Source: an uncultured cyanobacterium
GTDB lineage: Bacteria; Cyanobacteriota; Cyanobacteriia; Cyanobacteriales; CAWUOF01
Length of the DNA stretch: 64,000 nucleotides
Direction: 5' to 3'
Assembly (NCBI GenBank): GCA_963744145.1
Contig: CAVUSO010000001.1
Location: 2,816,001 to 2,880,000 of the forward strand
Each line of letters starts with the position of its first letter. Within the stretch, counting starts at the first letter, position 1. The notes beneath the pieces are model-generated. The model was not told the DNA's origin. It saw only the letters and a list, made by a program, of their open reading frames with translations, and ran no database searches. The position numbers and the translations under genes are program-made. Shown here one piece after another: positions 1-64,000 of this stretch.

Positions 1-2280
1 CTCGTCAATAACTAACTCGCGCAAAGTTTGATAGCCAAATCCTTTACAAGTATGTAATTGGGGTGATTGATCTTTGTAGATGATAAAAATGTGAGTGTCG
101 TTGTGAGTAATAAAGAAATTGAGAATAGCTGTATGAGGTTGTTCGATCAGTTGCTGGATGGTGGCAAAATCTAGAGGTTCGACTTGAATTCCTCCAGCTA
201 AAACCGGGTCTAAACGGCGGATTTGTTCCCAGACTTGTTGTTTTTGTGCTTCCAAGCTTTCGATATTTACAGTAACAGTTTCTACTACATCACGAGTGAG
301 AGCAAAACTACCTTTATTGGTTTGCTCGTTCCTAGATTCAGAGTCACCTTGGAAACGTTTTCGTTCAGCATCAATTTGTGCTTGTAGATCATCGTATTGT
401 TGCAAATATTCCTGCACTTGAAGAGGAATTTCACCTGCTGAGTAGAGGTCATTACTTGCCATTAAATCGACTAGACGTTTAGAACGCGATCGATCTACAT
501 ATTCAATGGCTTTGTCAATGTTGCCGATATTGATGTAGGATTGAATAATGTTTTCATAAACGTAAATTGAGTCAGCTAAAATCTGTTGACGACTAGCATC
601 AGTAGTTGACCAACTGCGGATTTTTTCGACAGCAATAATGGCTAATTCGTATCCCTCAATAGCAATATCCCACCAACCTTCTTTGAATGCCAGATCGCCG
701 AGATTTCGGCCAGATTGGAGACAATCTAATGGTAGAGTGGTAGGAGTACGAAATTCTAAAGCTAATCGGAAACAACGAATCGCCGCATCAATATTCTCCG
801 CCCGGTTCCCCGTGATTTTGAACCAGTAGGCATTTCCCAGATTATTTTGAGTCATAGCCCATTGTTCGGGGAAATCGGCCCGGGTTAAGACAGCTAAAGC
901 CAGGTGATAAGCAGCGATCGCCGCATCAATATTCTCCCCCCGGTTCCCCGTGATTTTGGACCTGTAGGCAAGTCCCAGATTAGTTTGAGTATGTGCCCAA
1001 TATTCAGGGAAATCAGCCCGGGTTCTGACTTCTAAAGCCAGTTGAAAAGCAGCGATCGCCGCATCAATATTCTCCCCCCGGTTCCCCGTGATTTTGTCCC
1101 TGTAGGCATTTCCCAGATTATTTTGAGTATGTGCCCATTGTTCGGGGAAATCGGCCCGGGTTCTGACAGCTAAAGCCAGGTGATAAGCAGCGATCGCCGC
1201 ATCAATATTCTCCCCCCGGTTCCCCGTGATTTTGGACCTGTAGGCAAGTCCCAGATTATTTTGAGTTATGGCCCATTGTTCCGGGAAATCGGGCCGGGTT
1301 AAGACAGCTAAAGCCAGTTGAAAAGCAGCGATCGCCGCATCAAGATTCTCCGCCTGGTTCCCCGTGATTTTGAACCAGTAGGCATTTCCCAGATTATTTT
1401 GAGTCATAGCCCAGTCTTCGGGGAAATCGGCCCGGGTTCTGACTTCTAAAGCCAGTTGATAAGCAGCGATCGCCGCATCAATATTCTCCGCCCGGTTCCC
1501 CGTGATTTTGACACAGTAGGCATTTCCCAGATTATTTTGAGTCATAGCCCAGTCTTCGGGGAAATCGGCCCGGGTTAAGACAGCTAAAGCCAGTTGACAA
1601 GCAGTGATCGCCGCATCAATATTCTCCGCCCGGTTCCCCGTGATTTTGGACCTGTAGGCATTTCCCAGATTATTTTGAGTTGTTGCCCATTGTTCGGGGA
1701 AATCGGCCCGGGTTAAGACAGCTAAAGCCAGTTGATAAGCAGCGATCGCCGCATCAATATTCTCCGCTCGGTTCCCCGTGATTTTGTAATAGTAGGTATT
1801 TCCCAGATTATTTTGAGTTTTTGCCCAGTCTTGAGGAAATTTATCGGGAGTGAAAATAGTTAAAATTAATTCGTAACCAATTATCGCAATTTCTAGGTTA
1901 CTAGCCCTGTTTCCTAAAGGAAACTGTTGAATTAAATTACTGAAATTTCTAAAAACTCTTGCAATATATGGAGCTTGTTCTGGTGCAACTTGCGAGAGAA
2001 TATTTTTAGCCCAATTTGGATACAATTGAACTAAGGTCTGATTGAGTTTATCTCGGTTAGCAGCAATGATGGGATAGACGACTTGTGGGTTGCCATTACT
2101 TTTAGAAGTTGCTTGCAATACTTCACGCAAAAATATAGTATACTTTTCTGGTGATCCTCTGGATGAGGTATTGCCCAGATAAGCGGCTATTTGCTGTGCC
2201 AACTTAGTTAAAAATCTTGTGAGACACTCAAGTAAGGCTTGAATTAAATTGAGATAGTCTTGTCGGCGTTCTTTGTCCAT
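1..2280 (-). CDS. TPR-repeat protein, probably TPR-CHAT (caspase-like) protease; 3' part runs off the window
   Basis: Not in the ORF track because it has no stop in the window. ATG at 2280 (MDKERRQDYLNLIQALLE...). Eight 46-aa repeats of type PEQWAMTQNNLGNAY..KITGNRAENIDAAIAAYQLAL, then 'AIEYVDRSRSKRLVDLMA', a linker typical upstream of cyanobacterial CHAT domains. The catalytic domain itself is not visible. Confidence 0.8.
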   Translation of the reverse strand, partial: MDKERRQDYLNLIQALLECLTRFLTKLAQQIAAYLGNTSSRGSPEKYTIFLREVLQATSKSNGNPQVVYPIIAANRDKLNQTLVQLYPNWAKNILSQVAPEQAPYIARVFRNFSNLIQQFPLGNRASNLEIAIIGYELILTIFTPDKFPQDWAKTQNNLGNTYYYKITGNRAENIDAAIAAYQLALAVLTRADFPEQWATTQNNLGNAYRSKITGNRAENIDAAITACQLALAVLTRADFPEDWAMTQNNLGNAYCVKITGNRAENIDAAIAAYQLALEVRTRADFPEDWAMTQNNLGNAYWFKITGNQAENLDAAIAAFQLALAVLTRPDFPEQWAITQNNLGLAYRSKITGNRGENIDAAIAAYHLALAVRTRADFPEQWAHTQNNLGNAYRDKITGNRGENIDAAIAAFQLALEVRTRADFPEYWAHTQTNLGLAYRSKITGNRGENIDAAIAAYHLALAVLTRADFPEQWAMTQNNLGNAYWFKITGNRAENIDAAIRCFRLALEFRTPTTLPLDCLQSGRNLGDLAFKEGWWDIAIEGYELAIIAVEKIRSWSTTDASRQQILADSIYVYENIIQSYINIGNIDKAIEYVDRSRSKRLVDLMASNDLYSAGEIPLQVQEYLQQYDDLQAQIDAERKRFQGDSESRNEQTNKGSFALTRDVVETVTVNIESLEAQKQQVWEQIRRLDPVLAGGIQVEPLDFATIQQLIEQPHTAILNFFITHNDTHIFIIYKDQSPQLHTCKGFGYQTLRELVIDE
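773..1876 (-). repeat. Eight near-identical 138-bp (46-aa) TPR-coding tandem repeats
   Basis: GCAG(C/T)GATCGCCGCATCAA recurs at 911, 1049, 1187, 1325, 1463, 1601 and 1739 (period 138), with a degenerate copy at ~773. Confidence 0.95.
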
Positions 2281-2371
2281 TCTTATGTTTCCTTGTTCTA
2301 CTAAATAATTAAAATAAAAATTACTGCTTACTAAACTTTACAAACGGCAATCCTAACATTTACAATAATAG

Positions 2372-2428
2372 AAATGCGATCGCGGTCATTAGAAATACGA
2401 TCGCGGTAATTGGAAATGCGATCGCGGA
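2372..2428. repeat. Three 21-bp HIP1-based tandem repeats (GAAATRCGATCGCGG...)
   Basis: gaaatgcgatcgcggtcatta / gaaatacgatcgcggtaattg / gaaatgcgatcgcggata. Confidence 0.8.
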
Positions 2429-2433
2429 TAAAA

Positions 2434-2477
2434 TTCGACTGCCCTTCGACTGCGCTCAGGGCACAGACAGGGCAAAC
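2434..2477. repeat. 24-bp dispersed micro-element (CCCTTCGACTGCGCTCAGGGCACA) inside a partial copy of itself
   Basis: Inner copy 2442-2465 matches the reverse complement of the elements at 4902-4949 and is flanked by ttcgactg...cagggcaaa. Confidence 0.65.
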
Positions 2478-2490
2478 TTAGAGAGGTCTA

Positions 2491-3309
2491 TTAATCTGAG
2501 TCATCATCACCCCAAATTTCATCTAACTTGTCTAGCAACTCTTCTGCTAAATCTTGCAGGTCACTTTTGTCGGAATCATCAAACTCTCCTTTATCCATAA
2601 TAGATGTTCCACCTCGGGAAACAAGACCTTTTTCTGTGGGTAGATAACTAGCTAAAAAATCCCCACCAGCATAGCGTCGCTCGTATTTGTCATGGGTGCG
2701 ATATATTCGTTCCAATTGAGCAGCAATCTCTGAAATTGGCTGATCTGCTAATCTTTCCCTCACTTTAATTGCTATTTCGTCCTCACTTTGCAAAAAAATC
2801 TGTGCTGATTCTAAGCGATCGATATAATCAATGAATGTTTCGATTGGTTGAAGACTAGCAATTTCTATTTCTTCTGGTGGTGCGTCTGGATCTATAGTTG
2901 GAGAAAATCCTAACAACTGCACTTCATGTACGGGTGTATCGCCATACGCCCCTTCTGGGAATTGAACACCAATATAGGCAATTCTATCTTCAGTTACCTC
3001 GATCGGTAGAGAAATAACAGTTTCTCCTGGTAAAACCGGACGACATTCTAATTTCCCCAAATTGGGAATCACCAAATCAGCTACATCCAGGATAGCGCGA
3101 ATCCCAGGATGCCAACTTTCACCTTGATTTAAGTCTGTGTCTATTTCCATCCACTCCAGAAAATTATGCACCATATAGACTGCCAAGGTGTTAAAATAAA
3201 CTCGTTTACCTTTTGCTGGGGTGGCTTGTTCTGAGGCAAATTTACGCGCTATTTCCTGATATTGTTGAGGAATAGCAATAGTTAGAAAGGAATTTTCTCT
3301 GGTATTCAT
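2491..3309 (-). CDS. DUF1822 family protein
   Basis: FASEQATPAKGKRVYFNTLAVY, DVADLVIPNLGKLECRPVLPG, DRIAYIGV...LLGF motifs typical of cyanobacterial DUF1822 N-termini. Confidence 0.85.
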   Translation of the reverse strand: MNTRENSFLTIAIPQQYQEIARKFASEQATPAKGKRVYFNTLAVYMVHNFLEWMEIDTDLNQGESWHPGIRAILDVADLVIPNLGKLECRPVLPGETVISLPIEVTEDRIAYIGVQFPEGAYGDTPVHEVQLLGFSPTIDPDAPPEEIEIASLQPIETFIDYIDRLESAQIFLQSEDEIAIKVRERLADQPISEIAAQLERIYRTHDKYERRYAGGDFLASYLPTEKGLVSRGGTSIMDKGEFDDSDKSDLQDLAEELLDKLDEIWGDDDSD

Positions 3310-3311
3310 TT

Positions 3312-4142
3312 TTATTGATCCTGTTGGTATCCAAAATTTTTAGCAATCTCTCTCAGAAGAGGTAAACATCTTCTTTTCCAGTGGGAATTGAGAGCTTGGT
3401 AGTTCACATTAAATTCCTTGGCAATATCAGATAGCTTGTCTGGTGGATCTTTTAATTGTAATCTTTTGGCTAGTTCTTGACAGTTAGCGTTAGGGTGTTC
3501 TCTAGGATGACAACTTTGCAGTTCTCCTTCTGGATCTTCCTCTATATACTGCCACAACCTTTGACCAATTTGTTGTGTTTCTTGTTTAATTAGCACATCT
3601 ATACCCGTGGGCTTTTCTGTCGGAACTGTACCTATATAAGTCTCTCCATTTTCACTGGGAAGAGGAACATCTAGAGACAAAGGCTGAATTTTAAAACGGC
3701 GGTAGAGATCAATGATTTTAAACTTGAGAATTTTATTGAACCACGTAACAAAATCTCTGATTATTTCCAAACTAGCATCATTGATATCCAAGTTTCTCTT
3801 TTGGACAAACTTACGGAGATGGCGATCGCTAATTTTTGCTTTTTCTTGATCGCTAATTTTTACTTTGTCTAAAGAAATAGCTTCGAGAGCATCATTGAAA
3901 GCCTCTTGGTAGTTAATTCGTTGGTCGGCTGAGTGGTATATACCTGGAAGTTGCGGGATCAGCGTTAATAGCCCATTCATAGCCTGGTTTTGCTCTGGAC
4001 TACCATTTTGATAGGTAAGCACCTCTTCAATCCGTTGGCGGAGTTGTTCATTCATGCGAGCATTTATGAAAAAAGGTATGCTTTCCATATTATCAAGAAA
4101 GCATCCCTCACTTGCGACTTTACCCATTTTCTTAAGCTGCAT
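3312..4142 (-). CDS. Sigma-70-like / HTH transcription regulator of the type encoded next to DUF1822
   Basis: TWFNKILKFKIIDLY (region-2-like), SLDVPL, C-terminal YIEEDPEG...LSDIAKEFNVNYQALNSHWKRRCLPLL HTH. Start uncertain (4142, 4088 or 4055). Confidence 0.75.
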   Translation of the reverse strand: MQLKKMGKVASEGCFLDNMESIPFFINARMNEQLRQRIEEVLTYQNGSPEQNQAMNGLLTLIPQLPGIYHSADQRINYQEAFNDALEAISLDKVKISDQEKAKISDRHLRKFVQKRNLDINDASLEIIRDFVTWFNKILKFKIIDLYRRFKIQPLSLDVPLPSENGETYIGTVPTEKPTGIDVLIKQETQQIGQRLWQYIEEDPEGELQSCHPREHPNANCQELAKRLQLKDPPDKLSDIAKEFNVNYQALNSHWKRRCLPLLREIAKNFGYQQDQ

Positions 4143-4428
4143 CGCCTAAATCGCCTCCAGGTTGCTGATTTTCCTCTTTCCAGTTGCGATTCCCTTCCTC
4201 ATACGGTTGCTGGGCTGCAATTAGATCCTGCTCACATTGTTTAATTTGCGTCCCATAACGGTAAGCGATCATCTTTAAATCTTCTGTTAAAACCTCTTCC
4301 AACTCAGCACTCTGATCTTGGACCCATTGCTGACGTACTGATGGGACAAGATGTGGCCAGCGATCGACCATTTGCCAGAGATAAAGTTGATATTCATCAT
4401 TATGATCAGACTGGTTGAAATTCATCAT
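4132..4428 (-). CDS. Small acidic hypothetical protein, first gene of the sigma-like/DUF1822 operon
   Basis: 98-aa ORF overlapping the next ORF by 11 bp on the same strand. Confidence 0.6.
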   Translation of the reverse strand: MMNFNQSDHNDEYQLYLWQMVDRWPHLVPSVRQQWVQDQSAELEEVLTEDLKMIAYRYGTQIKQCEQDLIAAQQPYEEGNRNWKEENQQPGGDLGDAA

Positions 4429-4732
4429 TGCTTGGGTTGTTTTGTGCTTACAACCTTTAGTCGTTCAAGTGGTGAGAAATTATGCAACTTTTTTTTGAAT
4501 GTGGGACAGGATGCCCTATAGTTCAGTTAAGAGTATTTTGGGGGATATGGGCGAAGAAGAGTTTACCCGCTCGCGGAATCAAAGGGTAGTTGAATGGGGC
4601 GATCGCGTAGCGTACCGTAGACATCAGCATTCGGATTTAACATTACAACGGATTCGGTGGTTCATGAAGTACAGTAAGATTTGGCACGAATAGCGATAAG
4701 TTAAAGTTAATTGTGATTGATCTGTGTTGGTT

Positions 4733-4791
4733 GGGCGGGTTTATGATGTTGATCTATTTGTGTCAGAATTAACTGGTGAACCCGCCCCTAC
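4733..4791. repeat. REP-like inverted repeat (GGGCGGGTTT...AACCCGCCCCTAC)
   Basis: Inverted arms; the same family occurs at 4846-4978 and 63437-63497. Confidence 0.75.
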
Positions 4792-4845
4792 AAATCCTGG
4801 TTTATTGTCATCATAAATTCATTGACAATACATTTTTATGATCTC

Positions 4846-4978
4846 GTAGGGGCGGGTTCACCGCTGAATTTGCCACACACAAATAACTCTTGTGCCGAGC
4901 GCTTGCCCTGAGTTTATCCTGAGCGTAGCCGAAGGGCGTAGTCGAAGGGTAGTCGAGGTATTGATGAACCCGCCCTGC
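4846..4978. repeat. REP-like inverted repeat carrying triply nested 24-bp micro-elements
   Basis: gtaggggcgggttcacc...gatgaacccgccc arms; nested elements at 4892-4960. Confidence 0.75.
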
Positions 4979-5155
4979 CTCACAGATCACCTTGATGAAC
5001 TCTTGTGTCGAGCCTAATCGAGACATCACTCATCTGGCATTACAGACAATATTGCTATACTTCATAAACAGGTCATAGGTTGTAAACCCGCTCAACCAAA
5101 CGAGATAACTGACTGTACTTCATCAACGGGTCATCCGCTGTAACTGACCTGAAAA

Positions 5156-6607
5156 TTACCCATTTTTTACATCAACATAAATATATTTACCATACTGTTT
5201 AAATTCATCATCTTTATCCAATAAATTTCGGATAGCTTGACGAAGTTCTTTAGCTGGTAATAGACAATCACGCTCGTAATCACTTAAGGTTAAATTCAGA
5301 TCAGGGTACAAAATCTTGAGAAAACCTGCGGCTGATTTAATAATAGCATTTTCATCTCGAATATTGACTGTCTTTTTATCAAAATTAGTATGTTCGATCG
5401 CATATTGTTTAAATTGATTTTCTTGGCGTAAAGATAGCAAGACTTCACCAAAAAAATCCATCTTCAATCCAATTTGAGATGCGATCATATCTTTCTGGAA
5501 TTTGGGAATTTTCCATCCAGGGATAATTCCAGCAAAGCGATCTAAAAAAGCTGTTTCATCCAAAAATTTAGGCAGTGTGGAAAGTAAATTGTTTTCATTA
5601 AAGGGGAGTAGCTGTTCGTTTAATTCGATATTAGCGAGCATGACAAAAGAGCAGTCACTCGCAATATCTTCATATCCTCCCCGATTATAACGACCATTAG
5701 CAAGATAATTTTTTAGTGGACCAATCATTTCACTGGGGTTGTCAAACCTCAGACTCTGAACTTCATCTAGAATTACTGCATCATAACATCCTAGTAAACC
5801 TGTTTCTTTGGTTTTACCATTAAAAAAAAGTACCGCTGGTCCAATTTTTCCGCCACTTACCAATTTGATTTTGTTACTGATATTTTCAAAAAAAAAGCTT
5901 TTACCTGTTCCTTTGGGAGCTAACTCCCAAAGATGGTAATTTGGTTCTACTAATGGTAATAGTCGAGCTAGCACCCAGGTTTTTGCGTCGTAAGTATAAT
6001 CGGGATGCTCTGGATTAAAACCCATTGAACAAAATATTAAATCTCGCCATTCTTCACTACGGAAACGTGAGCGATAATTCGCATATTCTTTCAAATCTAC
6101 ACTAGAACATTGGAATGGATCAAAATCCATTACTTGGATTTTGCCATCATTGTTCATAGTTAAACTTATTTTGCCCCAAATCCCTTGACGGAGTAACCGT
6201 TCATAACGTTCAACTAGATCCTTAGAAATCCGACAGTCATCAAAACTTAAAATAGGAATAGATGCTACGGGTTCGGGAATTTCTTCTTTGGATTTTTGTA
6301 ATTTTACTCGAACTTGCATTGCGGCAATTATTTTAATTACTTCTCCCTGGGTTAGACGGTATTTGAAAACTTCTTTATCGTTTTTGCGTGGGAAAGCTTT
6401 TTGAATAAAATTATCTATTTTTTCCTGTTCATTTGGGCTGAGTTTCCCAGTTCCTGGTACAATTTTATCGAGTAGCCATTCAGCTACGAAACTTGGTACT
6501 CCCGTAGCTGTTAGACCACTAGAAGGTAAGCGAGTTTTATCTATACTCAGAGAGCCAAAAACATCGCGAACAAGAGTGTTGTTATATATTGATTCAGGTA
6601 AATTCAT
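5156..6607 (-). CDS. brxL: BrxL-like MCM/AAA+ ATPase lacking the C-terminal Lon protease domain
   Basis: VPSFVAEWLL, RLLPLVEPNYHLWELAPKGTGKS (Walker A), YDAVILDEVQ (Walker B), ETAFLDRFAGIIPGWKIPK; only 483 aa. Confidence 0.85.
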   Translation of the reverse strand: MNLPESIYNNTLVRDVFGSLSIDKTRLPSSGLTATGVPSFVAEWLLDKIVPGTGKLSPNEQEKIDNFIQKAFPRKNDKEVFKYRLTQGEVIKIIAAMQVRVKLQKSKEEIPEPVASIPILSFDDCRISKDLVERYERLLRQGIWGKISLTMNNDGKIQVMDFDPFQCSSVDLKEYANYRSRFRSEEWRDLIFCSMGFNPEHPDYTYDAKTWVLARLLPLVEPNYHLWELAPKGTGKSFFFENISNKIKLVSGGKIGPAVLFFNGKTKETGLLGCYDAVILDEVQSLRFDNPSEMIGPLKNYLANGRYNRGGYEDIASDCSFVMLANIELNEQLLPFNENNLLSTLPKFLDETAFLDRFAGIIPGWKIPKFQKDMIASQIGLKMDFFGEVLLSLRQENQFKQYAIEHTNFDKKTVNIRDENAIIKSAAGFLKILYPDLNLTLSDYERDCLLPAKELRQAIRNLLDKDDEFKQYGKYIYVDVKNG

Positions 6608-8798
6608 CGATATTTAATCTACTTTGGAAAATTCGATTGATCGTAATAGAAGATGTAGGTTCTAGTGAACAAATCCCTAGTTCGGTGTGATTAAAACGAA
6701 ATTGCAACTTACCAGAGAGAAATAGCTGCTTTTCCCTTTGGGAAATTGGCAATTCGGGCCAATTCGCAATTTCTAGGTCTAAGGTAATTTTATCCTGAGC
6801 TGTAATTTCCGCATCAAGATATTTTCCTGCTTTCAAATTCGGTAATTCATTGATATATAAATAAAGGTCTGTAATGGACACGGAGTTGGGATTATCAATA
6901 GTAATTTTTAAGGTTCCTGTTTCGTTGGGTTTACCCTCTCCAGAACAAATAATAATAATTGGGTATCGCTCTACCAAAAGACTCAGTACCGAGACTCCCA
7001 CGACGACTTCTTCCGGAAATAATCCACCATGAGTTCCTATTGCTGATCCATCCGTGGTGTTGAACGAACCTAAACAAGCAGCATCTCTAACTATACTAAC
7101 ATCATGGGGGAGACTAAAGCGACCAGATTCTAAGACAATAAATCTTGGATCATTAGTTTTTCCGATCGCCATTCTACCTTTTGTAGTTATCTCTTGTGGA
7201 GCATCCTTAAGGGTTTCTACTGGACCAATCATTTGTCCATGATCGCTGGAGATCACTATTTTTAAGTTTTCCGGATTAGGGTGTCGTTTGAGACAATATC
7301 CTATTTGTTTAGCAATACCTTCTAAGGTATGGGGACGTTGAACCTGATCAAGATTTTGCCAGTTACGTTCACTATGGTAAATATCATCAAGTTGATTTGT
7401 ATCCCAGCAATAAAGCTGATGAGCATTTTGCTGCAAATCTTGATCAAGATGGTGACGTTGTTTGTCTGTGTAACGTTTACCAATTCCGATTAGAGAAAAA
7501 GCTTTGTTAATTTCCATATTCCAAGATTCATGATCGGGAAGTAATTGAGAGTAAAGACTCCATTTTGCGTATTCCGTTTTAGTTGGCAAAATGCTGAATC
7601 TCCCAGAAATATCTGTGGTAATTTTTAAATTGTTTTCCTCGGTCAATATTTTGAGCAATTCTTGGTGATCTAGCCATCCTAATCCATCAATTACTACCCA
7701 AAAAACAGGATTTTTTTGACAAAGTTCTTTGACTAGATAGGTAACATTGTAGTTTAATGTTGAATGACTAACTGAATCTAGTTTTAATTCTGGGTAATGT
7801 TTAAATAGCCACTCTAGAAAGGTATTTGCTAGACGATCACTTAATCTTTGTCCAATCGGAGATTTTTTGATAGCGATCTCCCACTTACGGAATGGTAAAT
7901 AACTTTTTGTTACCCATTCTAGTACATCTGAGACACTGGTTTCTAGTGCTAGAGGTTGTGGTTGAGATGGTGGTTGTTGATTATTTAAGTCTATCCGCTG
8001 TTGGAAATTCAGGTAAGCAGAAATTTTGGCGATCCTTTCTTTGGTAATCCAGGCTGTTTTTTTGGTTAAGATATTACTAGCGATCGCTGCAATTCGTTTT
8101 ATTCCTGGTTGCTCATGGGGAACGATCGCATCTAAAATTCCTCCTTGAGTTTTGAGGATCTGAGCATTCCAAAAATTGTCAAATTCTGAGGCTAAAATAT
8201 CAGGAATTTCCCGAGGATAAACCGGAAGTTCTTTAATTGGTGGTTCTAATAAACCCAACCACTGTTTGAGAAAAATAAGTTTATCATTGGTCTGGTAATA
8301 ACTAGCTAGTTCTAGATTTAATGATTGAATTTTATTTTGCCAAACTTGCTCAAAAAATTGGTATTTTGATGGTACTTGTATAGATAACCATCGACTTAAA
8401 TGCTCAATTGATGGTGGTTCAAACCACAAATTATCACTATCGGTGGTTATTTCTGATAGAAGATGAGCGATCGCATTATCTACCGGATAAGGCTCAAGTT
8501 CTATCACTAACTCTAAGATTTGTTTATCATCCCATTCTGACGGTAAAGGTAAGGGGTTAAATATTGATGCTAATTTCAACCGAGGGTGTTGTTTTTCTTC
8601 AACGATCGCATCAGTTTTGTCCCAAATGTACAGCCATTCACGAGTCCAATCACACAGTAATTTACCTTGAATCCAGTAAGCGCAGTTATCCTGAAAAAAG
8701 AATTTTAACCATTCTACTTCTGTAGTAATGGGAATATAACCATCAGGGATTTGATAGAGTCTAGTTGGATCTAAAATAACAGATTTAACCCTCGCCAT
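6594..8798 (-). CDS. pglZ: PglZ-domain (alkaline-phosphatase superfamily) protein
   Basis: WVVIDGLG, SILPTKTEYAK, VISSDHG, THGGLFPEEVVVG motifs, followed by an Ig-like C-terminal segment. Confidence 0.88.
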   Translation of the reverse strand: MARVKSVILDPTRLYQIPDGYIPITTEVEWLKFFFQDNCAYWIQGKLLCDWTREWLYIWDKTDAIVEEKQHPRLKLASIFNPLPLPSEWDDKQILELVIELEPYPVDNAIAHLLSEITTDSDNLWFEPPSIEHLSRWLSIQVPSKYQFFEQVWQNKIQSLNLELASYYQTNDKLIFLKQWLGLLEPPIKELPVYPREIPDILASEFDNFWNAQILKTQGGILDAIVPHEQPGIKRIAAIASNILTKKTAWITKERIAKISAYLNFQQRIDLNNQQPPSQPQPLALETSVSDVLEWVTKSYLPFRKWEIAIKKSPIGQRLSDRLANTFLEWLFKHYPELKLDSVSHSTLNYNVTYLVKELCQKNPVFWVVIDGLGWLDHQELLKILTEENNLKITTDISGRFSILPTKTEYAKWSLYSQLLPDHESWNMEINKAFSLIGIGKRYTDKQRHHLDQDLQQNAHQLYCWDTNQLDDIYHSERNWQNLDQVQRPHTLEGIAKQIGYCLKRHPNPENLKIVISSDHGQMIGPVETLKDAPQEITTKGRMAIGKTNDPRFIVLESGRFSLPHDVSIVRDAACLGSFNTTDGSAIGTHGGLFPEEVVVGVSVLSLLVERYPIIIICSGEGKPNETGTLKITIDNPNSVSITDLYLYINELPNLKAGKYLDAEITAQDKITLDLEIANWPELPISQREKQLFLSGKLQFRFNHTELGICSLEPTSSITINRIFQSRLNIDEFT

Positions 8799-8815
8799 AA
8801 ATCAATCAAAACCCC

Positions 8816-11800
8816 TTAATTTGGCAAATATTCTTTGAGTAGCTCATAGACACTGAGTTTTTCTTCAGGTGGGAGTTTATCAAACAGCTCAATTATTTGA
8901 TTAGCTCGATTTTCTTTTTTCTTTTCTTCACTTTCTTCCTGTATTTTTTGATTATCTGGATTATAATGTGAAGGATTTGTTCTTACTTTTCCTTGACTTA
9001 CTTGACTAATTGGTTGTGATATATTAGCATTATCTTGCAGTTTTCTTAACTCTTCTATTCTTTGATGAACAACTTTTTGAGAATCATTTAATTTTTCAAT
9101 TAAATAAGCTAAATTTGGAATTTTCTTAATATATTCAAGATATTGTTTTAATTCAACTTCATAAGCACCACAATCTTTTTCTGTATTTAGAAATTTAGCG
9201 CGTTGAGTTAATTGGTTAATAATTAGCTCAATTTTACCCATTACCATTTCTAAAGCTTTAGATTGGCGATCGCGTTGCTGCTGACTGGGAGTGACATTAA
9301 TAGTTCCTGAAATCAGTACAATTGCTGGGGGTTGACCTAGGGATCTGTAAATATTTACTAATTCCGCAATTCCAGAATTAGGGTCTAGAGTTTCTGCTTT
9401 TTTTATGGATTTAAACCATGTGTCAATTTTTTTTATTCCATCTTGTAGTTGTTTTTGCTTTTCCTTAATTTCACTAATTTTTTGGCTATCAGTATTTCCT
9501 AGCTTTAAAAAAACATCAATCTGGTCAATATACTTTTCGGCACTATCGAAATCTACAGAATCGGGAATTTCTGGATAGGGAGACGGTTGACGACGAATTA
9601 ATTCAGGTTTAGTCGTCAGTATCCATTTGTTCACAAACTCTTTCGGTTTATCAAGGATATTCGTATTTGCCCAATCATTGATTGGTTTTATTTGTATTGA
9701 AATTTGCTCGGTTTTATTTTGAGCAATTCCAAAACGCCCTCTTAAATAAATTTCATTACGGTGATAAGCAAGCCATGCGGTAAAAAGGATAGTAAAGGTA
9801 AACTCGTTATAACCATAGGGTGGACTGGATAATTTATCCCAAATTGTAGCAATATAAACCGATTTTTCCTCATATTTACTACCCAATTTAGTCATTTTGG
9901 AAATTTCATCCCAAGCGGAGCGAACTTTCTGATTATTTGGCTCTTGGACTAAATATTTTTTAGAGGTTTTTTTGAGCAATCCCCAAGCAGAAACAAAAAT
10001 CGGGTCAATTAAGTTATTGTACTCTTTACCAGGTAAATTTTCAGATAAAGTATCTAGTAAAAGCTGTTTAGCAACAAATCCGAGAATTTTTGTTCCCGAT
10101 GAACTTTTTAGTGCGATCTTATCTATTTTTTCAACAGGTGGAACCAGTGAGTAAAGTTCTTGTAATAAAGCGCTAACCAGACGTTCTGGTTTTTTCCGGT
10201 CAGCTAAAGGTAGTTTTTGACTACCATAACTATGATAAGTACAGTTGTCAAAAATCTTTTTCAATCCTTGGTCTATTTGCTGTTGGATCTGTTCTGTAAA
10301 TTGGGAAAAAGCTTCACCATAGTTTTGCTTTTGGGCTGAAGTTTTCTCATTCAACTTATCCCGCTTGAGCAGCAAATGAGCAATATCCATAGCTCCTTGC
10401 TGAGGAATTGCTACAGAGATTTGAGAACGGATAGAAGATTCGATCAGTAGTTGATCAATTTCGTCACGAAGTGGTTTTAATTCTGTTTCTGTTTCTGCCA
10501 AAACATAAGCAAATATGCCTTTTGCTGGGGTTTCTTGTAAAGTTTTATCTCTTAATAAAGCTTTTTGAAATCCATTAATCGAATAGATTTTATACTCAAA
10601 TTGCCACTCATCGCTAATTAATTTGTTTTGGTCTACAAATTCCATAGCAGTAATTGTAGTCGCTTTGAAATATTCTTCTAGATGTTCTCGGCAATAAATT
10701 AAAACTTGATCAATGGTAGGCTTTTTTCTATTATAATATTTATCTTCTGCTAGTTCCTTGTCTATTTCTTGCTCTAGGTCTAGAATACTAAATCCGGAGT
10801 AGAAACTATAGGTGTTATTAGCAAGTTTGTATATAGCTCGTCTATTATTACAAAGTTGGTCGAGAGCAATTTTAACTTTCATTTCCGATAAACCAGTTAA
10901 AACACTCAATATCTCTTCATGTTTTTCACCGTCTGGTTTAGTTAGTTTGCTACCACTAATATAAAATAAGAAGATGGCTTTTAACAAGGTAATTTCTTCA
11001 CTTGAAGCTGCTCCAATTACTGAATCAAAAGCTTTTTTATAATCTGTGTATTTGGAGTGATTAGAAAAATTATCAATAAAAGCGTCAACCAGTACCACTG
11101 GACGAATATAGTTGAGTTTTCCTTCGATTTCTACTGGCTCATTTTGAATAAAGTTTCTGACATCATACTTAACAAACTGAATCGCTGTACGTCCTTGGGT
11201 AAAGTCCAAATTACAAAGCAGATAAGCGGTGAGAGGATGGAGGGGAAAACATTTGGAAGCAAAATCATGATGGAATTTTTTAAAATCCCTTTTTCCTTCG
11301 CGATAAAAGGTAATTCGTTTCTCACAAGCAGTTCTACTTTCATCTAATAAAGTGCTATTCCATCGATCGCGAAACTCTTCCCAAACTGTGGGATTTTCCT
11401 GAACAATTAACTTAGAAAAAACTAACTCTAAACTAGAAACAGGTTCATAGGTACTGCGACTCAATTCCAGCCGAGAAATTAATTTTTTGTAACTTTCTAT
11501 TTCTTTAAAATTGCGGGGAACTGCGGCTGCATTTGATGGTTTAATTTGAGTGAAACTGATCAGGGCAATTCGTCCCTTGTGGTTTTCACAAAAATTAGTT
11601 ATATTTTGCAAAGCCATTCCTCCCGCTGTTGCAGGGTTGCTTGCCCAATTTTGTAGATAAGCATTAAGTTCATCTAACAAAATTAAAATCCCTGCAAACT
11701 GGGGATTTTTTCCAGAGCAAAGCTTTTTGAGCAAATCTTCAAGAATATCCTCTAAGTCTAAATTTGCTTCAAAATTAATTGCATATCCACCGATCGTAAA

Positions 11801-12475
11801 TTGACGACTAATATCGATGACTGTAGGAATAACGTGATAGTTATCATGTCGCAATAACTCAATCATCGATTCGATATCACCATAAGGATTGTCGATCTTT
11901 TTTAAATATTTTTCAGCTATTGCAAGCTGTTCAGTATCCAGTCTTTCCAAAAATTGTAGGGGTTCACTGCAAAATCGCTGGGCAATAGAACCACTCACTC
12001 CTTCCGTTTCTAGGGTTTGACGTAAAGAGCGCAGAAAATTCTGTTTCAGATCACCGCGATCGCCACTTAAACAGATCACTAAATGTTTTGGATTTCGTTG
12101 TTTATAAGCTTGTAAATCTGCTAAAATTGCCGGATATTCAGAAGTAGCTAACCGGATTTGCTCTAAAGTTCCCTGCACTTCTTTACTTTCATAAGGCTGT
12201 TTAAAAAAGTTGGCCAGGACTAACCCAAAGTGAGATTTTCCTTTGCCATAGTCTTGAACTAAGAGGTGAACATTTGGCTCATTTTGACTATGGTAACTAC
12301 GCCGGACAGCATCAAGAACTCCCACCGTCGATGATTTTAGATTTTTCTGATCATAATTAAACACAAATCCTTGACAAAGCTTTAAATTTTTCTCCTGATC
12401 TGCGATCATATCGAAATTGACAGCATCAGCTAATAGGGCAGTTTCATTAATTCGGACTAAATTATTTAGTTTCAT
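8816..12475 (-). CDS. BrxC/SspC-like large P-loop ATPase with coiled-coil C-terminus
   Basis: HLLVQDYGKGKSHF (Walker A variant), ILILLDEL (Walker B), CFPLHP and SSPPYG motifs; 1219 aa; operon context. Confidence 0.8.
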   Translation of the reverse strand: MKLNNLVRINETALLADAVNFDMIADQEKNLKLCQGFVFNYDQKNLKSSTVGVLDAVRRSYHSQNEPNVHLLVQDYGKGKSHFGLVLANFFKQPYESKEVQGTLEQIRLATSEYPAILADLQAYKQRNPKHLVICLSGDRGDLKQNFLRSLRQTLETEGVSGSIAQRFCSEPLQFLERLDTEQLAIAEKYLKKIDNPYGDIESMIELLRHDNYHVIPTVIDISRQFTIGGYAINFEANLDLEDILEDLLKKLCSGKNPQFAGILILLDELNAYLQNWASNPATAGGMALQNITNFCENHKGRIALISFTQIKPSNAAAVPRNFKEIESYKKLISRLELSRSTYEPVSSLELVFSKLIVQENPTVWEEFRDRWNSTLLDESRTACEKRITFYREGKRDFKKFHHDFASKCFPLHPLTAYLLCNLDFTQGRTAIQFVKYDVRNFIQNEPVEIEGKLNYIRPVVLVDAFIDNFSNHSKYTDYKKAFDSVIGAASSEEITLLKAIFLFYISGSKLTKPDGEKHEEILSVLTGLSEMKVKIALDQLCNNRRAIYKLANNTYSFYSGFSILDLEQEIDKELAEDKYYNRKKPTIDQVLIYCREHLEEYFKATTITAMEFVDQNKLISDEWQFEYKIYSINGFQKALLRDKTLQETPAKGIFAYVLAETETELKPLRDEIDQLLIESSIRSQISVAIPQQGAMDIAHLLLKRDKLNEKTSAQKQNYGEAFSQFTEQIQQQIDQGLKKIFDNCTYHSYGSQKLPLADRKKPERLVSALLQELYSLVPPVEKIDKIALKSSSGTKILGFVAKQLLLDTLSENLPGKEYNNLIDPIFVSAWGLLKKTSKKYLVQEPNNQKVRSAWDEISKMTKLGSKYEEKSVYIATIWDKLSSPPYGYNEFTFTILFTAWLAYHRNEIYLRGRFGIAQNKTEQISIQIKPINDWANTNILDKPKEFVNKWILTTKPELIRRQPSPYPEIPDSVDFDSAEKYIDQIDVFLKLGNTDSQKISEIKEKQKQLQDGIKKIDTWFKSIKKAETLDPNSGIAELVNIYRSLGQPPAIVLISGTINVTPSQQQRDRQSKALEMVMGKIELIINQLTQRAKFLNTEKDCGAYEVELKQYLEYIKKIPNLAYLIEKLNDSQKVVHQRIEELRKLQDNANISQPISQVSQGKVRTNPSHYNPDNQKIQEESEEKKKENRANQIIELFDKLPPEEKLSVYELLKEYLPN

Positions 12476-12499
12476 TTGATGGACCTGATTATCAATAAA

Positions 12500-12928
12500 T
12501 TAAATATGAAAAACTCGCTGACGCGGCCAATTTAGTGGTAGAACTTTAGCTGGCAACAAAATCCAAAGCACTGCTTCTAAATGTCGCAGTTCTGATAATT
12601 TTTGCCAAAACAATTCCATCGGAAATGTAGATTGAACAGATAAATAAGTAATCAGATAATCTAACTTTTCCAGAATTATCGTTCTATTATAGTTGGTTGC
12701 ACAGATTGAGCGAATAGCATTAAATTCTTCGTCTAAGCGCTGATGAAGCACCAAAAATTGGTGAGAGCTGAGACGAGTGAGTAAGTTTTGCCGATAGCTA
12801 ACCCGTATAGCTTTATTATCACATAAAAGAGACAATAAATCTACCTCCGTAGGATTGTCCCATAGCAAAAGATGGGGACGATCCTCTGGTTTTGCGTCTG
12901 GAAGTTTCAGATTAGGGTTGATTTGCAT
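12500..12928 (-). CDS. Small BrxB/BrxF-like (inactive P-loop-like) protein
   Basis: 142 aa, alpha/beta pattern with IILEKLDYLITYL. Lies between the HTH gene and the ATPase; overlaps the upstream gene by 17 bp. Confidence 0.5.
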   Translation of the reverse strand: MQINPNLKLPDAKPEDRPHLLLWDNPTEVDLLSLLCDNKAIRVSYRQNLLTRLSSHQFLVLHQRLDEEFNAIRSICATNYNRTIILEKLDYLITYLSVQSTFPMELFWQKLSELRHLEAVLWILLPAKVLPLNWPRQRVFHI

Positions 12929-13745
12929 AAGCTTTTTCTAGAAGAGTCAGAGAGTTATCCCACCGACGTACTATTTGAAAAGGGGGAACTGTGCGACGCT
13001 GTTCAATCAGTCCATAGGCTTCCAAATTGTTAAAATGCTCTTGTAAATCATCGGTGCTAATTCCTAAAATAGTCGTTAGTCCCATTGGTTGATCGACAAC
13101 CGCTTTAGTTAACACTGAAGTTTGGGTTTTAAAGTCCCGTTCCCAAAGTTGGGCAAGAAAATAACCGATCATATAAACATTGGGAAGATTAGCGTTACCT
13201 GTTTGATATGTATCATTTTTATTTAATTCAATAAAACGACAAGATGCTAAGGCTTGAGTTTCTGTATAAGCTCGCAAAATATATTTCAATCTTTCTGTAA
13301 TTATTTTTTTAGTTTCTTCAAAAACTGTGGTACTATTTTCGATCAGTTCATTCATAGTAAACTGACGATGCTGTGGTAAAAAACTATGGACAAAATAACA
13401 CCATCCTCCCCAATCAGCCGGATTTTTTGGTAATTGTTTCATGTTTCGTTCCCCAAAACTCAAATAAAAGTGCATCAACCAGTCTGTAATGTTTGTCTGT
13501 AAAAATGAATCTAGTCTTAACACTATTTTACCTTCTGGGGTTGGTCGATTATCTTGAATTAACCCTGCTCGAATTGCCCAGCTTTTGATCTGTCCAACTT
13601 TTGCATTACCTAAACTGGTTCTCTGCATTAAGTTTTCTAAAGTATCATTTAAACCTTTTTCCTCTGTAGCTGTCTGAAGAATTCTGCGGATTTCTTCTTT
13701 TTTGAGAGCGAAATTTCCGTGAAAGTGCATTTTCAAGTTAGCCAT
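12912..13745 (-). CDS. DUF4007/SspB-like winged-HTH protein
   Basis: MHFHGNFAL, LGNAKVGQIKSWAIRAGLI, TDWLMHFYLS. The likely start is ATG 13745; the longer ORF-track start runs through the MITE. Confidence 0.75.
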   Translation of the reverse strand: MANLKMHFHGNFALKKEEIRRILQTATEEKGLNDTLENLMQRTSLGNAKVGQIKSWAIRAGLIQDNRPTPEGKIVLRLDSFLQTNITDWLMHFYLSFGERNMKQLPKNPADWGGWCYFVHSFLPQHRQFTMNELIENSTTVFEETKKIITERLKYILRAYTETQALASCRFIELNKNDTYQTGNANLPNVYMIGYFLAQLWERDFKTQTSVLTKAVVDQPMGLTTILGISTDDLQEHFNNLEAYGLIEQRRTVPPFQIVRRWDNSLTLLEKAYANQP

Positions 13746-13788
13746 AATTATTTGCCGTCTAAATATGTAGATCACTACTATTATATTC

Positions 13789-13922
13789 CAATACAGTTCA
13801 GTTAAGAATATTTTTGGGGATATCGGCAGAAGAAGGGTGAAGCATTCGGATACAATATTACTGGTTTGATCGCTCAATTATCGCCCGAATGCTTCACCCC
13901 TACATTTAACTGAACCGTATTG
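13789..13922. mobile_element. 134-bp MITE with 17-bp TIRs and a 10-bp target-site duplication (resembles Nezha-type cyanobacterial MITEs)
   Basis: Left end CAATACAGTTCAGTTAA, right end TTAACTGAACCGTATTG (1 mismatch); flanked by TATTATATTC at 13779-13788 and 13923-13932; internal hairpin GGGTGAAGCATTCGG...CCGAATGCTTCACCC. Confidence 0.9.
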
Positions 13923-14267
13923 TATTATATTCTATTTTTAGTTCTAGCGATCGTTTTCTCTGCCACTTGTTAATATGATCTAATCCAAAGTATCGCAAGT
14001 AACTGAATCACTGGTATGGGGAACCTAAATGAAACATGAACAGAATTTTATCTTTAAGTATAAATACTCAAACTAGAACAATGAGAGAGTGCTTTGCTAG
14101 TTAAGCGCACCATCTTAAATCACTTATAGACAAAATCTGATCTTGAAAGCTAGCAGTTCTAGGCATAAAATAGTTAAGAAACAAAAAAACAGTACAAAAG
14201 ATTGTTTAGGATAATCCTTGCTGTTCTTATAGTTTAGCTTGATTTCGGCTAATGATTAAAACTTGGA

Positions 14268-17200
14268 GTGCCTACCAATATGGACAGTATTATAGACTAC
14301 CAACTAACTGAAAAAATCTACGAAAGTCCTAATTCAATAGTTTATCGAGGCACTGACCAACTCAATAAACAACCAATTATTCTGAAAATTCTTCAGGAAA
14401 ATTACCCTACTCCATCAGAACTAATCCGATATAAACAGGAATATGAAATTACTCGTTGTTTCCATGCCGATCGCATTATTAAAACCTCCGGATTACAGCG
14501 ATATAAGAATAGTTTAATCATCATTTTAGAGGACTTTGGTGGTAAATCTTTAGACCGATTAATATCCGAATACCAGTTTAGCTTAGAAGAAACTCTCACT
14601 ATTGCTATTAAGATTACAGAGGGTTTAGTTGCGATTCATTCTGCTAACATTATCCACAAAGATATTAACCCTAGCAATATAGTCTATAATCCAGAAACTG
14701 GACAACTGAAAATTATTGATTTTGGAATTTCTACCCGTTTATCCCAGGAAAATCAGACAATTAATCATATCAATCAATTAGAAGGAACCTTAGCTTATAT
14801 TGCGCCAGAGCAAACTGGTAGAATGAACCGAGGAATAGATTACCGTAGTGATTTTTATGCTCTGGGTGTCACATTCTATCAAATATTGACCCATCAATTA
14901 CCGTTTCCAACCCATGACCCGATGGAATTAGTCCATTGTCAGATCGCGCAACATCCAAAAAGACCTGATGAACTAATCTCGTCAATTCCCTTAACATTAT
15001 CCAATATCGTCATCAAATTGTTAGCTAAAACTCCAGAGGAACGATACCAAAGTGCTTGGGGAATTAAAGCTGATTTAGAAACCTGTCTGCACCAATTAAA
15101 AACTTTCGGAGAAATTTCTCAATTTTCTTTAGGAAACCAGGATATTTCCAATAAGTTTCATATTTCTCAAAAACTCTACGGTCGAGAACAGGAAATCACT
15201 CAACTATTAAATTCCTTTAAACGAGTTAGTCAAGGTACTACAGAGATGATGCTGGTTTCTGGTTATTCAGGAATCGGTAAATCTGTTTTGGTCAATGAAA
15301 TTCACAAACCGATTACTAAACAACGAGGATATTTTATTAATGGCAAATTTGACCAGTTGCAGAGGGATATTCCCTATGCAGCAATTACTCAGGCTTTTCA
15401 AGATCTAATTCGTCAACTTCTGAGTGAACCGGAATCAATCCTAGAAACTTGGAAAGAGAAAATATTATCAGCATTGGGGAATAATGGTCAAATTATCATT
15501 GATATTATCCCTGGTCTGGAAAAAATTATCGGTAAACAGCCGGAAGTTGAACAACTAGGAGCAAAAGAAACTCAAAATCGGTTCAAATTATTATTTGAAA
15601 AATTTATCGGCGTTTTTAGTCAAAAAGAACACCCCTTAGTTATCTTCCTCGATGATTTACAGTGGGCAAATCTACCATCTTTAAATTTAATTGAGGGATT
15701 AATAACTAATGCTAATCAGCAATATTTATTGATGATCGGAGCATATCGCGATAATGAAGTTAGTCCTGTTCATCCTTTAATGCACACCTTAGCACAACTT
15801 AGAAAGGTAGAAGCTACAGTCAATCAAATTATCCTACAACCATTAAAAATCAGCCAGATTAACTTATTAATTGCTGATACCTTAAGTTGCTCAATAGAAG
15901 ATGCAAAACCTTTAGCAGAGCTAGTAGCCAAAAAAACTGGTGGTAATCCTTTTTTTGTCAACCAATTACTCCAAACATTGTACCAAGAAAACCTCTTAGT
16001 ATTTAATCCGCCACAATTTTTAATAGCTCAGGGAGAAAATAAAGAGAAATTTTGGCAGTGGGATATTGACCAAATTGAAAAAATCGGCATAACTGATAAT
16101 GTAGTTGATTTAATGGTTAGGAAAATTGGAAAGCTGGATGAAAACACCCAGAATATTTTAAAATTAGCTGCTTGTATTGGCAACCAATTTAATTTAGAAA
16201 TTCTTGCTGTTGTTAATCGAAAATCTCAAATATTTACTGCTCAAGAACTACAACCAGCACTTGCTGAAGGATTGATTGTTCCCCTAAATAATGACTATAA
16301 ATTACCCTTGCTATGGAGTCAGGAGGAAATATCAAGTGAAAGCTCATCTGTTTTTATTCCCAAATATCCTGAGTCTATTCCCTATAAATTTTTACATGAC
16401 CGAGTCCAGCAAGCTGCTTATATTCTCATTAGAGAAGAAGAGAAAAAAGTTGTTCATCTGCAAATAGGTCGTCTGCTACTGAAAAATACTCAAGCAGATA
16501 AATTAGAAGAAAATCTTTTTCAAATTACTAATCAACTTAACGAAGGAGCAGAGTTAACTACTGACCAATTAGAGCGAGATGAGTTAGCTATATTAAATCT
16601 TAAAGCTGGTAAAAAATCTAAAGCATCAACCGCCTATAAACCAGCTCTCAGATATTTGGAAACTGGCTTAAGTCTATTAGCATTTAATAGCTGGAATGAC
16701 CAATATAAATTGACCTGGGAATTACAGATAGAGACTTTAGAACTGCTTTACTTAAATACTAAATTTAAGGAATTTGAAGAGCGAGCAGAAATGCTGCTGG
16801 AACAAGCAAAAGAGATCCTTGATCAAGCTAAGGTAACTCAGTTAAAAATAATATACTGTTATACAATATTTAAGCCTGATCAGGCAATAGATATCGCCCT
16901 TAAAGCTGTCCTAGAACTGGGAATAAATATCTCTCAGGAATCCAGTGACATCGAAAAGAGAATTGAGCAACAACAAGAATTTATTCTATCATTTTTGCAA
17001 TCAAAAAAGATTGAGGATTTAGCTGATTTACCGCTCATGACCGATCAAACTAAAATAGCTGCAACCTCAATCTTACACCGGATTCTTACAGCTACAAATA
17101 CAACAAATTTTTCTTTATATATTGAGGTAATGTTTACCATACTTAATCTCTATATCAGCTCTGGAAATTCTCCTAACGCAGCTTGTATATATGCTACTTA

Positions 17201-20200
17201 TGGAGCGATTTTGTGTACTGTAAAAAAATATATTAATTATGGTAATCAATTTGGAAAACTGTCTTTCAAGCTACTAGAAAAATTTAATACTCCTAAATTA
17301 GAGCCTGTGATTATACATTTATATTATGGAGGTATTTGGTTTTGGCAAGAACATCTCAGGAATATCGTTGCACATAATCACTTAATACATGGATGGAAAA
17401 CCGGGATAGATGCAGGAGAAAATGAATATACTTCTTATCTAGCCCTAAGTTATTGCTTAATCAAGTTTTTCGGTGGATATGATTTGGCAGATGTTGAACA
17501 AGATGTAAAAAAATATTCTAATTTTATCAAAAATTTAAACCAACAATATTCTCTATATGCTATAGAAACAATTGATAAAATAGTAACTAATTTCTTGATG
17601 ATAAACAAGGAAAAAGGTTTAATTATTGGTAATTCTAGAGAAGAGGAGGAAACATATTTAAAGATTTGGAATCAAGCTAATAACGTCTGGCTAATGTTTT
17701 TTGTATTTTTTGGTAAAACAATTTATTTTTATTATTTTAAAGATTATATTAATGCTTATGCTAACAGAATTAATGCCGAAAAACATATCCAAGCTATTGG
17801 CTCCTATTTAATAATGCCCCAGCATAATTTCTATTCATCCCTTTCTGATCTTGCTTATTATAATTATTGTGATGGAAAAAGGCAAAAAGAATTAATTGAT
17901 CAAGTAGACAGAAATCAGGAAAGTATGAAAATATGGGCTAACTATTGTCCAGCAAATTTTCAACATAAATACGATTTGGTTGCGGCTGAAAAAGCCCGAA
18001 TTTTAAACCAAAATTGGCAAGCTGAAGACCTTTATGAAAGAGCAATTCAAGGTGCTAAACAATATCAATTTATTCAAGAAGAAGCTCTAGCTTATGAACG
18101 AGCAGCAGAATTTTACTTTTCTATTGACCGAAAAGAAATTGGTCAGTTATATCTGAGAAATTCCCACCATTGTTACACTAGCTGGGGTGCTAAAGCCAAA
18201 ATTAAACAATTGGAGGACGAATATCCACAATATTTTGTAGGAGTAACCAACTCAGAGACAACTAAAAATCTTTCTACGACGATCTCTATTCCTGGTAATG
18301 ATGGAAAATTCCTCGATTTAACGACCGTCATTAAAGCATCCCAAGCTCTAACTGGGGAAATTATGCTCGATAAATTGCTAGCAACCTTGATGAAAACCAT
18401 GATCGAGAATGCAGCTGCTCAAAAAGGTTTTCTGCTGTTACCATCCCAAACTGATCCTGATCACGAAGATTATCAGTGGGCGATCGCAGCGATCGCGACA
18501 GTTAATCCTAATGAGGTGACTACACTACAATCTATTCCCATCGATACAATAGATCCTTCCACCCAAACCCCGTTCCTCTCAACTACAATCATCAATTATG
18601 TGATTAACAGTCAAGAAAATGTAGTTCTTCATGATGCTACCAATCAGGGACAATTTACTCGCGATCGCTATATTATTACCACCCAACCCAAATCTATTCT
18701 CTGCACTCCTCTACTCAATCAAGGAAAACTGAGTGCTATTTTATATTTAGAAAATAACCTCACCACCGAAGCATTTACACCCGAGCGAATTGAAGTTTTA
18801 AATATCCTTTGTAGCCAAGCCGTTATTTCGATTAAGAATGCCCAATATTATCAACAATTAACCGCATTAAATGTAAATTTGCAAGCTGAAATTATTGAAC
18901 GTCAAAAAGCAGAAGATGCCTTAGCTGAGTCCAACCGCAACCTAGAAATTAAAGTCGAAGAACGAACAGTTGAACTCAAGGAAGCAAAGGAAATTGCCGA
19001 TGATGCTAATCGAGCCAAAAGCGAATTTTTATCGAACATGAGTCATGAACTAAGAACTCCTCTCAATGGGATTTTAGGATATGCTCAAATCCTCCAACGC
19101 TCAAAAATAATCCCAGCAGAAGAACTACACCAGATTAACGTTATTCACCAGTGTGGTTCCCATTTATTAACCCTCATAGACGACATTTTAGATTTAGCCA
19201 AAATTGAAGCTCGAAAAATGGAACTCATGCCAACCGATTTTGATTTTTCTAATTTTTTGCAAGGAATAGCAGAAATTGGCAAAATTAGAGCTGAACAAAA
19301 AGGGATTTCTTTCATTTTTCAAACTACATCAGAACTACCTCAAGGCATCAATACTGATCAGAAAAGATTACGACAAGTGCTAATTAACTTAATCAGTAAT
19401 GCGATTAAATTTACTGACATCGGTGGAGTAATTTTTAAAGTTGAAAGAATTAGGACTGAACAAAAATTAATCCCATCTCCAAGCTCGAAAATTCGGTTTC
19501 AAATTGAGGATACTGGAATTGGCATGAGTCCGGAGCAATTAGAAAAGATATTTTTACCTTTTGAACAGGTGAGTGATCAGCAACGAAAAATAGAAGGAAC
19601 TGGACTAGGATTGACAATTAGTCAAAAAATTGCGGAAATAATGGGTGGTACAATTAAGGTGAAAAGTCAGTTAGATCAAGGGAGTGTTTTTTGGCTAGAT
19701 TTAGATTTGTCTGAAGTCCAGGGATGGAACCAAACAGCCATCACCTGGTCTCAAAGACAGATAATTAGCTTTAAAGGGACTAGACGGAAAATTCTAGTCG
19801 TCGATGACCGATGGGAGAATCGCTCTATGATGATTAATTTACTCAAACCAATTGGCTTTGAAATTGCTGAAGCAACGAACGGTCAGGAGGGTTTAGCCCA
19901 AACCCAAGGATTTCAGCCAGATTTAATTATCCTTGACTTGCTGATGCCCGTCCTAGATGGTTTTGAGATGATTCGACAATTGAGACGCTCCGTTGAATTC
20001 AAGCAGGTGCTGATCATTGCTTCCTCTGCTAGTGTCTACGCAAGCGATCGCGATCAAAGTCTAGCAGTAGGAGCCAATGATTTTCTTTCCAAACCAGTCC
20101 AGATCGATGAACTATTCAAGCAACTACAGAAACATTTGCAAATTGAGTGGGTTTACGAAGAAGTAGCAAAATCTAGCTTGCTCGCTTCCCCCCTAAGATG

Positions 20201-20423
20201 TAATAATGCTCTCATCATACCTCCCATAGAAGAGCTTACTATGTTATTTAATCTAGCCAAAAGAGGACGCATTAAAGGAATTTTGGAGCAAGCCGATAAA
20301 ATTGAACAAGTAGATGAAAGCTTTGCTTTATTTACTGAGCGGATTCGTCAGTTAGCTAAAGGATTTAAACTACCTGAGCTTCAGGAATTTATTAAACAAT
20401 CTATAAACAACCTTAATGGTTGA
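14268..20423 (+). CDS. Hybrid Ser/Thr kinase - AAA ATPase - GAF - histidine kinase - receiver protein
   Basis: HKDINPSN/DFG kinase motifs, GYSGIGKS Walker A, LDDLQW, GAF (YLENNL), H-box MSHELRTPLN, N/G boxes, REC (LVVDD...ILDLLMP). Confidence 0.92.
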   Translation: MPTNMDSIIDYQLTEKIYESPNSIVYRGTDQLNKQPIILKILQENYPTPSELIRYKQEYEITRCFHADRIIKTSGLQRYKNSLIIILEDFGGKSLDRLISEYQFSLEETLTIAIKITEGLVAIHSANIIHKDINPSNIVYNPETGQLKIIDFGISTRLSQENQTINHINQLEGTLAYIAPEQTGRMNRGIDYRSDFYALGVTFYQILTHQLPFPTHDPMELVHCQIAQHPKRPDELISSIPLTLSNIVIKLLAKTPEERYQSAWGIKADLETCLHQLKTFGEISQFSLGNQDISNKFHISQKLYGREQEITQLLNSFKRVSQGTTEMMLVSGYSGIGKSVLVNEIHKPITKQRGYFINGKFDQLQRDIPYAAITQAFQDLIRQLLSEPESILETWKEKILSALGNNGQIIIDIIPGLEKIIGKQPEVEQLGAKETQNRFKLLFEKFIGVFSQKEHPLVIFLDDLQWANLPSLNLIEGLITNANQQYLLMIGAYRDNEVSPVHPLMHTLAQLRKVEATVNQIILQPLKISQINLLIADTLSCSIEDAKPLAELVAKKTGGNPFFVNQLLQTLYQENLLVFNPPQFLIAQGENKEKFWQWDIDQIEKIGITDNVVDLMVRKIGKLDENTQNILKLAACIGNQFNLEILAVVNRKSQIFTAQELQPALAEGLIVPLNNDYKLPLLWSQEEISSESSSVFIPKYPESIPYKFLHDRVQQAAYILIREEEKKVVHLQIGRLLLKNTQADKLEENLFQITNQLNEGAELTTDQLERDELAILNLKAGKKSKASTAYKPALRYLETGLSLLAFNSWNDQYKLTWELQIETLELLYLNTKFKEFEERAEMLLEQAKEILDQAKVTQLKIIYCYTIFKPDQAIDIALKAVLELGINISQESSDIEKRIEQQQEFILSFLQSKKIEDLADLPLMTDQTKIAATSILHRILTATNTTNFSLYIEVMFTILNLYISSGNSPNAACIYATYGAILCTVKKYINYGNQFGKLSFKLLEKFNTPKLEPVIIHLYYGGIWFWQEHLRNIVAHNHLIHGWKTGIDAGENEYTSYLALSYCLIKFFGGYDLADVEQDVKKYSNFIKNLNQQYSLYAIETIDKIVTNFLMINKEKGLIIGNSREEEETYLKIWNQANNVWLMFFVFFGKTIYFYYFKDYINAYANRINAEKHIQAIGSYLIMPQHNFYSSLSDLAYYNYCDGKRQKELIDQVDRNQESMKIWANYCPANFQHKYDLVAAEKARILNQNWQAEDLYERAIQGAKQYQFIQEEALAYERAAEFYFSIDRKEIGQLYLRNSHHCYTSWGAKAKIKQLEDEYPQYFVGVTNSETTKNLSTTISIPGNDGKFLDLTTVIKASQALTGEIMLDKLLATLMKTMIENAAAQKGFLLLPSQTDPDHEDYQWAIAAIATVNPNEVTTLQSIPIDTIDPSTQTPFLSTTIINYVINSQENVVLHDATNQGQFTRDRYIITTQPKSILCTPLLNQGKLSAILYLENNLTTEAFTPERIEVLNILCSQAVISIKNAQYYQQLTALNVNLQAEIIERQKAEDALAESNRNLEIKVEERTVELKEAKEIADDANRAKSEFLSNMSHELRTPLNGILGYAQILQRSKIIPAEELHQINVIHQCGSHLLTLIDDILDLAKIEARKMELMPTDFDFSNFLQGIAEIGKIRAEQKGISFIFQTTSELPQGINTDQKRLRQVLINLISNAIKFTDIGGVIFKVERIRTEQKLIPSPSSKIRFQIEDTGIGMSPEQLEKIFLPFEQVSDQQRKIEGTGLGLTISQKIAEIMGGTIKVKSQLDQGSVFWLDLDLSEVQGWNQTAITWSQRQIISFKGTRRKILVVDDRWENRSMMINLLKPIGFEIAEATNGQEGLAQTQGFQPDLIILDLLMPVLDGFEMIRQLRRSVEFKQVLIIASSASVYASDRDQSLAVGANDFLSKPVQIDELFKQLQKHLQIEWVYEEVAKSSLLASPLRCNNALIIPPIEELTMLFNLAKRGRIKGILEQADKIEQVDESFALFTERIRQLAKGFKLPELQEFIKQSINNLNG

Positions 20424-21441
20424 AAATCATATGCTCGACAGCCCAAATAATGCCCTAATTTTAATTATTGATGATAATCCAAACAATTTGGAAGTTATAT
20501 TTAATATTTTAACTCAATCTGGCTTTGAAATTGCTGTAGCTGTTAGCGGTGAAAGTGCAATTGAACAGATCAAAGAAGAATTACCAGACCTGATTTTATT
20601 GGATGTGCTAATGTCAGGAATTGATGGATTTGAAACCTGTAAACTTCTCAAGTCAGATCCATTGACTCAGGACATTCCCATCATTTTTATGACTGTTCTT
20701 ACCGACCCGATCAGCAGAGTTAAAGGTCTGTCTTTGGGTGCTGTGGATTACATCACTAAACCTTTCTCAGAAGAAGAAGTTTTAGCCCGGATCAAGGTGC
20801 ATTTAAAGCTAAGATTTTTCATGAAAAGCCTAGCCGAAAAAAATCTGCGCCTCAATGAAGAAATCACTAAGTGTCAAATTGTAGAAACAGCTCTTCAAAC
20901 AGCTCTTCAGGAGTTAGAAAAATTTGCTGCTTTAGATGGTTTAACTCAAGTAGCAAATCGTCGTCGATTTGATCAATATCTTGCTCAAAAATGGTATCAA
21001 ATGGAGCAAGAGCAGAAACCTTTATCCTTAATTTTAGCCGATGTAGATGATTTTAAACGCTATAACGATACCTATGGTCATTTAGCTGGTGATGATTGTT
21101 TGCGTACTATTGCCCAATCCATTAGTCTTACCCTCAAATGTCCTGATCATTTGGTAGCTCGTTTTGGTGGAGAAGAATTTGCCATAATTCTTCCTGACAC
21201 TCATTCCCAAGGAGCTGTTTCTGTTGCAGAAATGATTCGCACAAATGTGCAAAAACTTCAAATTATTCATAGTCAATCATCCGTGAGCGAATATATTAGT
21301 TTGAGTCTGGGTGTTGCTAGTTTGTTTCCTAGTTCTGAAAACTCCCCTCGTATCCTCATTAATTTAGCCGATCGCGCTCTTTATACTGCTAAAAGAAAGG
21401 GAAAAAATCTGGTGCATCTATTCACCTCATTAACCGATTGA
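20416..21441 (+). CDS. Response-regulator diguanylate cyclase (REC-GGDEF)
   Basis: LIIDD...LLDVLM receiver; DGLTQVANRR, DVDDFKRYND, RFGGEEF; 8-bp overlap with the kinase gene. Confidence 0.92.
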   Translation: MVENHMLDSPNNALILIIDDNPNNLEVIFNILTQSGFEIAVAVSGESAIEQIKEELPDLILLDVLMSGIDGFETCKLLKSDPLTQDIPIIFMTVLTDPISRVKGLSLGAVDYITKPFSEEEVLARIKVHLKLRFFMKSLAEKNLRLNEEITKCQIVETALQTALQELEKFAALDGLTQVANRRRFDQYLAQKWYQMEQEQKPLSLILADVDDFKRYNDTYGHLAGDDCLRTIAQSISLTLKCPDHLVARFGGEEFAIILPDTHSQGAVSVAEMIRTNVQKLQIIHSQSSVSEYISLSLGVASLFPSSENSPRILINLADRALYTAKRKGKNLVHLFTSLTD

Positions 21442-21453
21442 TGGTAGGGAACG

Positions 21454-22479
21454 TTAGTACCGAATTCGCGGATCAATATAAGCATTTAAGATATCAATCA
21501 GAATACTAGCAATGACTACGATCGCGGCAAAAAACACAACTATTCCTTGCACGGTAGGATAATCTCGTAAAGAAATTGCTTCATACAATCGATTACCTAA
21601 GCCGGGCCAAGAAAATGTTACTTCGGTTAAAACTGCTCCACCTAATAGAGATGCTGTTGTCAATCCTAATACTGTAATTACTGGAATTAAGGCATTTTTT
21701 AAAGCATGAGACCAGAGAATCTTCATCTCTGTAATCCCACGGGCTCTGGCTGCTTCGACATAATCGGAGGAGAGGGTTTGTTTCAAGTTTACTCGCACAA
21801 TCCGCTCAAAAATGCCACTAATTAGTAGTCCTAATGTGAAACTTGGTAAAGCTAGATGATATAGTGCTGTGAAAAATTGGTCTAAATTACCATTCAGAAG
21901 ACTATCGATCGTATATAGACCGGTCGGTCCATCTGGAGGAGGAGGACTAATGGGGAAGCGACTACCGATCGGAAACCATCTTAATTGAACTGAGAAAATT
22001 AATTGTAACAGCATTCCCGCCCAAAACATCGGTAAGGCATAAGTAATAATTCCAAATAAACGTCCACCAACATCAAAAATAGTATTTGGACGGGAAGCAG
22101 ATAGAGATCCAACAGAAATCCCAATTACTAAAGCGATCGCCATACTAAATATAGTCAATTCTAAAGTTGCGGGAAAGTTGTCCTGAATTATTTGCCAAAC
22201 TGTCTGTCCTTGGGTCGCAATTGAGGTGCCTAAGTTTAACTTTAGTAACTCTCCCATATATCTTAAATATTGCCACCATAAAGGACCTGATAATCCTAAT
22301 TGCTCTCGTAAAGCATCTTTAGCACTTACAGGAGCTTTAGGACCTAAAATTGCATCGATCGGATCACCTGGTGTCGCTCTCATCAGCAAAAATACTAAGG
22401 TGGTAATTGTCCAGAGCATTAATGGTGCTAGGAGCAGACGACTAAGTAGGTAAAATTGGAGTGATTTAGACCGAGACAT
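21454..22479 (-). CDS. Peptide/nickel ABC transporter permease (DppB/OppB-like)
   Basis: PGDPIDAILG, FPATLEL, EAA motif DYVEAARARG, TEVTFSWPGLG. Confidence 0.92.
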   Translation of the reverse strand: MSRSKSLQFYLLSRLLLAPLMLWTITTLVFLLMRATPGDPIDAILGPKAPVSAKDALREQLGLSGPLWWQYLRYMGELLKLNLGTSIATQGQTVWQIIQDNFPATLELTIFSMAIALVIGISVGSLSASRPNTIFDVGGRLFGIITYALPMFWAGMLLQLIFSVQLRWFPIGSRFPISPPPPDGPTGLYTIDSLLNGNLDQFFTALYHLALPSFTLGLLISGIFERIVRVNLKQTLSSDYVEAARARGITEMKILWSHALKNALIPVITVLGLTTASLLGGAVLTEVTFSWPGLGNRLYEAISLRDYPTVQGIVVFFAAIVVIASILIDILNAYIDPRIRY

Positions 22480-22481
22480 AT

Positions 22482-24125
22482 TTAACCTTTAGTTTTCTGA
22501 ATTTTCCAGAAAGGAAATTGTTGGGTTGGTTCGATTTTTACTCCCTGGATTCCCTTCTTCACAAAAACATAGTCCTGATCCTGCCATAATGGAATATAGG
22601 GTACATCTTTGGCTGCTAGCTCTTGCAGTTCTCCAAAAATAGGTTGACGTTCCTCCTGGTTTTTTGCTGTCCGTTCTTGTTTAATTAGTTGATTAGCCCG
22701 ATCGCTATAATAAAAAGAGCCTTGACTTTGACTTTCTCCTTCTTCACAACCGGAATCTGGTTTTCCTTTTGCACAACCCAGAAAGGGATTGAGATAATCA
22801 TCAATATCAAAATAGTCAGGACTCCAATCCAGTAGCACCATGGGATAAATTCCCTTACTGAGATTTTGAAAAATAGTTGCACCTTCAACGTTATTGAGTT
22901 CTAGCTGTAAAATCCCGTCTAATCTTTGTTGAGCTAGCATTTTTAAGGTAGTGGCAATTTGACTCCTTTTTGCTGAACCTGTTGCATACCAAATTTGCAG
23001 TTTTAAAGGATTTTCTTTGGAATATCCAGCTTGAGTCAAAATTTCTTTAGCTTTGCTGAAATTAGCATCTCCATAAATAGTTTGGAAAGTCGGTTTATAA
23101 GCAGCAATGTTAGTAGGGATTAAACTATAAAGAGGTTCACCTTGTCCTTGGAGCGCTCTCTCATTCAGTAACCGACGATCTATCATCGTGGCGATCGCTT
23201 GTCTAACTTCTAATTTATCCAAGGGTTTAGACTTAATATTTAGCGTTAAATAATTGATCGAACTACTTTTAGCCGTAATTACTTCTATTCCCATCGTCGC
23301 GGCATTTTTCTGTAAGCTACTAATTTGATCGGCATCTAAAGATTGGTAGGCAATATCTATTTTTCCGGTCTGAAAAGAGTTAAATAGATTAGCCGCACTA
23401 GATAATACCTGAAGATCAATTCCTTTATTATTAGGTTTTTCTCCCCAATATTGCTCAAATACTTCTAACCGGAGCGAGTCAGTATTATATTTAGCTAATT
23501 TATAAGGTCCTGTACCGATAAATGTATCAGGTTTAAATTTACCCGCACCAATTTCATAAGCTTTGGGAGAAACAGCACAAGCACCGGAAAATGTTAACAT
23601 AGCTGGAAAAGCAGCAAAAGGTTGTTTGAGTTTGATGGTTAATTCATATTTTCCACTTGGCTCGACTGAAGCAATAATATCACCGAGTAAATAAGCTGGA
23701 CGTCCACCATTTTTAATAAAACGTTGCAAGGAAAATGCCATTGCTTTAGCATCAAAGGGGGTGTTGTCGTGAAATAATACACCTTGGCGTAAAGGAATAG
23801 TATAAGTTAAACCATCTTCACTGATTTTTGGTAGTGCTGTCGCTAGTTGGGGTTTTAGTTCAGTTGTACCGGGAGAATAGGTATAGAGCCGATCGCCCAG
23901 ATTATACAAGAGGTTGAGTGGGGCAATTTCATTAGCATCTGCTGGATCGACAGTACGAATTTTCAGCGTTGTCCCGATGGTAATGCGATCGCTGTTGGAA
24001 TTAGATCCACTTTCTGTTGCTGGTTTTTTACTACAGCTACTAGCTAAAACTGAGCAAATCAAAAATAAACTCAAAAATTTTCCCATCAATGACCATCTTT
24101 TGTTTGCCAGTTCTTGCCCACTCAT
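22482..24125 (-). CDS. Peptide ABC transporter substrate-binding lipoprotein (family 5)
   Basis: Lipobox LASSC; LRQGVLFHDNTPFDA, GTGPYKL, VRQAIA...IDR. Confidence 0.92.
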   Translation of the reverse strand: MSGQELANKRWSLMGKFLSLFLICSVLASSCSKKPATESGSNSNSDRITIGTTLKIRTVDPADANEIAPLNLLYNLGDRLYTYSPGTTELKPQLATALPKISEDGLTYTIPLRQGVLFHDNTPFDAKAMAFSLQRFIKNGGRPAYLLGDIIASVEPSGKYELTIKLKQPFAAFPAMLTFSGACAVSPKAYEIGAGKFKPDTFIGTGPYKLAKYNTDSLRLEVFEQYWGEKPNNKGIDLQVLSSAANLFNSFQTGKIDIAYQSLDADQISSLQKNAATMGIEVITAKSSSINYLTLNIKSKPLDKLEVRQAIATMIDRRLLNERALQGQGEPLYSLIPTNIAAYKPTFQTIYGDANFSKAKEILTQAGYSKENPLKLQIWYATGSAKRSQIATTLKMLAQQRLDGILQLELNNVEGATIFQNLSKGIYPMVLLDWSPDYFDIDDYLNPFLGCAKGKPDSGCEEGESQSQGSFYYSDRANQLIKQERTAKNQEERQPIFGELQELAAKDVPYIPLWQDQDYVFVKKGIQGVKIEPTQQFPFWKIQKTKG

Positions 24126-24181
24126 TCACAATTTCCTCAACGATTTCAGCCCAATTTACCATATAGTTGGGCAATTTAAGC

Positions 24182-25381
24182 TCAATCTAAATTATCTAAA
24201 AATTGCGCTAAAGAATCTACTGTCAAAGCGACTTCAACCAAATTTTCTAATTGATTCACCTCAAGTAACTGTAATTGTTGTTCTACTTCTGGAGAAACTG
24301 GTCCAAAACGCTTAGTCAGTAATCTTAACAATGGTCGTAATGCTCCTTGGATTTGAGCAGTTAATAAAAGCTGTTCAGCAGATTGTGCCCTTTGTTCTGC
24401 CATTTCGACCTGTTTTTTAGCCGATTGAGCTTCTTGTTCTGCCATTTCGACTTGTTTTTTAGCCGATTGAGCTTCTTGTTCTGCCATTTCGACTTGTTTT
24501 TTAGCCGATTGAGCTTCTTGTTCTGCCATTTCGGCCTGTTTTTTAGCTAATTGAGCTTCTTGTTCTGCTATTTGGGCTTTTTGTTCAGCACTTTGAGCTT
24601 TTTGTTCAGCACTTTGAGCTTTTTGTTCAGCACTTTGAGCTTTTTGTTCAGCCATTTGGACTTGTTGTGCTGCTATTTGGGCTTGTTGTACTGCGATTTG
24701 AGCTTGTTGAGTGGCAAATTCTGCTTGTTGTTGAGCAAGTTCTTCTGGTAATAAAATCAGATTGTGATTTTCGTCATAAAACCTTGCCCAGAATGCAGTT
24801 TCTCTCAAGATTGTTCCTTCCCAAGTTCCCAACCACAAACCTAATTTGTGAGACCACAGCCAACCTTTTTCATTTGGCTCTAAGGGCTGATAGGTTTGAT
24901 GGTCATCTAAACGCCATCCCCTGAGCGAATTAGGGTTAAATGGGTTATAAACAAAATATTCTGGTGTACGGAAAGTTTGCTCGTAAATATCCTTTTTTTC
25001 ACCTAAATCTATGGCGCTAGTCGAAGGTGACATTAATTCCACAATTACATCTGGATAGCGACCATTTTCTTCCCACACTACCCAACCTTGACGGTCAGTT
25101 CTACCATCGACATTCAAAACTACAAAAAAGTCGAGCCGGCGAAAATCTCGATTTTTTACTTGGGCGCTACTATAGTAAAGAAACATATTTCCCCCCGCAA
25201 AATAATCATTACGGTTGGCTAATGCGGTAATCATGGAATGAATGAGTACATTCATCGCAATCCGGTGACGATTAGTTTCCAAGGGTTCACCATCATCAAA
25301 AATCAAATCTGTCGGTGGGGTAGGATATTCCCAATCAACGACCGCTGTACTTGGCAATATTGCTGTTACTTCTGTAGTCAT
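24182..25381 (-). CDS. Uma2 family endonuclease with coiled-coil repeats and DUF4351-like tail
   Basis: DDGEPLETNRH, YPDVIVELMSPST, EYFVYNPF; heptad repeats; LLRLLTKRFG...LEVNQLENL tail. Confidence 0.85.
   Translation of the reverse strand: MTTEVTAILPSTAVVDWEYPTPPTDLIFDDGEPLETNRHRIAMNVLIHSMITALANRNDYFAGGNMFLYYSSAQVKNRDFRRLDFFVVLNVDGRTDRQGWVVWEENGRYPDVIVELMSPSTSAIDLGEKKDIYEQTFRTPEYFVYNPFNPNSLRGWRLDDHQTYQPLEPNEKGWLWSHKLGLWLGTWEGTILRETAFWARFYDENHNLILLPEELAQQQAEFATQQAQIAVQQAQIAAQQVQMAEQKAQSAEQKAQSAEQKAQSAEQKAQIAEQEAQLAKKQAEMAEQEAQSAKKQVEMAEQEAQSAKKQVEMAEQEAQSAKKQVEMAEQRAQSAEQLLLTAQIQGALRPLLRLLTKRFGPVSPEVEQQLQLLEVNQLENLVEVALTVDSLAQFLDNLD
24385..24655 (-). repeat. 42-bp and 21-bp coding tandem repeats (MAEQEAQSAKKQVE; AQSAEQK)
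   Basis: ttgttctgccatttcgacttgttttttagccgattgagcttc x3-4; ttgagctttttgttcagcact x3-4. Confidence 0.9.
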
Positions 25382-25399
25382 GGTTAATTCTACCTTTGG

Positions 25400-25822
25400 T
25401 TATTCAGTTTCTTGTTTTAATAAGCGATCGTACAGTAATTTTAGTTTTGCTTTTGTATCTGCTGGCGATCGCGGTAGAGGAATTTCCAGATTTGGCCAAG
25501 TCAGTAGATCATGACAAGGACAGCATTTTGGTGGCATTCCTCTAGTATGTAAGGGAATTGGCATGGTGCAAAGAACACAAGGATCAATTTCCCAATCAGC
25601 ACTCAGTAACTGGGTGATCGTTGTCTCTGTTCCTTCTAGATAACAGTCTCCTGATTCAATTGCTACAATTTTCTGCCAACAATCTTCAAATTCCTGACTA
25701 TAACGATCGTCTTTTAATATTGGTTTCGGTAGTAAAGATTCGTGATTTTTACCAATTACAATTCTTTTTCCTAACTGAAACCAATAGGCTAAATATTTTC
25801 TTACTTCTTGTTCTGATGCCAT
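25400..25822 (-). CDS. Conserved cyanobacterial hypothetical protein (Cys-rich C-terminus)
   Basis: VRKYLAYWFQLGK, GDCYLEGT, CxxC..P motifs. Confidence 0.7.
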   Translation of the reverse strand: MASEQEVRKYLAYWFQLGKRIVIGKNHESLLPKPILKDDRYSQEFEDCWQKIVAIESGDCYLEGTETTITQLLSADWEIDPCVLCTMPIPLHTRGMPPKCCPCHDLLTWPNLEIPLPRSPADTKAKLKLLYDRLLKQETE

Positions 25823-26030
25823 ATCAACTTAGAGCAATAGTTAAATTTTTGTTAAATTACCCTTTTTATTCTCGGATTAGATGTATTTTCGTTAAATTTA
25901 TTTCATTCTACTTCCATCAGTTTCGATCAAGAGATCATTGATGGGAAAAAGGGTTTGGTCTATTTCTATGCTATCTCTGATGAATTAAGAGTGAGTGAAT
26001 CAAAAGATGGAAATATTGTAAAGTTTTATA

Positions 26031-26588
26031 TTAATTGGCGGGAAATTTGGTCAATAGAGGAAAGCCCAGGTCACTCAGATTGAGAATATGACCTCCTAGA
26101 ACTAGATAAACCGGATTGGCGATCGCCCCAAGATGACGCACTAATGTACCCAAGCGATCGCGAAATAACCGACCAATCGGTACAGCCGGAACCAGACCCC
26201 ACCCAGTTTCTTCAGCTACAAAAATCACCAGATCGGCATTCGTCTCTTGTAAACTAGCTAAAAACGAACTTAGGGTCTGAGTCCAAATAGTTTCATCTTG
26301 TGCTAATAAATTAGTCACCCAAGTACCTAAAGAATCCACCAATAAACAGTGATGTTGATCAGAATTGCGAATTGTAGTTGCTAGATCCACAGGGACATCA
26401 AGAGTGACCCATTCCCTTGGTCGTCGTTGCTGGTGTTGTTCAATCCGCTGTTTCCACTCCAAATCATGGGGATCAATTGTAGCAGTAGCCACATAAATCA
26501 CTGGTTTACCAGACTGGAGGGCTAAATTTTCAGCCCATTCACTTTTACCAGACCGTGATGGTCCTGTTACTAAAATTAATTGAGTCAT
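26031..26588 (-). CDS. cobU: Bifunctional adenosylcobinamide kinase / phosphate guanylyltransferase
   Basis: LVTGPSRSGKSEWAE, YVATA, RIEQHQQRR, LVDSLGTW, EETGWG...GRLFRDRLG. Confidence 0.93.
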   Translation of the reverse strand: MTQLILVTGPSRSGKSEWAENLALQSGKPVIYVATATIDPHDLEWKQRIEQHQQRRPREWVTLDVPVDLATTIRNSDQHHCLLVDSLGTWVTNLLAQDETIWTQTLSSFLASLQETNADLVIFVAEETGWGLVPAVPIGRLFRDRLGTLVRHLGAIANPVYLVLGGHILNLSDLGFPLLTKFPAN

Positions 26589-26688
26589 TCTGCCTAAACG
26601 GCTTACAGATAATTGATCTAAATATTTCTACTGGTAAAATTATACAGTACACTCAAAATTAGAGCAGGTTTTTTCAATTGTAGTTGCA

Positions 26689-27456
26689 ATGACTTATTGT
26701 CTTGGCATTATTTCTCGTTATGGTTTGGTAATGGCAGGTGACTCTCGCACCAATGCCGGAGTAGATTATATTTCTAGCTACAAGAAAATTTTCGATTTTT
26801 CTTGTCCAAATGAACGGATAATTATCCTATGTACATCGGGAAATCTATCCATCACCCAAGCTGTGATCAATGGTATCCGCAAAGACCTCAAAAATTATGA
26901 GGAGATTAATCTCCATAACATCCACAGTATGTATGAGGTAGCTCGTTATATTGGGGGAAAATGTCGCACCATCCAAGAACAAGACCGTTCCTGGTTAAAA
27001 CAGGATGGTATAGATGTTCACTGTAGCTTTCTAGTTGGGGGTCAAATTAAAGGTGAAGAAACAGAACTTTACTTAGTTTATAGTCAAGGTAATTGTATTC
27101 AAGCCACCAAAGAAACACCTTTTTTACAAATAGGTGAAACTAAATATGGCAAACCGATTTTAGATCGTAGTCTTAATTTCGATACTACTTTAGATACTGC
27201 TGCTAAATGTGCTTTACTTTCCATCGACTCGACCATGAAATCAAATATTTCCGTCGGACCGCCAATTAATCTGATCATGTACGAAACTGACACTTTTAAT
27301 ATCAGATATCATTTACGTCTACGTCTAGGAGATCCCTATTTAGCCAAAATCCGCAAGTGGTGGGAAGCTCATCTAAAAGAAATTTTTGAACAAATGCCTA
27401 ATATTGACTGGGAAAATCGGATTGGTGATGTAGAACAAGATATTTTGATCGATTAA
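26689..27456 (+). CDS. Proteasome-type protease (Anbu family)
   Basis: N-terminal MTYC with nucleophilic Thr, DSRTNAGVD, QIGETKYGKPILDR, DSTMKSNISVGPP. Confidence 0.9.
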   Translation: MTYCLGIISRYGLVMAGDSRTNAGVDYISSYKKIFDFSCPNERIIILCTSGNLSITQAVINGIRKDLKNYEEINLHNIHSMYEVARYIGGKCRTIQEQDRSWLKQDGIDVHCSFLVGGQIKGEETELYLVYSQGNCIQATKETPFLQIGETKYGKPILDRSLNFDTTLDTAAKCALLSIDSTMKSNISVGPPINLIMYETDTFNIRYHLRLRLGDPYLAKIRKWWEAHLKEIFEQMPNIDWENRIGDVEQDILID

Positions 27457-27526
27457 ATTCCCGCCCAACTAAAAATATGCTTTGGTAATTATCCGCTCCT
27501 AGATTAATTACTGATTACCGATAGGA

Positions 27527-28972
27527 TTATTTCTTCAGAGGTTGCTCACTAGGTGAAATTCTCCCTCTCGGTTCAGCCAGTGTCGTCATTAATGGATCAC
27601 CAATAGTCGTAATTTTCCAAGGTGCTGATTCTAGGTGACGAGCTGCTAACAGGAAAGGAAAGTAATCATCCATTCTTTTGGCAATTACATCTGGTGGAAC
27701 GAAAGCATCTAAATAAGGTTCATGGACACTACCAACGTAGAGATATGCACCATTTTCTAACCAACGTCCGGCGATCGTATTAGGATCATCAGGATTAGCA
27801 GCAGAGAAACTATGCAGGAAGTGAATCGCTGCGGGAAAACGAAGTTTAGGAATATCATCTACATGAGCTTGACCATCACCAAGATCAAAGTAATCTTTAC
27901 TCCCCTTAGTGTTAACAAATATCAGATCAAATTTCCATTTTTGAGTGAGTAAACTGCGCCAATTGCTAACTCCTGCTTCTGGACGCTGAATTAAATTAAC
28001 CCTTAAACCTTGTTCGCTAAATAGACTTTCTGCGGTAGTCATTTCATAATTTTGCCATTTACCTTCATGGGGATAGCTATCATAAAGTAGGGCACTTTGA
28101 ACATCAAGAAATATCGAACACATGGCCTGATAAACAGCACGAGCAGTGGTCCCATAAATCCAACCAACTACCGCCCAGCGATCGCCATTTTCGTTACGAG
28201 CTAAACCATCTGTTACGGCTAAATCTTCACGGTGATTAAGAGGATTTTGATACTTAGCTGCTAACTGACCAACAATAGTCACCGTATCAATCGTATCACC
28301 TAGACTGCTGTAAAAATAACCCGTTTTTTCTACTGCCTGTTCTACGGTGGTAGTTAAATTTTGCCATTGTTCTAAATTTAGACTATCATTAGGTAAACCA
28401 AAATGGTCTTTTAACAAAACTAGAGGTTGACCCCAATAAGCGGCCAAAGCCACTGCTGCTGGCCAGCTTGGATCTTTTTCCCAAGTCATGACTACTCCGG
28501 GTGGGTCCCAACCAAGTTTTTGCCATCCTTCTTCGAGTGAGCCGAAATCAGTTGCATCCCAAGCTTTAGCAATAGCAATTCGGAGAGCAGAAAACAAATT
28601 ATCATCAGTAGGCAAAGTTTTTTTCACTGTAGGTAAACGTACTACTTCAGCCGGTTGAAATCGTTCAATAAATATTGGTGTATATACTGGATCGTCAACT
28701 AAAATTGGCCATCTGCCGGCCAGACTCCACCCTTGAATCGCGGCTAAAAAGGTGGCTTCATCGGGAACGATCACGACACGGTTGACCGTGGGAATCCTAG
28801 CACGTAACCCAGCAACACGATGGCCAACTTGACTTGGCCAAGCTTCGAGTTGAGATAATTTTGATAAGGAAAATGGTGATTTGAAATATTCATCTACTGT
28901 TAATAAAGCGCTAAATAGGAGAGAGAGAATCATCACTAACAATATCAATCCAAAAAACCACCGTCTTCCCAT
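27527..28972 (-). CDS. Membrane-anchored/secreted hypothetical protein
   Basis: N-terminal hydrophobic segment; C-terminal YVGSVHEPYLDAF...IGDPL. Confidence 0.7.
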   Translation of the reverse strand: MGRRWFFGLILLVMILSLLFSALLTVDEYFKSPFSLSKLSQLEAWPSQVGHRVAGLRARIPTVNRVVIVPDEATFLAAIQGWSLAGRWPILVDDPVYTPIFIERFQPAEVVRLPTVKKTLPTDDNLFSALRIAIAKAWDATDFGSLEEGWQKLGWDPPGVVMTWEKDPSWPAAVALAAYWGQPLVLLKDHFGLPNDSLNLEQWQNLTTTVEQAVEKTGYFYSSLGDTIDTVTIVGQLAAKYQNPLNHREDLAVTDGLARNENGDRWAVVGWIYGTTARAVYQAMCSIFLDVQSALLYDSYPHEGKWQNYEMTTAESLFSEQGLRVNLIQRPEAGVSNWRSLLTQKWKFDLIFVNTKGSKDYFDLGDGQAHVDDIPKLRFPAAIHFLHSFSAANPDDPNTIAGRWLENGAYLYVGSVHEPYLDAFVPPDVIAKRMDDYFPFLLAARHLESAPWKITTIGDPLMTTLAEPRGRISPSEQPLKK

Positions 28973-29137
28973 GTCTAGTTCTCAGCTATAGTTAAAGGAA
29001 TAATGATCAGACAAAAGTATATTTGATGACTATTGAACAGGGGGAAGAACTAGGTTTTACCTCAGTCAAGTAAGCGATCGCTTGATCACACAAAAGGCAA
29101 GGCTAAAATAATTAAGCAACTATTTTGCATATCCCTT

Positions 29138-32065
29138 ATGTCCCATCCTTTCCCCTCTGCACAGGAGCATCAGCTCACCAACCACAATCAAAACACAATT
29201 CGGATTCGCGGTGCTAGACAACATAATTTAAAAAATATTGACCTAGAATTGCCCCGGGATCAGCTGATTGTTTTTACTGGTGTTTCCGGTTCTGGTAAAT
29301 CTTCCCTCGCGTTCGATACCATTTTTGCTGAAGGTCAACGTCGCTATGTAGAATCCCTCAGTGCTTATGCTAGACAATTTTTGGGACAACTAGATAAACC
29401 GGATGTGGATACGATTGAGGGGTTAAGTCCAGCGATCGCGATTGACCAAAAATCTACCTCCCATAATCCTCGCTCTACTGTGGGGACAGTGACCGAAATT
29501 TATGATTATCTCCGTTTACTGTTTGGACGAGCTGGTGAACCTCATTGTCCGATTTGCGATCGCTTGATTGCACCTCAAACTATTGATGAAATGTGCGATC
29601 GGCTGATGGAACTTCCTGATGGGACTCGGTTTCAAATTCTTTCTCCTGTGGTTCGGGGGAAAAAGGGTACTCACCAAAAATTACTTTCTTCTCTAGTGAG
29701 TGAAGGTTTTGTTCGGGTGAGAATCAATGGGGAAATTAGACAATTAGCGGATGTAATTGAGTTAGATAAAAATCATACTCATCGGATTGAAATTGTCATT
29801 GATAGACTGATCAAAAAATCCAATCTGCCCGAACGTTTATGTGATTCTCTTACGACTTGTTTACGTCATTCTCAGGGAATCGCTGTGATTGATATTTTGC
29901 CAGATTCAGATCCAGAAAATCAAGAAAAATATAGCACAAAAACGCCACTTGAGTCAACTGATTTAGCACCAGAATTACCAAAAGAATTAATATTTTCAGA
30001 AAATTTTGCCTGTCCAGAACATGGAGCAGTAATGGAAGAATTATCTCCGCGTTTATTTTCCTTTAATTCTCCCTATGGTGCTTGTCTGAACTGTCATGGA
30101 TTAGGAAATTTGCGAACTTTTTCCCCAGATTTAGTAGTACCAGATCCCACCGCACCAGTATACTGTGCGATCGCACCTTGGTCAGAAAAAGATAACTCCT
30201 ATTATATTTCTATTCTTGATAGTCTCGGTCAAGCTTATGGCTTTGATCTTAATACTTCTTGGCAAAAACTAACTCCTGTCCAGCGTCAAGCGATTCTCTA
30301 TGGTGCAGAAAAACCAATTTGGATGGAAGATCGAGATGATTATCGACGTTATGCTGGAGTGATCAATATTTTACAGCGGCAATATGATGAAACTGCGTCA
30401 GAAGTTCAAAAACAAAAATTAGAACCATTTTTAATTGATCAAGCTTGCGAAGTTTGTCAAGGAAAGCGTCTGAAACCATCAGCATTTGCTGTGCGGTTAG
30501 GACAATATAATATTTTGGATCTGACGACAGTTTCAATTAGTGAATGTCGCAAGAGAATTGATAATTTAAAATTAAGCGATCGGCAAATTCAAATCGGGGA
30601 AATGGCTTTCAAAGAAATCCGCGATCGATTACAATTTTTACTTGATGTCGGGTTAGATTACCTGACCCTTGATCGTCCCGCAATGACTCTTTCTGGAGGT
30701 GAAGCACAAAGGATTCGACTAGCAACTCAAATCGGTTCTGGTTTAACAGGAGTATTATACGTTTTAGATGAACCTAGTATTGGTTTACATCAAAAAGATA
30801 ACCAGCGATTACTGAATACTTTAATGAAATTGCGAGATTTAGGTAATACCCTAATCGTCGTCGAACATGATGAAGAAACTATTCGAGCAGCTAACCATAT
30901 TGTTGATATCGGTCCTGGTGCTGGAGTACATGGAGGTGAAATTGTTGCTCAAGGAAATTTAGACAGATTACTAGCTACGGAAAATTCCCTTACAGGTGCT
31001 TACTTATCAAGAAAAATAGTAATTGAAACTCCCTCAACCCGGAGAAATGGTAACGGAAAATACCTATTGCTCAAAAATTGTCATCGTAATAATTTAAAAC
31101 ATATTGATGTCAAAATTCGTCTCGGTACACTTGCTTGTATTACGGGTGTTTCTGGTTCTGGTAAATCTACCTTAATTAATGAGTTACTATACCCAGCTTT
31201 ACAACATCAATTTAGCCGTAAAGTTCCTTTTCCGACCGAAATAGATGGAATTGATGGACTAAATAGTATTGATAAAGCAATTATTATTGATCAATCTCCC
31301 ATCGGTCGTACTCCTCGTTCTAATCCTGCTACTTATACAGGAGTATTTGATATTATCCGTAATATATTTGCTAGTACAATTGAAGCTAAAGCTAGAGGTT
31401 ATAAACAGGGACAATTTTCCTTTAATGTCAAAGGAGGACGCTGTGAAGCTTGTGGTGGACAAGGGGTAAATGTGATTTCCATGAACTTTCTTCCGGATGT
31501 ATATGTTCAGTGTGAAGTTTGTAAAGGCGATCGCTATAATCGAGAAACCCTACAAGTAAAATATAAAGGGAAATCGATTTCTGAAGTTTTGAATATGACA
31601 GTAGAAGAAAGCTTAGAATTTTTTAAAAATATTCCTAGAGCTGCAACCCGATTAGAAACTTTAGTAGATGTGGGGTTAGGATATGTACGTTTAGGACAAA
31701 CTGCACCAACCCTATCCGGAGGTGAAGCACAAAGGGTAAAATTAGCATCGGAATTATCTCGTCGTGCTACCGGAAAGACTCTTTATTTAATTGATGAACC
31801 GACCACAGGGTTATCCTTTTACGATGTACATAAATTGTTGAATGTGTTACAGCGATTAGTAGACAAAGGTAATTCAATTATCATTATTGAGCATAATTTA
31901 GATGTAATTCGTTGTGCTGATTGGGTGGTGGATTTAGGACCAGAAGGTGGAGATCAGGGAGGAGAAGTAATTGCGATCGGCACCCCAGAACAAATCGCCG
32001 CCAATCCTCACTCTTATACTGGACAATATTTAAAACAAGTTTTGTCCAATTACCAAAAATCTTAA
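29138..32065 (+). CDS. uvrA: Excinuclease ABC subunit A
   Basis: GARQHNLKN, two GVSGSGKS Walker A motifs, two LSGGEAQR signatures, Zn-finger CxxC motifs. Confidence 0.98.
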   Translation: MSHPFPSAQEHQLTNHNQNTIRIRGARQHNLKNIDLELPRDQLIVFTGVSGSGKSSLAFDTIFAEGQRRYVESLSAYARQFLGQLDKPDVDTIEGLSPAIAIDQKSTSHNPRSTVGTVTEIYDYLRLLFGRAGEPHCPICDRLIAPQTIDEMCDRLMELPDGTRFQILSPVVRGKKGTHQKLLSSLVSEGFVRVRINGEIRQLADVIELDKNHTHRIEIVIDRLIKKSNLPERLCDSLTTCLRHSQGIAVIDILPDSDPENQEKYSTKTPLESTDLAPELPKELIFSENFACPEHGAVMEELSPRLFSFNSPYGACLNCHGLGNLRTFSPDLVVPDPTAPVYCAIAPWSEKDNSYYISILDSLGQAYGFDLNTSWQKLTPVQRQAILYGAEKPIWMEDRDDYRRYAGVINILQRQYDETASEVQKQKLEPFLIDQACEVCQGKRLKPSAFAVRLGQYNILDLTTVSISECRKRIDNLKLSDRQIQIGEMAFKEIRDRLQFLLDVGLDYLTLDRPAMTLSGGEAQRIRLATQIGSGLTGVLYVLDEPSIGLHQKDNQRLLNTLMKLRDLGNTLIVVEHDEETIRAANHIVDIGPGAGVHGGEIVAQGNLDRLLATENSLTGAYLSRKIVIETPSTRRNGNGKYLLLKNCHRNNLKHIDVKIRLGTLACITGVSGSGKSTLINELLYPALQHQFSRKVPFPTEIDGIDGLNSIDKAIIIDQSPIGRTPRSNPATYTGVFDIIRNIFASTIEAKARGYKQGQFSFNVKGGRCEACGGQGVNVISMNFLPDVYVQCEVCKGDRYNRETLQVKYKGKSISEVLNMTVEESLEFFKNIPRAATRLETLVDVGLGYVRLGQTAPTLSGGEAQRVKLASELSRRATGKTLYLIDEPTTGLSFYDVHKLLNVLQRLVDKGNSIIIIEHNLDVIRCADWVVDLGPEGGDQGGEVIAIGTPEQIAANPHSYTGQYLKQVLSNYQKS

Positions 32066-32190
32066 ATTTATTTGGTAATAGGGTAAAACCAAACGAGGGA
32101 TGATCACCTAAACTTAACATCCATCCTAGTAGGTCTAAGGTAAAATTAACGGACAATGGCTAATTAACAAAGTCTTTTGCCCCCTAATCT

Positions 32191-32889
32191 ATGGCTAAAT
32201 CTTCCTTCAGAGCCAAACGTTTCTGGTCTCAACCTGCAACTCGTCTCATCTTAACAATCTTGGTTGCGTTGGGAGTGTACTATTTCTTACCTATATCTTG
32301 GTGGGAAATTCGCTTGTTGCTAGGTTTTAACCTGGGGTTAATTGTGCATTTGGGACTCTTGGTAAATTTACTCTGGCACTTCACACCAGAACAAACTTAC
32401 CGTCATGCTCAAAAAGGAAAACCGAGCAATATCGCATTGCTGTTCATAGTAGTGCTGTTCTCATTTATTAGTCTAATTGCGATCGCACTAATGTTAGATG
32501 ATTCTAAAAACTCGCCCCCCGCGATCACCAATATCCACATGGGTCTTTCTTCAATTGCGATTTTCCTATCCTGGCTGCTGGTCAACATCTACTATTCCAT
32601 TCATTATGCCTATATTTATTATGATGAAGTGAATGAGGAGGACAAAAAACAAATCGGGGATCAAACTTATCCTCATTTGCAAGGTCTAGAGTTTCCCCAG
32701 GAAGAACTACCATCCTACCGCGATTTCCTCTATTATTCATTTACGATCGCCATGTGCTATCAAACTTCCGACATCTCCATCATCAGTTCCCAAATGCGAG
32801 ATATCAGCCTGTTGCACGCTATTTTCTCTTTCATTTTTGTGGCAGTGATTTTGGGTCTAGTAGTTAACATCGTCACCAATCTTGTTTAG
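32191..32889 (+). CDS. DUF1345 family membrane protein
   Basis: Several TM helices; HYAYIYY, GLEFP, YRDFLYYSFTIAMCYQTSD. Confidence 0.85.
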   Translation: MAKSSFRAKRFWSQPATRLILTILVALGVYYFLPISWWEIRLLLGFNLGLIVHLGLLVNLLWHFTPEQTYRHAQKGKPSNIALLFIVVLFSFISLIAIALMLDDSKNSPPAITNIHMGLSSIAIFLSWLLVNIYYSIHYAYIYYDEVNEEDKKQIGDQTYPHLQGLEFPQEELPSYRDFLYYSFTIAMCYQTSDISIISSQMRDISLLHAIFSFIFVAVILGLVVNIVTNLV

Positions 32890-32894
32890 GTTGA

Positions 32895-35800
32895 TTAGTT
32901 TAATGAGTGATTCTTCTTGGTGCCGATCTGATCGCAAAGACGCCGATCATGCTCGGTAGCACCAGAATCTGGATTGTCCAAATAAGTTTTCAACAAAAAG
33001 CAACCTTGTTCTAGTAGATAGTTAAAATCAAATTCTAAATTCCACAAAATGATCTTACCATCGCTACCAGCAGAGGCCAAAGTTTGACCATCTGGGCTAA
33101 AACTGACATTTTTCACAGAACTAAACATCGGGAGAGTATGTTCTAACTGGCCAGTGGCCGGATTCCAGAGTTTGATGGCCTTGTCCTCACTACCAGAGGC
33201 CAAGGTTTTTCCATCGGGGCTAAAACTGACACTGTAGACCAAACTACCATGTCCAGTGAGAGTCTGGAGTTCTTGGCCTGTAGTTACATCCCAAAGTTTA
33301 ATGGTCTTGTCCCAACTGCCAGAGGCCAAAGTTTGACCATCTGGATGGAAACTCACACTCAGGACTCGATCGCTATGTCCTTTGAAGCTACGGAGTTCCT
33401 TACCTGTATTCACATTCCAGATTTTGATACTGTTGTCCCCACTGCCAGAGGCCAGAGTTTGACCATCTGGGCTAAAACTGACGCTAAAAACCTCATTAGT
33501 ATGCCCAGTCAGAGTCCGGAGTTCCTTACCTGTAGTGACATTCCAGATTTTGATGCTGTTGTCCTCACTACCAGAGGCCAAAGTTTGACCATCCGGGCTA
33601 AAACTAATACTGTAGACCGAGCCAGTATGTCCAGTCAGAGTCCGGAGTAGCTGGCCGGTGGTCACATCCCAAAGTTTAATGCTGTTATCCTTACTACCAG
33701 AGGCCAAGGTTTTTCCATCCGGGCTGAACCTGACGCTAAAAACCACATTAGTATGCCCAGTCAGAGTCCGGAGTACCTGGCTGGTAGTCATATTCCAGAG
33801 TTTAATGCTGTTGTCCCAACTACCAGAGGCCAAGATTTGACCATCCGGGCTAAAACTGACACTATTGACCACATTAGTATGCCCAGTCAGAGTCCGAGGT
33901 TCTATGTTTGTGGTCACATCCCAGAGTTTAATGCTGTTGTCCCCACTACCAGAGGCCAAGATTTGACCATTCGGGCTAAAACTAATGCTATTGATCACAT
34001 TAGTATGCCCAGTTAGAGTTTGGAGTTCTTGGCCGGTGGTCACATCCCAGAGTTTAATGCTGTTGTCCCCACTACCAGAGGCCAAGATTTGACCATCCGG
34101 GCTAAAACTGATACTATTGACCACATTAGTATGCCCAGTCAGAGTTTGGAGTTCTTGGCCGGTGGTCACATTCCAGAGTTTAATGCTGTTGTCCCCACCA
34201 CCAAAGGCCACAGTTTGACCATCCGGGCTAAAACTGATGCTATACACATCACTACTATACCTAGTGAGATTCCGAAGGAGCTGGCCAGTGGTTACATCCC
34301 AAAGTTTGACGCTGTGATCCTCACTACCAGATGCTACGGTTTTCCCATCCGGGCTGAATCTGATGCTCCAGACCGAACTACTATGTCCAGTGAGAGTCCG
34401 AAGGATCTGACCGGTATTCACATCCCAGAGTTTGATATTGTTGTCCTTACTGCCAGAAGCCAAGGTTTTTCCATCGGGACTGAAACTGATACTATAAACA
34501 TCCCCAGTATGTCCAGTGAGAGTCCGAAGTTCCTTACCTGTAGTCACATCCCAGAGTTTAATGCTGTTGTCCCCACTACCAGAGGCCAAGATTTGACCAT
34601 TGGGGCTGAACCTGACACTCCAGACCACCCCAGTATGTCCCAAGAGAGTCTGGAGTTCCTTACCTGTAGTCACATCCCAGAGCTTGATGGTCTGATCCCG
34701 ACTACCAGTCACCAAGATTTTCCCATTCGGGCTAAAATTGACGCTATTCACTTCCAGGCTATGTTTGACCAAACGGTTACGTTCCCTAACATTAAAAACC
34801 GATTGTTCCAACGCTTCTGTTACAGTTGGCTCAGTGCCATGTTCTTTTTTCAAGCCATTTCCAGCCTCAAGTGCAGCAACTAAAGCATCAATTTTTTTAC
34901 CATTCTTCGATAGCAATAAAGAAGATTTTGCCTCAGCTTTAATTTCATTAAGTTTGGCTTCTTGGCGACTAATTTCGGCTTCAATGTTTTTATACACAGC
35001 AATGAGAGTCGCGATCGCGGCGATCGCTGCAACTACTGTCATTACTACCAACAGCAATCTTAACCGGATCAGCCGCTGTTTTTCCTGTTCAGCTGCCGCC
35101 TCGATCGCCTGATGGCTAGATTCAATAAACTTGGTTTGTACTTCTGTGACGAAGGGTTGCTTTTTACCTTGGGTTGCTTCCTGGAACCAGTGGTCAGCGA
35201 TCGCGAATTCACTTCCCCGCAGGAGTAAATCACTACTCTGATCCTGGTTTTGCCATTCGATCGCCCGACGCAGCCATTTAGTATGATTTTGGATATATTC
35301 CCGGTCTGTATCTAGGGTTCTGAGCAATTGATTAATATTGGCATAAAGATCACCTTCCTTTTGAGTAAAATCGATCCACTGTACTTTAGCCAACTCTGGA
35401 TGCAACTGGGTTTTATCCACCTCTTGATACAAGACCGTAATAAAACGTTTGTTAAGTTTGGCTGCATATTCCACTTCATCAGTACAATCGGGAGAATTGA
35501 TTGAGTGCGGTGACAGAATAAACAAAAAGTTGTCAGCACTTTCAATTCCCTGATAAACTTCCTGCTGAAAATCTACTCCTGAAGCAATACTCTCTTGCTC
35601 AAACCAAGTAGTTTTTCCCCTGGTTTGCAATTCATCATTCAACGAACGGACTAGATCTGCATCAGCTTTTGAGTAGGAGATAAATACATCAAGGGATACG
35701 GCTGGTGGTTGACGCAAACTTTCATTAATAAATGCTTTTTGCAAGGTAGTCGGTTGATGCTGAGTTCTCAGTTCCGCTCCCTTCAACCAAACTTCAGCAT

Positions 35801-37094
35801 GGCGCAAATTATAGCCCCGCAGTAAAATACTGGGATTGTGGTTCTGTCGCTCCCACTTCAGCGCTTTACTTAACAATTGCTTATGCTCTTCGTAATAGCT
35901 AGCTTCCTCCTGTAAAGCATTGAGCAACTGATCCAAATCCTGACGGAAGTCTGATTCAGTCTGATTATTGGTGAAGTCGATGAATTGTAAGGCTCGAATC
36001 ACTGGCGGCACTTGCTCCAAGTCAGTTGATGATATGATCAGAGGAATAATCCTTTTATGGAGACCCAGAGCATAGTTAATCTCTTGCTGACAATAATGGG
36101 ATGTCAAAGCATCGGTCGAGATTAAATAGACTATGTTATCCGCCTGTTCAATCCCCCGATTAATTGCCTCCTCAAATATTTCTCCAGTTTGAATATCCGT
36201 CTTATTTGTCCAAACCGTAATCCCTTCTCTGACCAATACCTCGCGAATTTTGGCCATAAAAGCGCTGTCCACTTCCGCATAGGAGAGAAACACCTGAGTC
36301 ATCAAGTTATTGGCATTTTTGATGCTCTCACCAATTAACTCACATTGCAGTAAAGTCGGTTCACAGGGCGGTTGTTCTTCCTGAAACCGCTGTTTTAACC
36401 ATAATTCTGCCGCTTTTCGTTGTTCTCCAGTCAATAGATAGCGGGTTTTTTTCTGTTGATTTTCCCACTTGATCGCTCGATTTAATAAAAATGTATGTTG
36501 CCGCACATAGTCCTGATGACGATGAAATATTTCGATTAATCCGCTCAATCCTTTCTCAAAATCATTAATCCCTTCTTGAACATAGATCCAGTTGATTTTG
36601 CTAATGATCGGGTGCATATTCAGGAAACTGGAATGTAATCCCTTTTCCTGATAAGTCTGCCATTCTGACTCTGATTTGTCAGGGTGACGCTGTTGCCAAG
36701 TCTCTTGGCTGATTTGTCCGACGTGCAGAAGTGGAATAATTCGTTTTTTTAGTTGGATGGCTAGTTCAATTTCTTTCCGACAATAGGGAGAGTTAACAGA
36801 ATGAGGCGAAATCAGAAATAGAAAGTTATCGGCTTTAGTGATCCCATCATCTATTTGATTTTGGTAATCAACCCCCAAAGGAATATCATTAAAATCAAAC
36901 CACACTTTGAACTCAGCCTGATTGAGTCGGTCTTGAAGTTGAGCAGCAAAGGCTTTACTATCAGCTCGACCATAGGAAATAAAAGCATCATAGAGACGTT
37001 CCGATGGCAGGTCTGAGGGCAAAGTCGCAGGGGGTGGAGTTGAAACAGTAGTCAAAAGATTATTGTTTGGGGGTTGAGATACATCCATCGCCAA
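32895..37094 (-). CDS. Triple TIR - TM - WD40 repeat protein
   Basis: Three TIR starts (YDAFISYGRAD, QVFLSYAEVD, DVFISYSKAD), each with a CxxE(I/V) helix; hydrophobic LLLVVMTVVAAIAAIATLIAVY; ~14 WD40 repeats. ATG at 37088 is an alternative start. Confidence 0.92.
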   Translation of the reverse strand: MAMDVSQPPNNNLLTTVSTPPPATLPSDLPSERLYDAFISYGRADSKAFAAQLQDRLNQAEFKVWFDFNDIPLGVDYQNQIDDGITKADNFLFLISPHSVNSPYCRKEIELAIQLKKRIIPLLHVGQISQETWQQRHPDKSESEWQTYQEKGLHSSFLNMHPIISKINWIYVQEGINDFEKGLSGLIEIFHRHQDYVRQHTFLLNRAIKWENQQKKTRYLLTGEQRKAAELWLKQRFQEEQPPCEPTLLQCELIGESIKNANNLMTQVFLSYAEVDSAFMAKIREVLVREGITVWTNKTDIQTGEIFEEAINRGIEQADNIVYLISTDALTSHYCQQEINYALGLHKRIIPLIISSTDLEQVPPVIRALQFIDFTNNQTESDFRQDLDQLLNALQEEASYYEEHKQLLSKALKWERQNHNPSILLRGYNLRHAEVWLKGAELRTQHQPTTLQKAFINESLRQPPAVSLDVFISYSKADADLVRSLNDELQTRGKTTWFEQESIASGVDFQQEVYQGIESADNFLFILSPHSINSPDCTDEVEYAAKLNKRFITVLYQEVDKTQLHPELAKVQWIDFTQKEGDLYANINQLLRTLDTDREYIQNHTKWLRRAIEWQNQDQSSDLLLRGSEFAIADHWFQEATQGKKQPFVTEVQTKFIESSHQAIEAAAEQEKQRLIRLRLLLVVMTVVAAIAAIATLIAVYKNIEAEISRQEAKLNEIKAEAKSSLLLSKNGKKIDALVAALEAGNGLKKEHGTEPTVTEALEQSVFNVRERNRLVKHSLEVNSVNFSPNGKILVTGSRDQTIKLWDVTTGKELQTLLGHTGVVWSVRFSPNGQILASGSGDNSIKLWDVTTGKELRTLTGHTGDVYSISFSPDGKTLASGSKDNNIKLWDVNTGQILRTLTGHSSSVWSIRFSPDGKTVASGSEDHSVKLWDVTTGQLLRNLTRYSSDVYSISFSPDGQTVAFGGGDNSIKLWNVTTGQELQTLTGHTNVVNSISFSPDGQILASGSGDNSIKLWDVTTGQELQTLTGHTNVINSISFSPNGQILASGSGDNSIKLWDVTTNIEPRTLTGHTNVVNSVSFSPDGQILASGSWDNSIKLWNMTTSQVLRTLTGHTNVVFSVRFSPDGKTLASGSKDNSIKLWDVTTGQLLRTLTGHTGSVYSISFSPDGQTLASGSEDNSIKIWNVTTGKELRTLTGHTNEVFSVSFSPDGQTLASGSGDNSIKIWNVNTGKELRSFKGHSDRVLSVSFHPDGQTLASGSWDKTIKLWDVTTGQELQTLTGHGSLVYSVSFSPDGKTLASGSEDKAIKLWNPATGQLEHTLPMFSSVKNVSFSPDGQTLASAGSDGKIILWNLEFDFNYLLEQGCFLLKTYLDNPDSGATEHDRRLCDQIGTKKNHSLN
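33040..34790 (-). repeat. ~14 highly similar 126-bp WD40-coding repeats
   Basis: Units of type GHT..V.S.SFSPDGQ.LASGS.DNSIKLWDVTTGQELQTLT, near-identical at DNA level. Confidence 0.93.
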
Positions 37095-37295
37095 AAGCTT
37101 TATAGGTTTTATATTAAATTAGACTAGGGATTAGGTAAATAGAGTAACCGCCCATGCTCGAATCTTGATCAGGGTTTGCATAAGTGACACAATGTCGATT
37201 GCCAAGCTAAGGCTGTAATACTTACCATGTCTCAGTTACTAAAATTTTGGTAGTAATAGTTTCACTTTTTAAATTAAGAGTTCTACCCCAATCAG

Positions 37296-38645
37296 ATGGA
37301 AAAATCTTTTCAGATCAAATTCGATCCTGGACAATCGGCAAATGCTGTTATAGTTGAGAATTTCTCAGACTTGCCAAATGTGGTACAGAATTTAGATCTA
37401 CCCAATGCTTGTCCGATCATTGTCCTAGTTGGAGGAGCTAGTGGGATTAGCGATCGCGACTTGATTCTGCTGCGTCAGATGTTTGTGGAAGTTTTGGCTC
37501 CTTGTGTCCAATCTCTGGGAGCAATTGTAGTAGATGGTGGCACCGATGCTGGGATTATGAAATTGATGGGTCATGCCCGCACCCAAATTGGTGGTAGTTT
37601 TCCCTTAATTGGAGTAGCGGCAATTGGCACAGTGGTGTTCCCAGACCATCAACCCGCTAGGGATGACCCCGCTCCATTAGAACCAAACCACAGCCATTTT
37701 CTCTTAGTTCCTGGCTCTAATTGGGGAGACGAATCTCCCTGGCTGGCCCAATTAGCCAGCCAATTATCTCCAGGAAAACCATCCCTAACCATCGTCATCA
37801 ACGGGGGTGAAATTACTTGGCAAGATATATCTCAAAGTATTAAATTAGGTAGACCTGTACTTGTTATTGCTGGAAGTGGGCGCACCGCTGATCAAATAGC
37901 CGCAGCCTTAGCGGGAAAAGATGCCGACCAACGGGCAAAAGATTTAATTTTATGTGGACAAGTAAATTCTATTGACCTGAACAACGGTGGTGCTGCTTTA
38001 GCTAAGGCAATTACAGAGATGTTTTCTCATCAAAATCAGGAGCAGAAGCAAAAAATGGCCAGCAAAAAAGATCCTTATAAAGAATGGTTGAAAGAAGATT
38101 TCGGCAAGATGTTTGAAATGCTGAAACTGGGAGAAGTGCAAACACATTTTTTGCGATCGCGCTGGCTCGATCAAGTTTTGTGGATGGAAGGTAAAGCCGC
38201 TACTGCCAGAAATCGCCACTTCACGCTAAAAGTGATTACTATTCTTGGCGGTGTATTACTTCCCGCGCTAGTAACTTTGAATAACAGCGATAATCCAGAA
38301 GTCAGAGCTTACGTTTATTGGTCTACTTTTATTCTGAGCCTGCTCGTTTCAGCGACTTCCTCCCTTGAAGGGTTTTTTCTTTATGGAGATCAATGGCGCA
38401 ACTATCGTCGTTCAGTCGAATCCTTGAAAACCCAGGGTTGGCAATACTTTCAATTGAGTGGACCTTATATTTCTTATCAAACCCACGAAGAAGCTTTTCA
38501 TGCTTTTGCTGCCCAGGTAGAAGAAGTGATCCAACGGGATGTAGAAGTCTATGCTACTCAAATTGCCCAGTCTCAGAAACCAGGTGACAAGGACAAGGAC
38601 AAGGACAAGGACAAGGATGCCGATCCGCAACAACCAGAAAACTAA
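37296..38645 (+). CDS. TRPM-type SLOG (LSDAT) domain fused to SLATT/DUF4231 2-TM effector
   Basis: LVGGASG, VVDGGTDAGIM, LEPNHSHFLLV...WGDES, INGG, VIAGSGRTAD (SLOG); RWLDQVLWME, two TM helices, WRNYRRSVESLK (DUF4231/SLATT). Confidence 0.85.
   Translation: MEKSFQIKFDPGQSANAVIVENFSDLPNVVQNLDLPNACPIIVLVGGASGISDRDLILLRQMFVEVLAPCVQSLGAIVVDGGTDAGIMKLMGHARTQIGGSFPLIGVAAIGTVVFPDHQPARDDPAPLEPNHSHFLLVPGSNWGDESPWLAQLASQLSPGKPSLTIVINGGEITWQDISQSIKLGRPVLVIAGSGRTADQIAAALAGKDADQRAKDLILCGQVNSIDLNNGGAALAKAITEMFSHQNQEQKQKMASKKDPYKEWLKEDFGKMFEMLKLGEVQTHFLRSRWLDQVLWMEGKAATARNRHFTLKVITILGGVLLPALVTLNNSDNPEVRAYVYWSTFILSLLVSATSSLEGFFLYGDQWRNYRRSVESLKTQGWQYFQLSGPYISYQTHEEAFHAFAAQVEEVIQRDVEVYATQIAQSQKPGDKDKDKDKDKDADPQQPEN
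38586..38618 (+). repeat. (GACAAG)5 microsatellite encoding DKDKDKDKDKD
   Basis: Seen directly in the sequence. Confidence 0.9.
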
Positions 38646-38683
38646 CAGTTTTTAGCCATTTAATGTGAAGTTACATAGATTTA

Positions 38684-38747
38684 GATCCCCCTTAAGAAGG
38701 GGGACTTTAAATTCATGCTCCCCCTTCTTAAGGGGGTTGGGGGGATC
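38684..38747. repeat. Palindromic cyanobacterial REP-like element between convergent genes (possible terminator role)
   Basis: gatcccccttaagaaggggg...cccccttcttaagggggttggggggatc. Confidence 0.7.
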
Positions 38748-38866
38748 AATTCTATCCACCCTCATAAAAAATTAGTATTAGATAAAATCATGCAGCTAAT
38801 TTGTCTATAAAAAACTCCCCAAGATTTAAAAAAATCATGGAGAGATAATCTGAGAACTAATTTTAA

Positions 38867-39985
38867 TTAAGCTGGATTTACCTGAACTTGACGTTGCAGT
38901 AAATTTTGGATTGAGGCTTTTTCGATAATTCCCAGTAATACACCATTATCTTGAATCACCGGAATTAATGGTAGTTGTTTTTGGTCGAGCAGGGTAATTA
39001 CTTCTGATAGAGATTGTTGCGGTTTAACAGTTGTGGTAAATTCCATTAGCTCGGTTAATTCTCTGACTTGAGTTTGCACCCAAAGATTAGTAGAGATCGC
39101 TTTTAAAGACTCAACATTAATCACACCTAAAAGTTGTCCGACTGGATCAATTACTAAGAATTTACTCCCATTATTTTGACCAATAATATAGTTGTTGGCA
39201 AATTCGCGTAAAGATAGATCGGCTGCAACAACTTGACTATTGGGATTAATTGCGTCTGCTGCTGTTAATCCAGATATTTTATCTTGTATGGTTGCATACT
39301 GAGCAGAACGTCCAGCATTTTGCAGCAAAAACCAACCAACTAACATATTCCAGAATTGACCAAAAATTAGCCCAGAGACGATCGCTACCCAACCAAAGAT
39401 TTGACCGACTCGACTGGCAAAAACTACACCTTTATAAGGATTTTTGGTGATTTTCCACACTAGAGCTTTTAAGATATTACCACCATCAAGAGGTAATCCA
39501 GGAATTAAGTTAAATAAAGCTAGTGCTAAGTTGATCGAAGCCATTAAACTCGTGATTGCTGCCCATCTACCTGATATTGGTGTAAATATACCGATACTCA
39601 GGAAGAATATAAATAGCATTAAACTCACTAAAGGTCCGGCGATCGCTACCCAAAACGCATCTCCAGGGGTTTTTGATTCTTTTTCTAAGTTGGCTAAACC
39701 ACCAAATATAAACAAAGTAATCGATTTAACTTGTATCCCTTGTTGGATTGCGACTAAGCTATGACCCAATTCATGGGCGATCACTGAAGCAAATAACAAT
39801 ATCGCAGTGATAAAACCTAACAACCAAGGAAGTGGTAATCCAGGAAACTGTGTTGCTAATCCATTTCCATAGGTAAAAGTTACCAACGCAAGTACAAAAA
39901 ACCAAGAGGGATTGATGTAGAAAGGAATCCCAAATAGATTACCGACGCGAAAACTACCATTCATATTATTACCCCCGATCATCAA
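38867..39985 (-). CDS. Site-2 protease (M50) with CBS domains
   Basis: HELGH, IAGPLVS, FNLIPGLPLDGG; CBS pair at the C-terminus. Confidence 0.93.
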   Translation of the reverse strand: MMIGGNNMNGSFRVGNLFGIPFYINPSWFFVLALVTFTYGNGLATQFPGLPLPWLLGFITAILLFASVIAHELGHSLVAIQQGIQVKSITLFIFGGLANLEKESKTPGDAFWVAIAGPLVSLMLFIFFLSIGIFTPISGRWAAITSLMASINLALALFNLIPGLPLDGGNILKALVWKITKNPYKGVVFASRVGQIFGWVAIVSGLIFGQFWNMLVGWFLLQNAGRSAQYATIQDKISGLTAADAINPNSQVVAADLSLREFANNYIIGQNNGSKFLVIDPVGQLLGVINVESLKAISTNLWVQTQVRELTELMEFTTTVKPQQSLSEVITLLDQKQLPLIPVIQDNGVLLGIIEKASIQNLLQRQVQVNPA

Positions 39986-40199
39986 GAGTGCGTTTTTTCA
40001 CACTTTGATAGTTTTTATTTTTCTCTTTGCTCTAATTGTAACGATTTGTAAATGTGTTGTTAATATTTCTAGTACCGTATTATCCGTCCAAAACGGTTCG
40101 GTTTTAATAATTAAACGATTTTTAATGGTAAATTGTGAACTTTATGAGCATTGTTCAGTAAATAAGCAAATAATCGAGCAGAGGAACGAACCGATAATT

Positions 40200-40526
40200 T
40201 TAACAGTAGGCACTAATATCTTCACCACAAGTATCGGCAAGGAAGCATAAAGCTCTAAAACGTAAACCTACTAATTGCTCATAGAGAGGGTTTAGTTTGC
40301 ACATCGGAGGGATATAAAATAAGGTACGTCCAAAAAGCTGGATATGGCGTTCAAAAGGACATTGAGCCGGAATCAGTTTGCAGATTAGTCTTGCCGTTTT
40401 AGGGTTTTTGACTTCAATTCCATCTAAATAGTTACGAATTGGTTGCATTATTTCACTAAGGAGATTAGGGTGTTTTAAGTGGTGGTGCGGAAAAGTGCTG
40501 TTGGAGAAAGACATATTTAACCTCAT
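40200..40526 (-). CDS. Mo-dependent nitrogenase C-terminal domain-like protein
   Basis: ICKLIPAQCPFER, IPPMCKLNPLYEQLVGLRFRALCFLAD. Confidence 0.85.
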   Translation of the reverse strand: MRLNMSFSNSTFPHHHLKHPNLLSEIMQPIRNYLDGIEVKNPKTARLICKLIPAQCPFERHIQLFGRTLFYIPPMCKLNPLYEQLVGLRFRALCFLADTCGEDISAYC

Positions 40527-40919
40527 CGATGAGTCTTTTTCTTTGACACTTTTATCATCGACTAGTTCCCAAATTATTGCTGTGATGTAAAGAAGCTTTA
40601 TTGGTGATGATTTTGTTTGTTGAGCGTGATGTAAAACAACTATTATTTGCGATCGCTTACCCAGATTTTGGTGATTTAGATCACTAACATTTTCCTACTT
40701 CTAACTAAAAGAAAATATTGACTTTTTTTCGGGTGAATTTAAAATTTAGATCACATTTTTGCTCTTTATTCCGAAAAAAATGTATTTGATTATACTACTT
40801 TACATCATAGCATAAAAATCAGTAAACTTTTTCAAATTTTCCTTAAATTTTAAGATTAATTATATTTTTTTCATAAATTTATCTATGCTAATATGCTTTA
40901 ATTAGTATAGAAGCAAAGT

Positions 40920-41141
40920 TTGCGCTCTTATCAGCAGAGGTTGATGATGTCAGAAGCTAACTCTAATGTTTCCATTCCCCAAAGTCTTCAAGAACTGGAA
41001 CAGGCCATTCAGCGCTATAGAGCCAGTGATTTGAATGATCCAGAACTTCTTGCTCAATGGCAAGCAATTCGGGATGCTTCTCTGGCCCAAAAAGACCCAG
41101 AACCTGGTACTGATAAGGTTCCCGGTGAAGCTAGTTATTAA
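40920..41141 (+). CDS. Small hypothetical protein (start probably at the internal ATG ~40944-40947)
   Basis: Coding-like ORF in an AT-rich region, followed by a terminator-like hairpin. Confidence 0.55.
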   Translation: MRSYQQRLMMSEANSNVSIPQSLQELEQAIQRYRASDLNDPELLAQWQAIRDASLAQKDPEPGTDKVPGEASY

Positions 41142-41200
41142 GCTGATCTATGAGTTGTGAGTAATTAATTAGCGTAACTTACGATTGCCCATATTTAATT

Positions 41201-41231
41201 AAACTCCTTCACCAATAAGTGAGGGAGTTTT
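41201..41231 (+). terminator. Rho-independent terminator-like hairpin
   Basis: aaactccttcac-caataa-gtgagggagtttt. Confidence 0.6.
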
Positions 41232-41400
41232 GATTTATTTTTTCATCAAGCCTTCCTCACTCAAAGAAAAGGGATTAACAGCGATCGCCCAACAGCGAAT
41301 TAGTCGGCAACAAAGATGAAAAGATGCCGAAAATATCACAGTTGCTTGAGAGGGATGTTCTGGTAGAATGAAACAGCCAATAGAGTTTGGTTAAATCATC

Positions 41401-41793
41401 ATGAAAATCTGGTTTATATTGTTTCTGATCATCTTTGCACTTGCCGAACTATATCAATGGTTGAAACATCTCAGTTTACCTTTACCAGTGCATATTGTCG
41501 GTGGGGTGTTACTCGCGATCGCTTCTAATTTCGACAAACTTTTTATTCGACCCATTCCCTCTACCATTTCTCCATCAACAAAAATTCCTGTTCCTCCTCC
41601 AGCGAGTCTTGCTCCTCCTCTTCCACCAATCACTAATCAGCCAATTCCTGATGTGGCAAAACCTGTTTCTTTACCAAAAATACCAAAAACTATCGCGGCT
41701 GATTCAATTATTTCTGCTCCTGGGCGATCGCTTTTTCCCAAGCAAGGTGAAAAGAAAATTTGGCAACCTAAAAACGACAAATCAACTGGATAG
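41401..41793 (+). CDS. Hypothetical membrane protein with Pro-rich tail
   Basis: Two N-terminal hydrophobic segments ending in AIASN; Pro-rich C-terminus. Confidence 0.7.
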   Translation: MKIWFILFLIIFALAELYQWLKHLSLPLPVHIVGGVLLAIASNFDKLFIRPIPSTISPSTKIPVPPPASLAPPLPPITNQPIPDVAKPVSLPKIPKTIAADSIISAPGRSLFPKQGEKKIWQPKNDKSTG

Positions 41794-41807
41794 GATGCTG
41801 AATTTCC

Positions 41808-42386
41808 TTATCTTCCCATATTACGTTTAAGTTTTTCTAATTCTTCATCTGCTTCCCAACGTCTAAAAGTCTGTTCTAGAGAATCATTATTACTATTAAC
41901 CTGACGATTATAAGTTTGATTCCAACCAGTAGTTTCCCTAGGTTTCTGAGCTTGAGTTTTTGCTTTAGTTGCTTGAGATTGGGCTACTTTAACTTTTACC
42001 TCTTCTCGTCTAATCTGAATCTGACGCTGTAACTCTTTCGCTTTTTCAATCCGCTGTTTACAACCTTGCATTTGTCCCCAGAGTTGATTACCTTGACGGA
42101 GCAAAGCTGCTTCTCGTTCTTGGGCTCCATCAGCTAAATCATTTCTTCCCGCAGCTCTAGCTTTATCAATCCTACTGTGCCATATTTGAATATCTTTTGC
42201 GGTAGCTAGAATTTCATTTTGTAATTTCTTTTCTTGTTGTTCCCCATCTCTAATTAGTCGTAAAGTATCTTGTTCTTGCTCCCGCAATTGTTCATCGATC
42301 GCTTCTAATTCTAGATGAGGATTATTGCGGAGAAATTCCTCTAATCTGGTTTCTAAAAATCGACTTACATCTTCAAAGACGCTCAT
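41808..42386 (-). CDS. TIGR04376-like coiled-coil protein (PspA/IM30-related)
   Basis: FEDVSRFLETRLEEFLRNNPHLEL, AGRNDLADGAQEREAALLRQG, FRRWEADEELEKLK. Confidence 0.8.
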   Translation of the reverse strand: MSVFEDVSRFLETRLEEFLRNNPHLELEAIDEQLREQEQDTLRLIRDGEQQEKKLQNEILATAKDIQIWHSRIDKARAAGRNDLADGAQEREAALLRQGNQLWGQMQGCKQRIEKAKELQRQIQIRREEVKVKVAQSQATKAKTQAQKPRETTGWNQTYNRQVNSNNDSLEQTFRRWEADEELEKLKRNMGR

Positions 42387-42464
42387 TACTCACCTCTTGG
42401 TAATATTAATAGGCAATTGATTATAACCAAATTTTTAGCAATTACCTATTTATTATCTGTCAAC

Positions 42465-43742
42465 TCAAATTCCCTGTCCTACATAAATGGAGCGAACTTC
42501 TCCACTCCGACGAATGACAGCTTCTCCTTTACCAATTTTAACTAAAGTCCAACCACTAGAGCCAATACTTTCACCAATATTCACTCGACGAGCAACTCCA
42601 TTAATCTCAAACAAAGCAGCAGAACGCTCACCCAATTCCAAAATTCCTACTAAATTATGGGTAGGAGTTGGGGAAGGTGTTTCGGTGGGAGTTGGGGAAG
42701 GTGTTTCGGTGGAAGTTGGGGTGGGAGTTGGGGTTTCGGTGGGAGTTGTTGGAGCTGTGGGGGTTGAAGTTACTGCTGGTGTGGGAGTTGGGGTAGTTTC
42801 TGGATTATTAGGGGTAGATGGGGCAATTGTTGAGGGAATTGGTGGAGGTGTTAAGGTAAATGAGGGTGGTTGTCCTGCTAAGGATACCGGTGATGGGGTA
42901 CTAGAAGCTTCCTTCCTGGGACTGGGAGTTGAGGAGACTTGATTGACTTTTGACTGAGGTTTACTAGCAGCAACTACAACAGCTTTCTGAACTGGTAATG
43001 GTGGTAATGGTGGTTTTGGTAAAGCTGATACAGATTTGGTATTAATTTGGGCAAAAGGTGGATTGAACCGATCTAAAACTATAGATAGACGATTTAGTGC
43101 TTGAGCTAAACTGTTGGTATCAGCACTATTACCCAGTGATGTGGGTAAAGGTCCTAAATTAGTCCCAGATGTGGCTAACATTCCGTTAGGATTTTTGCTG
43201 TCAGGGACTTTTTGATCAATAATTTCTAGCGATCGCTGCATATATTGACTAAACTGAGCATCAGCTTCGCTTTCAGGACTGAGCTTGAACTGGATCGGAG
43301 CGATCGCTGTCCAAATTTGATCGAGTCCGGTCCGACTTCCTAACCACAATCCCAAAATAATCACTAAGGAAGCAAAAGCTGTTCCGAGGAGGAGCTGATC
43401 AAAGAATTGTTCAGTTTTACGTTGTTTTTCAGCTTTAGCTACAGTAATAGTTTCGAGCTGAGGTTCTAGACTCGGTGGTTTTACTTCTGGAACTGGGACT
43501 ATTACTTGTGGTAAAACCAAATGAGGGATGGCAATTGTTTTTAAAGAAACATATTCTGGTGGAGTGGATGCAGGTAGATGGCTGTTACCACCATCTAAAA
43601 TCCGGTCAACATCACCAAACAGATCGTCCATCAACCGATCTGCATAAGCATCAACTGTAAATGGTTTATTTAGACTAGATTCTTCGCCAGATTTTAGTGC
43701 AACTTGTGTAGTATTAGCATTCTTTTCCATAAAATTTCCCAC
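42465..43742 (-). CDS. Single-TM protein with Pro/Thr linker and C-terminal PilP/GspC-like beta domain
   Basis: YADRLMDDLF, one TM, PTPTET repeats, LVGILELGERSAALFEINGVARRV. Confidence 0.75.
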   Translation of the reverse strand: MGNFMEKNANTTQVALKSGEESSLNKPFTVDAYADRLMDDLFGDVDRILDGGNSHLPASTPPEYVSLKTIAIPHLVLPQVIVPVPEVKPPSLEPQLETITVAKAEKQRKTEQFFDQLLLGTAFASLVIILGLWLGSRTGLDQIWTAIAPIQFKLSPESEADAQFSQYMQRSLEIIDQKVPDSKNPNGMLATSGTNLGPLPTSLGNSADTNSLAQALNRLSIVLDRFNPPFAQINTKSVSALPKPPLPPLPVQKAVVVAASKPQSKVNQVSSTPSPRKEASSTPSPVSLAGQPPSFTLTPPPIPSTIAPSTPNNPETTPTPTPAVTSTPTAPTTPTETPTPTPTSTETPSPTPTETPSPTPTHNLVGILELGERSAALFEINGVARRVNIGESIGSSGWTLVKIGKGEAVIRRSGEVRSIYVGQGI

Positions 43743-43823
43743 TCAACGAGTCCTTAATTCCCCTTTTATATCCTTAAAACCCAATGATAATGGTTAGTTT
43801 GGGCAAAATTTAATGATAAATTA

Positions 43824-45755
43824 TCAAACCAAGCTTTTTTGACGCCCACACAATTCTAAATAAACTAACAAGGCATTAACATCAGCAGGATTAACTCCAC
43901 CTATACGAGAAGCTTGTCCAATTGTCAATGGTTTGACTTGAGTCAATTTTTCTCTGGCTTCTTTAGAAAGGGTATCGATCGCCGCATAATCTAGATCAGC
44001 AGGTAATTTGCGGTATGCTTGACGGGCGATTTGGTCAATTTGCATTTGTTGACGTTCCAGATATCCTGAGTATTTGATATCAATTTCTGCACCAGCTGTT
44101 TCAGCTTGATTGAGTTCGGGATTATGTAATCCATAGTTTGCCAAATTTAGATAGTGAAATCCTGGACGACGGAGTAAGTCAGCTAAAGTAATGGAACCTT
44201 TGATGGGAATCTGGGTATCAGTCGCGATCGCACATCCAATCGGATCTAACTCTTTTACTCTAGTGGTATAGAGTCGGTTTTTTTCCACCTCAATCTGAGC
44301 TTGTTTTTGCTTAAACAGAGCATAACGGCGATCGTCAATTAAGCCAATTTCCCGACCTAAAGGAGTTAACCGTCGGTCTGCATTATCCGATCGTAATATT
44401 AACCGATATTCCGATCGGCTAGTCAACATCCGGTAAGGTTCGCGTAAATCCTTAGTACATAAATCATCAATCAACGTGCCAATATAACTTTGTTCCCGAG
44501 GAAAAATCATCATTTCTTCACCCCGAACCAAGCGAGCCGCATTAATTCCAGCTACCAAACCCTGAGCTGCTGCTTCTTCATAACCGGTCGTACCATTAAT
44601 TTGTCCAGCACAGAACAATCCGGCAATTTTTTTGGTCATCAGTGTGGGATAACACTGAGTTGCGGGTAAATAATCATATTCAACTGCATAAGCAGGACGG
44701 AGCATAATACAATTTTCTAATCCCGGCAAACTCCGCAACAGTTTTAACTGAATATTTTCGGGTAATCCCGTGGAAAAACCTTGAATATATAGCTCCGGAA
44801 TATCTCTTCCTTCTGGTTCAATAAAAATCTGATGGCTTTCTTTATCAGCAAACCGGACAATTTTATCTTCAATACTTGGACAATAACGTGGTCCTTTAGC
44901 ATCGACCCAACCACCATAAACGGGAGATAAATGGAGATGATCGCGAATTAATTGATGAGTAACCGGAGTAGTATGGGTCAAATAACAACACATTTGTTCC
45001 CGTTCAATCCAAACATCTGGATCAAAACTAAACCAGCGTACTTCTGAATCTCCGGGTTGGGGGTCCATTTTGCTATAGTCTACCGATCTTTTATCGACCC
45101 TAGCAGGAGTTCCGGTCTTTAAACGTCCAGTTTCAAACCCTAACCGATTTAAAGTTTCAGTCAAACCAATTGCGGCAAATTCTCCAGCGCGACCCGCTAC
45201 CATTGATTTATTCCCAACCCAAATCCGACCACCTAAAAAAGTGCCCGTAGTCAGAATCACTGCTTGACATTGAAAAGCCACACCAAAGTAAGTTTCAACA
45301 CCAACAATTTCCTGATTGGGACCCAAAACTAAATCGGTCACCATACTTTCCCGAATCGTCAAATTTTCTTGGTTTTCGACAATTCCTTTCATGATCGCAG
45401 CATATTCGCGCTTATCAGTTTGGGCTCGTAACGCCCATACAGCCGGACCACGGGAAGAATTTAGTACCCGCTTTTGGAGATAGGTACGATCAGCCATTTT
45501 GCCAATTTCCCCACCCAGAGCATCAATTTCATGGGTCAGTTGAGATTTGGCTGGTCCCCCTACTGCCGGATTGCAAGGTTGCCAAGCAATTTTATCTAAG
45601 TTTAAAGTGAGTAGGAGGGTGCGACATCCCAATCTTGCTGTCACCAGAGCTGCTTCACAACCAGCGTGACCAGCACCGACAACGATCACATCAAAAGCGT
45701 CTTGAAATTCTACTGTTTTGTGGGTCATGGATTGGTCTTTGGTAGCAAGGGCCAT
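43824..45755 (-). CDS. mnmG: tRNA uridine-5-carboxymethylaminomethyl modification enzyme
   Basis: [58 protein letters not shown]. Confidence 0.98.
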
Positions 45756-46111
45756 TCTCCCAAAAAAGTTATTTTAGGGGAACGAGCATCTTGCCTGTTG
45801 TAGTTATTTTGGCAAGATGTCTAATCTTTTATTCTAGCGATTAAAACCGATTAACATGATTTTCCCGTCAATTAACATTCAGCAGTCAAGGAGCGAGCGG
45901 CTATGGTGATGGAAAGAAATGCTATATTGAGCTGGATATTTTCCTGGTTGTTTCAGGTTAACCTAGAAAAAATTGGGATGACTCAAATGGCAGTATGCAA
46001 AGATTTGAGTGATATAACAGCAGAGGGCTATTCTAGCTGATTAAGTCTGATCATGAAAGCGGTGCGACTACATTGTGGATGATATTTTACAGGTAATAAG
46101 GAATATTACAG

Positions 46112-47191
46112 ATGACGGAACGCAAGCGAGCGCTAATTACTGGGATTACGGGTCAAGATGGTTCTTACCTGAGTGAATTATTGCTACAGAAAGATTATGA
46201 GGTTCATGGGATTATTCGTCGAACCTCGACCTTTAACACTGATCGGATTGACCATATATATGTAGATCCCCATAGCGTTGATGCGCGGTTATTTCTCCAC
46301 TATGGTGATTTAACTGATGGTACTACCTTGCGTCGGATTTTGGAGCAAGTTAAACCCACAGAAATTTATAATTTGGGAGCGCAATCCCATGTTCGGGTTA
46401 GTTTTGATTCTCCCGAATATACTGCTGATGCAGTCGGAATGGGGACTTTACGTCTGTTAGAAGCAATTCGCGATTATCAGTATCGGACTGGAATTGAGGT
46501 GCGGTTCTATCAAGCTGGCTCCTCAGAAATGTTTGGGAAAGTCCAAGAAATTCCCCAAAAGGAAACTACACCCTTTTATCCTCGTAGTCCCTACGCTTGT
46601 GCTAAGGTTTATGCTCATTGGCAAACCGTAAATTACCGTGAATCTTACGGGTTGTTTGCTTGTAATGGCATATTATTTAATCATGAAAGTCCTCGGCGGG
46701 GAGAAACTTTTGTGACTCGCAAAATTACCCGTGCGATCGCCCGGATCGTAGCAGGTAAACAGAAAAAACTGTACTTGGGTAATCTGGATTCTCAGCGGGA
46801 CTGGGGTTATGCTAAGGATTATGTGCGAGCCATGTGGCTGATGTTACAGCAAGAGCAACCCGATGATTATGTGATTGCTACGAATCAAACCCACTCGATT
46901 AAAAAGTTTCTCGATATTTCCTTTAGTTATGTCAATCTTGATTGGCACGACTATGTAGAATTTGATGAGCGTTATTTACGTCCTGCCGAAGTAGAACTAT
47001 TAATTGGTGATGCTAATAAAGCCAAGGAAAAACTAGGTTGGGAACCTTCGGTTACTTTTGAAGAGTTGGTAGCATTGATGGTAGAATCTGATTTACAAGC
47101 TCTGGGACTAACTTCTCCGAATAGTAAGGTTTTTCAATTAATTAAGGATAACGCCTATATTCGGCATGAATTGGGCAGTATGGTTGACTAA
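46112..47191 (+). CDS. gmd: GDP-mannose 4,6-dehydratase
   Basis: [48 protein letters not shown]. Confidence 0.97.
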
Positions 47192-47287
47192 GTGGTGCAA
47201 ACAGAAGTTCGGGTTCAAGATGTTGATTAGATTCTTGACCCTGACTTCTGATGATTAATAATTAAGTTTTTTTGAATCCTGCCCAGG

Positions 47288-48244
47288 ATGGTAATCAAAA
47301 TGGCAACTTTAGAATTGCAAAACAAACGGATTTTGGTGACCGGTGGAGCTGGTTTTTTAGGAAGTCAGGTCATTAACCAGTTGTGTAAAGCTGGAGCTGA
47401 TCGGCAAAAAATTACTGTACCCCGATCGCACGATTATGACTTGCGATCGCTAGATAAATGTCAACAAGTAGTTGAGCAACAAGATCTCATCATTCACCTA
47501 GCTGCTCATGTAGGTGGAATTGGGTTAAATCAAATTAAACCAGCGGAACTATTTTATGACAACTTAATGATGGGCACTCAGCTAATTCATGCAGCCTATC
47601 AAGCTGGTGTGAGTAAATTTGTCTGTGTGGGGACAATTTGTGCCTATCCCAAATTTACTCCAGTTCCCTTTAAAGAAGATGATCTGTGGAATGGCTATCC
47701 AGAAGAAACCAATGCTCCCTATGGAATTGCCAAAAAAGCCTTATTAGTCCAACTGCAAGCTTACCGTCAACAGTATGGATTTAATGGTATTTATTTACTA
47801 CCAGTCAATTTATATGGGCCAGCCGATAATTTTGATCCGAAAAGTTCCCATGTCATTCCAGCTTTAGTCCGGAAAGTTCACGAAGCGCAACAAAGGGGAG
47901 ACAAACAACTCCCAGTGTGGGGTGATGGTAGTCCGAGTCGTGAATTTCTCTATGTAGATGATGCCGCATTAGGGATTGTGATGGCAACTCAGCATTATGA
48001 TGGTCCAGAACCAGTTAATCTGGGCACCAACTATGAAATCACGATCCGCAACTTAGTGGAACTAATTTGTGAATTGATGGAATTCAAAGGTGAAATTGTT
48101 TGGGAAACTGACAAACCTAATGGTCAACCCCGTCGTTGTTTAGATACAGAAAGAGCTAAACAAGCTTTTGGGTTTACAGCTCAAGTGGAATTTAAGCAAG
48201 GGTTAAAAAATACCATTGAGTGGTATCGTCAACACGCAGCTTAG
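47288..48244 (+). CDS. fcl: GDP-L-fucose synthase
   Basis: [49 protein letters not shown]. Confidence 0.93.
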
Positions 48245-48304
48245 ACCTCTCCCTACGATTACTCCCCCTTCCCTGGTAGGGAAGGGGGCTGGAGGGTTAG
48301 GTCT
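48243..48304. repeat. REP-like palindromic element / terminator after fcl
   Basis: cccccttccct-ggt-agggaaggggg hairpin within agacc...ggtct ends. Confidence 0.6.
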
Positions 48305-48674
48305 AAGCATTTAGCCCTACTGAGATCAACATTTTAGATGTCCTAACTATAGCCGAAGCGGTACTTTCGGCAAAAATTAAGCTGGGAATTTTTAGGTATA
48401 GAAGATTTTCGTGATTTTTCACAAATATTATTGTTGTTTTTAAAATAATTATCTCAATTCAGGCAAAAAACCTGCTTGCAATGGTCACTAACAATAGTTA
48501 CACTTCTTTAGATAAATCTCATTTTCAAATGCTGCACTGTCAATCTGTCCCTGCTGTTTAGTTCCAGACCGATCGGAGCAACGACACTAGGTCCAAATAG
48601 ACAATTGCACCATAACCACAAGCTAAAACATAGCTTTCATGTAGATATACCTAATTCTAGGAGGATCGTAGTCG

Positions 48675-50204
48675 ATGGGACTACCCTGGTACCGAGTACA
48701 TACAGTTGTCTTAAATGACCCAGGTCGTCTGATAGCTGTACACCTGATGCACACTGCTCTCGTCGCAGGTTGGGCTGGTTCTATGGCCCTATATGAATTG
48801 GCCATTTTCGATCCTAGTGATCCGATCCTCAACCCCATGTGGCGTCAGGGAATGTTTGTGATGCCCTTTATGGCTCGTCTTGGGATCACCCAATCTTGGG
48901 GTGGTTGGAGCCTAACTGGCCAACCCGCTGTTGATCCTGGGATTTGGAGCTTTGAAGGTGTTGCCACAGCTCACATTCTCTTGTCTGGTTTGCTGTTCCT
49001 CGCTGCTGTTTGGCACTGGGTTTATTGGGATTTAGAACTCTTCAGAGACCCCCGCACTGGAGAACCAGCACTAGACTTGCCAAATATGTTTGGCATTCAT
49101 TTATTCTTGTCTGGTTTACTCTGTTTTGGCTTCGGTGCTTTTCACTTGACTGGATTATTTGGACCGGGGATGTGGGTTTCTGATCCCTATGGTCTCACCG
49201 GTAGTGTCCAGCCAGTAGCTCCGGCTTGGGGTCCGGAAGGGTTTAACCCCTTTAACCCTGGTGGAATTGTCGCTCACCATATTGCCGCAGGAATTGTCGG
49301 AATTATTGCTGGTATCTTTCATTTAACCGTCAGACCACCAGAAAGGCTCTATCGAGCTTTGCGGATGGGTAACATTGAAACCGTACTATCAAGTAGTATT
49401 GCCGCAGTATTTTTTGCAGCCTTTGTGGTTGCAGGGACAATGTGGTACGGCAGTGCGGCTACACCGATCGAACTATTTGGCCCAACTCGCTATCAGTGGG
49501 ACAGTGGTTATTTCCAAAAGGAAATTGACCGTCGCGTTCAAGCTGATGTAGCTGAAGGTAAGACCTTGAGCGAAGCTTATGGAGCCATTCCCGAAAAACT
49601 GGCTTTCTACGATTATGTAGGTAATAGCCCTGCTAAAGGTGGTTTGTTCCGGGTTGGTCCAATGAATAATGGCGATGGTCTAGCTCAAGATTGGCTCGGT
49701 CATGCTGTATTTAAAGATGCTGAAGGTCGGGAATTGTGGGTACGTCGGCTCCCTAACTTCTTTGAAAACTTCCCTGTGGTCTTGACTGATAAAGATGGGG
49801 TAGTTCGTGCGGATATTCCTTTCCGTCGTGCTGAATCTAAATACAGTTTTGAGCAAGTTGGTGTTACCGTCAGTTTCTATGGTGGTTCCCTGGATGGTCA
49901 GACTTTTGATGACCCAGCCCTAGTGAAGCAGTTCGCTCGTGGTTCTCAATTGGGTGAAATCTTTAAGTTCGATCGCGAAAAATTTGACTCTGATGGTGTG
50001 TTCCGCACCAGTACAAGGGGTTGGTTTACCTTTGGACATGCGGTGTTTGCCTTACTGTTCTTCTTTGGTCATATCTGGCACGGTTCTCGGACGATCTTCC
50101 GTGATGTGTTTGCTGGTATTGATCCCGACTTAGATGAAGATCAAGTCGAGTTTGGTGTGTTCCAAAAATTAGGTGATGCTACCACTCGGAAGAAAGAAGC
50201 TTAA
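48675..50204 (+). CDS. psbB: Photosystem II CP47 chlorophyll-binding protein
   Basis: [19 protein letters not shown]..., full-length 509 aa; AGGAGG RBS upstream. Confidence 0.99.
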
Positions 50205-50250
50205 TTTTTCCTGTTGGTAAACCTGATTTCTGGTTAAAAAAACACAATTT

Positions 50251-50297
50251 AAACCCACCTTCTACTGATTAATTTTTGTAGTTAGGTGGGTTTTTTA
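50251..50297 (+). terminator. Terminator-like hairpin after psbB
   Basis: aaacccacct...aggtgggtttttt. Confidence 0.65.
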
Positions 50298-50471
50298 TGT
50301 TTTTTCTGCCGATCGCATTTGCTATACTAATCTTGATCCCGGAACTCGCAGACAAGCGAATTTTAACCCCAATTTAAAAAATTTTTAGCCTAAAAACCTA
50401 GGATCTCTTAGTATTAGTCAAGTAAAATAGGATAAAATAAGCTTTAACTACAATAAACAGGAAATTTTCCT

Positions 50472-50567
50472 ATGGAAAGCCTTGCTTACATTTTGGTTCT
50501 CACCCTAGCTCTGGGTACAATTTTCTTTGCCATTGCATTTCGCCAACCTCCTCGGATCGGTAATTAA
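50472..50567 (+). CDS. psbT: Photosystem II reaction centre protein T
   Basis: Below the ORF-track cutoff; translates as [31 protein letters not shown], downstream of psbB. Confidence 0.95.
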
Positions 50568-50646
50568 ATCCCTAGATACCTCTTGGTTTTCTGTCGGATT
50601 TTTTTTAAATTACTGGTTCAGTTTTTTTAATCTGCTCTTTTATTAC

Positions 50647-50679
50647 TCAAACCAAGTCGTCATTGACGACTTGGTTTGA
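50647..50679. terminator. Perfect hairpin after psbT
   Basis: tcaaaccaagtcgtca-t-tgacgacttggtttga. Confidence 0.65.
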
Positions 50680-50773
50680 TTTTAAAGTATCACTAATTTG
50701 CAGCATAAAAAATGTAATTAAATAACTATAACCTAATCATTTCAATGAGCATTCTTAGCACAACGTATCTTGT

Positions 50774-51559
50774 ATGATGTTGGTATTTTCAATAACTTTA
50801 GTAACTAAAAATATTACTAATTTTTGCCAATTGGCTCGTCCTCCACGCAGTTTGCTCATCTCCATCATCAGTTTGAATATTGCTAGTCTATTCATAATTC
50901 CCTTGAGGGTTGTTGCTCATCCCATCCATCGTTACTGTCAGGGAGAGTCCCATGTAGGAATGTTGAATGGTCAAGGAACCTGTATTTTTCCTAGTGGTAA
51001 TCGTTATCTAGGAGAATTTCGTCACGGGGTTCGAGAGGGTAGAGGAGTTTTTAATTATGCTGATGGGACTAAATGCGAGGGAGAGTTTCACAATCAATTA
51101 CTTAATGGGATCGGTGTTTGTGTTTTTCCCAGTGGAAATCGCTATCAAGGTGAGTTTAAAGATGGGGTGAGAGAGGGAAGGGGGTTGATTACTTTTACTG
51201 ATGGGACCCTTTGCGAAGGGATGTTTGTCAAGGGACAATTAAATGGTTGGGGTAGATGTAGTTTTCCCAGTCGCGATCGCTATGAAGGGGAGTTTGATCA
51301 CAATGCGATCGCAGGAAAAGGAGTTTTTATCTGGGTTGATGGGACTCGGTGTGAGGGGGAGTTTCAGAAAGGAATGCTGAATGGAAGAGGAATATGTAGT
51401 TTTAATAGTGGTAATCGTTATGAAGGTGAGTTTCGTAATAATATGAGAAATGGTTTTGGTGTATTTTATTATCGTCAAGGAGTTCGGTTAGAAGGAATTT
51501 GGCAAGATGACAAATTTATTCCACCGAAACCATCTATGATTAGACCTAAAAGTTGGTAA
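50774..51559 (+). CDS. MORN-repeat protein with putative signal/TM segment
   Basis: ~8 units of Y/C-EGEF.....GxG..xF.xG. Confidence 0.88.
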   Translation: MMLVFSITLVTKNITNFCQLARPPRSLLISIISLNIASLFIIPLRVVAHPIHRYCQGESHVGMLNGQGTCIFPSGNRYLGEFRHGVREGRGVFNYADGTKCEGEFHNQLLNGIGVCVFPSGNRYQGEFKDGVREGRGLITFTDGTLCEGMFVKGQLNGWGRCSFPSRDRYEGEFDHNAIAGKGVFIWVDGTRCEGEFQKGMLNGRGICSFNSGNRYEGEFRNNMRNGFGVFYYRQGVRLEGIWQDDKFIPPKPSMIRPKSW

Positions 51560-51617
51560 TTCAGTTAATGAGGAACACAAAAGTTGATGAATATAATTAA
51601 ATAAAGATGAGAGTAAG

Positions 51618-52481
51618 ATGATGATTTTGAGCCAAATATTTACCAACAAAGCATTAACTAGATTTGGGCAATCTCCATCCGGGATAATTGGGATGGTGAT
51701 TACTATATTGATAGTTTTGTTAGCCATATTAGCACCAATTATTTATCCTTACAATCCAGCGATCGATCGAAATTATCTCCTGCGATTACATCCTCCCGAT
51801 CTGCAACATTTATTTGGCACAGATGGATTAGGACGAGATTTATTAGTATTAGTGTGGTATGGGTTGCGAACTTCCCTCACTGTATCGATTATTTCCGTAA
51901 CACTGGGATTCAGTATTGGCTTATTATTAGGTTTAATTGCGGGGTATTATGGTGGATGGCTCCAAATTATTATTAGTTGGATTAGTGATATTCTTTTGGC
52001 TTTTCCTGCGATTTTATTAGCGATCGCAGTTGTGACTATCACCGGACCAAGTTTACCCAGTGTAATTATTGCAGTCGGATTAGTGCAAATTCCGATTTAT
52101 ATTCGACTCACTCAGAGTATGGTGCTTTCGTTACGAGAACAGGAATTTATTGAAGCAGTAAAAGCAATGGGGGGAACATCGATCCGAATTATTTTCCATC
52201 ATATTTTACCTGGGAGTCTAGGACCATTAATAGTCCAAGCTACCCTTTCCATAGGAACTACCACATTAGAAGCTGCTGGATTGGGATTTTTAGGTTTAGG
52301 AGCACAACCACCCAATCCAGAATTAGGTACGATGTTAGCAGATGCTTTTAAAGGAGGCTATTCTTTAACATCTCCTTGGACAACAATTTTCCCAGGTTTA
52401 TTTATTACTTTAATGGTATTAGCTTTTAATCTTTTAGGTGATGGTTTACGTGATAGTCTCGATCCGCGCTCAACCCGCTAG
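51618..52481 (+). CDS. Peptide ABC transporter permease (DppC/OppC-like)
   Basis: HLFGTDGLGRD, EFIEAVKAMGG, HILP, LGFLGLGAQPP, FNLLGDGLRD. Confidence 0.92.
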   Translation: MMILSQIFTNKALTRFGQSPSGIIGMVITILIVLLAILAPIIYPYNPAIDRNYLLRLHPPDLQHLFGTDGLGRDLLVLVWYGLRTSLTVSIISVTLGFSIGLLLGLIAGYYGGWLQIIISWISDILLAFPAILLAIAVVTITGPSLPSVIIAVGLVQIPIYIRLTQSMVLSLREQEFIEAVKAMGGTSIRIIFHHILPGSLGPLIVQATLSIGTTTLEAAGLGFLGLGAQPPNPELGTMLADAFKGGYSLTSPWTTIFPGLFITLMVLAFNLLGDGLRDSLDPRSTR

Positions 52482-52611
52482 GAATCCTGTCCAACCTCCA
52501 ACGGTTTTTCCCTGGTGATGAGTGAGAATAGTTTTATTGTATAGAAGAATCTGATTACTCATCATCAGTAAAGGATGATGGGAAACTGCTAAAACTATGA
52601 ATATAAGAAAA

Positions 52612-52678
52612 AATTATGATTATCATCAATTTAAACTTTTATATAAAAAATTATAAATGATTACGATAATTATTATTG
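52612..52678 (+). promoter_or_regulatory. Candidate Fur-family (Fur/Zur) operator boxes
   Basis: Imperfect palindromes aattatgattatcatcaatt and atgattacgataattatt upstream of a porin gene. Confidence 0.4.
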
Positions 52679-52754
52679 AACTTAAATATATTACCAAAAG
52701 TTAAACTCCAGTTTATTATTGCTCTAATCATAAATGATAGCCATGTAGTTAACC

Positions 52755-54581
52755 ATGCCGAACCAGTATTTCCAGAACCTTAACAAGCTTGTTTTTTGCT
52801 TTCTAGTAGTTGGTATTTTCCCATTCAAATCAATACCGGTATTAGCTAACACTCAGGATTTTGATCAGCCTAAAAATAACTTAACTGGAGATAATGATGC
52901 AATTGAGCAGATCACATCAGTTTCCCAGTTGTCTGATGTCAAACCAAGTGATTGGGCTTTTCAGGCACTACAATCTTTGGTAGAACGCTATGGCTGTATT
53001 GCTGGGTACAATGACAGAACTTTTCGCGGAAATCGAGCTTTAAGTCGTTATGAATTTGCCGCAGGATTAAATGCTTGTTTAACTAAGATTAACGAATTGT
53101 TGAGTGCAACTTCTAATTCTGTGAATAAAGGAGACTTAACCACAATCCAAAAATTACAGCAAGAATTCGCTACAGAACTAACAGCACTCAGAGGTCGAGT
53201 TGATAGTTTAGAAGCTAGGACAGAAACATTGAAAAAACAAGAGTTTTCTGTAACGACTAAGTTGAGTGGAGAAACTATTTTTAGTTTGTCTGGTGCCTAT
53301 GGTGCTTATAAAGGTGGCAATTCAACATTTATCAACAATACTAACACAGGCACAGGTGCAACCCCAAAACCAGGTAAAGATGCTCAGATAACTTTAGATG
53401 ATCGAGTTCGACTCAATCTTTTAACCAGTTTTTCAGGAAAAGACTTACTGATTACAGGATTACAAGCATATAACTTTGGTGGTGGACCAAGTGCGGCATT
53501 TCCTTCATTCAACACTGGTGGAAGTCTAGGAGGAACTTTAGGTTATGGTGATGTTGTTTTTGGTAACGCTAGTCATACTAGATTAGCATACGAACCTGAG
53601 TTCCCAACCGTTAATCCCCAGACTCTAGCAACTACAGGTGGTAACAATAGCATCAATCTCTACAAACTGCTCTATATTTTTCCAGTCGCAAAGAAGATCA
53701 ATCTTTTTGTGGGAACTAATGCAGAAGTATCAGATGCTTTCCCGGCAATTTTACCTTTTGCTGGAGAAGGACAAGGATCAATTTCTCGCTTTAGTAATCT
53801 CCCTGCGGCTCAAAGAATATCGGGAGGTACTTCTGAGACTGGATTAGCATCAGCTGCAGGATTTATTTGGAATATTTCCGATCAACTTGATTTACGAGGA
53901 TTATATGGTTCAGTGCAAGCAAGTATTCCTGGTAATCAAGGGTTTCCAGGAACTCCTTTAGGTGCTGGTCTATTTGATGGTAGTTATGTAGCAGCGACCC
54001 AATTAACAGTTAAACCAACCAAGACAGTTGATATTGGTCTAAATTATGCTCACAGCTATCACCAGATCAATCTCTTAGCAACAGGTTTAAGCTCATCAGA
54101 TGTTGCTCCGATACTATTTGCACCAAATACAGCGGAATTAGCAAGAAGAAACGGATCAGCTTTAGTCGCGATCGCGAATCAACCAATTCAAATAGATACA
54201 GTTGGTGCAACTGTAGCAATGAGATTAACCCCAACGGTGACTCTAGCTGGATCAGCTACTTACATTTTTAGTAATCTAGTGCGAGTGAATGCTTCTACCA
54301 ATTTTCTGAGCTGGTTAGTTGGTATCCATGTCAAAGACTTAATCGCTAAAGGAAACACAGCCGGAATTGTTTTTGGTAGTCCTCTTTATCGTGATACTAG
54401 CGGTGGTAGAGGTTTGAACCCGGAAACAGCGATTCCTTATCAGGTAGAAGGATATATGAACTTTAAAGTTTCCGATCATATTAGTGTCACTCCAGGGGTC
54501 TTTGTCATCTTTAATCCTGAAGGTTTTAAGGAAAATCCCACAACTTATGTTCCTGTAGTTCGGACTACTTTTACCTTCTAG
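52755..54581 (+). CDS. SLH-domain OprB-type outer-membrane porin (iron-uptake porin family)
   Basis: TSVSQLSDVKPSDWAFQALQSLVERYGCIAGY, FSVTTKLSGE, terminal RTTFTF. Confidence 0.93.
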   Translation: MPNQYFQNLNKLVFCFLVVGIFPFKSIPVLANTQDFDQPKNNLTGDNDAIEQITSVSQLSDVKPSDWAFQALQSLVERYGCIAGYNDRTFRGNRALSRYEFAAGLNACLTKINELLSATSNSVNKGDLTTIQKLQQEFATELTALRGRVDSLEARTETLKKQEFSVTTKLSGETIFSLSGAYGAYKGGNSTFINNTNTGTGATPKPGKDAQITLDDRVRLNLLTSFSGKDLLITGLQAYNFGGGPSAAFPSFNTGGSLGGTLGYGDVVFGNASHTRLAYEPEFPTVNPQTLATTGGNNSINLYKLLYIFPVAKKINLFVGTNAEVSDAFPAILPFAGEGQGSISRFSNLPAAQRISGGTSETGLASAAGFIWNISDQLDLRGLYGSVQASIPGNQGFPGTPLGAGLFDGSYVAATQLTVKPTKTVDIGLNYAHSYHQINLLATGLSSSDVAPILFAPNTAELARRNGSALVAIANQPIQIDTVGATVAMRLTPTVTLAGSATYIFSNLVRVNASTNFLSWLVGIHVKDLIAKGNTAGIVFGSPLYRDTSGGRGLNPETAIPYQVEGYMNFKVSDHISVTPGVFVIFNPEGFKENPTTYVPVVRTTFTF

Positions 54582-54625
54582 GTTCACGATCGGTTAATGA
54601 TAGAGGTTAGGCAAGTCGTCAACCT

Positions 54626-54862
54626 CTATCCTTTTGCCGTGGCTGGATTGCGAAATGGTTCAAACAGAGCGGTGGTGGTCGCCAGTCTGCCTAATAGTCC
54701 TAGGGCGCTGCGATCGCCTGTTGCTGCGGGATTGGGGACAAAGTAAACATCAATTTGGCGGACTTCACCAGCGACGCGACGAGGTGATTGTATTTCTCCT
54801 AGTGGTGAGAGTAATTCCTCTAGATAGTCTTTCACAAATTGGTCGTGGATGAAGCGAGTCAT
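54626..54862 (-). pseudogene. 5' fragment of a widespread cyanobacterial PD-(D/E)xK-like (Rpn-related) hypothetical gene
   Basis: MTRFIHDQFVKDYLEELL...EVRQIDVYF...LGLLGRLA...FEPFRN, then a stop after 78 aa at a hairpin. Family members as I recall them are much longer. Confidence 0.6.
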
Positions 54863-54894
54863 TATGATAGAATGGGATAAAGTAGGAGGGTAAA

Positions 54895-55560
54895 ATGGTA
54901 ACACTGCAACTGCGACAATTGGGTGTACCACCTGGACATCGGGTATTATTTCATGATGTAAATTGGCAGGAATTTGAAGCAATTTTAGCAGAATTGGGAG
55001 AAAAACGTTCTGCCCGATTAGCTTATCTACAGGGAACTTTGGAGATTAGGGTGCCACTACCAGAACATGAGGTAAACAAAGAAACCATCAGTGACATGGT
55101 AAAAATTTTACTAGAGGAACTGGAAATAGATCGAGAATGTTTTGGTTCTACAACCTTCAAACGAGAAGATATGCTCGCAGGAATTGAGCCAGATAACTGC
55201 TTTTATATTCAAAACTATGCTAAAATGATTGGTAAAACTCGCCTAAATTTAACAGTTGATTCACCCCCAGATTTAGCTATAGAAATAGATGTTACTTCCC
55301 CAACACAAATTAGCGCCTATCAAACTTTAGGAGTACCAGAAATCTGGCGGTATGAAAATGGAAAAATCCAAATTTATCTACTACAATCTGGGAAATATAT
55401 AGAGCCTAAAATTAGTCCTACTTTTCCCAGGTTTACCGTAATTGAAGAAATTTCTCGTTTTCTAGAAATGAGTCGGACAATAGGGACAAGTCGGGCACTG
55501 CGAGATTTTCGCAAGTGGGTAAGAGAACAAATAAATCTGATCAAAGGAGTAGAAATATGA
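54895..55560 (+). CDS. Uma2 family endonuclease
   Basis: WQEFEAILAELGE, PLPEHE, GIEPDNCFY, PPDLAIEIDVTS, LGVPEIWRY. Confidence 0.9.
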   Translation: MVTLQLRQLGVPPGHRVLFHDVNWQEFEAILAELGEKRSARLAYLQGTLEIRVPLPEHEVNKETISDMVKILLEELEIDRECFGSTTFKREDMLAGIEPDNCFYIQNYAKMIGKTRLNLTVDSPPDLAIEIDVTSPTQISAYQTLGVPEIWRYENGKIQIYLLQSGKYIEPKISPTFPRFTVIEEISRFLEMSRTIGTSRALRDFRKWVREQINLIKGVEI

Positions 55561-55667
55561 TAGCGATCGCTCTATTTGGTCTCAGTTTTTATTGTTTAGG
55601 TAGCGATCGCGGTCTACTAGGTTTTTCTGGGGAGTGCGATCGCGGTCTAATTTTATTGCTAGGAAAA

Positions 55668-55884
55668 TTAAGGGGATGATGGAGGAAGAGAATCAAGATT
55701 AGCTAGGGCAAAATTGAGAAAGTATTCTGTCCGTGATATCAATTTTTCTGCATCAGTTTCTGTTATATCTGGGTCTACATTATAATCAGCTCTAAGACGA
55801 GTTCTTTCCGCATCAATTGATAGCGGTGCAGTTCTACTGGAACTCAATGGGGAACGTTATCTAATCGCCTCTGTCTGGAGTCAT
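55668..55884 (-). pseudogene. Decayed HEPN-domain toxin gene
   Basis: ATGA overlap with the MNT stop gives MTPDRGD*. Downstream frames read VPVELHRY / IDAERTRLRADYNVDPDITETDAEKLISRTEYFLNFA, i.e. an early stop, an internal deletion and a frameshift. Confidence 0.7.
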
Positions 55885-56201
55885 ATTGCTAAACCTTCTT
55901 GACGAACATTGCGAAAGAAAGCATTATTTTGATATTGAAATTGTTCATCAGTAGCAAATGCACAGCTAATCAATACATTATGTTCTAAACATAGATGAGC
56001 AATAAAAATACTAATTCGCTCGCTTTCTTGAGAATAGTTAAAGGAATTTTTTAGAACAATTAAAATATCGATATCTGAGTCTGGTCTAGCATCACCCCTA
56101 ACCTGAGAGCCAAAGAGAATAATCTTGTCTAATTGTTGACCGTAGAGTTTTTTAAGACCTTGCTGGGTTTTGGTGATTATTGTTTGAATTTGTTTATTCA
56201 T
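55881..56201 (-). CDS. Minimal nucleotidyltransferase (MNT antitoxin-like)
   Basis: ILFGSQVRGDARPDSDIDILIV (GSx10DxD). Confidence 0.88.
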   Translation of the reverse strand: MNKQIQTIITKTQQGLKKLYGQQLDKIILFGSQVRGDARPDSDIDILIVLKNSFNYSQESERISIFIAHLCLEHNVLISCAFATDEQFQYQNNAFFRNVRQEGLAI

Positions 56202-56248
56202 ATTTTTGGTTCCCTTGAATTTAGATAATTAGTATTTGGTGAACAATT

Positions 56249-56470
56249 CTATTTTACCAAATACCAAAAAATATCGCCCCTCCCAATAGATCCAGTTGGT
56301 CCAACTGTAGTGTTGATTAATACCAATTGGCTCAGATTGGGACTGGAACTGATCGGGGCAGGAATCATTGGCCCTCTGGAGTCGAGCAGTTGCACGATCG
56401 TCAGATAGGTAATACTCAAAATTAGGGCGATCGCACCAGTAATAATTGCGACAATTTTGCCACGATCCAT
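56249..56470 (-). CDS. Small conserved cyanobacterial membrane protein
   Basis: MDRGKIVAIITGAIALILSITYL..VQLLDSRG.M.PAP; one TM. Confidence 0.65.
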   Translation of the reverse strand: MDRGKIVAIITGAIALILSITYLTIVQLLDSRGPMIPAPISSSPNLSQLVLINTTVGPTGSIGRGDIFWYLVK

Positions 56471-56594
56471 AATTTATCTCGCTTTTTTAATCTCTATGCT
56501 ATCGATCAGCCGAAAATCGACTAAATAGCAAATGTAATATAATTGTATAGCTTCGACTTTATTATTGACTTGATTACCTAAAACAGGGATTGAG

Positions 56595-57575
56595 ATGGAT
56601 TCTGTTGTCAATTTACCAGTTGAATCAGCTACTACGGACTTGATTCCCGTGGTCCAGACTTCTGAACTCAGAAAAGTATATCGGACTGGGTTCTGGCTCA
56701 ATCAAAAAGTTGAGCCATTGAAAGGTTGTAATCTGACGGTATATCAAGGAGAGACTTTTGGATTATTGGGACCAAATGGAGCTGGGAAAACCACCTTACT
56801 AAAAACTTTGTTGGGGATTGCTCGTCCCACTTCTGGACAAGCTTACCTCCTGGGATATCCGATCGGTAATCAACTAGTTAAGCAACGGATCGGCTATTTA
56901 CCAGAAAATGCTTATTACTATGATTATTTAACAGGATGGGAATTTTTAGAATATAGTGCTGGATTATTTCAAATTCCCACTGCTATTGTCCGTCAACGAA
57001 TTCCCCAATTGTTAGATTTGGTAGGTTTAGCCCAATCAACCGCAAAGAAAAAACAGCTCCGTCAATATTCTAAAGGAATGGTACAACGGATTGGGATGGC
57101 TCAAGCCTTAATTAATGAGCCAGAAGTCGTATTTCTGGATGAACCAATGTCAGGATTAGATCCGATGGGTAGGTTTCAAATTCGCGAAATAATTCTGTCT
57201 TTGAAAATGCAAGGAAAAACGATCTTTTTTAATAGCCATATTCTTGCTGATGTGGAGAAAATTTGCGATCGCGTCGCGATTCTTGCTCAAGGTGAATTAA
57301 TTTGTATTGGCTCTATTAACGAACTCTTAGGAACTACTGATAGTTATCGAATTCAAGGTCAAGGTGGAAATTTAGATGTTCTCACCAAATGGTTACCTGA
57401 TTTAAAACTAGAAAATAACTATTGGTCTGGACATTTACAAGGAGAACCCTATGATTTTATATCAAGTTTACGTTTGATGGGAGCAACCATCATCTCGATG
57501 GATTTAGCTCGTCCTTCTTTGGAGGAATTTTTCATGCAACAACTACGTCAAAAAGGGATATATTCTAGTAGTTAA
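56595..57575 (+). CDS. ABC transporter ATP-binding protein
   Basis: GPNGAGKT, YSKGM signature, FLDEPMSGLD, NSH. Confidence 0.93.
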   Translation: MDSVVNLPVESATTDLIPVVQTSELRKVYRTGFWLNQKVEPLKGCNLTVYQGETFGLLGPNGAGKTTLLKTLLGIARPTSGQAYLLGYPIGNQLVKQRIGYLPENAYYYDYLTGWEFLEYSAGLFQIPTAIVRQRIPQLLDLVGLAQSTAKKKQLRQYSKGMVQRIGMAQALINEPEVVFLDEPMSGLDPMGRFQIREIILSLKMQGKTIFFNSHILADVEKICDRVAILAQGELICIGSINELLGTTDSYRIQGQGGNLDVLTKWLPDLKLENNYWSGHLQGEPYDFISSLRLMGATIISMDLARPSLEEFFMQQLRQKGIYSSS

Positions 57576-57629
57576 ATTGGGAGTTTAATTTAAGCGATCG
57601 CTAATAATTTATACCTCAGCAAATCCAAT

Positions 57630-58082
57630 ATGCTCAACAATACTTTTCAAAAAACCTTATATGACCATGATTTTGCGCTCTGGTTAGAAGAGACAGCTAA
57701 CCAGTTAAAAATGCGAGATATTAATAATTTAGATTGGGATAATTTGGTGGAGGAAATCGAAGCTTTGGGGATTGCACAAAAGCATGAGGTAGAAAGTCGT
57801 TTAAAAACTATTTTAGCTCACATTCTCAAAAGATTCTATATATCTTTACCAGATTGTCATCAAGGTTGGCAAGTTACTATTCGTACCCAGCGCAATGATT
57901 TACAGCGTCTGCTCAAAAAATCACCAAGTTTACGGAATCATTTAGTAGCAGAATTTGATAGTCTTTACCAAGAAGCACTCTCGGAAGTGCAGGAAGAATA
58001 TCCGGAAACTCAATTTCCACAGACTTGGGAATTTAGCCGCGATTTGAATACAATTTTAACCGCAATATTCTGGGATAAATGA
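57630..58082 (+). CDS. DUF29 family protein
   Basis: LYDHDFALW, LDWDNLVEEIEALG, SPSLRN, FPQTWEFS. Confidence 0.9.
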   Translation: MLNNTFQKTLYDHDFALWLEETANQLKMRDINNLDWDNLVEEIEALGIAQKHEVESRLKTILAHILKRFYISLPDCHQGWQVTIRTQRNDLQRLLKKSPSLRNHLVAEFDSLYQEALSEVQEEYPETQFPQTWEFSRDLNTILTAIFWDK

Positions 58083-58124
58083 TATTATTATGATTGATTA
58101 ACAGCTCTTTCGGTATTCATCATC

Positions 58125-59075
58125 ATGACGGAAAAACTTAAACCAGATTGGGCAGGTCATGATCTCCTCTCCCAATTTGTCAACATTCTGATCCAGACAA
58201 AACCTATCTATGCGCTCATGAAACAGCTAGCACGACAGGTCATGATCAAAACAGCCGAAAAAAAAGGTATTCCCTGGCGAAAAAACTATTCCGAATTAGC
58301 TGCTTCCCAAGCTCCACAGCTACTAGCACAAATCACTAATCCAAATATTACCTATCCCGACTACTATTTAGTACCATTCCACGCCTATGAGCAAGGAAAT
58401 TTATGTTGGGAAGCTGCCTTTGAAGCCGAGTCCGCGACCTATGTAATCGCCCTCCGAGTCTGGCCAAAAGAACAGCTTACCTGGCAAGTGGCACAAGACA
58501 GACTGCGCGGTAGTTTTCACCAAATTTTAGGAGAATATGGTCCGAAACAAGTAAAAGATATTCTTGATATAGGTTGTTCTATTGGAATCTCAACTTTAAC
58601 CCTACATCGTTATTATCAAAACCACCAAAATACACCACCTCGGACTGTGGGATTAGACTTATCTCCCTATATGTTGGCAGTAGCAAAAACTCTCGATGTC
58701 AATCAGGAAATCTCCCAATGGATGCACGGACAAGCCGAAAATACAAATTTACCAACCGAGAGTTTTGATTTAGTAACGCTGCAATTTATTACCCATGAAT
58801 TACCCCATCAAGCTACTAAAGCTATTTTCACTGAAGCTCTTCGTCTGTTGCGAAAAGGTGGTTACTTAGCTGTAGTAGATAATAATCCTAAATCCACCGT
58901 AATTCAAAACCTACCGCCACTCCTTTTTACTTTAATGAAAAGTACAGAACCTTGGTCTGATGAATACTATACTTTTAATCTGGAAGCAGAAATGGAAGCA
59001 GTGGGGTTTGAACATAAAATAACAGTTCCTAGCGATCCGCGTCATCGTACTATTATTGCGAAGAAACCGGATTAA
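58125..59075 (+). CDS. Class I SAM-dependent methyltransferase (small-molecule type)
   Basis: ILDIGCSIG, GLDLSPYML, SFDLV...HELP, LRKGG. Confidence 0.9.
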   Translation: MTEKLKPDWAGHDLLSQFVNILIQTKPIYALMKQLARQVMIKTAEKKGIPWRKNYSELAASQAPQLLAQITNPNITYPDYYLVPFHAYEQGNLCWEAAFEAESATYVIALRVWPKEQLTWQVAQDRLRGSFHQILGEYGPKQVKDILDIGCSIGISTLTLHRYYQNHQNTPPRTVGLDLSPYMLAVAKTLDVNQEISQWMHGQAENTNLPTESFDLVTLQFITHELPHQATKAIFTEALRLLRKGGYLAVVDNNPKSTVIQNLPPLLFTLMKSTEPWSDEYYTFNLEAEMEAVGFEHKITVPSDPRHRTIIAKKPD

Positions 59076-59126
59076 AATTTGACCAGAAAATGTTGAGCAG
59101 CGATCGCTTGGTGATTATCAATTGAG

Positions 59127-59978
59127 TTATTGAGCAATAATCTGTTGAACTAATTGTAAAAATTGAGCGCCAATTTCTTCCAATTCTCGATTAGCTTCCT
59201 CATTGGTTATTGATGATTCTGAACTGTTACCTAATGAACTGCTTAATTGTCTTCCCAGTTTATTTATTGCTTCAGGAGAAGAATTAGATACTAATAGTTC
59301 TTTTCCAAAGCGACGGTAAAGGGTTTGAGGTATTTTTTTGGCTGTATATATACTTTGGACAGCAAATTGAGCTAGCGATCGCTGTTGTGATTCTAAAATT
59401 GTTCGGATTCCTGCAATTAGAGGTAATTCTTCATCTTCCAATTTTTCTCTAACATCTTGCACATAAAATAACCAGTCTAGTAAATTTTCAATTGGAAATA
59501 AAGAAGAACCATCATCATTACTATCTTCAAGAAAATCTAAATCAATTCTTTCCGGTGGATTGTTTGGCTCAATTATGGGACGATATCCTAATAATTCAAC
59601 TTCATTTAGGATAGATTTAAACCTCACGGGAACATAAGCAATAGAATCAGGTGGTAATAATTCTGGAGGATTAAAACTATCTGCGTCGGGTAATACTGGA
59701 CAGCAGACTAATTTACCGATTTTTGGTAGATCAAGATCACATATATTAAACAAAGTATTTGCACCCAAGTTCCAAGTATCACTATTTTGTAAATCGGTTT
59801 CTACTTGTATCCAGCACAAATAAGTATGTACCGCATAAACAGCTAGAGTATTGAGATAAACACGCTTACTTTTATCTGCGGAATATTGAGATGAAGCAAA
59901 TTTTTTTGCCCATTCACGCGATTCTGGTTGTAGGGGTATAGTAAGATATTTTTGATGATCAATGGTTGCAGTATTCAT
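59127..59978 (-). CDS. DUF1822 family protein (paralog of 2491-3309)
   Basis: KKFASSQ...KRVYLNTLAVYAV, DLDLPKIGKLVCCPVLP, VELLGY. Confidence 0.85.
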   Translation of the reverse strand: MNTATIDHQKYLTIPLQPESREWAKKFASSQYSADKSKRVYLNTLAVYAVHTYLCWIQVETDLQNSDTWNLGANTLFNICDLDLPKIGKLVCCPVLPDADSFNPPELLPPDSIAYVPVRFKSILNEVELLGYRPIIEPNNPPERIDLDFLEDSNDDGSSLFPIENLLDWLFYVQDVREKLEDEELPLIAGIRTILESQQRSLAQFAVQSIYTAKKIPQTLYRRFGKELLVSNSSPEAINKLGRQLSSSLGNSSESSITNEEANRELEEIGAQFLQLVQQIIAQ

Positions 59979-59980
59979 AA

Positions 59981-61527
59981 TTATTGTCTTCCTTGTGATA
60001 ACTCAATAGCTAACTTTCCTAAGCATTTACGACATTTTCGATCCCAAAAATCTTTTATTTCTTGAGCAGTAACTTGATAATTTTGTTGACTGAGTTCGAC
60101 TACAATTTTGTCAAAGGTTGCTGTCTCCCAAAAACTTAGCACATCGTAGCTATTCACATTACGGTTTACCGCTTGTTCGTTATTCATTGGTTGAACTTGA
60201 TAACCTTGTTGATGTAAATCCTCAGCTATTTTAGCATAAATAGAAAAGTATTCATCATTATAAATTGCCACAATTTCGGATTTTAATAAATGTCCCTGTT
60301 GACCAAGAAACTGGATCACTGTTGTAAATATTTTCTGGGGTGGTTGAAATAGGGGTAATAGTTGCTGTGCTAAAGATTGAGCATCGTAAACTACTTGTTT
60401 TTTGATCACCTTCTTACATTTTTTCAGACTTCCATCAGAATCTTGTATAATTGCCGTTTTTAAAGACTCTAGATTATAGCCTAATTCAATGTAAATACTA
60501 GAGATTATTGGATAAAAATTACGGCTACATTCTGAATAAAATGTCTGTTCTGCAATATGAAAATCCTGAGCGATCGCTCTGATTGTATCCGGTGGTTCTT
60601 TTAAAATCAAACGATCTACTAAAAGCTTGTAATGACATTCTGGAAAACGGGTAACATATCTTGATCTTAGAAATTCAAAAGGATCTTGTTCAAGGTATTC
60701 TTTAACTACCAACAAAAACTGTTGATAATCTTGCGTTGATAATTCATTGATTAAATTCCCTTCTTGTAGCTCTTCTAAAGTAGGAGCATTATATAAATTA
60801 TGGAAGCCATCCGGAATATTATCAATAATATTTTCTCCCGATGTGTCATTATCAAACAGGGGAATATCTAAACTATCAGGCATTTCTTGATCAGAAATAT
60901 ATAGGTCTAAAAGACGCCATTTAATATAATCATTTACCCATGACGCTAAACGCGATATTAAAGATGCTCCACCAGGTTTAAATAACCAAATTCGAGGTAC
61001 TCTCTTAATCGAATTATTTAATTGTTTTGTCGTGTCGTTCTGATTTGAAGATGATTGAATATTAGACATTAATTTTTCTGTCCAATCTCTAATATATCGA
61101 ATCTCTTTCCTGTACTCTTTACTATGAATATTATAGTTGGTGATTTTTTGTAAGTGATTAGATAATTTGCTGACAATTTCACCTGTGCTAGTTCTACAGT
61201 ATTCATTTAAAAGCTCTAAGATCGAATCATTAATAATTAATAGAGGCTTATTTAACCAAATATAAATTTCGGAGTAGACATCATTAAAGTCTGGATGCTC
61301 TGATTTACTGATGAGGTTTTTACTGTGTAATTGATTCCAAATTTTTTGAATGACTCTTTGTTGGTCTTTGCTATTATAATCATAGCTGTAGAGTTGACGA
61401 AAATAGTCTAATAAAGTTTCATCTACTGAATCAACTGGTTGATAACTATTAATCCAGTCTGGAAAGTTGGTATCATTTGGTTGGCACATAGACGCAATTT
61501 CAGGAAATTTATACATCTCTCCTATGA
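59981..61527 (-). pseudogene. Sigma-like regulator (paralog of 3312-4142), 3' portion separated from its start by the IS
   Basis: SWVNDYIKWRLLDLY, SLDIPL, YLEQDP...LILKEPPDTIRAIAQDF. The ORF-track start lies inside the IS end. Confidence 0.75.
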
Positions 61528-63102
61528 CAATACTCCGGACAAAATTAAACTGCAATCGCACCGTAGGAAAGTAGTTCTGAGTAATTGGGATGGCTTTTGA
61601 TCAAAGTCGGCTCCAAATCTAACTTCAAAATAAATTGTTCCAAAAGATGCGCGTTGAAGGCTTGGCGTTTATAAGTAGCCATAGAAAAGATAAAGGGCTC
61701 ATCTTCTTGATGGTTTAATCTGGCTGATAATTTGGCAATATTCAAAGCTGTCAGACTAGCATTAAAATGAAAATCTAATTTGGCCGCATCACGGGCTTGA
61801 CAATCCACTAATCCTGTAAACTGTTTAGCATCACGAAAAATAAATTCAATCTGAAAACGAGCCTGATAATACTCGTAAATTTCCAGGGCTGTCAGCGACA
61901 AATCTGTTGAAAACAAAATTAGATAACCAGTTTTGTCAGGCTGACGCTGATCAACAACCACGACAATTTTAATGTTTCTCTCTAAGGAGACATGATTAAC
62001 TATCGCACTATAAATATTAACTGATTTCTCAACTTCCTGGCACCAAGTCAAACGACTTAAATTAGTGAAATTGACTTTTCCTGCATAGAGACGTGGGCGA
62101 CCACGCTCTTTTTGTTCACCCTGATATAAATAACGCATATTGGCATCAATCCGCAATTTACCTAGGTAATGAAAATTGACAGATATCACCCCATCAACAA
62201 ACTTTTTTTTACTATAGTACCCATCAGCTACTAGGTGGCGTATATCCGATGGAATATAGCTTTGAGCTCTTTTTAGTTGCTCTAAATACTGATCTACTCT
62301 TGTAGCTTCATCCTCTTGATTGTCCGATGTTTTCGGACTAGATTTTCGGGATTTTTTCTGATTTTTTCCTGGCGATTTTTTGGTGGTTTTTCTTGGTGAT
62401 TCTGTGGGCAAAGATGGTGATGTTTGCTGAACAGATAAAGCATAAGCCGTGTTGATATCTAAATCAATAAGTGCGAGCAGAGAAATTTCTAACCCCCGTT
62501 CTGCTTGGCTCTTACTACTATTATAGAAATAATCTTTTCCATAGGTTTTTTTACCACTTTTTTGAATAAATGAACAGTCCATTGCTAAAATTTTTCGACT
62601 CGTGACCGCTAGGGCTAATTGCAGGAGTTGTTTATTTAACTCCAAAAAATTGAAGGAGCGCTGAAAATGGCGTCGATAAGTTTTTTCGTTTAACTGCGAG
62701 TAACGACTTAAATTAGTAAAATTGACTTTACCATAGACTAACAAGATAGTTGTCATTAAGGTTAAGAAAAATTTTTTTTGAGCTTTACTAATCCCAGCAA
62801 GTTGAGTTAAGATGTTTTCTAGAAAATTCATAATTATCGGTCGGGTGGAATTTACTATGTAAATTCTCTCACGATCGATATTTTTTTGGTGATCTCAGTA
62901 AGGAAAAAATTGCGCCCAATCCGTTCGGTTGCCTGATTTGGCCAGAAAATTGTTCAAGTAGAAAACGATTCAGAATCGAAAATATCTGCCAAATCAGGTT
63001 TTCGGCTAGTCCCAGTCTGTCTTTTGGCTATTGGCCGAAAACTATTGGTTAGTCAATTATACCTATAAATAATTTTCTCTCACCAAAGTGTCCGGAGTAT
63101 TG
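61528..63102 (-). mobile_element. IS4-superfamily-like insertion sequence, 1575 bp, 14-bp TIRs, 6-bp TSD
   Basis: CAATACTCCGGACA at 61528 and TGTCCGGAGTATTG ending at 63102; CTATGA duplicated at 61522-61527 and 63103-63108. Confidence 0.92.
61545..62831 (-). CDS. DDE transposase
   Basis: LAMDCSF, LVADGYY, YQARFQIEFIFRDAKQ (YREK-type signature). Confidence 0.93.
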   Translation of the reverse strand: MNFLENILTQLAGISKAQKKFFLTLMTTILLVYGKVNFTNLSRYSQLNEKTYRRHFQRSFNFLELNKQLLQLALAVTSRKILAMDCSFIQKSGKKTYGKDYFYNSSKSQAERGLEISLLALIDLDINTAYALSVQQTSPSLPTESPRKTTKKSPGKNQKKSRKSSPKTSDNQEDEATRVDQYLEQLKRAQSYIPSDIRHLVADGYYSKKKFVDGVISVNFHYLGKLRIDANMRYLYQGEQKERGRPRLYAGKVNFTNLSRLTWCQEVEKSVNIYSAIVNHVSLERNIKIVVVVDQRQPDKTGYLILFSTDLSLTALEIYEYYQARFQIEFIFRDAKQFTGLVDCQARDAAKLDFHFNASLTALNIAKLSARLNHQEDEPFIFSMATYKRQAFNAHLLEQFILKLDLEPTLIKSHPNYSELLSYGAIAV

Positions 63103-63169
63103 CTATGAGTATAACTGAAACTGCGGAAAAAATGACAGGTTGCTTTACTATTTTTAATGGGACTTCCAT
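63103..63169 (-). pseudogene. 5' end (22 codons) of the IS-interrupted sigma-like gene
   Basis: AAGGAGG RBS, then ATG 63169 reading MEVPLKIVKQPVIFSAVSVILI; joins in frame to GEMYKFPEIAS once the IS and one TSD copy are removed. Confidence 0.8.
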
Positions 63170-63436
63170 GATAGCCTCCTTAATGTTTTAGCCCTTAAAA
63201 CTTTTCCCCGTCTGATTTATATAACGTAGGGGCGTAGTGTAATGATTCGTAATGCGAGGTAGCGCGATGCTAAATCTCCGCTTCCACCAAAGAAAATGAA
63301 GCTCATAAAAAAGTTCCTCTTTTGACTTTGATAATTAAGAATCGGAATGTAGGATCTAAATTATTCAATTTTAGATATGTCCTTGCGACTTACCCAATTA
63401 TTCAGGTTGATCGGGTATATTAGTGTGATCTGTGGG

Positions 63437-64000
63437 GTAGGGCGGGTTTATAATAGCGATCGGTTAGTCATAAAATTGATCGGTGAACCCGCCCCTAGGG
63501 TTATCGGCAAATATAGAATGAAATTTATGGTCAAATATGCAATGAAAATTCGCGATCGACAAACATTAAATAAAATAAATTCCCCGTAGGGGCGAAGCAT
63601 TCGGGCGATCAATAATCACTAAAGCGACTAATATTATATCCGAATGCTTCGCCCTTCTTCGCCGATATATCCAAAAATACCTTCGCCGATATATCCAAAA
63701 ATACCTTCGCCGATATATCCCAAAATATCTAAACCGTATTTCATCATAAAATTGCCCCAGCTAAACCGATCAAACTTCGCGATCGCAATGGTTAGAAACA
63801 GCGATGGCAAATATGGAATCAAACTTCGCGATCGCAATGGATAGAAACAGCGATCGACAAACATTAAATAAAATAAATTCCCCGTAGGGGCGAAGCATTC
63901 GGGCGATCAATAATCGCTACATCGATTAACATTATATCCGAATGCTTCGCCCTTCTTCGCCGAGATATCCCAAAATACCTTCGCCGAGATATCCCAAAAT
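63437..64000. repeat. Composite repeat region: REP hairpins, ~298-bp duplication, 24-bp and 49-bp tandem units
   Basis: Block starting gcgatcgacaaac at 63552 and 63850; (ttcgccgatatatccaaaaatacc)x3; caaacttcgcgatcgcaatgg at 63771 and 63820. Confidence 0.85.

Follow-up and report, generated by a model that had tools for sequence, protein, structure and literature searches.

BREX types 1 and 2 are characterized by PglX methylation and the PglW kinase. Type 4 was reportedly described by Goldfarb in 2015 as brxP-brxC-pglZ-brxL, and SspABCD together with SspE is said, after Xiong in 2020, to be a defence that senses phosphorothioate (PT) modification. DUF4007 is present in 97% of the type-4 neighbourhoods according to the available part of one paper (PMC12839542), and SspFGH is a PT-dependent restriction module according to the available part of another (PMC8092258).

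The closest described counterparts of the present locus are two kinds of cyanobacterial islands, which have been named 'sspBCDB-brxCZL' and 'dndBCD-brxCZL' (Nat Commun 2026, PMC12914056). In the accessible part of that work they are known from genes alone, and they have in common with the present locus a second sspB-like gene with brxC, brxZ (PglZ) and brxL behind it. It is also reported there that brxP and brxC write PT, that brxZ and brxL are dispensable for writing, and that BrxP of Bacteroides salyersiae is a fusion of SspD and SspB (PMC12914056). Tests on the PT-linked branch of BREX have so far covered writing by brxP and brxC, but not exclusion.

The operon analyzed here lies in a window of 64,000 nucleotides of an uncultured cyanobacterium, the whole stretch of DNA under study, and it is a detached copy of this recently described kind of island. 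Both types of island recur among its relatives (of 40 intact loci, 17 are Ssp-linked and 13 Dnd-embedded), and the PglZ and BrxL orthologs in the islands are 40-56% and 60-75% identical, respectively. In contrast to the named islands, the window contains only the brx half, and the distance to sspBCD is 1.2 Mb and that to dndCDE 1.7 Mb. The small gene B, the slot between sspD and sspA, and the variable insert of protein C, all treated below, are not mentioned in the accessible part of the island description (PMC12914056).

Gene Content and Borders of the Operon

The following features were annotated:

12912..13745, minus strand: gene A, DUF4007/SspB-like (BrxA-like) DNA-binding protein, 277 aa
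12500..12928, minus strand: gene B, protein with a predicted P-loop/AAA-like alpha/beta core without Walker A, 142 aa
8816..12475, minus strand: gene C, SspC/BrxC-like ATPase, 1219 aa
6594..8798, minus strand: gene Z, PglZ phosphoesterase, 734 aa
5156..6607, minus strand: gene L, short BrxL (BrxL_N and ATPase, without Lon-protease domain), 483 aa
4429..5155, no strand: non-coding flank bordering the operon, with short inverted repeats of the GGGCGGGTT type

An earlier note, made from the letters of this DNA, had described five co-oriented genes with overlaps or gaps of 24 bp or less, bounded by non-coding repeats on one side and a divergent kinase gene on the other, and all of this was recovered. 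The five reading frames lie on the minus strand in the order A-B-C-Z-L, A and B overlap by 17 bp, B and C are separated by 24 bp, C and Z by 17 bp, and Z and L overlap by 14 bp. The longest frame of gene A starts with TTG and extends from 12912 to 13877 (321 aa), but the ATG at 13745 is the likely start, because the orthologs are 274-297 aa long and their alignment begins at residue 45. The divergent neighbor begins at 14268 and encodes a Ser/Thr-kinase/AAA_16/GAF/His-kinase protein of 2051 aa. The flanks in the window consist of this kinase gene, a DUF1822 gene and ORFs without assignment; neither sspBCD nor dndBCD adjoins the operon. The repeat GGGCGGGTTY occurs four times in the flank 4429-5155 and six times in the window, compared to 0.12 expected copies. 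HIP1 sites (GCGATCGC) are also present in the window, one of them at about position 4600.

Relationship to BREX and Ssp Proteins

Family matches of A, C, Z, and L (Pfam, PADLOC, NCBIfam) agree with the previous description of the operon as BREX/Ssp-like. Protein A matches the Pfam family DUF4007 (5e-9, 35.4-36.1 bits, cut-off 27) and provides the DUF4007 module of BREX type 4. With the PADLOC SspB profile it yields 7e-10, compared to 1e-124 for the true SspB of the same genome, to which it is 23% identical over 183 aa. Protein C has no Pfam match; it reaches 6.3e-26 with the PADLOC profile SspC and 0.0027 with BrxC, while the true SspC of the genome has E=0, and the pairwise comparison of C with the latter shows patches of similarity only. 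It has a Walker A motif (YGKGKSH, near residue 80) and a Walker B motif (ILILDEL, near residue 265), both conserved in 54 aligned sequences, and represents the BrxC/SspC-like P-loop ATPase of type 4. Orthology of A and C to SspB and SspC of the SspABCD modification module was rejected, because the scores are far below those of the true proteins. A and C are paralogs of these two proteins of the PT machinery.

For protein B, no family was found in Pfam, NCBIfam, or PADLOC, and no match to DUF1788/BrxB. Its alignment (A2) comprises 36 sequences, and its AlphaFold model has a pLDDT of 87.9. The best PDB matches of the model are AAA+ cores and are weak (E 3.6e-3, TMq 0.4-0.5, up to 0.49), and the nearest named Atlas cluster is BrxF-like, with a value of 0.77, which is under the lead threshold of 0.9. 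B looks like an inactive P-loop-like protein in this model and is a candidate for a BrxB/BrxF-like adaptor.

Protein Z matches the PADLOC PglZ profile with 1.9e-21 over positions 16-696 of 726, and the Pfam PglZ family with 22.6 bits, slightly below the cut-off of 25. With the type-4 profile BREX_PglZ_4 of NCBIfam (NF033445) it reaches 33.2 bits (cut-off 140), so that Z does not qualify as a type-4 PglZ. Six residues (D371, T406, T408, D519, H520, H590) are invariant across 16 orthologs. The relatives of Z form a cyanobacterial group of their own with 155 matches, and those that are named are all annotated as 'hypothetical' or 'PglZ domain-containing'. Protein L is a clear BrxL, as found in type 4 (TIGR02688, 443.8 bits, 5.7e-133, cut-off 329.3), with the Pfam domains BrxL_ATPase (3e-101) and BrxL_N (4e-24).

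The operon thus has several features in common with BREX type 4 as far as the available descriptions go, namely, the DUF4007 module, the SspC-like ATPase, PglZ, BrxL, the linkage to PT, and a frequent neighboring cysteine desulfurase. However, BrxP, the protein with the PAPS-reductase domain, is missing from the cluster, and DUF4007 is free-standing, not fused to a PAPS reductase. In addition, the relatives of the operon employ a full writer that is encoded apart from it, sspBCD or dndBCDE, and the stand-alone B takes the place of the BrxB-like N-terminal fusion that the available descriptions give for type-4 PglZ. At E<=0.01, neither PAPS_reduct nor any methyltransferase family was matched by the five proteins (Pfam, PADLOC, NCBIfam), and the operon is therefore devoid of a PAPS reductase or methylase, as had been proposed. 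BREX types 1 and 2 also have PglZ, a BrxC-type ATPase, and BrxL, but the genome lacks the PglX of type 1 (best NF033452 match genome-wide 38 bits, cut-off 500), B has no BrxB-type match, and the PglZ of the window is unfused. A further resemblance is seen in 19 of 80 related loci, in which PglZ is fused to a NERD and Ser/Thr-kinase region that matches PglW (PADLOC 9e-68).

Protein C is the shortest in its orthologous group, because it is missing a variable helical insert. The alignment shows a single gap after residue 1183, and at this site 53 of 53 orthologs of at least 1300 aa carry an insert of 137-590 residues, which is helical, rich in Q, E, K, and L, and variable in length. The window copy is the sole member without it among the 54 aligned sequences, and it might therefore be impaired. 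The missing insert would be in accordance with a decaying remnant, a cassette that became unlinked from its writers and lost its function, and so would the missing linkage to ssp or dnd genes, the split or truncated genes in four related loci (L044, L090, L123, L130), and the module fragments in 6 of 29 genomes with matches. However, the five genes have tight junctions and open frames throughout their 8.6 kb, the motifs of catalysis and of the ATPase are conserved, and the deletion in C is clean, in frame, and retains the shared C-terminal 36 residues. We regard decay as quite improbable; the window shows that the putative reader set can stay intact although it is unlinked.

Writers of Phosphorothioate Marks in the Host Genome

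A search of the genome for pglX, brxP, sspD, and dndC uncovered sspD and dndC, both unlinked to the operon, and no PglX. The option of an unlinked mark, which the earlier note had offered beside a system without modification, is thereby strengthened, because sspB-sspC-sspD with sspA as well as dndC-dndD-dndE are present elsewhere in the same genome. The ssp genes are located on contig C1 at 4.04-4.055 Mb, with 1e-124 for SspB, E=0 for SspC, and 2e-111 for SspD, and 8.8 kb downstream follows a desulfurase that shares 67% identity with the desulfurase linked to the module. The dnd genes lie at 4.50 Mb of the same contig. The genome contains three matches to PF01507, SspD (4.04 Mb), DndC (4.50 Mb), and a 249-aa frame at 5.55 Mb, which is probably CysH.

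A sample of 401 genomes of the same order included 23 with a near-full-length PglZ ortholog. SspD was found in 58 of the 401 genomes; 11 of these belong to the 23 with the module (2 of the 11 are fragments) and 47 to the 378 others. Apart from G000, eight genomes have a substantial SspD, and in each of them it is encoded on the same contig, 6-11 kb upstream. At E<=1e-20, SspD was not matched in 12 of the 23 module genomes, including G168 (9 contigs) and G226 (one contig), the assemblies of which are both rated 100% complete. A DndC-type match was present in all 23 module genomes, yet also in 321 of all 401, and DndC is thus too common (80%) to be informative.

Linkage of Related Loci to Phosphorothioate Genes

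For the linkage analysis 80 related loci were fetched, and 40 of them have the intact order A-B-C-Z-L, while the others are mostly cut by contig ends or degraded. The gene order is therefore not due to chance. In 17 of the intact loci sspB/C/D/E genes are located immediately upstream, in 13 the module is embedded between dndE and dndD-dndC-dndB, and one has a cysteine desulfurase as its sole PT-type neighbor. The remaining nine have no ssp, dnd, or desulfurase neighbor, but in five of them the sequence upstream of A is 2.5 kb or less. Four intact loci (L084, L087, L095, L118) are clearly bare; their flanks, which cover about 4 kb on the upstream side and 8.5 kb on the downstream side, contain no PT gene. 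A cysteine desulfurase is found downstream of BrxL in 17 of the 40.

One explanation is a modification-independent BREX-like defence, in which the five proteins would recognize and stop foreign DNA with no self mark involved. The lack of a writer in the operon, the recurrence of bare intact loci (the four above plus L036/L040, from assemblies rated 100% complete), and the missing SspD match in about half of the module genomes (12 of 23) are in agreement with it. On the other side, 30 of the 40 intact loci adjoin ssp or dnd genes and one more a desulfurase, every sampled module genome has a DndC-type match, the module sits in a slot that is elsewhere taken by SspFGH or SspE, and A and C are paralogs of SspB and SspC. 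The earlier note had proposed to check the conservation of the five-gene order, and had named orthologous operons that consistently include a PAPS reductase or methylase as evidence against its reading. The order was conserved in 40 loci, and their neighborhoods, mostly with PT genes, largely amount to such counter-evidence; they disfavor a mark-free system, which we consider unlikely. Because the relatives are usually found beside or inside PT genes and the host keeps such genes elsewhere, a detached copy is the stronger option. For annotation, this is a warning that an operon without a modification gene is not the same as a mark-free system.

The slot became visible in the Ssp-linked loci, in which the module is located between sspD/sspE and the desulfurase gene sspA. 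In 12 of 12 hand-picked sspD loci without the module, a co-oriented desulfurase gene also follows downstream, and the cassette that separates it from sspD is variable. In L148 the cassette is SspF-SspG-SspH (PADLOC 7e-235, 2e-194, 0), and in L041, L045, and L048 SspE-like GmrSD proteins are encoded between sspD and A. A PT writer with a separate effector cassette between sspD and sspA is thus common to the present family and to SspABCD with SspE or SspFGH, but the effector differs. In the present family it is BREX-like and comprises PglZ, BrxL, and a second pair of SspB/SspC-like proteins, instead of a DUF262-DUF1524 nuclease or SspFGH.

The PglZ tree bears on the link to PT in both directions. 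In its favor, the window copy belongs to a set of 21 rows with 99% support, of which 9 are Ssp-linked, 7 have no linkage, 5 have a desulfurase only, and none is Dnd-linked. On the other side, all Dnd-embedded loci fall into one clade and are therefore not independent, and the linkage of the module to PT genes may, judging from the tree, largely be inherited. Moreover, defence genes cluster in islands, and adjacency by itself is no proof of coupling.

The earlier note had also considered that the partner gene might lie elsewhere and the locus be a canonical BREX-4. A partner does lie elsewhere, but canonical BREX-4 (brxPCZL) was rejected, because the relatives have a separate complete writer plus the second SspB-like/SspC-like pair. 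A split version, in which A and C recruit SspD or DndC in trans and write a second PT motif while Z and L police it, has some points in its favor. The available part of the Bacteroides salyersiae work states that BrxP and BrxC suffice for PT and that BrxC is required (PMC12914056), the DUF4007 half and the ATPase half are both encoded in the window, the Walker motifs being intact, and in L039 SspD directly adjoins A with a gap of 56 bp. However, A and C are very distant from SspB and SspC, and the complete sspB-sspC-sspD or dndBCDE of the relatives, present in addition to A and C, indicates that a dedicated writer exists, so that the duplication better fits a division of labor. There is only a small chance that the split version applies.

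HIP1-associated methylation, suggested earlier as the self mark, found no support and is extremely unlikely. None of the 40 intact loci, as labelled, has a methyltransferase linked to the module, the sole exception in the Pfam scan of the flanks being a weak Methyltransf_23 match in L043, to an ORF of opposite orientation that lies about 2 kb past the BrxL end of the operon, and the consistent partners of the module are PT genes.

A Putative Reader of Phosphorothioate Marks

The gene content, its conservation, the PT linkage of the relatives, and the unlinked writers in the genome together suggest that the operon is probably a BREX-type-4-like exclusion cassette that reads PT marks written in trans; that it reads PT and restricts unmarked DNA is what we infer from them. 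The operon would be the read-and-restrict half of a cyanobacterial BREX-type-4-like system. A would act as DUF4007 DNA scanner, B as small inactive P-loop adaptor, C as SspC/BrxC-like ATPase, Z as PglZ phosphoesterase, and L as BrxL ATPase. Lacking a writer of its own, the system would tell self from foreign DNA via PT marks made in trans, most likely by the unlinked sspB-sspC-sspD with sspA, with dndCDE as a possible alternative. It counts against the proposed PT reader that the ssp slot of the host itself is already filled by another candidate effector cassette.

In this cyanobacterial family, the full writer (sspBCD-sspA or dndBCDE) is physically apart from the BREX-like reader/effector set. 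The family is therefore a clean genetic system to address whether exclusion by PglZ/BrxL depends on PT, which writer is involved, and whether the second SspB/SspC-like pair is a sensor or a writer.

A more far-reaching, and tentative, proposal is that A-B-C-Z-L forms a portable 'PT-reader' BREX cassette that does not depend on a particular writer, which would be interchangeable in the sspD-sspA slot, would also serve Dnd marks, and could act from a distant locus. Its sister cassettes in the slot would be SspE, SspFGH, and a helicase/HATPase_c_3/PLD set, the service to Dnd would be exemplified by the Nostocales clade, and the action from a distant locus by the window. If this were true, the helical arm of C, which varies in length from 0 to about 590 aa, would serve to adjust the cassette to its writer or to the spacing of the marks.

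A five-gene operon without a modification enzyme

We consider it reasonably probable that the BREX-like operon at 5156..13745 is the exclusion cassette of a phosphorothioate (PT)-linked, BREX-type-4-like system, the writers of which (sspBCD with the cysteine desulfurase gene sspA, or dndCDE) are unlinked in this genome. The operon comprises the following genes:

12912-13745, minus strand: A, 277 aa from ATG (the longest ORF starts from a TTG at 13877), a DUF4007, SspB-like protein
12500-12928, minus strand: B, 142 aa, no family in scans
8816-12475, minus strand: C, 1219 aa, SspC-like (6.3e-26) with a faint BrxC match
6594-8798, minus strand: Z, 734 aa, PglZ (PADLOC 1.9e-21 across the full length, Pfam score just below its cut-off)
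5156-6607, minus strand: L, 483 aa, a short BrxL, TIGR02688 above cut-off, without Lon domain

A and B overlap by 17 bp, gaps of 24 bp and 17 bp separate B from C and C from Z, and Z and L overlap by 14 bp. ORF calls and family scans confirmed the earlier note's description of five tightly packed, co-oriented BREX/Ssp-like genes, and its claim that a DNA-modification enzyme is missing was borne out, as the scans found neither a PAPS reductase nor a methyltransferase among the five proteins. The flanks are also as had been claimed, a non-coding, repeat-bearing stretch on one side and a divergent gene for a multi-domain kinase on the other. Both flanks were scanned for consensus promoters and terminators; the minus strand gave none, and the counts were at the level of shuffled sequence.

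The neighbouring 2051-aa kinase was considered as a PglW-like partner and rejected, its similarity to a PglZ-fused NERD-kinase being 31% and of the generic kinase-domain type; the partnership is further disfavoured by the lack of a recurring kinase upstream of A in the other labelled loci. The motif GGGCGGGTTY is present in six copies in inverted pairs (4733-4975 and 63440-63494; 0.12 expected) and resembles a small dispersed repeat or a MITE-like element. The non-coding flank is followed downstream by three further ORFs, for which a tie to the operon was not seen in relatives:

2491-3309, minus strand: DUF1822 protein, 272 aa (1.5e-40)
3312-4142, minus strand: family-less ORF, 276 aa
4132-4428, minus strand: family-less ORF, 98 aa

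Conservation of the module and its linkage to PT genes

The window's PglZ was searched against 401 genomes sampled evenly across the order. Matches were found in 29 genomes, 23 of them (including the window's own) with a near-full-length ortholog of 40-56% identity and six with fragments only. Gene-order conservation, a check proposed by the earlier note, was found throughout the 20 neighbourhoods fetched from these genomes, all of which keep the order A-B-C-Z-L. A profile scan with one genome per species yielded 135 relatives, and the best 80 of these loci carry cyanobacterial titles, except for one short Chitinophagaceae contig and four entries titled "uncultured bacterium". Among 5.8 billion proteins, a profile search gave 155 PglZ matches; the named ones are all cyanobacterial and all annotated as "hypothetical" or "PglZ domain-containing".

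The ORFs of the best 80 loci were labelled by BLASTP against a reference set assembled for this analysis. A module was counted as intact with A of at least 250, B of at least 130, C of at least 1300, Z of at least 700 and L of at least 470 aa, a rule that the window's own C fails by its length.

PT genes linked to the module among the best 80 of 135 loci and among the intact loci; many of the 80 loci that fall into the last two classes are truncated at contig ends
ssp-linked: 21/80 loci, 17/40 intact
dnd-linked: 17/80 loci, 13/40 intact
cysteine desulfurase only: 19/80 loci, 1/40 intact
no linked PT gene: 23/80 loci, 9/40 intact

In five of the nine intact loci without a linked PT gene, the sequence upstream of A is no longer than 2.5 kb, and in one of these (L112) SspD lies just past the fetched stretch; the other four (L084, L087, L095 and L118) are clearly bare. 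In a FastTree phylogeny of 74 PglZ sequences, with long branches and open forks flagged by the program, the Dnd-embedded loci essentially make up a single Nostocales clade (two changes) and Ssp linkage is scattered. The PglZ of the window, the nearest relative of which is just 56% identical, is placed with 99% support in a set of 21 rows (Ssp nine, none seven, desulfurase-only five, Dnd zero).

The dnd operon of Nostocales is split by the module, which has dndE on one side and dndD-dndC-dndB on the other and is encoded on the opposite strand (L037, L066, L071-L078, L081, L083, L086, L091, L099, L116, L117, L119 and L134); the layout in L037 is DndE / A B C Z L / DndD, Uma2, DndC, DndB. Pfam scans of flanks revealed a desulfurase beyond BrxL, directly or within about 1 kb, in eight of the first locus set, and SspE-like GmrSD proteins between sspD and A in L041, L045 and L048. 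Just upstream of A, several loci (L038/L094, L039, L046/L065, L047/L133, L049/L108 and L050/L088) encode HNH_4 endonuclease-domain proteins of 374-465 aa, some of which have an HTH_3 at the N-terminus. The gene immediately before A in L047 and L050 is an ORF of 218-219 aa, the HSDR_N-like match of which is weak. Both kinds of gene are absent from the window.

The slot between sspD and the desulfurase gene

Twelve further sspD loci without the module were fetched, selected for long contigs. All 12 have a desulfurase gene (63-88% identical) downstream on the same strand, and the intervening content is variable. A helicase and HATPase_c_3 set, with or without a PLD-like protein, fills the slot in eight of the 12. 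L148 contains SspF-SspG-SspH (PADLOC 7e-235, 2e-194 and 0), and L149, known by size alone, has ORFs of matching sizes. The slot of L151 (G143:C1:2898700-2918600), in which PglZ, A, B and C are missing, contains a family-less 787-aa ORF and a BrxL-like gene with 63% identity to that of the window; this may be a remnant or else another kind of pairing. The content of L154 differs from all other slot types of this set. Therefore, the five-gene module occupies the place of known PT-dependent restriction cassettes.

The window's own genome has a slot cassette between sspD and sspA (G000:C1:4044000-4058000). SspD is followed by a HATPase_c_3 protein (592 aa), a 119-aa ORF, an SF2 helicase (542 aa, PbeA-like, 3e-24), a second HATPase_c_3 protein (610 aa), a PLD-like protein (297 aa) and, on the opposite strand, an IS110 transposase. 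PADLOC called this cassette neither SspE nor SspFGH, and the helicase/HATPase_c_3/PLD set is a candidate for a further PT-dependent effector set. The locus ends with a class-V aminotransferase, i.e., a cysteine desulfurase of 389 aa, which is 67% identical to the module-linked desulfurase and lies 8.8 kb downstream of sspD.

PT writers in the same genome and across the order

The assembly comprises 7.7 Mb in four contigs, in which the window occupies C1:2816001-2880000, and it has PF01507 matches at three places:

C1, 4.044 Mb: SspD, 266 aa
C1, 4.504 Mb: DndC, 532 aa
C1, 5.55 Mb: a 249-aa frame, probably CysH

The search of the remaining genome for partner genes, also suggested by the earlier note, thus returned both writers at unlinked sites, ssp about 1.2 Mb and dnd about 1.7 Mb from the operon. 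The ssp locus was called by PADLOC (SspB 1e-124, SspC E=0, SspD 2e-111), and the dnd locus has the order dndC-dndD-dndE. PglX was not found in the genome, the top match having 38 bits versus a cut-off of 500. That HIP1 methylation would serve as the self mark appears highly improbable to us.

At a threshold of E<=1e-20, SspD was detected in 58 of the same 401 genomes, namely in 11 of the 23 genomes with the module, two of these 11 having fragments only, versus 47 of the 378 others; the sampled genomes are kin, and the counts therefore stand without a formal test. In all eight module genomes with a substantial SspD, other than the window's own, the genes for SspD and PglZ share a contig, with sspD 6-11 kb upstream. 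SspD was not found in 12 module genomes, including the 100%-complete-rated G168 (nine contigs) and G226 (one contig), which would be compatible with a mark-free, modification-independent variant. All 23 module genomes have a DndC-type match (weak in G234, G259 and G275), but this co-occurrence cannot discriminate, because such matches are present in 321 of the 401 genomes. On the whole, we regard a mark-free variant as unlikely.

Comparison with known systems

BREX type 4 is described in PMC12839542 as BrxC, a PAPS reductase, DUF4007, PglZ and BrxL; of the 457 neighbourhoods reported there, 406 have the PAPS reductase and 255 a desulfurase. The operon of the window differs from canonical BREX-4 in the BrxP test and in the PglZ-model test, the NCBI BREX-4 PglZ model giving 33 bits versus a cut-off of 140. 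It probably works like BREX-4, though outside the canonical membership. As another reading, a split BREX-4 would recruit a PAPS reductase in trans (SspD or DndC) to write a motif of its own, which we regard as unlikely.

For the favoured PT-linked exclusion cassette, PMC12914056 offers the closest parallel. In Bacteroides salyersiae PT is written by brxP and brxC, and brxZ and brxL are dispensable for writing. Islands are named there as "dndBCD-brxCZL" (seven strains) and "sspBCDB-brxCZL" (40 strains, seven of them Cyanobacteria), so that this kind of island is already in print at the neighbourhood level; the anti-phage activity of such variants is said to await investigation (PMC12914056). 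No word starting with "cyanobacteri" occurs in the main text of PMC12839542, the supplements of which may list such taxa. PglZ, BrxL and BREX are unmentioned in a reappraisal of the PT machinery (PMC10853773).

Features of the individual proteins

A and C are, by sequence comparison, distant paralogs of the genome's own SspB and SspC. The C protein of the window retains Walker A (YGKGKSH) and Walker B (ILILDEL) motifs. Aligned with 53 orthologs of at least 1300 aa it has a single gap after residue 1183, where the orthologs hold 137-590 Q/E/K/L-rich residues with internal similarity, evidently a helical insert, with lengths clustering near 140, 190-260, 340-360 and 580 aa; the last 36 residues are common to all. 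An enzyme domain hidden in the longer orthologs was rejected, since Pfam scans were empty in six of them and the extra part is helical and Q/E/K/L-rich. The length of C tracks the context, with 1322-1545 aa in Dnd-embedded and mostly 1555-1841 aa in Ssp-linked copies (loci L036-L135). The window's C is the sole copy without insert in this alignment, as a decaying copy of the module might be, a reading that we hold to be quite improbable alongside the retained Walker motifs and PglZ residues.

These PglZ residues, D371, T406, T408, D519, H520 and H590, do not vary among 16 orthologs, and we take them to be the positions for metal and nucleophile in the alkaline-phosphatase fold. PglZ has an N-terminal fusion in 19 of the 80 loci, consisting of a NERD nuclease-like domain and a Ser/Thr-kinase region that resembles PglW of BREX type 2 (PADLOC 9e-68); the resulting proteins have 1363-1596 aa and belong to an otherwise type-4-like, PT-linked module (e.g., L042, L043, L057, L058, L062, L068, L092 and L093). 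The PglZ of the window is unfused.

The model of B (pLDDT 87.9) is a small alpha/beta domain, and its top PDB matches are AAA+ cores, although weak (E 3.6e-3, TMq up to 0.49). The B consensus is without Walker A, and a BrxB/BrxF-like identity is a lead.

Some relatives have additional genes next to the module. Nucleotidyltransferase/HepT (MNT-HEPN) pairs adjoin it in L041 (12781-13405) and L051 (16193-16875), and an association of MNT-HEPN with PT genes is likewise mentioned in PMC12914056. In L038, from a genome in which SspD was not found, a LAGLIDADG_2 homing-endonuclease ORF (18611-19630) lies on the opposite strand between an sspC remnant and the HNH gene.

Follow-up and report, generated by a model that had tools for sequence, protein, structure and literature searches.

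The divergent gene pair and its surroundings

Within the window, the whole stretch of 64,000 nucleotides from an uncultured cyanobacterium that was analysed, ORF calling confirmed a triple-TIR/WD40 gene lying back to back with a SLOG-SLATT gene, at the same coordinates as in the initial annotation. The TIR3-TM-WD40 gene (P0001, 1399 aa) occupies positions 32895..37094 on the minus strand and was delimited by its ORF, Pfam and paralog comparison; its ORF begins with TTG, and an ATG follows two codons further in. The SLOG-SLATT gene (P0002, 449 aa; ORF, Pfam and NCBIfam) lies at 37296..38645 on the plus strand. The gap between the two ORFs (37095..37295) is a divergent spacer of 201 bp, initially put at about 200 bp. 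In the region 32700-39000 promoter-like sites were not more frequent than in shuffles (9 vs 11.4 +/- 3.5). A terminator-like hairpin with a weak T tail, a consensus match only, was located at 38686..38704 on the plus strand, 41 bp past the stop codon of the SLOG-SLATT gene. The neighbours of the locus are housekeeping genes (UvrA-like, DUF1345 and M50 peptidase), and no tRNA was found between positions 20000 and 50000 of the window. Among these neighbours PADLOC matched the UvrA-like ORF, with mad3 and further ATPase-type models, and gave a weak Uma2 match; no other defence model matched around the locus, which does not appear to lie in a defence island.

Pfam assigned TIR_2 to three stretches of P0001 (E 2.3e-81, 270.7 bits) and WD40 to fourteen (E 2.2e-188). 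All features of P0001 are on the minus strand. TIR domain 1 (aa 36-168, 36591..36989) was delimited by its hmmsearch envelope, the glutamate column and PDB sequence matches, and TIR domains 2 (aa 267-394, 35913..36296) and 3 (aa 469-595, 35310..35690) by Pfam and the glutamate column. The motifs YCRKEI, YCQQEI and DCTDEV, which carry the respective glutamate residues, are present in the translation; the three residues fall into one alignment column, and this column holds glutamate in 98 of the 101 TIR domains collected. In a PDB sequence search the glutamate of "KEI" in TIR domain 1 aligned with the glutamate in "YEL" of the bacterial TIR 7uxr, and the same domain also matched the NADases AbTIR and SARM1. 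By the match to the TIR model and the glutamate at the catalytic position, the three domains qualify as putative TIR NADase/signalling domains and may act as NADase or cyclase. Of the three domains, TIR domain 3 is the nearest match (39-40% identity) for the single TIR that the TIR-WD40 genes of loci L002, L003 and L044 encode. A single TM helix (aa 680-698, 35001..35057) was predicted by a Kyte-Doolittle scan (score 2.89); residues on its N-terminal side are rich in K/R, and the positive-inside signal is weak. The helix is followed by about 14 WD40 repeats (aa ~776-1360, 33015..34769; Pfam), which may form two propellers.

P0002 carries a TRPM-type SLOG domain (aa 39-233, 37410..37994, plus strand), identified by Pfam, PDB matches and an AF2 model, and a 2-TM SLATT/DUF4231 domain (aa 285-420, 38148..38555, plus strand). 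It scored above the curated cut-offs for LSDAT_prok (PF18171; 242 bits vs 25.4, E 4e-72), DUF4231 (PF14015; 93.4 bits vs 24.7, E 1.4e-26, aa 292-398) and the NCBIfam model SLATT_1 (100.5 bits vs 41, E 6.9e-29), and thus combines LSDAT_prok and SLATT in one protein. Further Pfam matches were LSDAT_euk (8.5e-12) and SLATT_3 (2.8e-9), whereas a SIR2 domain was absent. Hydrophobic helices were found at aa 310-328 and 344-362 (Kyte-Doolittle scan). The domain scores of P0001 and P0002 are so strong that a chance origin is impossible. In the PDB sequence search the SLOG domain matched the TRPM2 chanzyme (4.8e-10) and human TRPM2 (1.1e-7), and with its predicted structure (mean pLDDT 79.5) as the Foldseek query, TRPM channels made up 49 of the best 50 PDB matches. 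According to the accessible text of PMC13143021, the MHR1/2 region of TRPM2 binds ADPR. Prediction of a P0002 homodimer from two copies, run without controls, gave no verdict on dimerisation either way (score 0.00, mark 0.42). The architecture described in the initial annotation, namely three tandem TIRs with the catalytic-position glutamate, one hydrophobic helix and about 14 WD40 repeats in one protein and a TRPM-type SLOG fused to a 2-TM SLATT in the other, was therefore upheld. In the PADLOC comparison that it had proposed, ThsB-type models match the TIRs of P0001, and no model of PADLOC 2023, those for ThsA included, matches P0002.

Among 22 aligned SLOG-SLATT proteins R95, H132 and E146 are invariant, and D177 in "GGEITWQD", which stands opposite a threonine in the TRPM2 chanzyme alignment, is conserved in at least 90%. 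These residues, and the position of D177, which we take to resemble that of the acidic residue in the LOG motif PGGxGTxxE, would suit a SLOG domain that is an enzyme cleaving or recycling the TIR product, either setting a threshold or ending the signal, with SLATT serving as a membrane anchor only. SLOG domains have been discussed both as sensors and as enzymes acting on N-glycosidic bonds (PMC9503650). However, an enzymatic role is very improbable here: the closest structural and sequence relatives of the domain are the ligand-binding MHR1/2 regions of TRPM channels, SLATT acts, according to the accessible text of 10.64898/2025.12.03.692087, as an effector in CBASS and in type VII Thoeris, and the fusion of SLOG and SLATT in some relatives, or their encoding by split genes only 3-10 nt apart in others, fits the coupling of a sensor to an effector.

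TIR genes around SLOG loci and across genomes

Related loci were searched with alignment A1 as the query; P0002 alone as the query found no relative. In the resulting sample of 154 SLOG loci (79 from genomes and 75 from metagenomes), a TIR ORF was found within 0.5 kb of the SLOG gene in 17, within 1.5 kb in 26 and within 10 kb in 36 loci. Per 100 kb of available flank, there were 13.9 TIR ORFs at 0-0.5 kb, 4.7 at 0.5-1.5 kb, 2.5 at 1.5-3 kb, 1.35 at 3-5 kb, 0.24 at 5-7.5 kb and 0.82 at 7.5-10 kb, which amounts to a 17- to 58-fold drop from the first 0.5 kb to distances beyond 5 kb. All 21 TIR calls sampled near SLOG loci were confirmed by Pfam.

When the presence of an adjacent TIR gene was mapped onto the SLOG tree, at least 12 changes of state were required, four of them forced by starred branches. 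An adjacent TIR gene was present in all four rows of the window's own SLOG clade and in all seven classifiable rows of a clade of 66-72% GC. The adjacency recurs in several clades, in organisms of 36-50% as well as 66-72% GC. By this enrichment and recurrence, a TIR gene is conserved beside a gene for a ligand-sensing effector, as is general for Thoeris. In the three closest relatives (74-80% identity) a single-TIR-TM-WD40 gene lies downstream on the same strand, whereas in the window a triple-TIR gene lies upstream and divergent, which represents a replacement of the partner. The Nostoc-type SLOG clade (43 rows "none", 7 unclassifiable) and the eight tree rows of the fused high-GC clade L103-L110 (five "none", three unclassifiable) contained no adjacent TIR gene, and altogether 118 of the 154 SLOG+SLATT loci had no TIR gene within 10 kb; the effector thus needs no neighbouring TIR. 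Two candidate assignments at related loci were rejected: in L002 and L044 the ORF of 975 aa that precedes SLOG-SLATT encodes a NACHT-HEAT protein and not UvrA, and the supposed SLOG-SLATT-TIR fusion in L101 has its TIR in a separate long open frame directly downstream.

Among 61 related genomes, 12 carried both the TIR family and SLOG and 46 carried neither; the exceptions were two genomes with a SLATT-only match and one, 86% complete, with TIR only. In the 201 cyanobacterial genomes sampled, SLOG was present in 15 and the TIR3 family in 11, all of which were among these 15, while none of the 186 SLOG-less genomes had the TIR3 family. Fisher tests gave 7e-10 for the 61 and 3e-15 for the 201 genomes, uncorrected for kinship and computed on phylogenetically non-independent counts; contrasts within families f5, f14 and f23 all agreed with the co-occurrence. 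The four SLOG-bearing genomes without the TIR3 family have other TIR_2 domains. The two genes can be far apart, either megabases away on the same contig (G011, G072, G138) or on different contigs (G014, G128, G234). The idea of the initial annotation that the TIR and SLOG-SLATT proteins act together is supported by the enrichment of adjacent genes, their recurrence in separate clades and the genome co-occurrence, and we regard the two proteins as parts of a real system on these sequence-based grounds.

Paralogous loci of the putative receptor and the proposed shared effector

Paralogs of the P0001 gene are scattered over its genome, making nine loci with that of P0001 itself, whereas the P0002 gene is the only LSDAT_prok SLOG gene there, and neither a SLOG nor a SLATT gene was found beside the other eight loci, whose neighbours are unrelated. 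Among the paralogs the TIRs are 75-94% and the WD40 parts 60-66% identical, WD40 and stalk evolving faster than the TIRs. All seven full-length paralogs of genome G000 are 69-84% identical to the copy in the window, while copies of other genomes reach at most 68%; by sequence, the TIR3 paralogs are a lineage-specific expansion. In one paralog, of 1676 aa, the TM helix is missing, and its WD40 and TIR parts can thus share one compartment. Upstream of the paralogs 6.77, 0.071 and 5.31 some 150 bp are nearly identical. The window copy is only weakly similar to two others in this respect, and a motif shared upstream of all TIR3 paralogs was not established. The layout looks like many sensors converging on one effector and not like a closed two-gene operon. 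With nine receptor loci and one SLOG-SLATT gene, several diversified receptors probably feed a shared effector in trans.

That the two genes are neighbours by chance or synteny, with TIR3-TM-WD40 proteins that deplete NAD+ on their own or serve as scaffolds and a SLOG-SLATT protein that answers another nucleotide, would agree with the many TIR-free SLOG loci, with the location of eight of the nine paralogs elsewhere in the genome and with the abundance of TIR genes in cyanobacteria (6-25 TIR_2 matches in each of five genomes). We nevertheless give this explanation very little credence. The density of TIR genes falls steeply with distance from SLOG, the adjacency recurs in clades of very different GC content, the TIR family is confined to SLOG-bearing genomes, and the placement of one of nine genes within 0.5 kb of a given gene in 7.6 Mb has, by rough estimate, a probability of about 1%.

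A TM helix follows the last TIR in 35 of the 45 assessable TIR ORFs near SLOG, and the domains past this helix are PASTA (x3), PASTA with SBP_bac_3, CHASE2 or WD40. In the literature joining the TIR domain with CHASE2, only caspase-type proteins were found. The single TM helix and the PASTA, SBP_bac_3 and CHASE2 partners suggest that the sensor part faces outward, and the SLOG-linked TIR proteins look like outside-in receptors. These observations bear on a further alternative, a classical two-gene Thoeris-like abortive-infection operon in which the adjacent TIR3-WD40 protein alone senses a phage component by its propeller, activates no SLOG-SLATT but its neighbour and thereby kills the infected cell, while the remaining eight paralogs act on their own. 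The pair is divergent with a 201-bp spacer, divergent TIR/SLOG pairs are more frequent elsewhere than any other arrangement (13 of the 32 TIR ORFs that lie within 1.5 kb), ThsB-type models match the TIRs, type VII Thoeris (TIR + SLATT) is validated as anti-phage in the accessible text of 10.64898/2025.12.03.692087, and both the fast divergence of WD40 and stalk, as in immune receptors, and the expansion of the G000 paralogs would fit such an operon. It is nonetheless unlikely, because eight further loci lack an effector gene in a genome with one LSDAT SLOG, the TIR family is nested in SLOG-bearing genomes even where the genes lie far apart, the TM helix and the partner domains point to extracytoplasmic sensing and the locus does not appear to lie in a defence island. 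The self-contained two-gene system of the initial annotation is therefore not supported.

The probable explanation is a TIR second-messenger pathway in which several membrane receptors act on one shared SLOG-SLATT effector. It builds on the observed architecture, conservation of the catalytic-position glutamate, gene linkage and genome co-occurrence, which together suggest that the TIR receptors signal through the SLOG-SLATT effector with a NAD-derived messenger. TIR3-TM-WD40 would be a single-pass membrane receptor; its three TIRs would be cytoplasmic and its WD40 part probably extracytoplasmic. Once triggered, perhaps by phage, envelope damage or signals of other cells, the TIRs may cleave NAD+ to an ADP-ribose-derived messenger, the TRPM-type SLOG of P0002 would bind this messenger, and the 2-TM SLATT would then alter membrane permeability, leading to depolarisation, growth arrest or death. 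A more far-reaching version, which we offer tentatively and hold to be rather doubtful, is a Toll-like-receptor-style network of filamentous cyanobacteria and some high-GC bacteria: dispersed single-pass TIR receptors with extracytoplasmic WD40, CHASE2, PASTA or solute-binding sensors would signal, by way of a diffusible messenger derived from NAD, to one SLATT effector gated by a TRPM-type SLOG. Such a network would be an outside-in danger or envelope-signal pathway, not an anti-phage operon working in the cytoplasm, and would prefigure in prokaryotes the ADPR gating of TRPM2.

If the link between TIR receptors and SLOG-SLATT holds, bacterial relatives of the ligand-binding domain of TRPM2 are tied to enzymes making ADP-ribose-type messengers, and the origin of ADPR gating becomes directly testable. 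Bacterial TIR signalling would then extend past compact anti-phage operons: the TIR proteins look like membrane receptors whose sensor domains face outward, have expanded to nine paralog loci and appear to share an effector whose gene adjoins a single one of these loci. Programs that detect defence systems by operon adjacency would overlook the remaining eight. The strict nesting of the TIR family in SLOG-bearing genomes makes a simple and falsifiable genetic prediction.

Comparison with known systems

The initial annotation had considered the system undescribed, which does not stand, since the signalling logic of TIR with SLATT is already published and the pair is a variant of Thoeris-type logic. 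SLATT has been described as a membrane effector gated by an ADPr derivative and encoded next to TIR (PMC9503650), and Thoeris type VII, in the accessible text of the 2025 bioRxiv preprint 10.64898/2025.12.03.692087, is a validated system of a TIR protein with the SLATT effector ThsH and canonical cADPR as the signal. As in type VII, the gene next to the TIR gene encodes a membrane effector of SLATT type, here P0002, and a TIR-made ADPR derivative is presumed to activate the membrane-acting SLATT. ThsH, compared by its description in the available text, has pockets for its ligand between the protomers and lacks a SLOG, whereas P0002 has a TRPM-type SLOG fused to SLATT; moreover, P0001 is a membrane-anchored triple-TIR WD40 protein that has paralogs at eight other loci, and the locus does not appear to be a defence-island operon. 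No publication on a TIR/LSDAT-SLATT system was found in the literature mentioning LSDAT.

In Thoeris type I (ThsB TIR and ThsA SIR2-SLOG, with 3'cADPR) a TIR signal producer is likewise combined with an effector that senses the signal by its SLOG, and one effector may be served by more than one TIR gene. However, the SLOG of P0002 belongs to the LSDAT/TRPM clade and not to that of ThsA, and its output comes from a 2-TM SLATT instead of SIR2; with no PADLOC ThsA match and no SIR2 domain in Pfam, P0002 was not assigned to ThsA. Thoeris type III, cited as several TIRs with a SLOG effector (10.64898/2025.12.03.692087, accessible text), resembles the pair in joining several TIR domains to such an effector, there ThsD, but its TIRs are on multiple proteins, whereas those of P0001 stand in tandem in one membrane protein. 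The pair was not assigned to type III: the NCBIfam model Thoeris_type3_ThcB4 gave 101.1 bits on P0001, below its cut-off of 220, and P0002 matched generic SLATT domain models only and no model of a type III effector.

The animal cation channel TRPM2, which is gated by ADPR, has a homologous SLOG (MHR1/2) on a membrane permeability module. P0002 lacks the TRP channel domain, MHR3/4 and NUDT9H, the homology being limited to the sensor domain, and with two SLATT-type TM helices instead of a six-TM TRP channel domain it is not a TRPM channel. The likeness to Toll-like receptors is an analogy of layout only, with sensor repeats, a single TM helix and a cytoplasmic TIR; the order is reversed in P0001, where the TIRs are N-terminal, homology of the sensors is not claimed, and the output is presumed to be enzymatic, through a NAD-derived messenger, and not the recruitment of an adaptor.

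Burroughs et al. (2015, NAR 43:10633) reportedly predicted LSDAT (TRPM-type SLOG) and SLATT proteins as nucleotide-sensing effectors of conflict systems, the link to TIR included. P0002, with its LSDAT_prok and DUF4231/SLATT domains, is a plain member of this prokaryotic family. That prediction was reportedly generic; the receptor-like TIR-TM-sensor partners, the many-to-one layout and the nested distribution across genomes were observed in the present comparison.

Domain composition and surroundings of the gene pair

Two divergent ORFs were found exactly where the initial annotation had placed them, separated by a spacer of 201 bp: the gene of the TIR3-TM-WD40 protein P0001 (1399 aa; window 32895-37094, minus strand) and that of the SLOG-SLATT protein P0002 (449 aa; window 37296-38645, plus strand). 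In Pfam, P0001 matched TIR_2 in three places (E 2.3e-81) and WD40 in 14 (E 2.2e-188), and a Kyte-Doolittle scan detected a single strong hydrophobic helix at aa 680-698, in agreement with the one helix and about 14 repeats first described. The motif glutamates attributed to the triple TIR were likewise recovered, all three in one alignment column that holds Glu in 98 of 101 collected TIR domains; TIR1 aligned to chains of bacterial TIR, AbTIR and SARM1. After each TIR of P0001 comes a helical stretch of ~70 aa (aa 176-262, 401-466 and 601-679; window 35700-36590) with a repeated W...LL(R/T)G...A..W motif; the stretch is covered by no Pfam family and also sits before the TM helix in single-TIR relatives.

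P0002 comprises an LSDAT_prok domain (4e-72, aa 39-233) followed by a DUF4231/SLATT domain (1.4e-26) in Pfam, reached 100.5 bits with the NCBIfam model SLATT_1 (cut-off 41) and has two hydrophobic helices (aa 310-328 and aa 344-362). Its SLOG sequence matched the TRPM2 chanzyme (4.8e-10) and human TRPM2 (1.1e-7), with glycine-rich loops in common, and TRPM channels made up 49 of the 50 best PDB matches of an AlphaFold2 model of the SLOG part (mean pLDDT 79.5). Domain models, helix scan, sequence and fold thus confirmed the proposed fusion of a TRPM-type SLOG to a 2-TM SLATT domain, and P0002 counts as an ordinary LSDAT_prok/SLATT family member. At aa 170-177 it carries the motif GGEITWQD (window 37803-37826), whose acidic D177 is retained by 90% or more of the 22 homologs aligned and is replaced by Thr in the TRPM2 chanzyme. 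Because this motif resembles that of LOG enzymes, a catalytic SLOG is conceivable.

The flanking genes of the pair are ordinary (a UvrA-like ORF, DUF1345, M50 peptidase, MnmG and sugar-nucleotide enzymes), and psbB at window 48675-50204 is the marker of a cyanobacterium. PADLOC matched two of 17 neighbours, the UvrA-like ORF (mad3 and other ATPase-type models) and, weakly, a Uma2 protein; no tRNA genes were found in window 20000-50000. The locus is no recognisable defence island. A terminator-like hairpin is located 3' of the SLOG-SLATT gene. Elsewhere in the window, a 2051-aa Pkinase-AAA_16-GAF-HisKA-HATPase-REC protein is encoded and followed by a REC-GGDEF gene (14268-21441).

Linkage of TIR and SLOG-SLATT genes

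Among 8000 candidates scored, 560 relatives of P0002 were obtained at E <= 1e-3. In species genomes, a scan driven by an alignment gave 577 confirmed relatives, and the best 79 loci were retained (heavily Nostoc, every named one cyanobacterial); in metagenomes, a scan with a second alignment, of the fused group (~47% identical), gave 538 relatives, from which 80 loci were retained. A profile built from the window's three TIRs and iterated four times on every open frame of the collected loci called 52 TIR frames in 39 loci, and TIR_2 scored above the gathering threshold in all 21 frames checked with Pfam. Five of the metagenome loci had no SLOG-bearing frame by the BLAST criterion and were left out, resulting in 154 loci. 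Cumulatively, a TIR frame lay within 0.5 kb of the SLOG in 17 of the 154 loci, within 1.5 kb in 26, within 5 kb in 32 and within 10 kb in 36. Per 100 kb of available flank, the density was 13.9 TIR frames at 0-0.5 kb, 4.7 at 0.5-1.5 kb, 2.5 at 1.5-3 kb, 1.35 at 3-5 kb, 0.24 at 5-7.5 kb and 0.82 at 7.5-10 kb, the drop with distance serving as internal control. The conserved linkage asked for initially was seen as a density peak near the SLOG gene and in several clades. Speaking against the link, 118 of the 154 loci had no TIR frame within 10 kb; many of the metagenome contigs are too short to judge.

A SLOG-domain tree of 150 rows (quick IQ-TREE method; 26 rows with a TIR within 1.5 kb, 76 with none, 48 unclassifiable) required at least 12 changes of the adjacency state, of which well-supported branches impose four. 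The window's clade (SH-aLRT 100) contains four rows, all TIR-adjacent with a fused SLOG-SLATT. In its other members, L002, L044 and L003, a single-TIR-TM-WD40 gene of 909-920 aa follows immediately downstream as the same-strand partner, whereas in the window this role falls to a triple-TIR gene that lies upstream and is divergent. That the partner position is held by a different TIR gene argues for function over inherited synteny. TIR adjacency was also seen in all seven classifiable rows of a clade whose contigs have 66-72% GC and in 4/4 rows of one more clade. In L057 a TIR3-CHASE2 gene borders the split SLOG/SLATT; in L069 and L076 the two are separated by a DUF928 gene. The bulk of the negative count came from a Nostoc-type clade of 50 rows (43 none, seven unclassifiable, none TIR-adjacent), and the fused high-GC clade L103-L110 had no adjacent TIR in its eight rows (five none, three unclassifiable).

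Further genes recur at these loci. In the two closest relatives, L002 (4721-7648) and L044, the fused SLOG-SLATT and TIR-WD40 genes are immediately preceded on their strand by a gene for a 975-aa NNH2-NACHT-HEAT STAND protein, which could be a third component there and is absent from the window. The split SLOG and SLATT genes of Nostoc-type loci (L004-L058) have as recurring neighbours a 144-aa NUDIX protein (15 loci), CinA (14) and YjeF NAD(P)HX repair (5), reflecting either plain synteny or a tie to NAD/ADPR metabolism. In 12 Coleofasciculus-type loci (L067, L068, L070, L072, L074, L075 and six more) the SLOG gene is immediately preceded by a gene for a ~1060-aa SLATT_1 and TPR-S protein. 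This protein is a candidate for a further membrane effector, and its sensor domain is tied to TIR signalling in a 2025 preprint (10.64898/2025.12.03.692087).

Co-occurrence was assessed at genome level as well. In 61 related genomes P0002 had matches in 14 and the TIR3 module in 13 (E <= 1e-20): 12 genomes had both, two a match to the SLATT part only, one (86% complete) the TIR only and 46 neither. Both genes lay within ~7 kb on one contig in nine of the 12 (G000, the window's own genome, and G001, G005, G007, G010, G036, G043, G046 and G056). In an even sample of the phylum (201 genomes) the SLOG part was found in 15 and the TIR module in 11, all 11 among the 15, and in none of the 186 SLOG-less genomes; the four SLOG-only genomes had other TIR_2 domains. 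Fisher tests gave 7e-10 and 3e-15, values which overstate the case because kin are not independent, and contrasts within three families (f5, f14 and f23) agreed with the co-occurrence. The two genes were megabases apart on one contig in G011, G072 and G138 and on different contigs in G014, G128 and G234, so the nesting is independent of adjacency. Such a pattern is expected if the TIR proteins need SLOG-SLATT and can act on it in trans. The initial idea that TIR and SLOG-SLATT act together was supported by adjacency enrichment, clade recurrence and genome co-occurrence; the TIR/SLOG-SLATT system is real, and comparative genomics gives its functional link good support.

TIR3 paralogs and receptor-like layouts

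The window's genome (7.7 Mb, 96.3% complete) contains 28 TIR_2 domain matches. A tblastn search with aa 1-700 of P0001 revealed nine loci including the window's own, the other eight being 64-81% identical. Six full-length TIR3-(TM)-WD40 paralogs have 1365-1676 aa and 62-70% whole-length identity; atypical copies comprise one without TM helix, one TIR3 only (775 aa), one of 1085 aa and one split into two ORFs. Identity among paralogs was 67-94% in the TIRs, 60-66% in the WD40 part and 46-51% in the stalk. As the window copy is nearer to every copy of this genome than to any copy of other sampled genomes, the sequences indicate that the nine-locus set is a lineage-specific expansion. The 26 proteins scanned next to the other eight loci included neither SLOG nor SLATT. 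LSDAT_prok is encoded by a single gene of the genome, and DUF4231 occurs in one gene besides that of P0002, ~97 kb off the nearest TIR3 paralog.

On contig C1 of this genome, the 1676-aa copy without TM helix and the 775-aa copy are arranged in tandem (71311-78634), and the split paralog (5312472-5315175; ORFs of 387 aa and 533 aa) is probably broken. Three paralogs have ~150 bp of near-identical upstream DNA in common. Directly upstream of the paralog at 1633946-1637203, and in the same orientation, lies a 1982-aa relative of the window's giant kinase, its paralog, with a REC-HATPase gene between them (L086:1317-8811). The paralog at 634150-638607 (L083, C1:627001-646000) is flanked by a CHAT-TPR gene (866 aa) and DUF928, with a 443-aa ORF and DUF5691 on the opposite side. 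Because DUF928 occurs near TIR3 here and near TIR3-CHASE2 and SLOG/SLATT in L069 and L076, TIR3 receptors may also be part of CHAT/DUF928-type clusters.

Of 45 TIR frames near a SLOG that reach at least 60 aa past the last TIR, 35 had a hydrophobic helix beyond that TIR, usually at a distance of 15-115 aa and often preceded by Arg/Lys. The parts after the helix included three PASTA domains, PASTA with SBP_bac_3, CHASE2, WD40 arrays and TPR-S; in another layout a Ser/Thr kinase is followed by a TM helix. PASTA, family-3 solute-binding and CHASE2 domains are well known to lie outside the cytoplasm. For CHASE2 this location is documented (PMC8195603). By analogy, the WD40 part that comes after the helix of P0001 would be turned outward. 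The charge bias at this helix is weak, and one paralog is without any helix.

Putative signalling pathway and relation to Thoeris systems

Prokaryotic LSDAT-SLATT proteins were reportedly predicted as nucleotide-sensing conflict effectors by Burroughs et al. in 2015. A TIR second-messenger pathway is the best-supported reading of the pair, with every biochemical step inferred from the protein families. A stimulus would activate the receptor, whose tandem TIRs would convert NAD+ into an ADPR-type molecule; this would be bound by the LSDAT SLOG, and the SLATT helices would change membrane permeability. PMC9503650 and the 2025 preprint (10.64898/2025.12.03.692087) describe TIR NADase/cyclase chemistry as well as SLATT effectors, and PMC13143021 reports binding of ADPR by MHR1/2 of TRPM2. 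Phage, damage to the envelope or signals of neighbouring filament cells could serve as the trigger. In multicellular bacteria, conflict systems have SLATT genes alongside TIR and other nucleotide effectors (Kaur et al., 2020; PMC7159879).

The logic of the pair would be Thoeris-like. The effector sensing through SLOG resembles type I and the combination of several TIRs with a SLOG effector resembles type III, but in model tests (PADLOC, NCBIfam) the pair did not qualify as a member of either type. Closest is type VII, in which a TIR is combined with the SLATT effector ThsH and the signal is cADPR. The pair had initially been proposed as an undescribed system; its logic is already known from type VII, and it is therefore not categorically new. 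Three features seen here were found in none of the literature searched: the receptor-like TIR-TM-sensor partners, the nine dispersed TIR3 paralog loci versus a single effector gene, and the strict nesting of this TIR family within SLOG-bearing genomes among those sampled.
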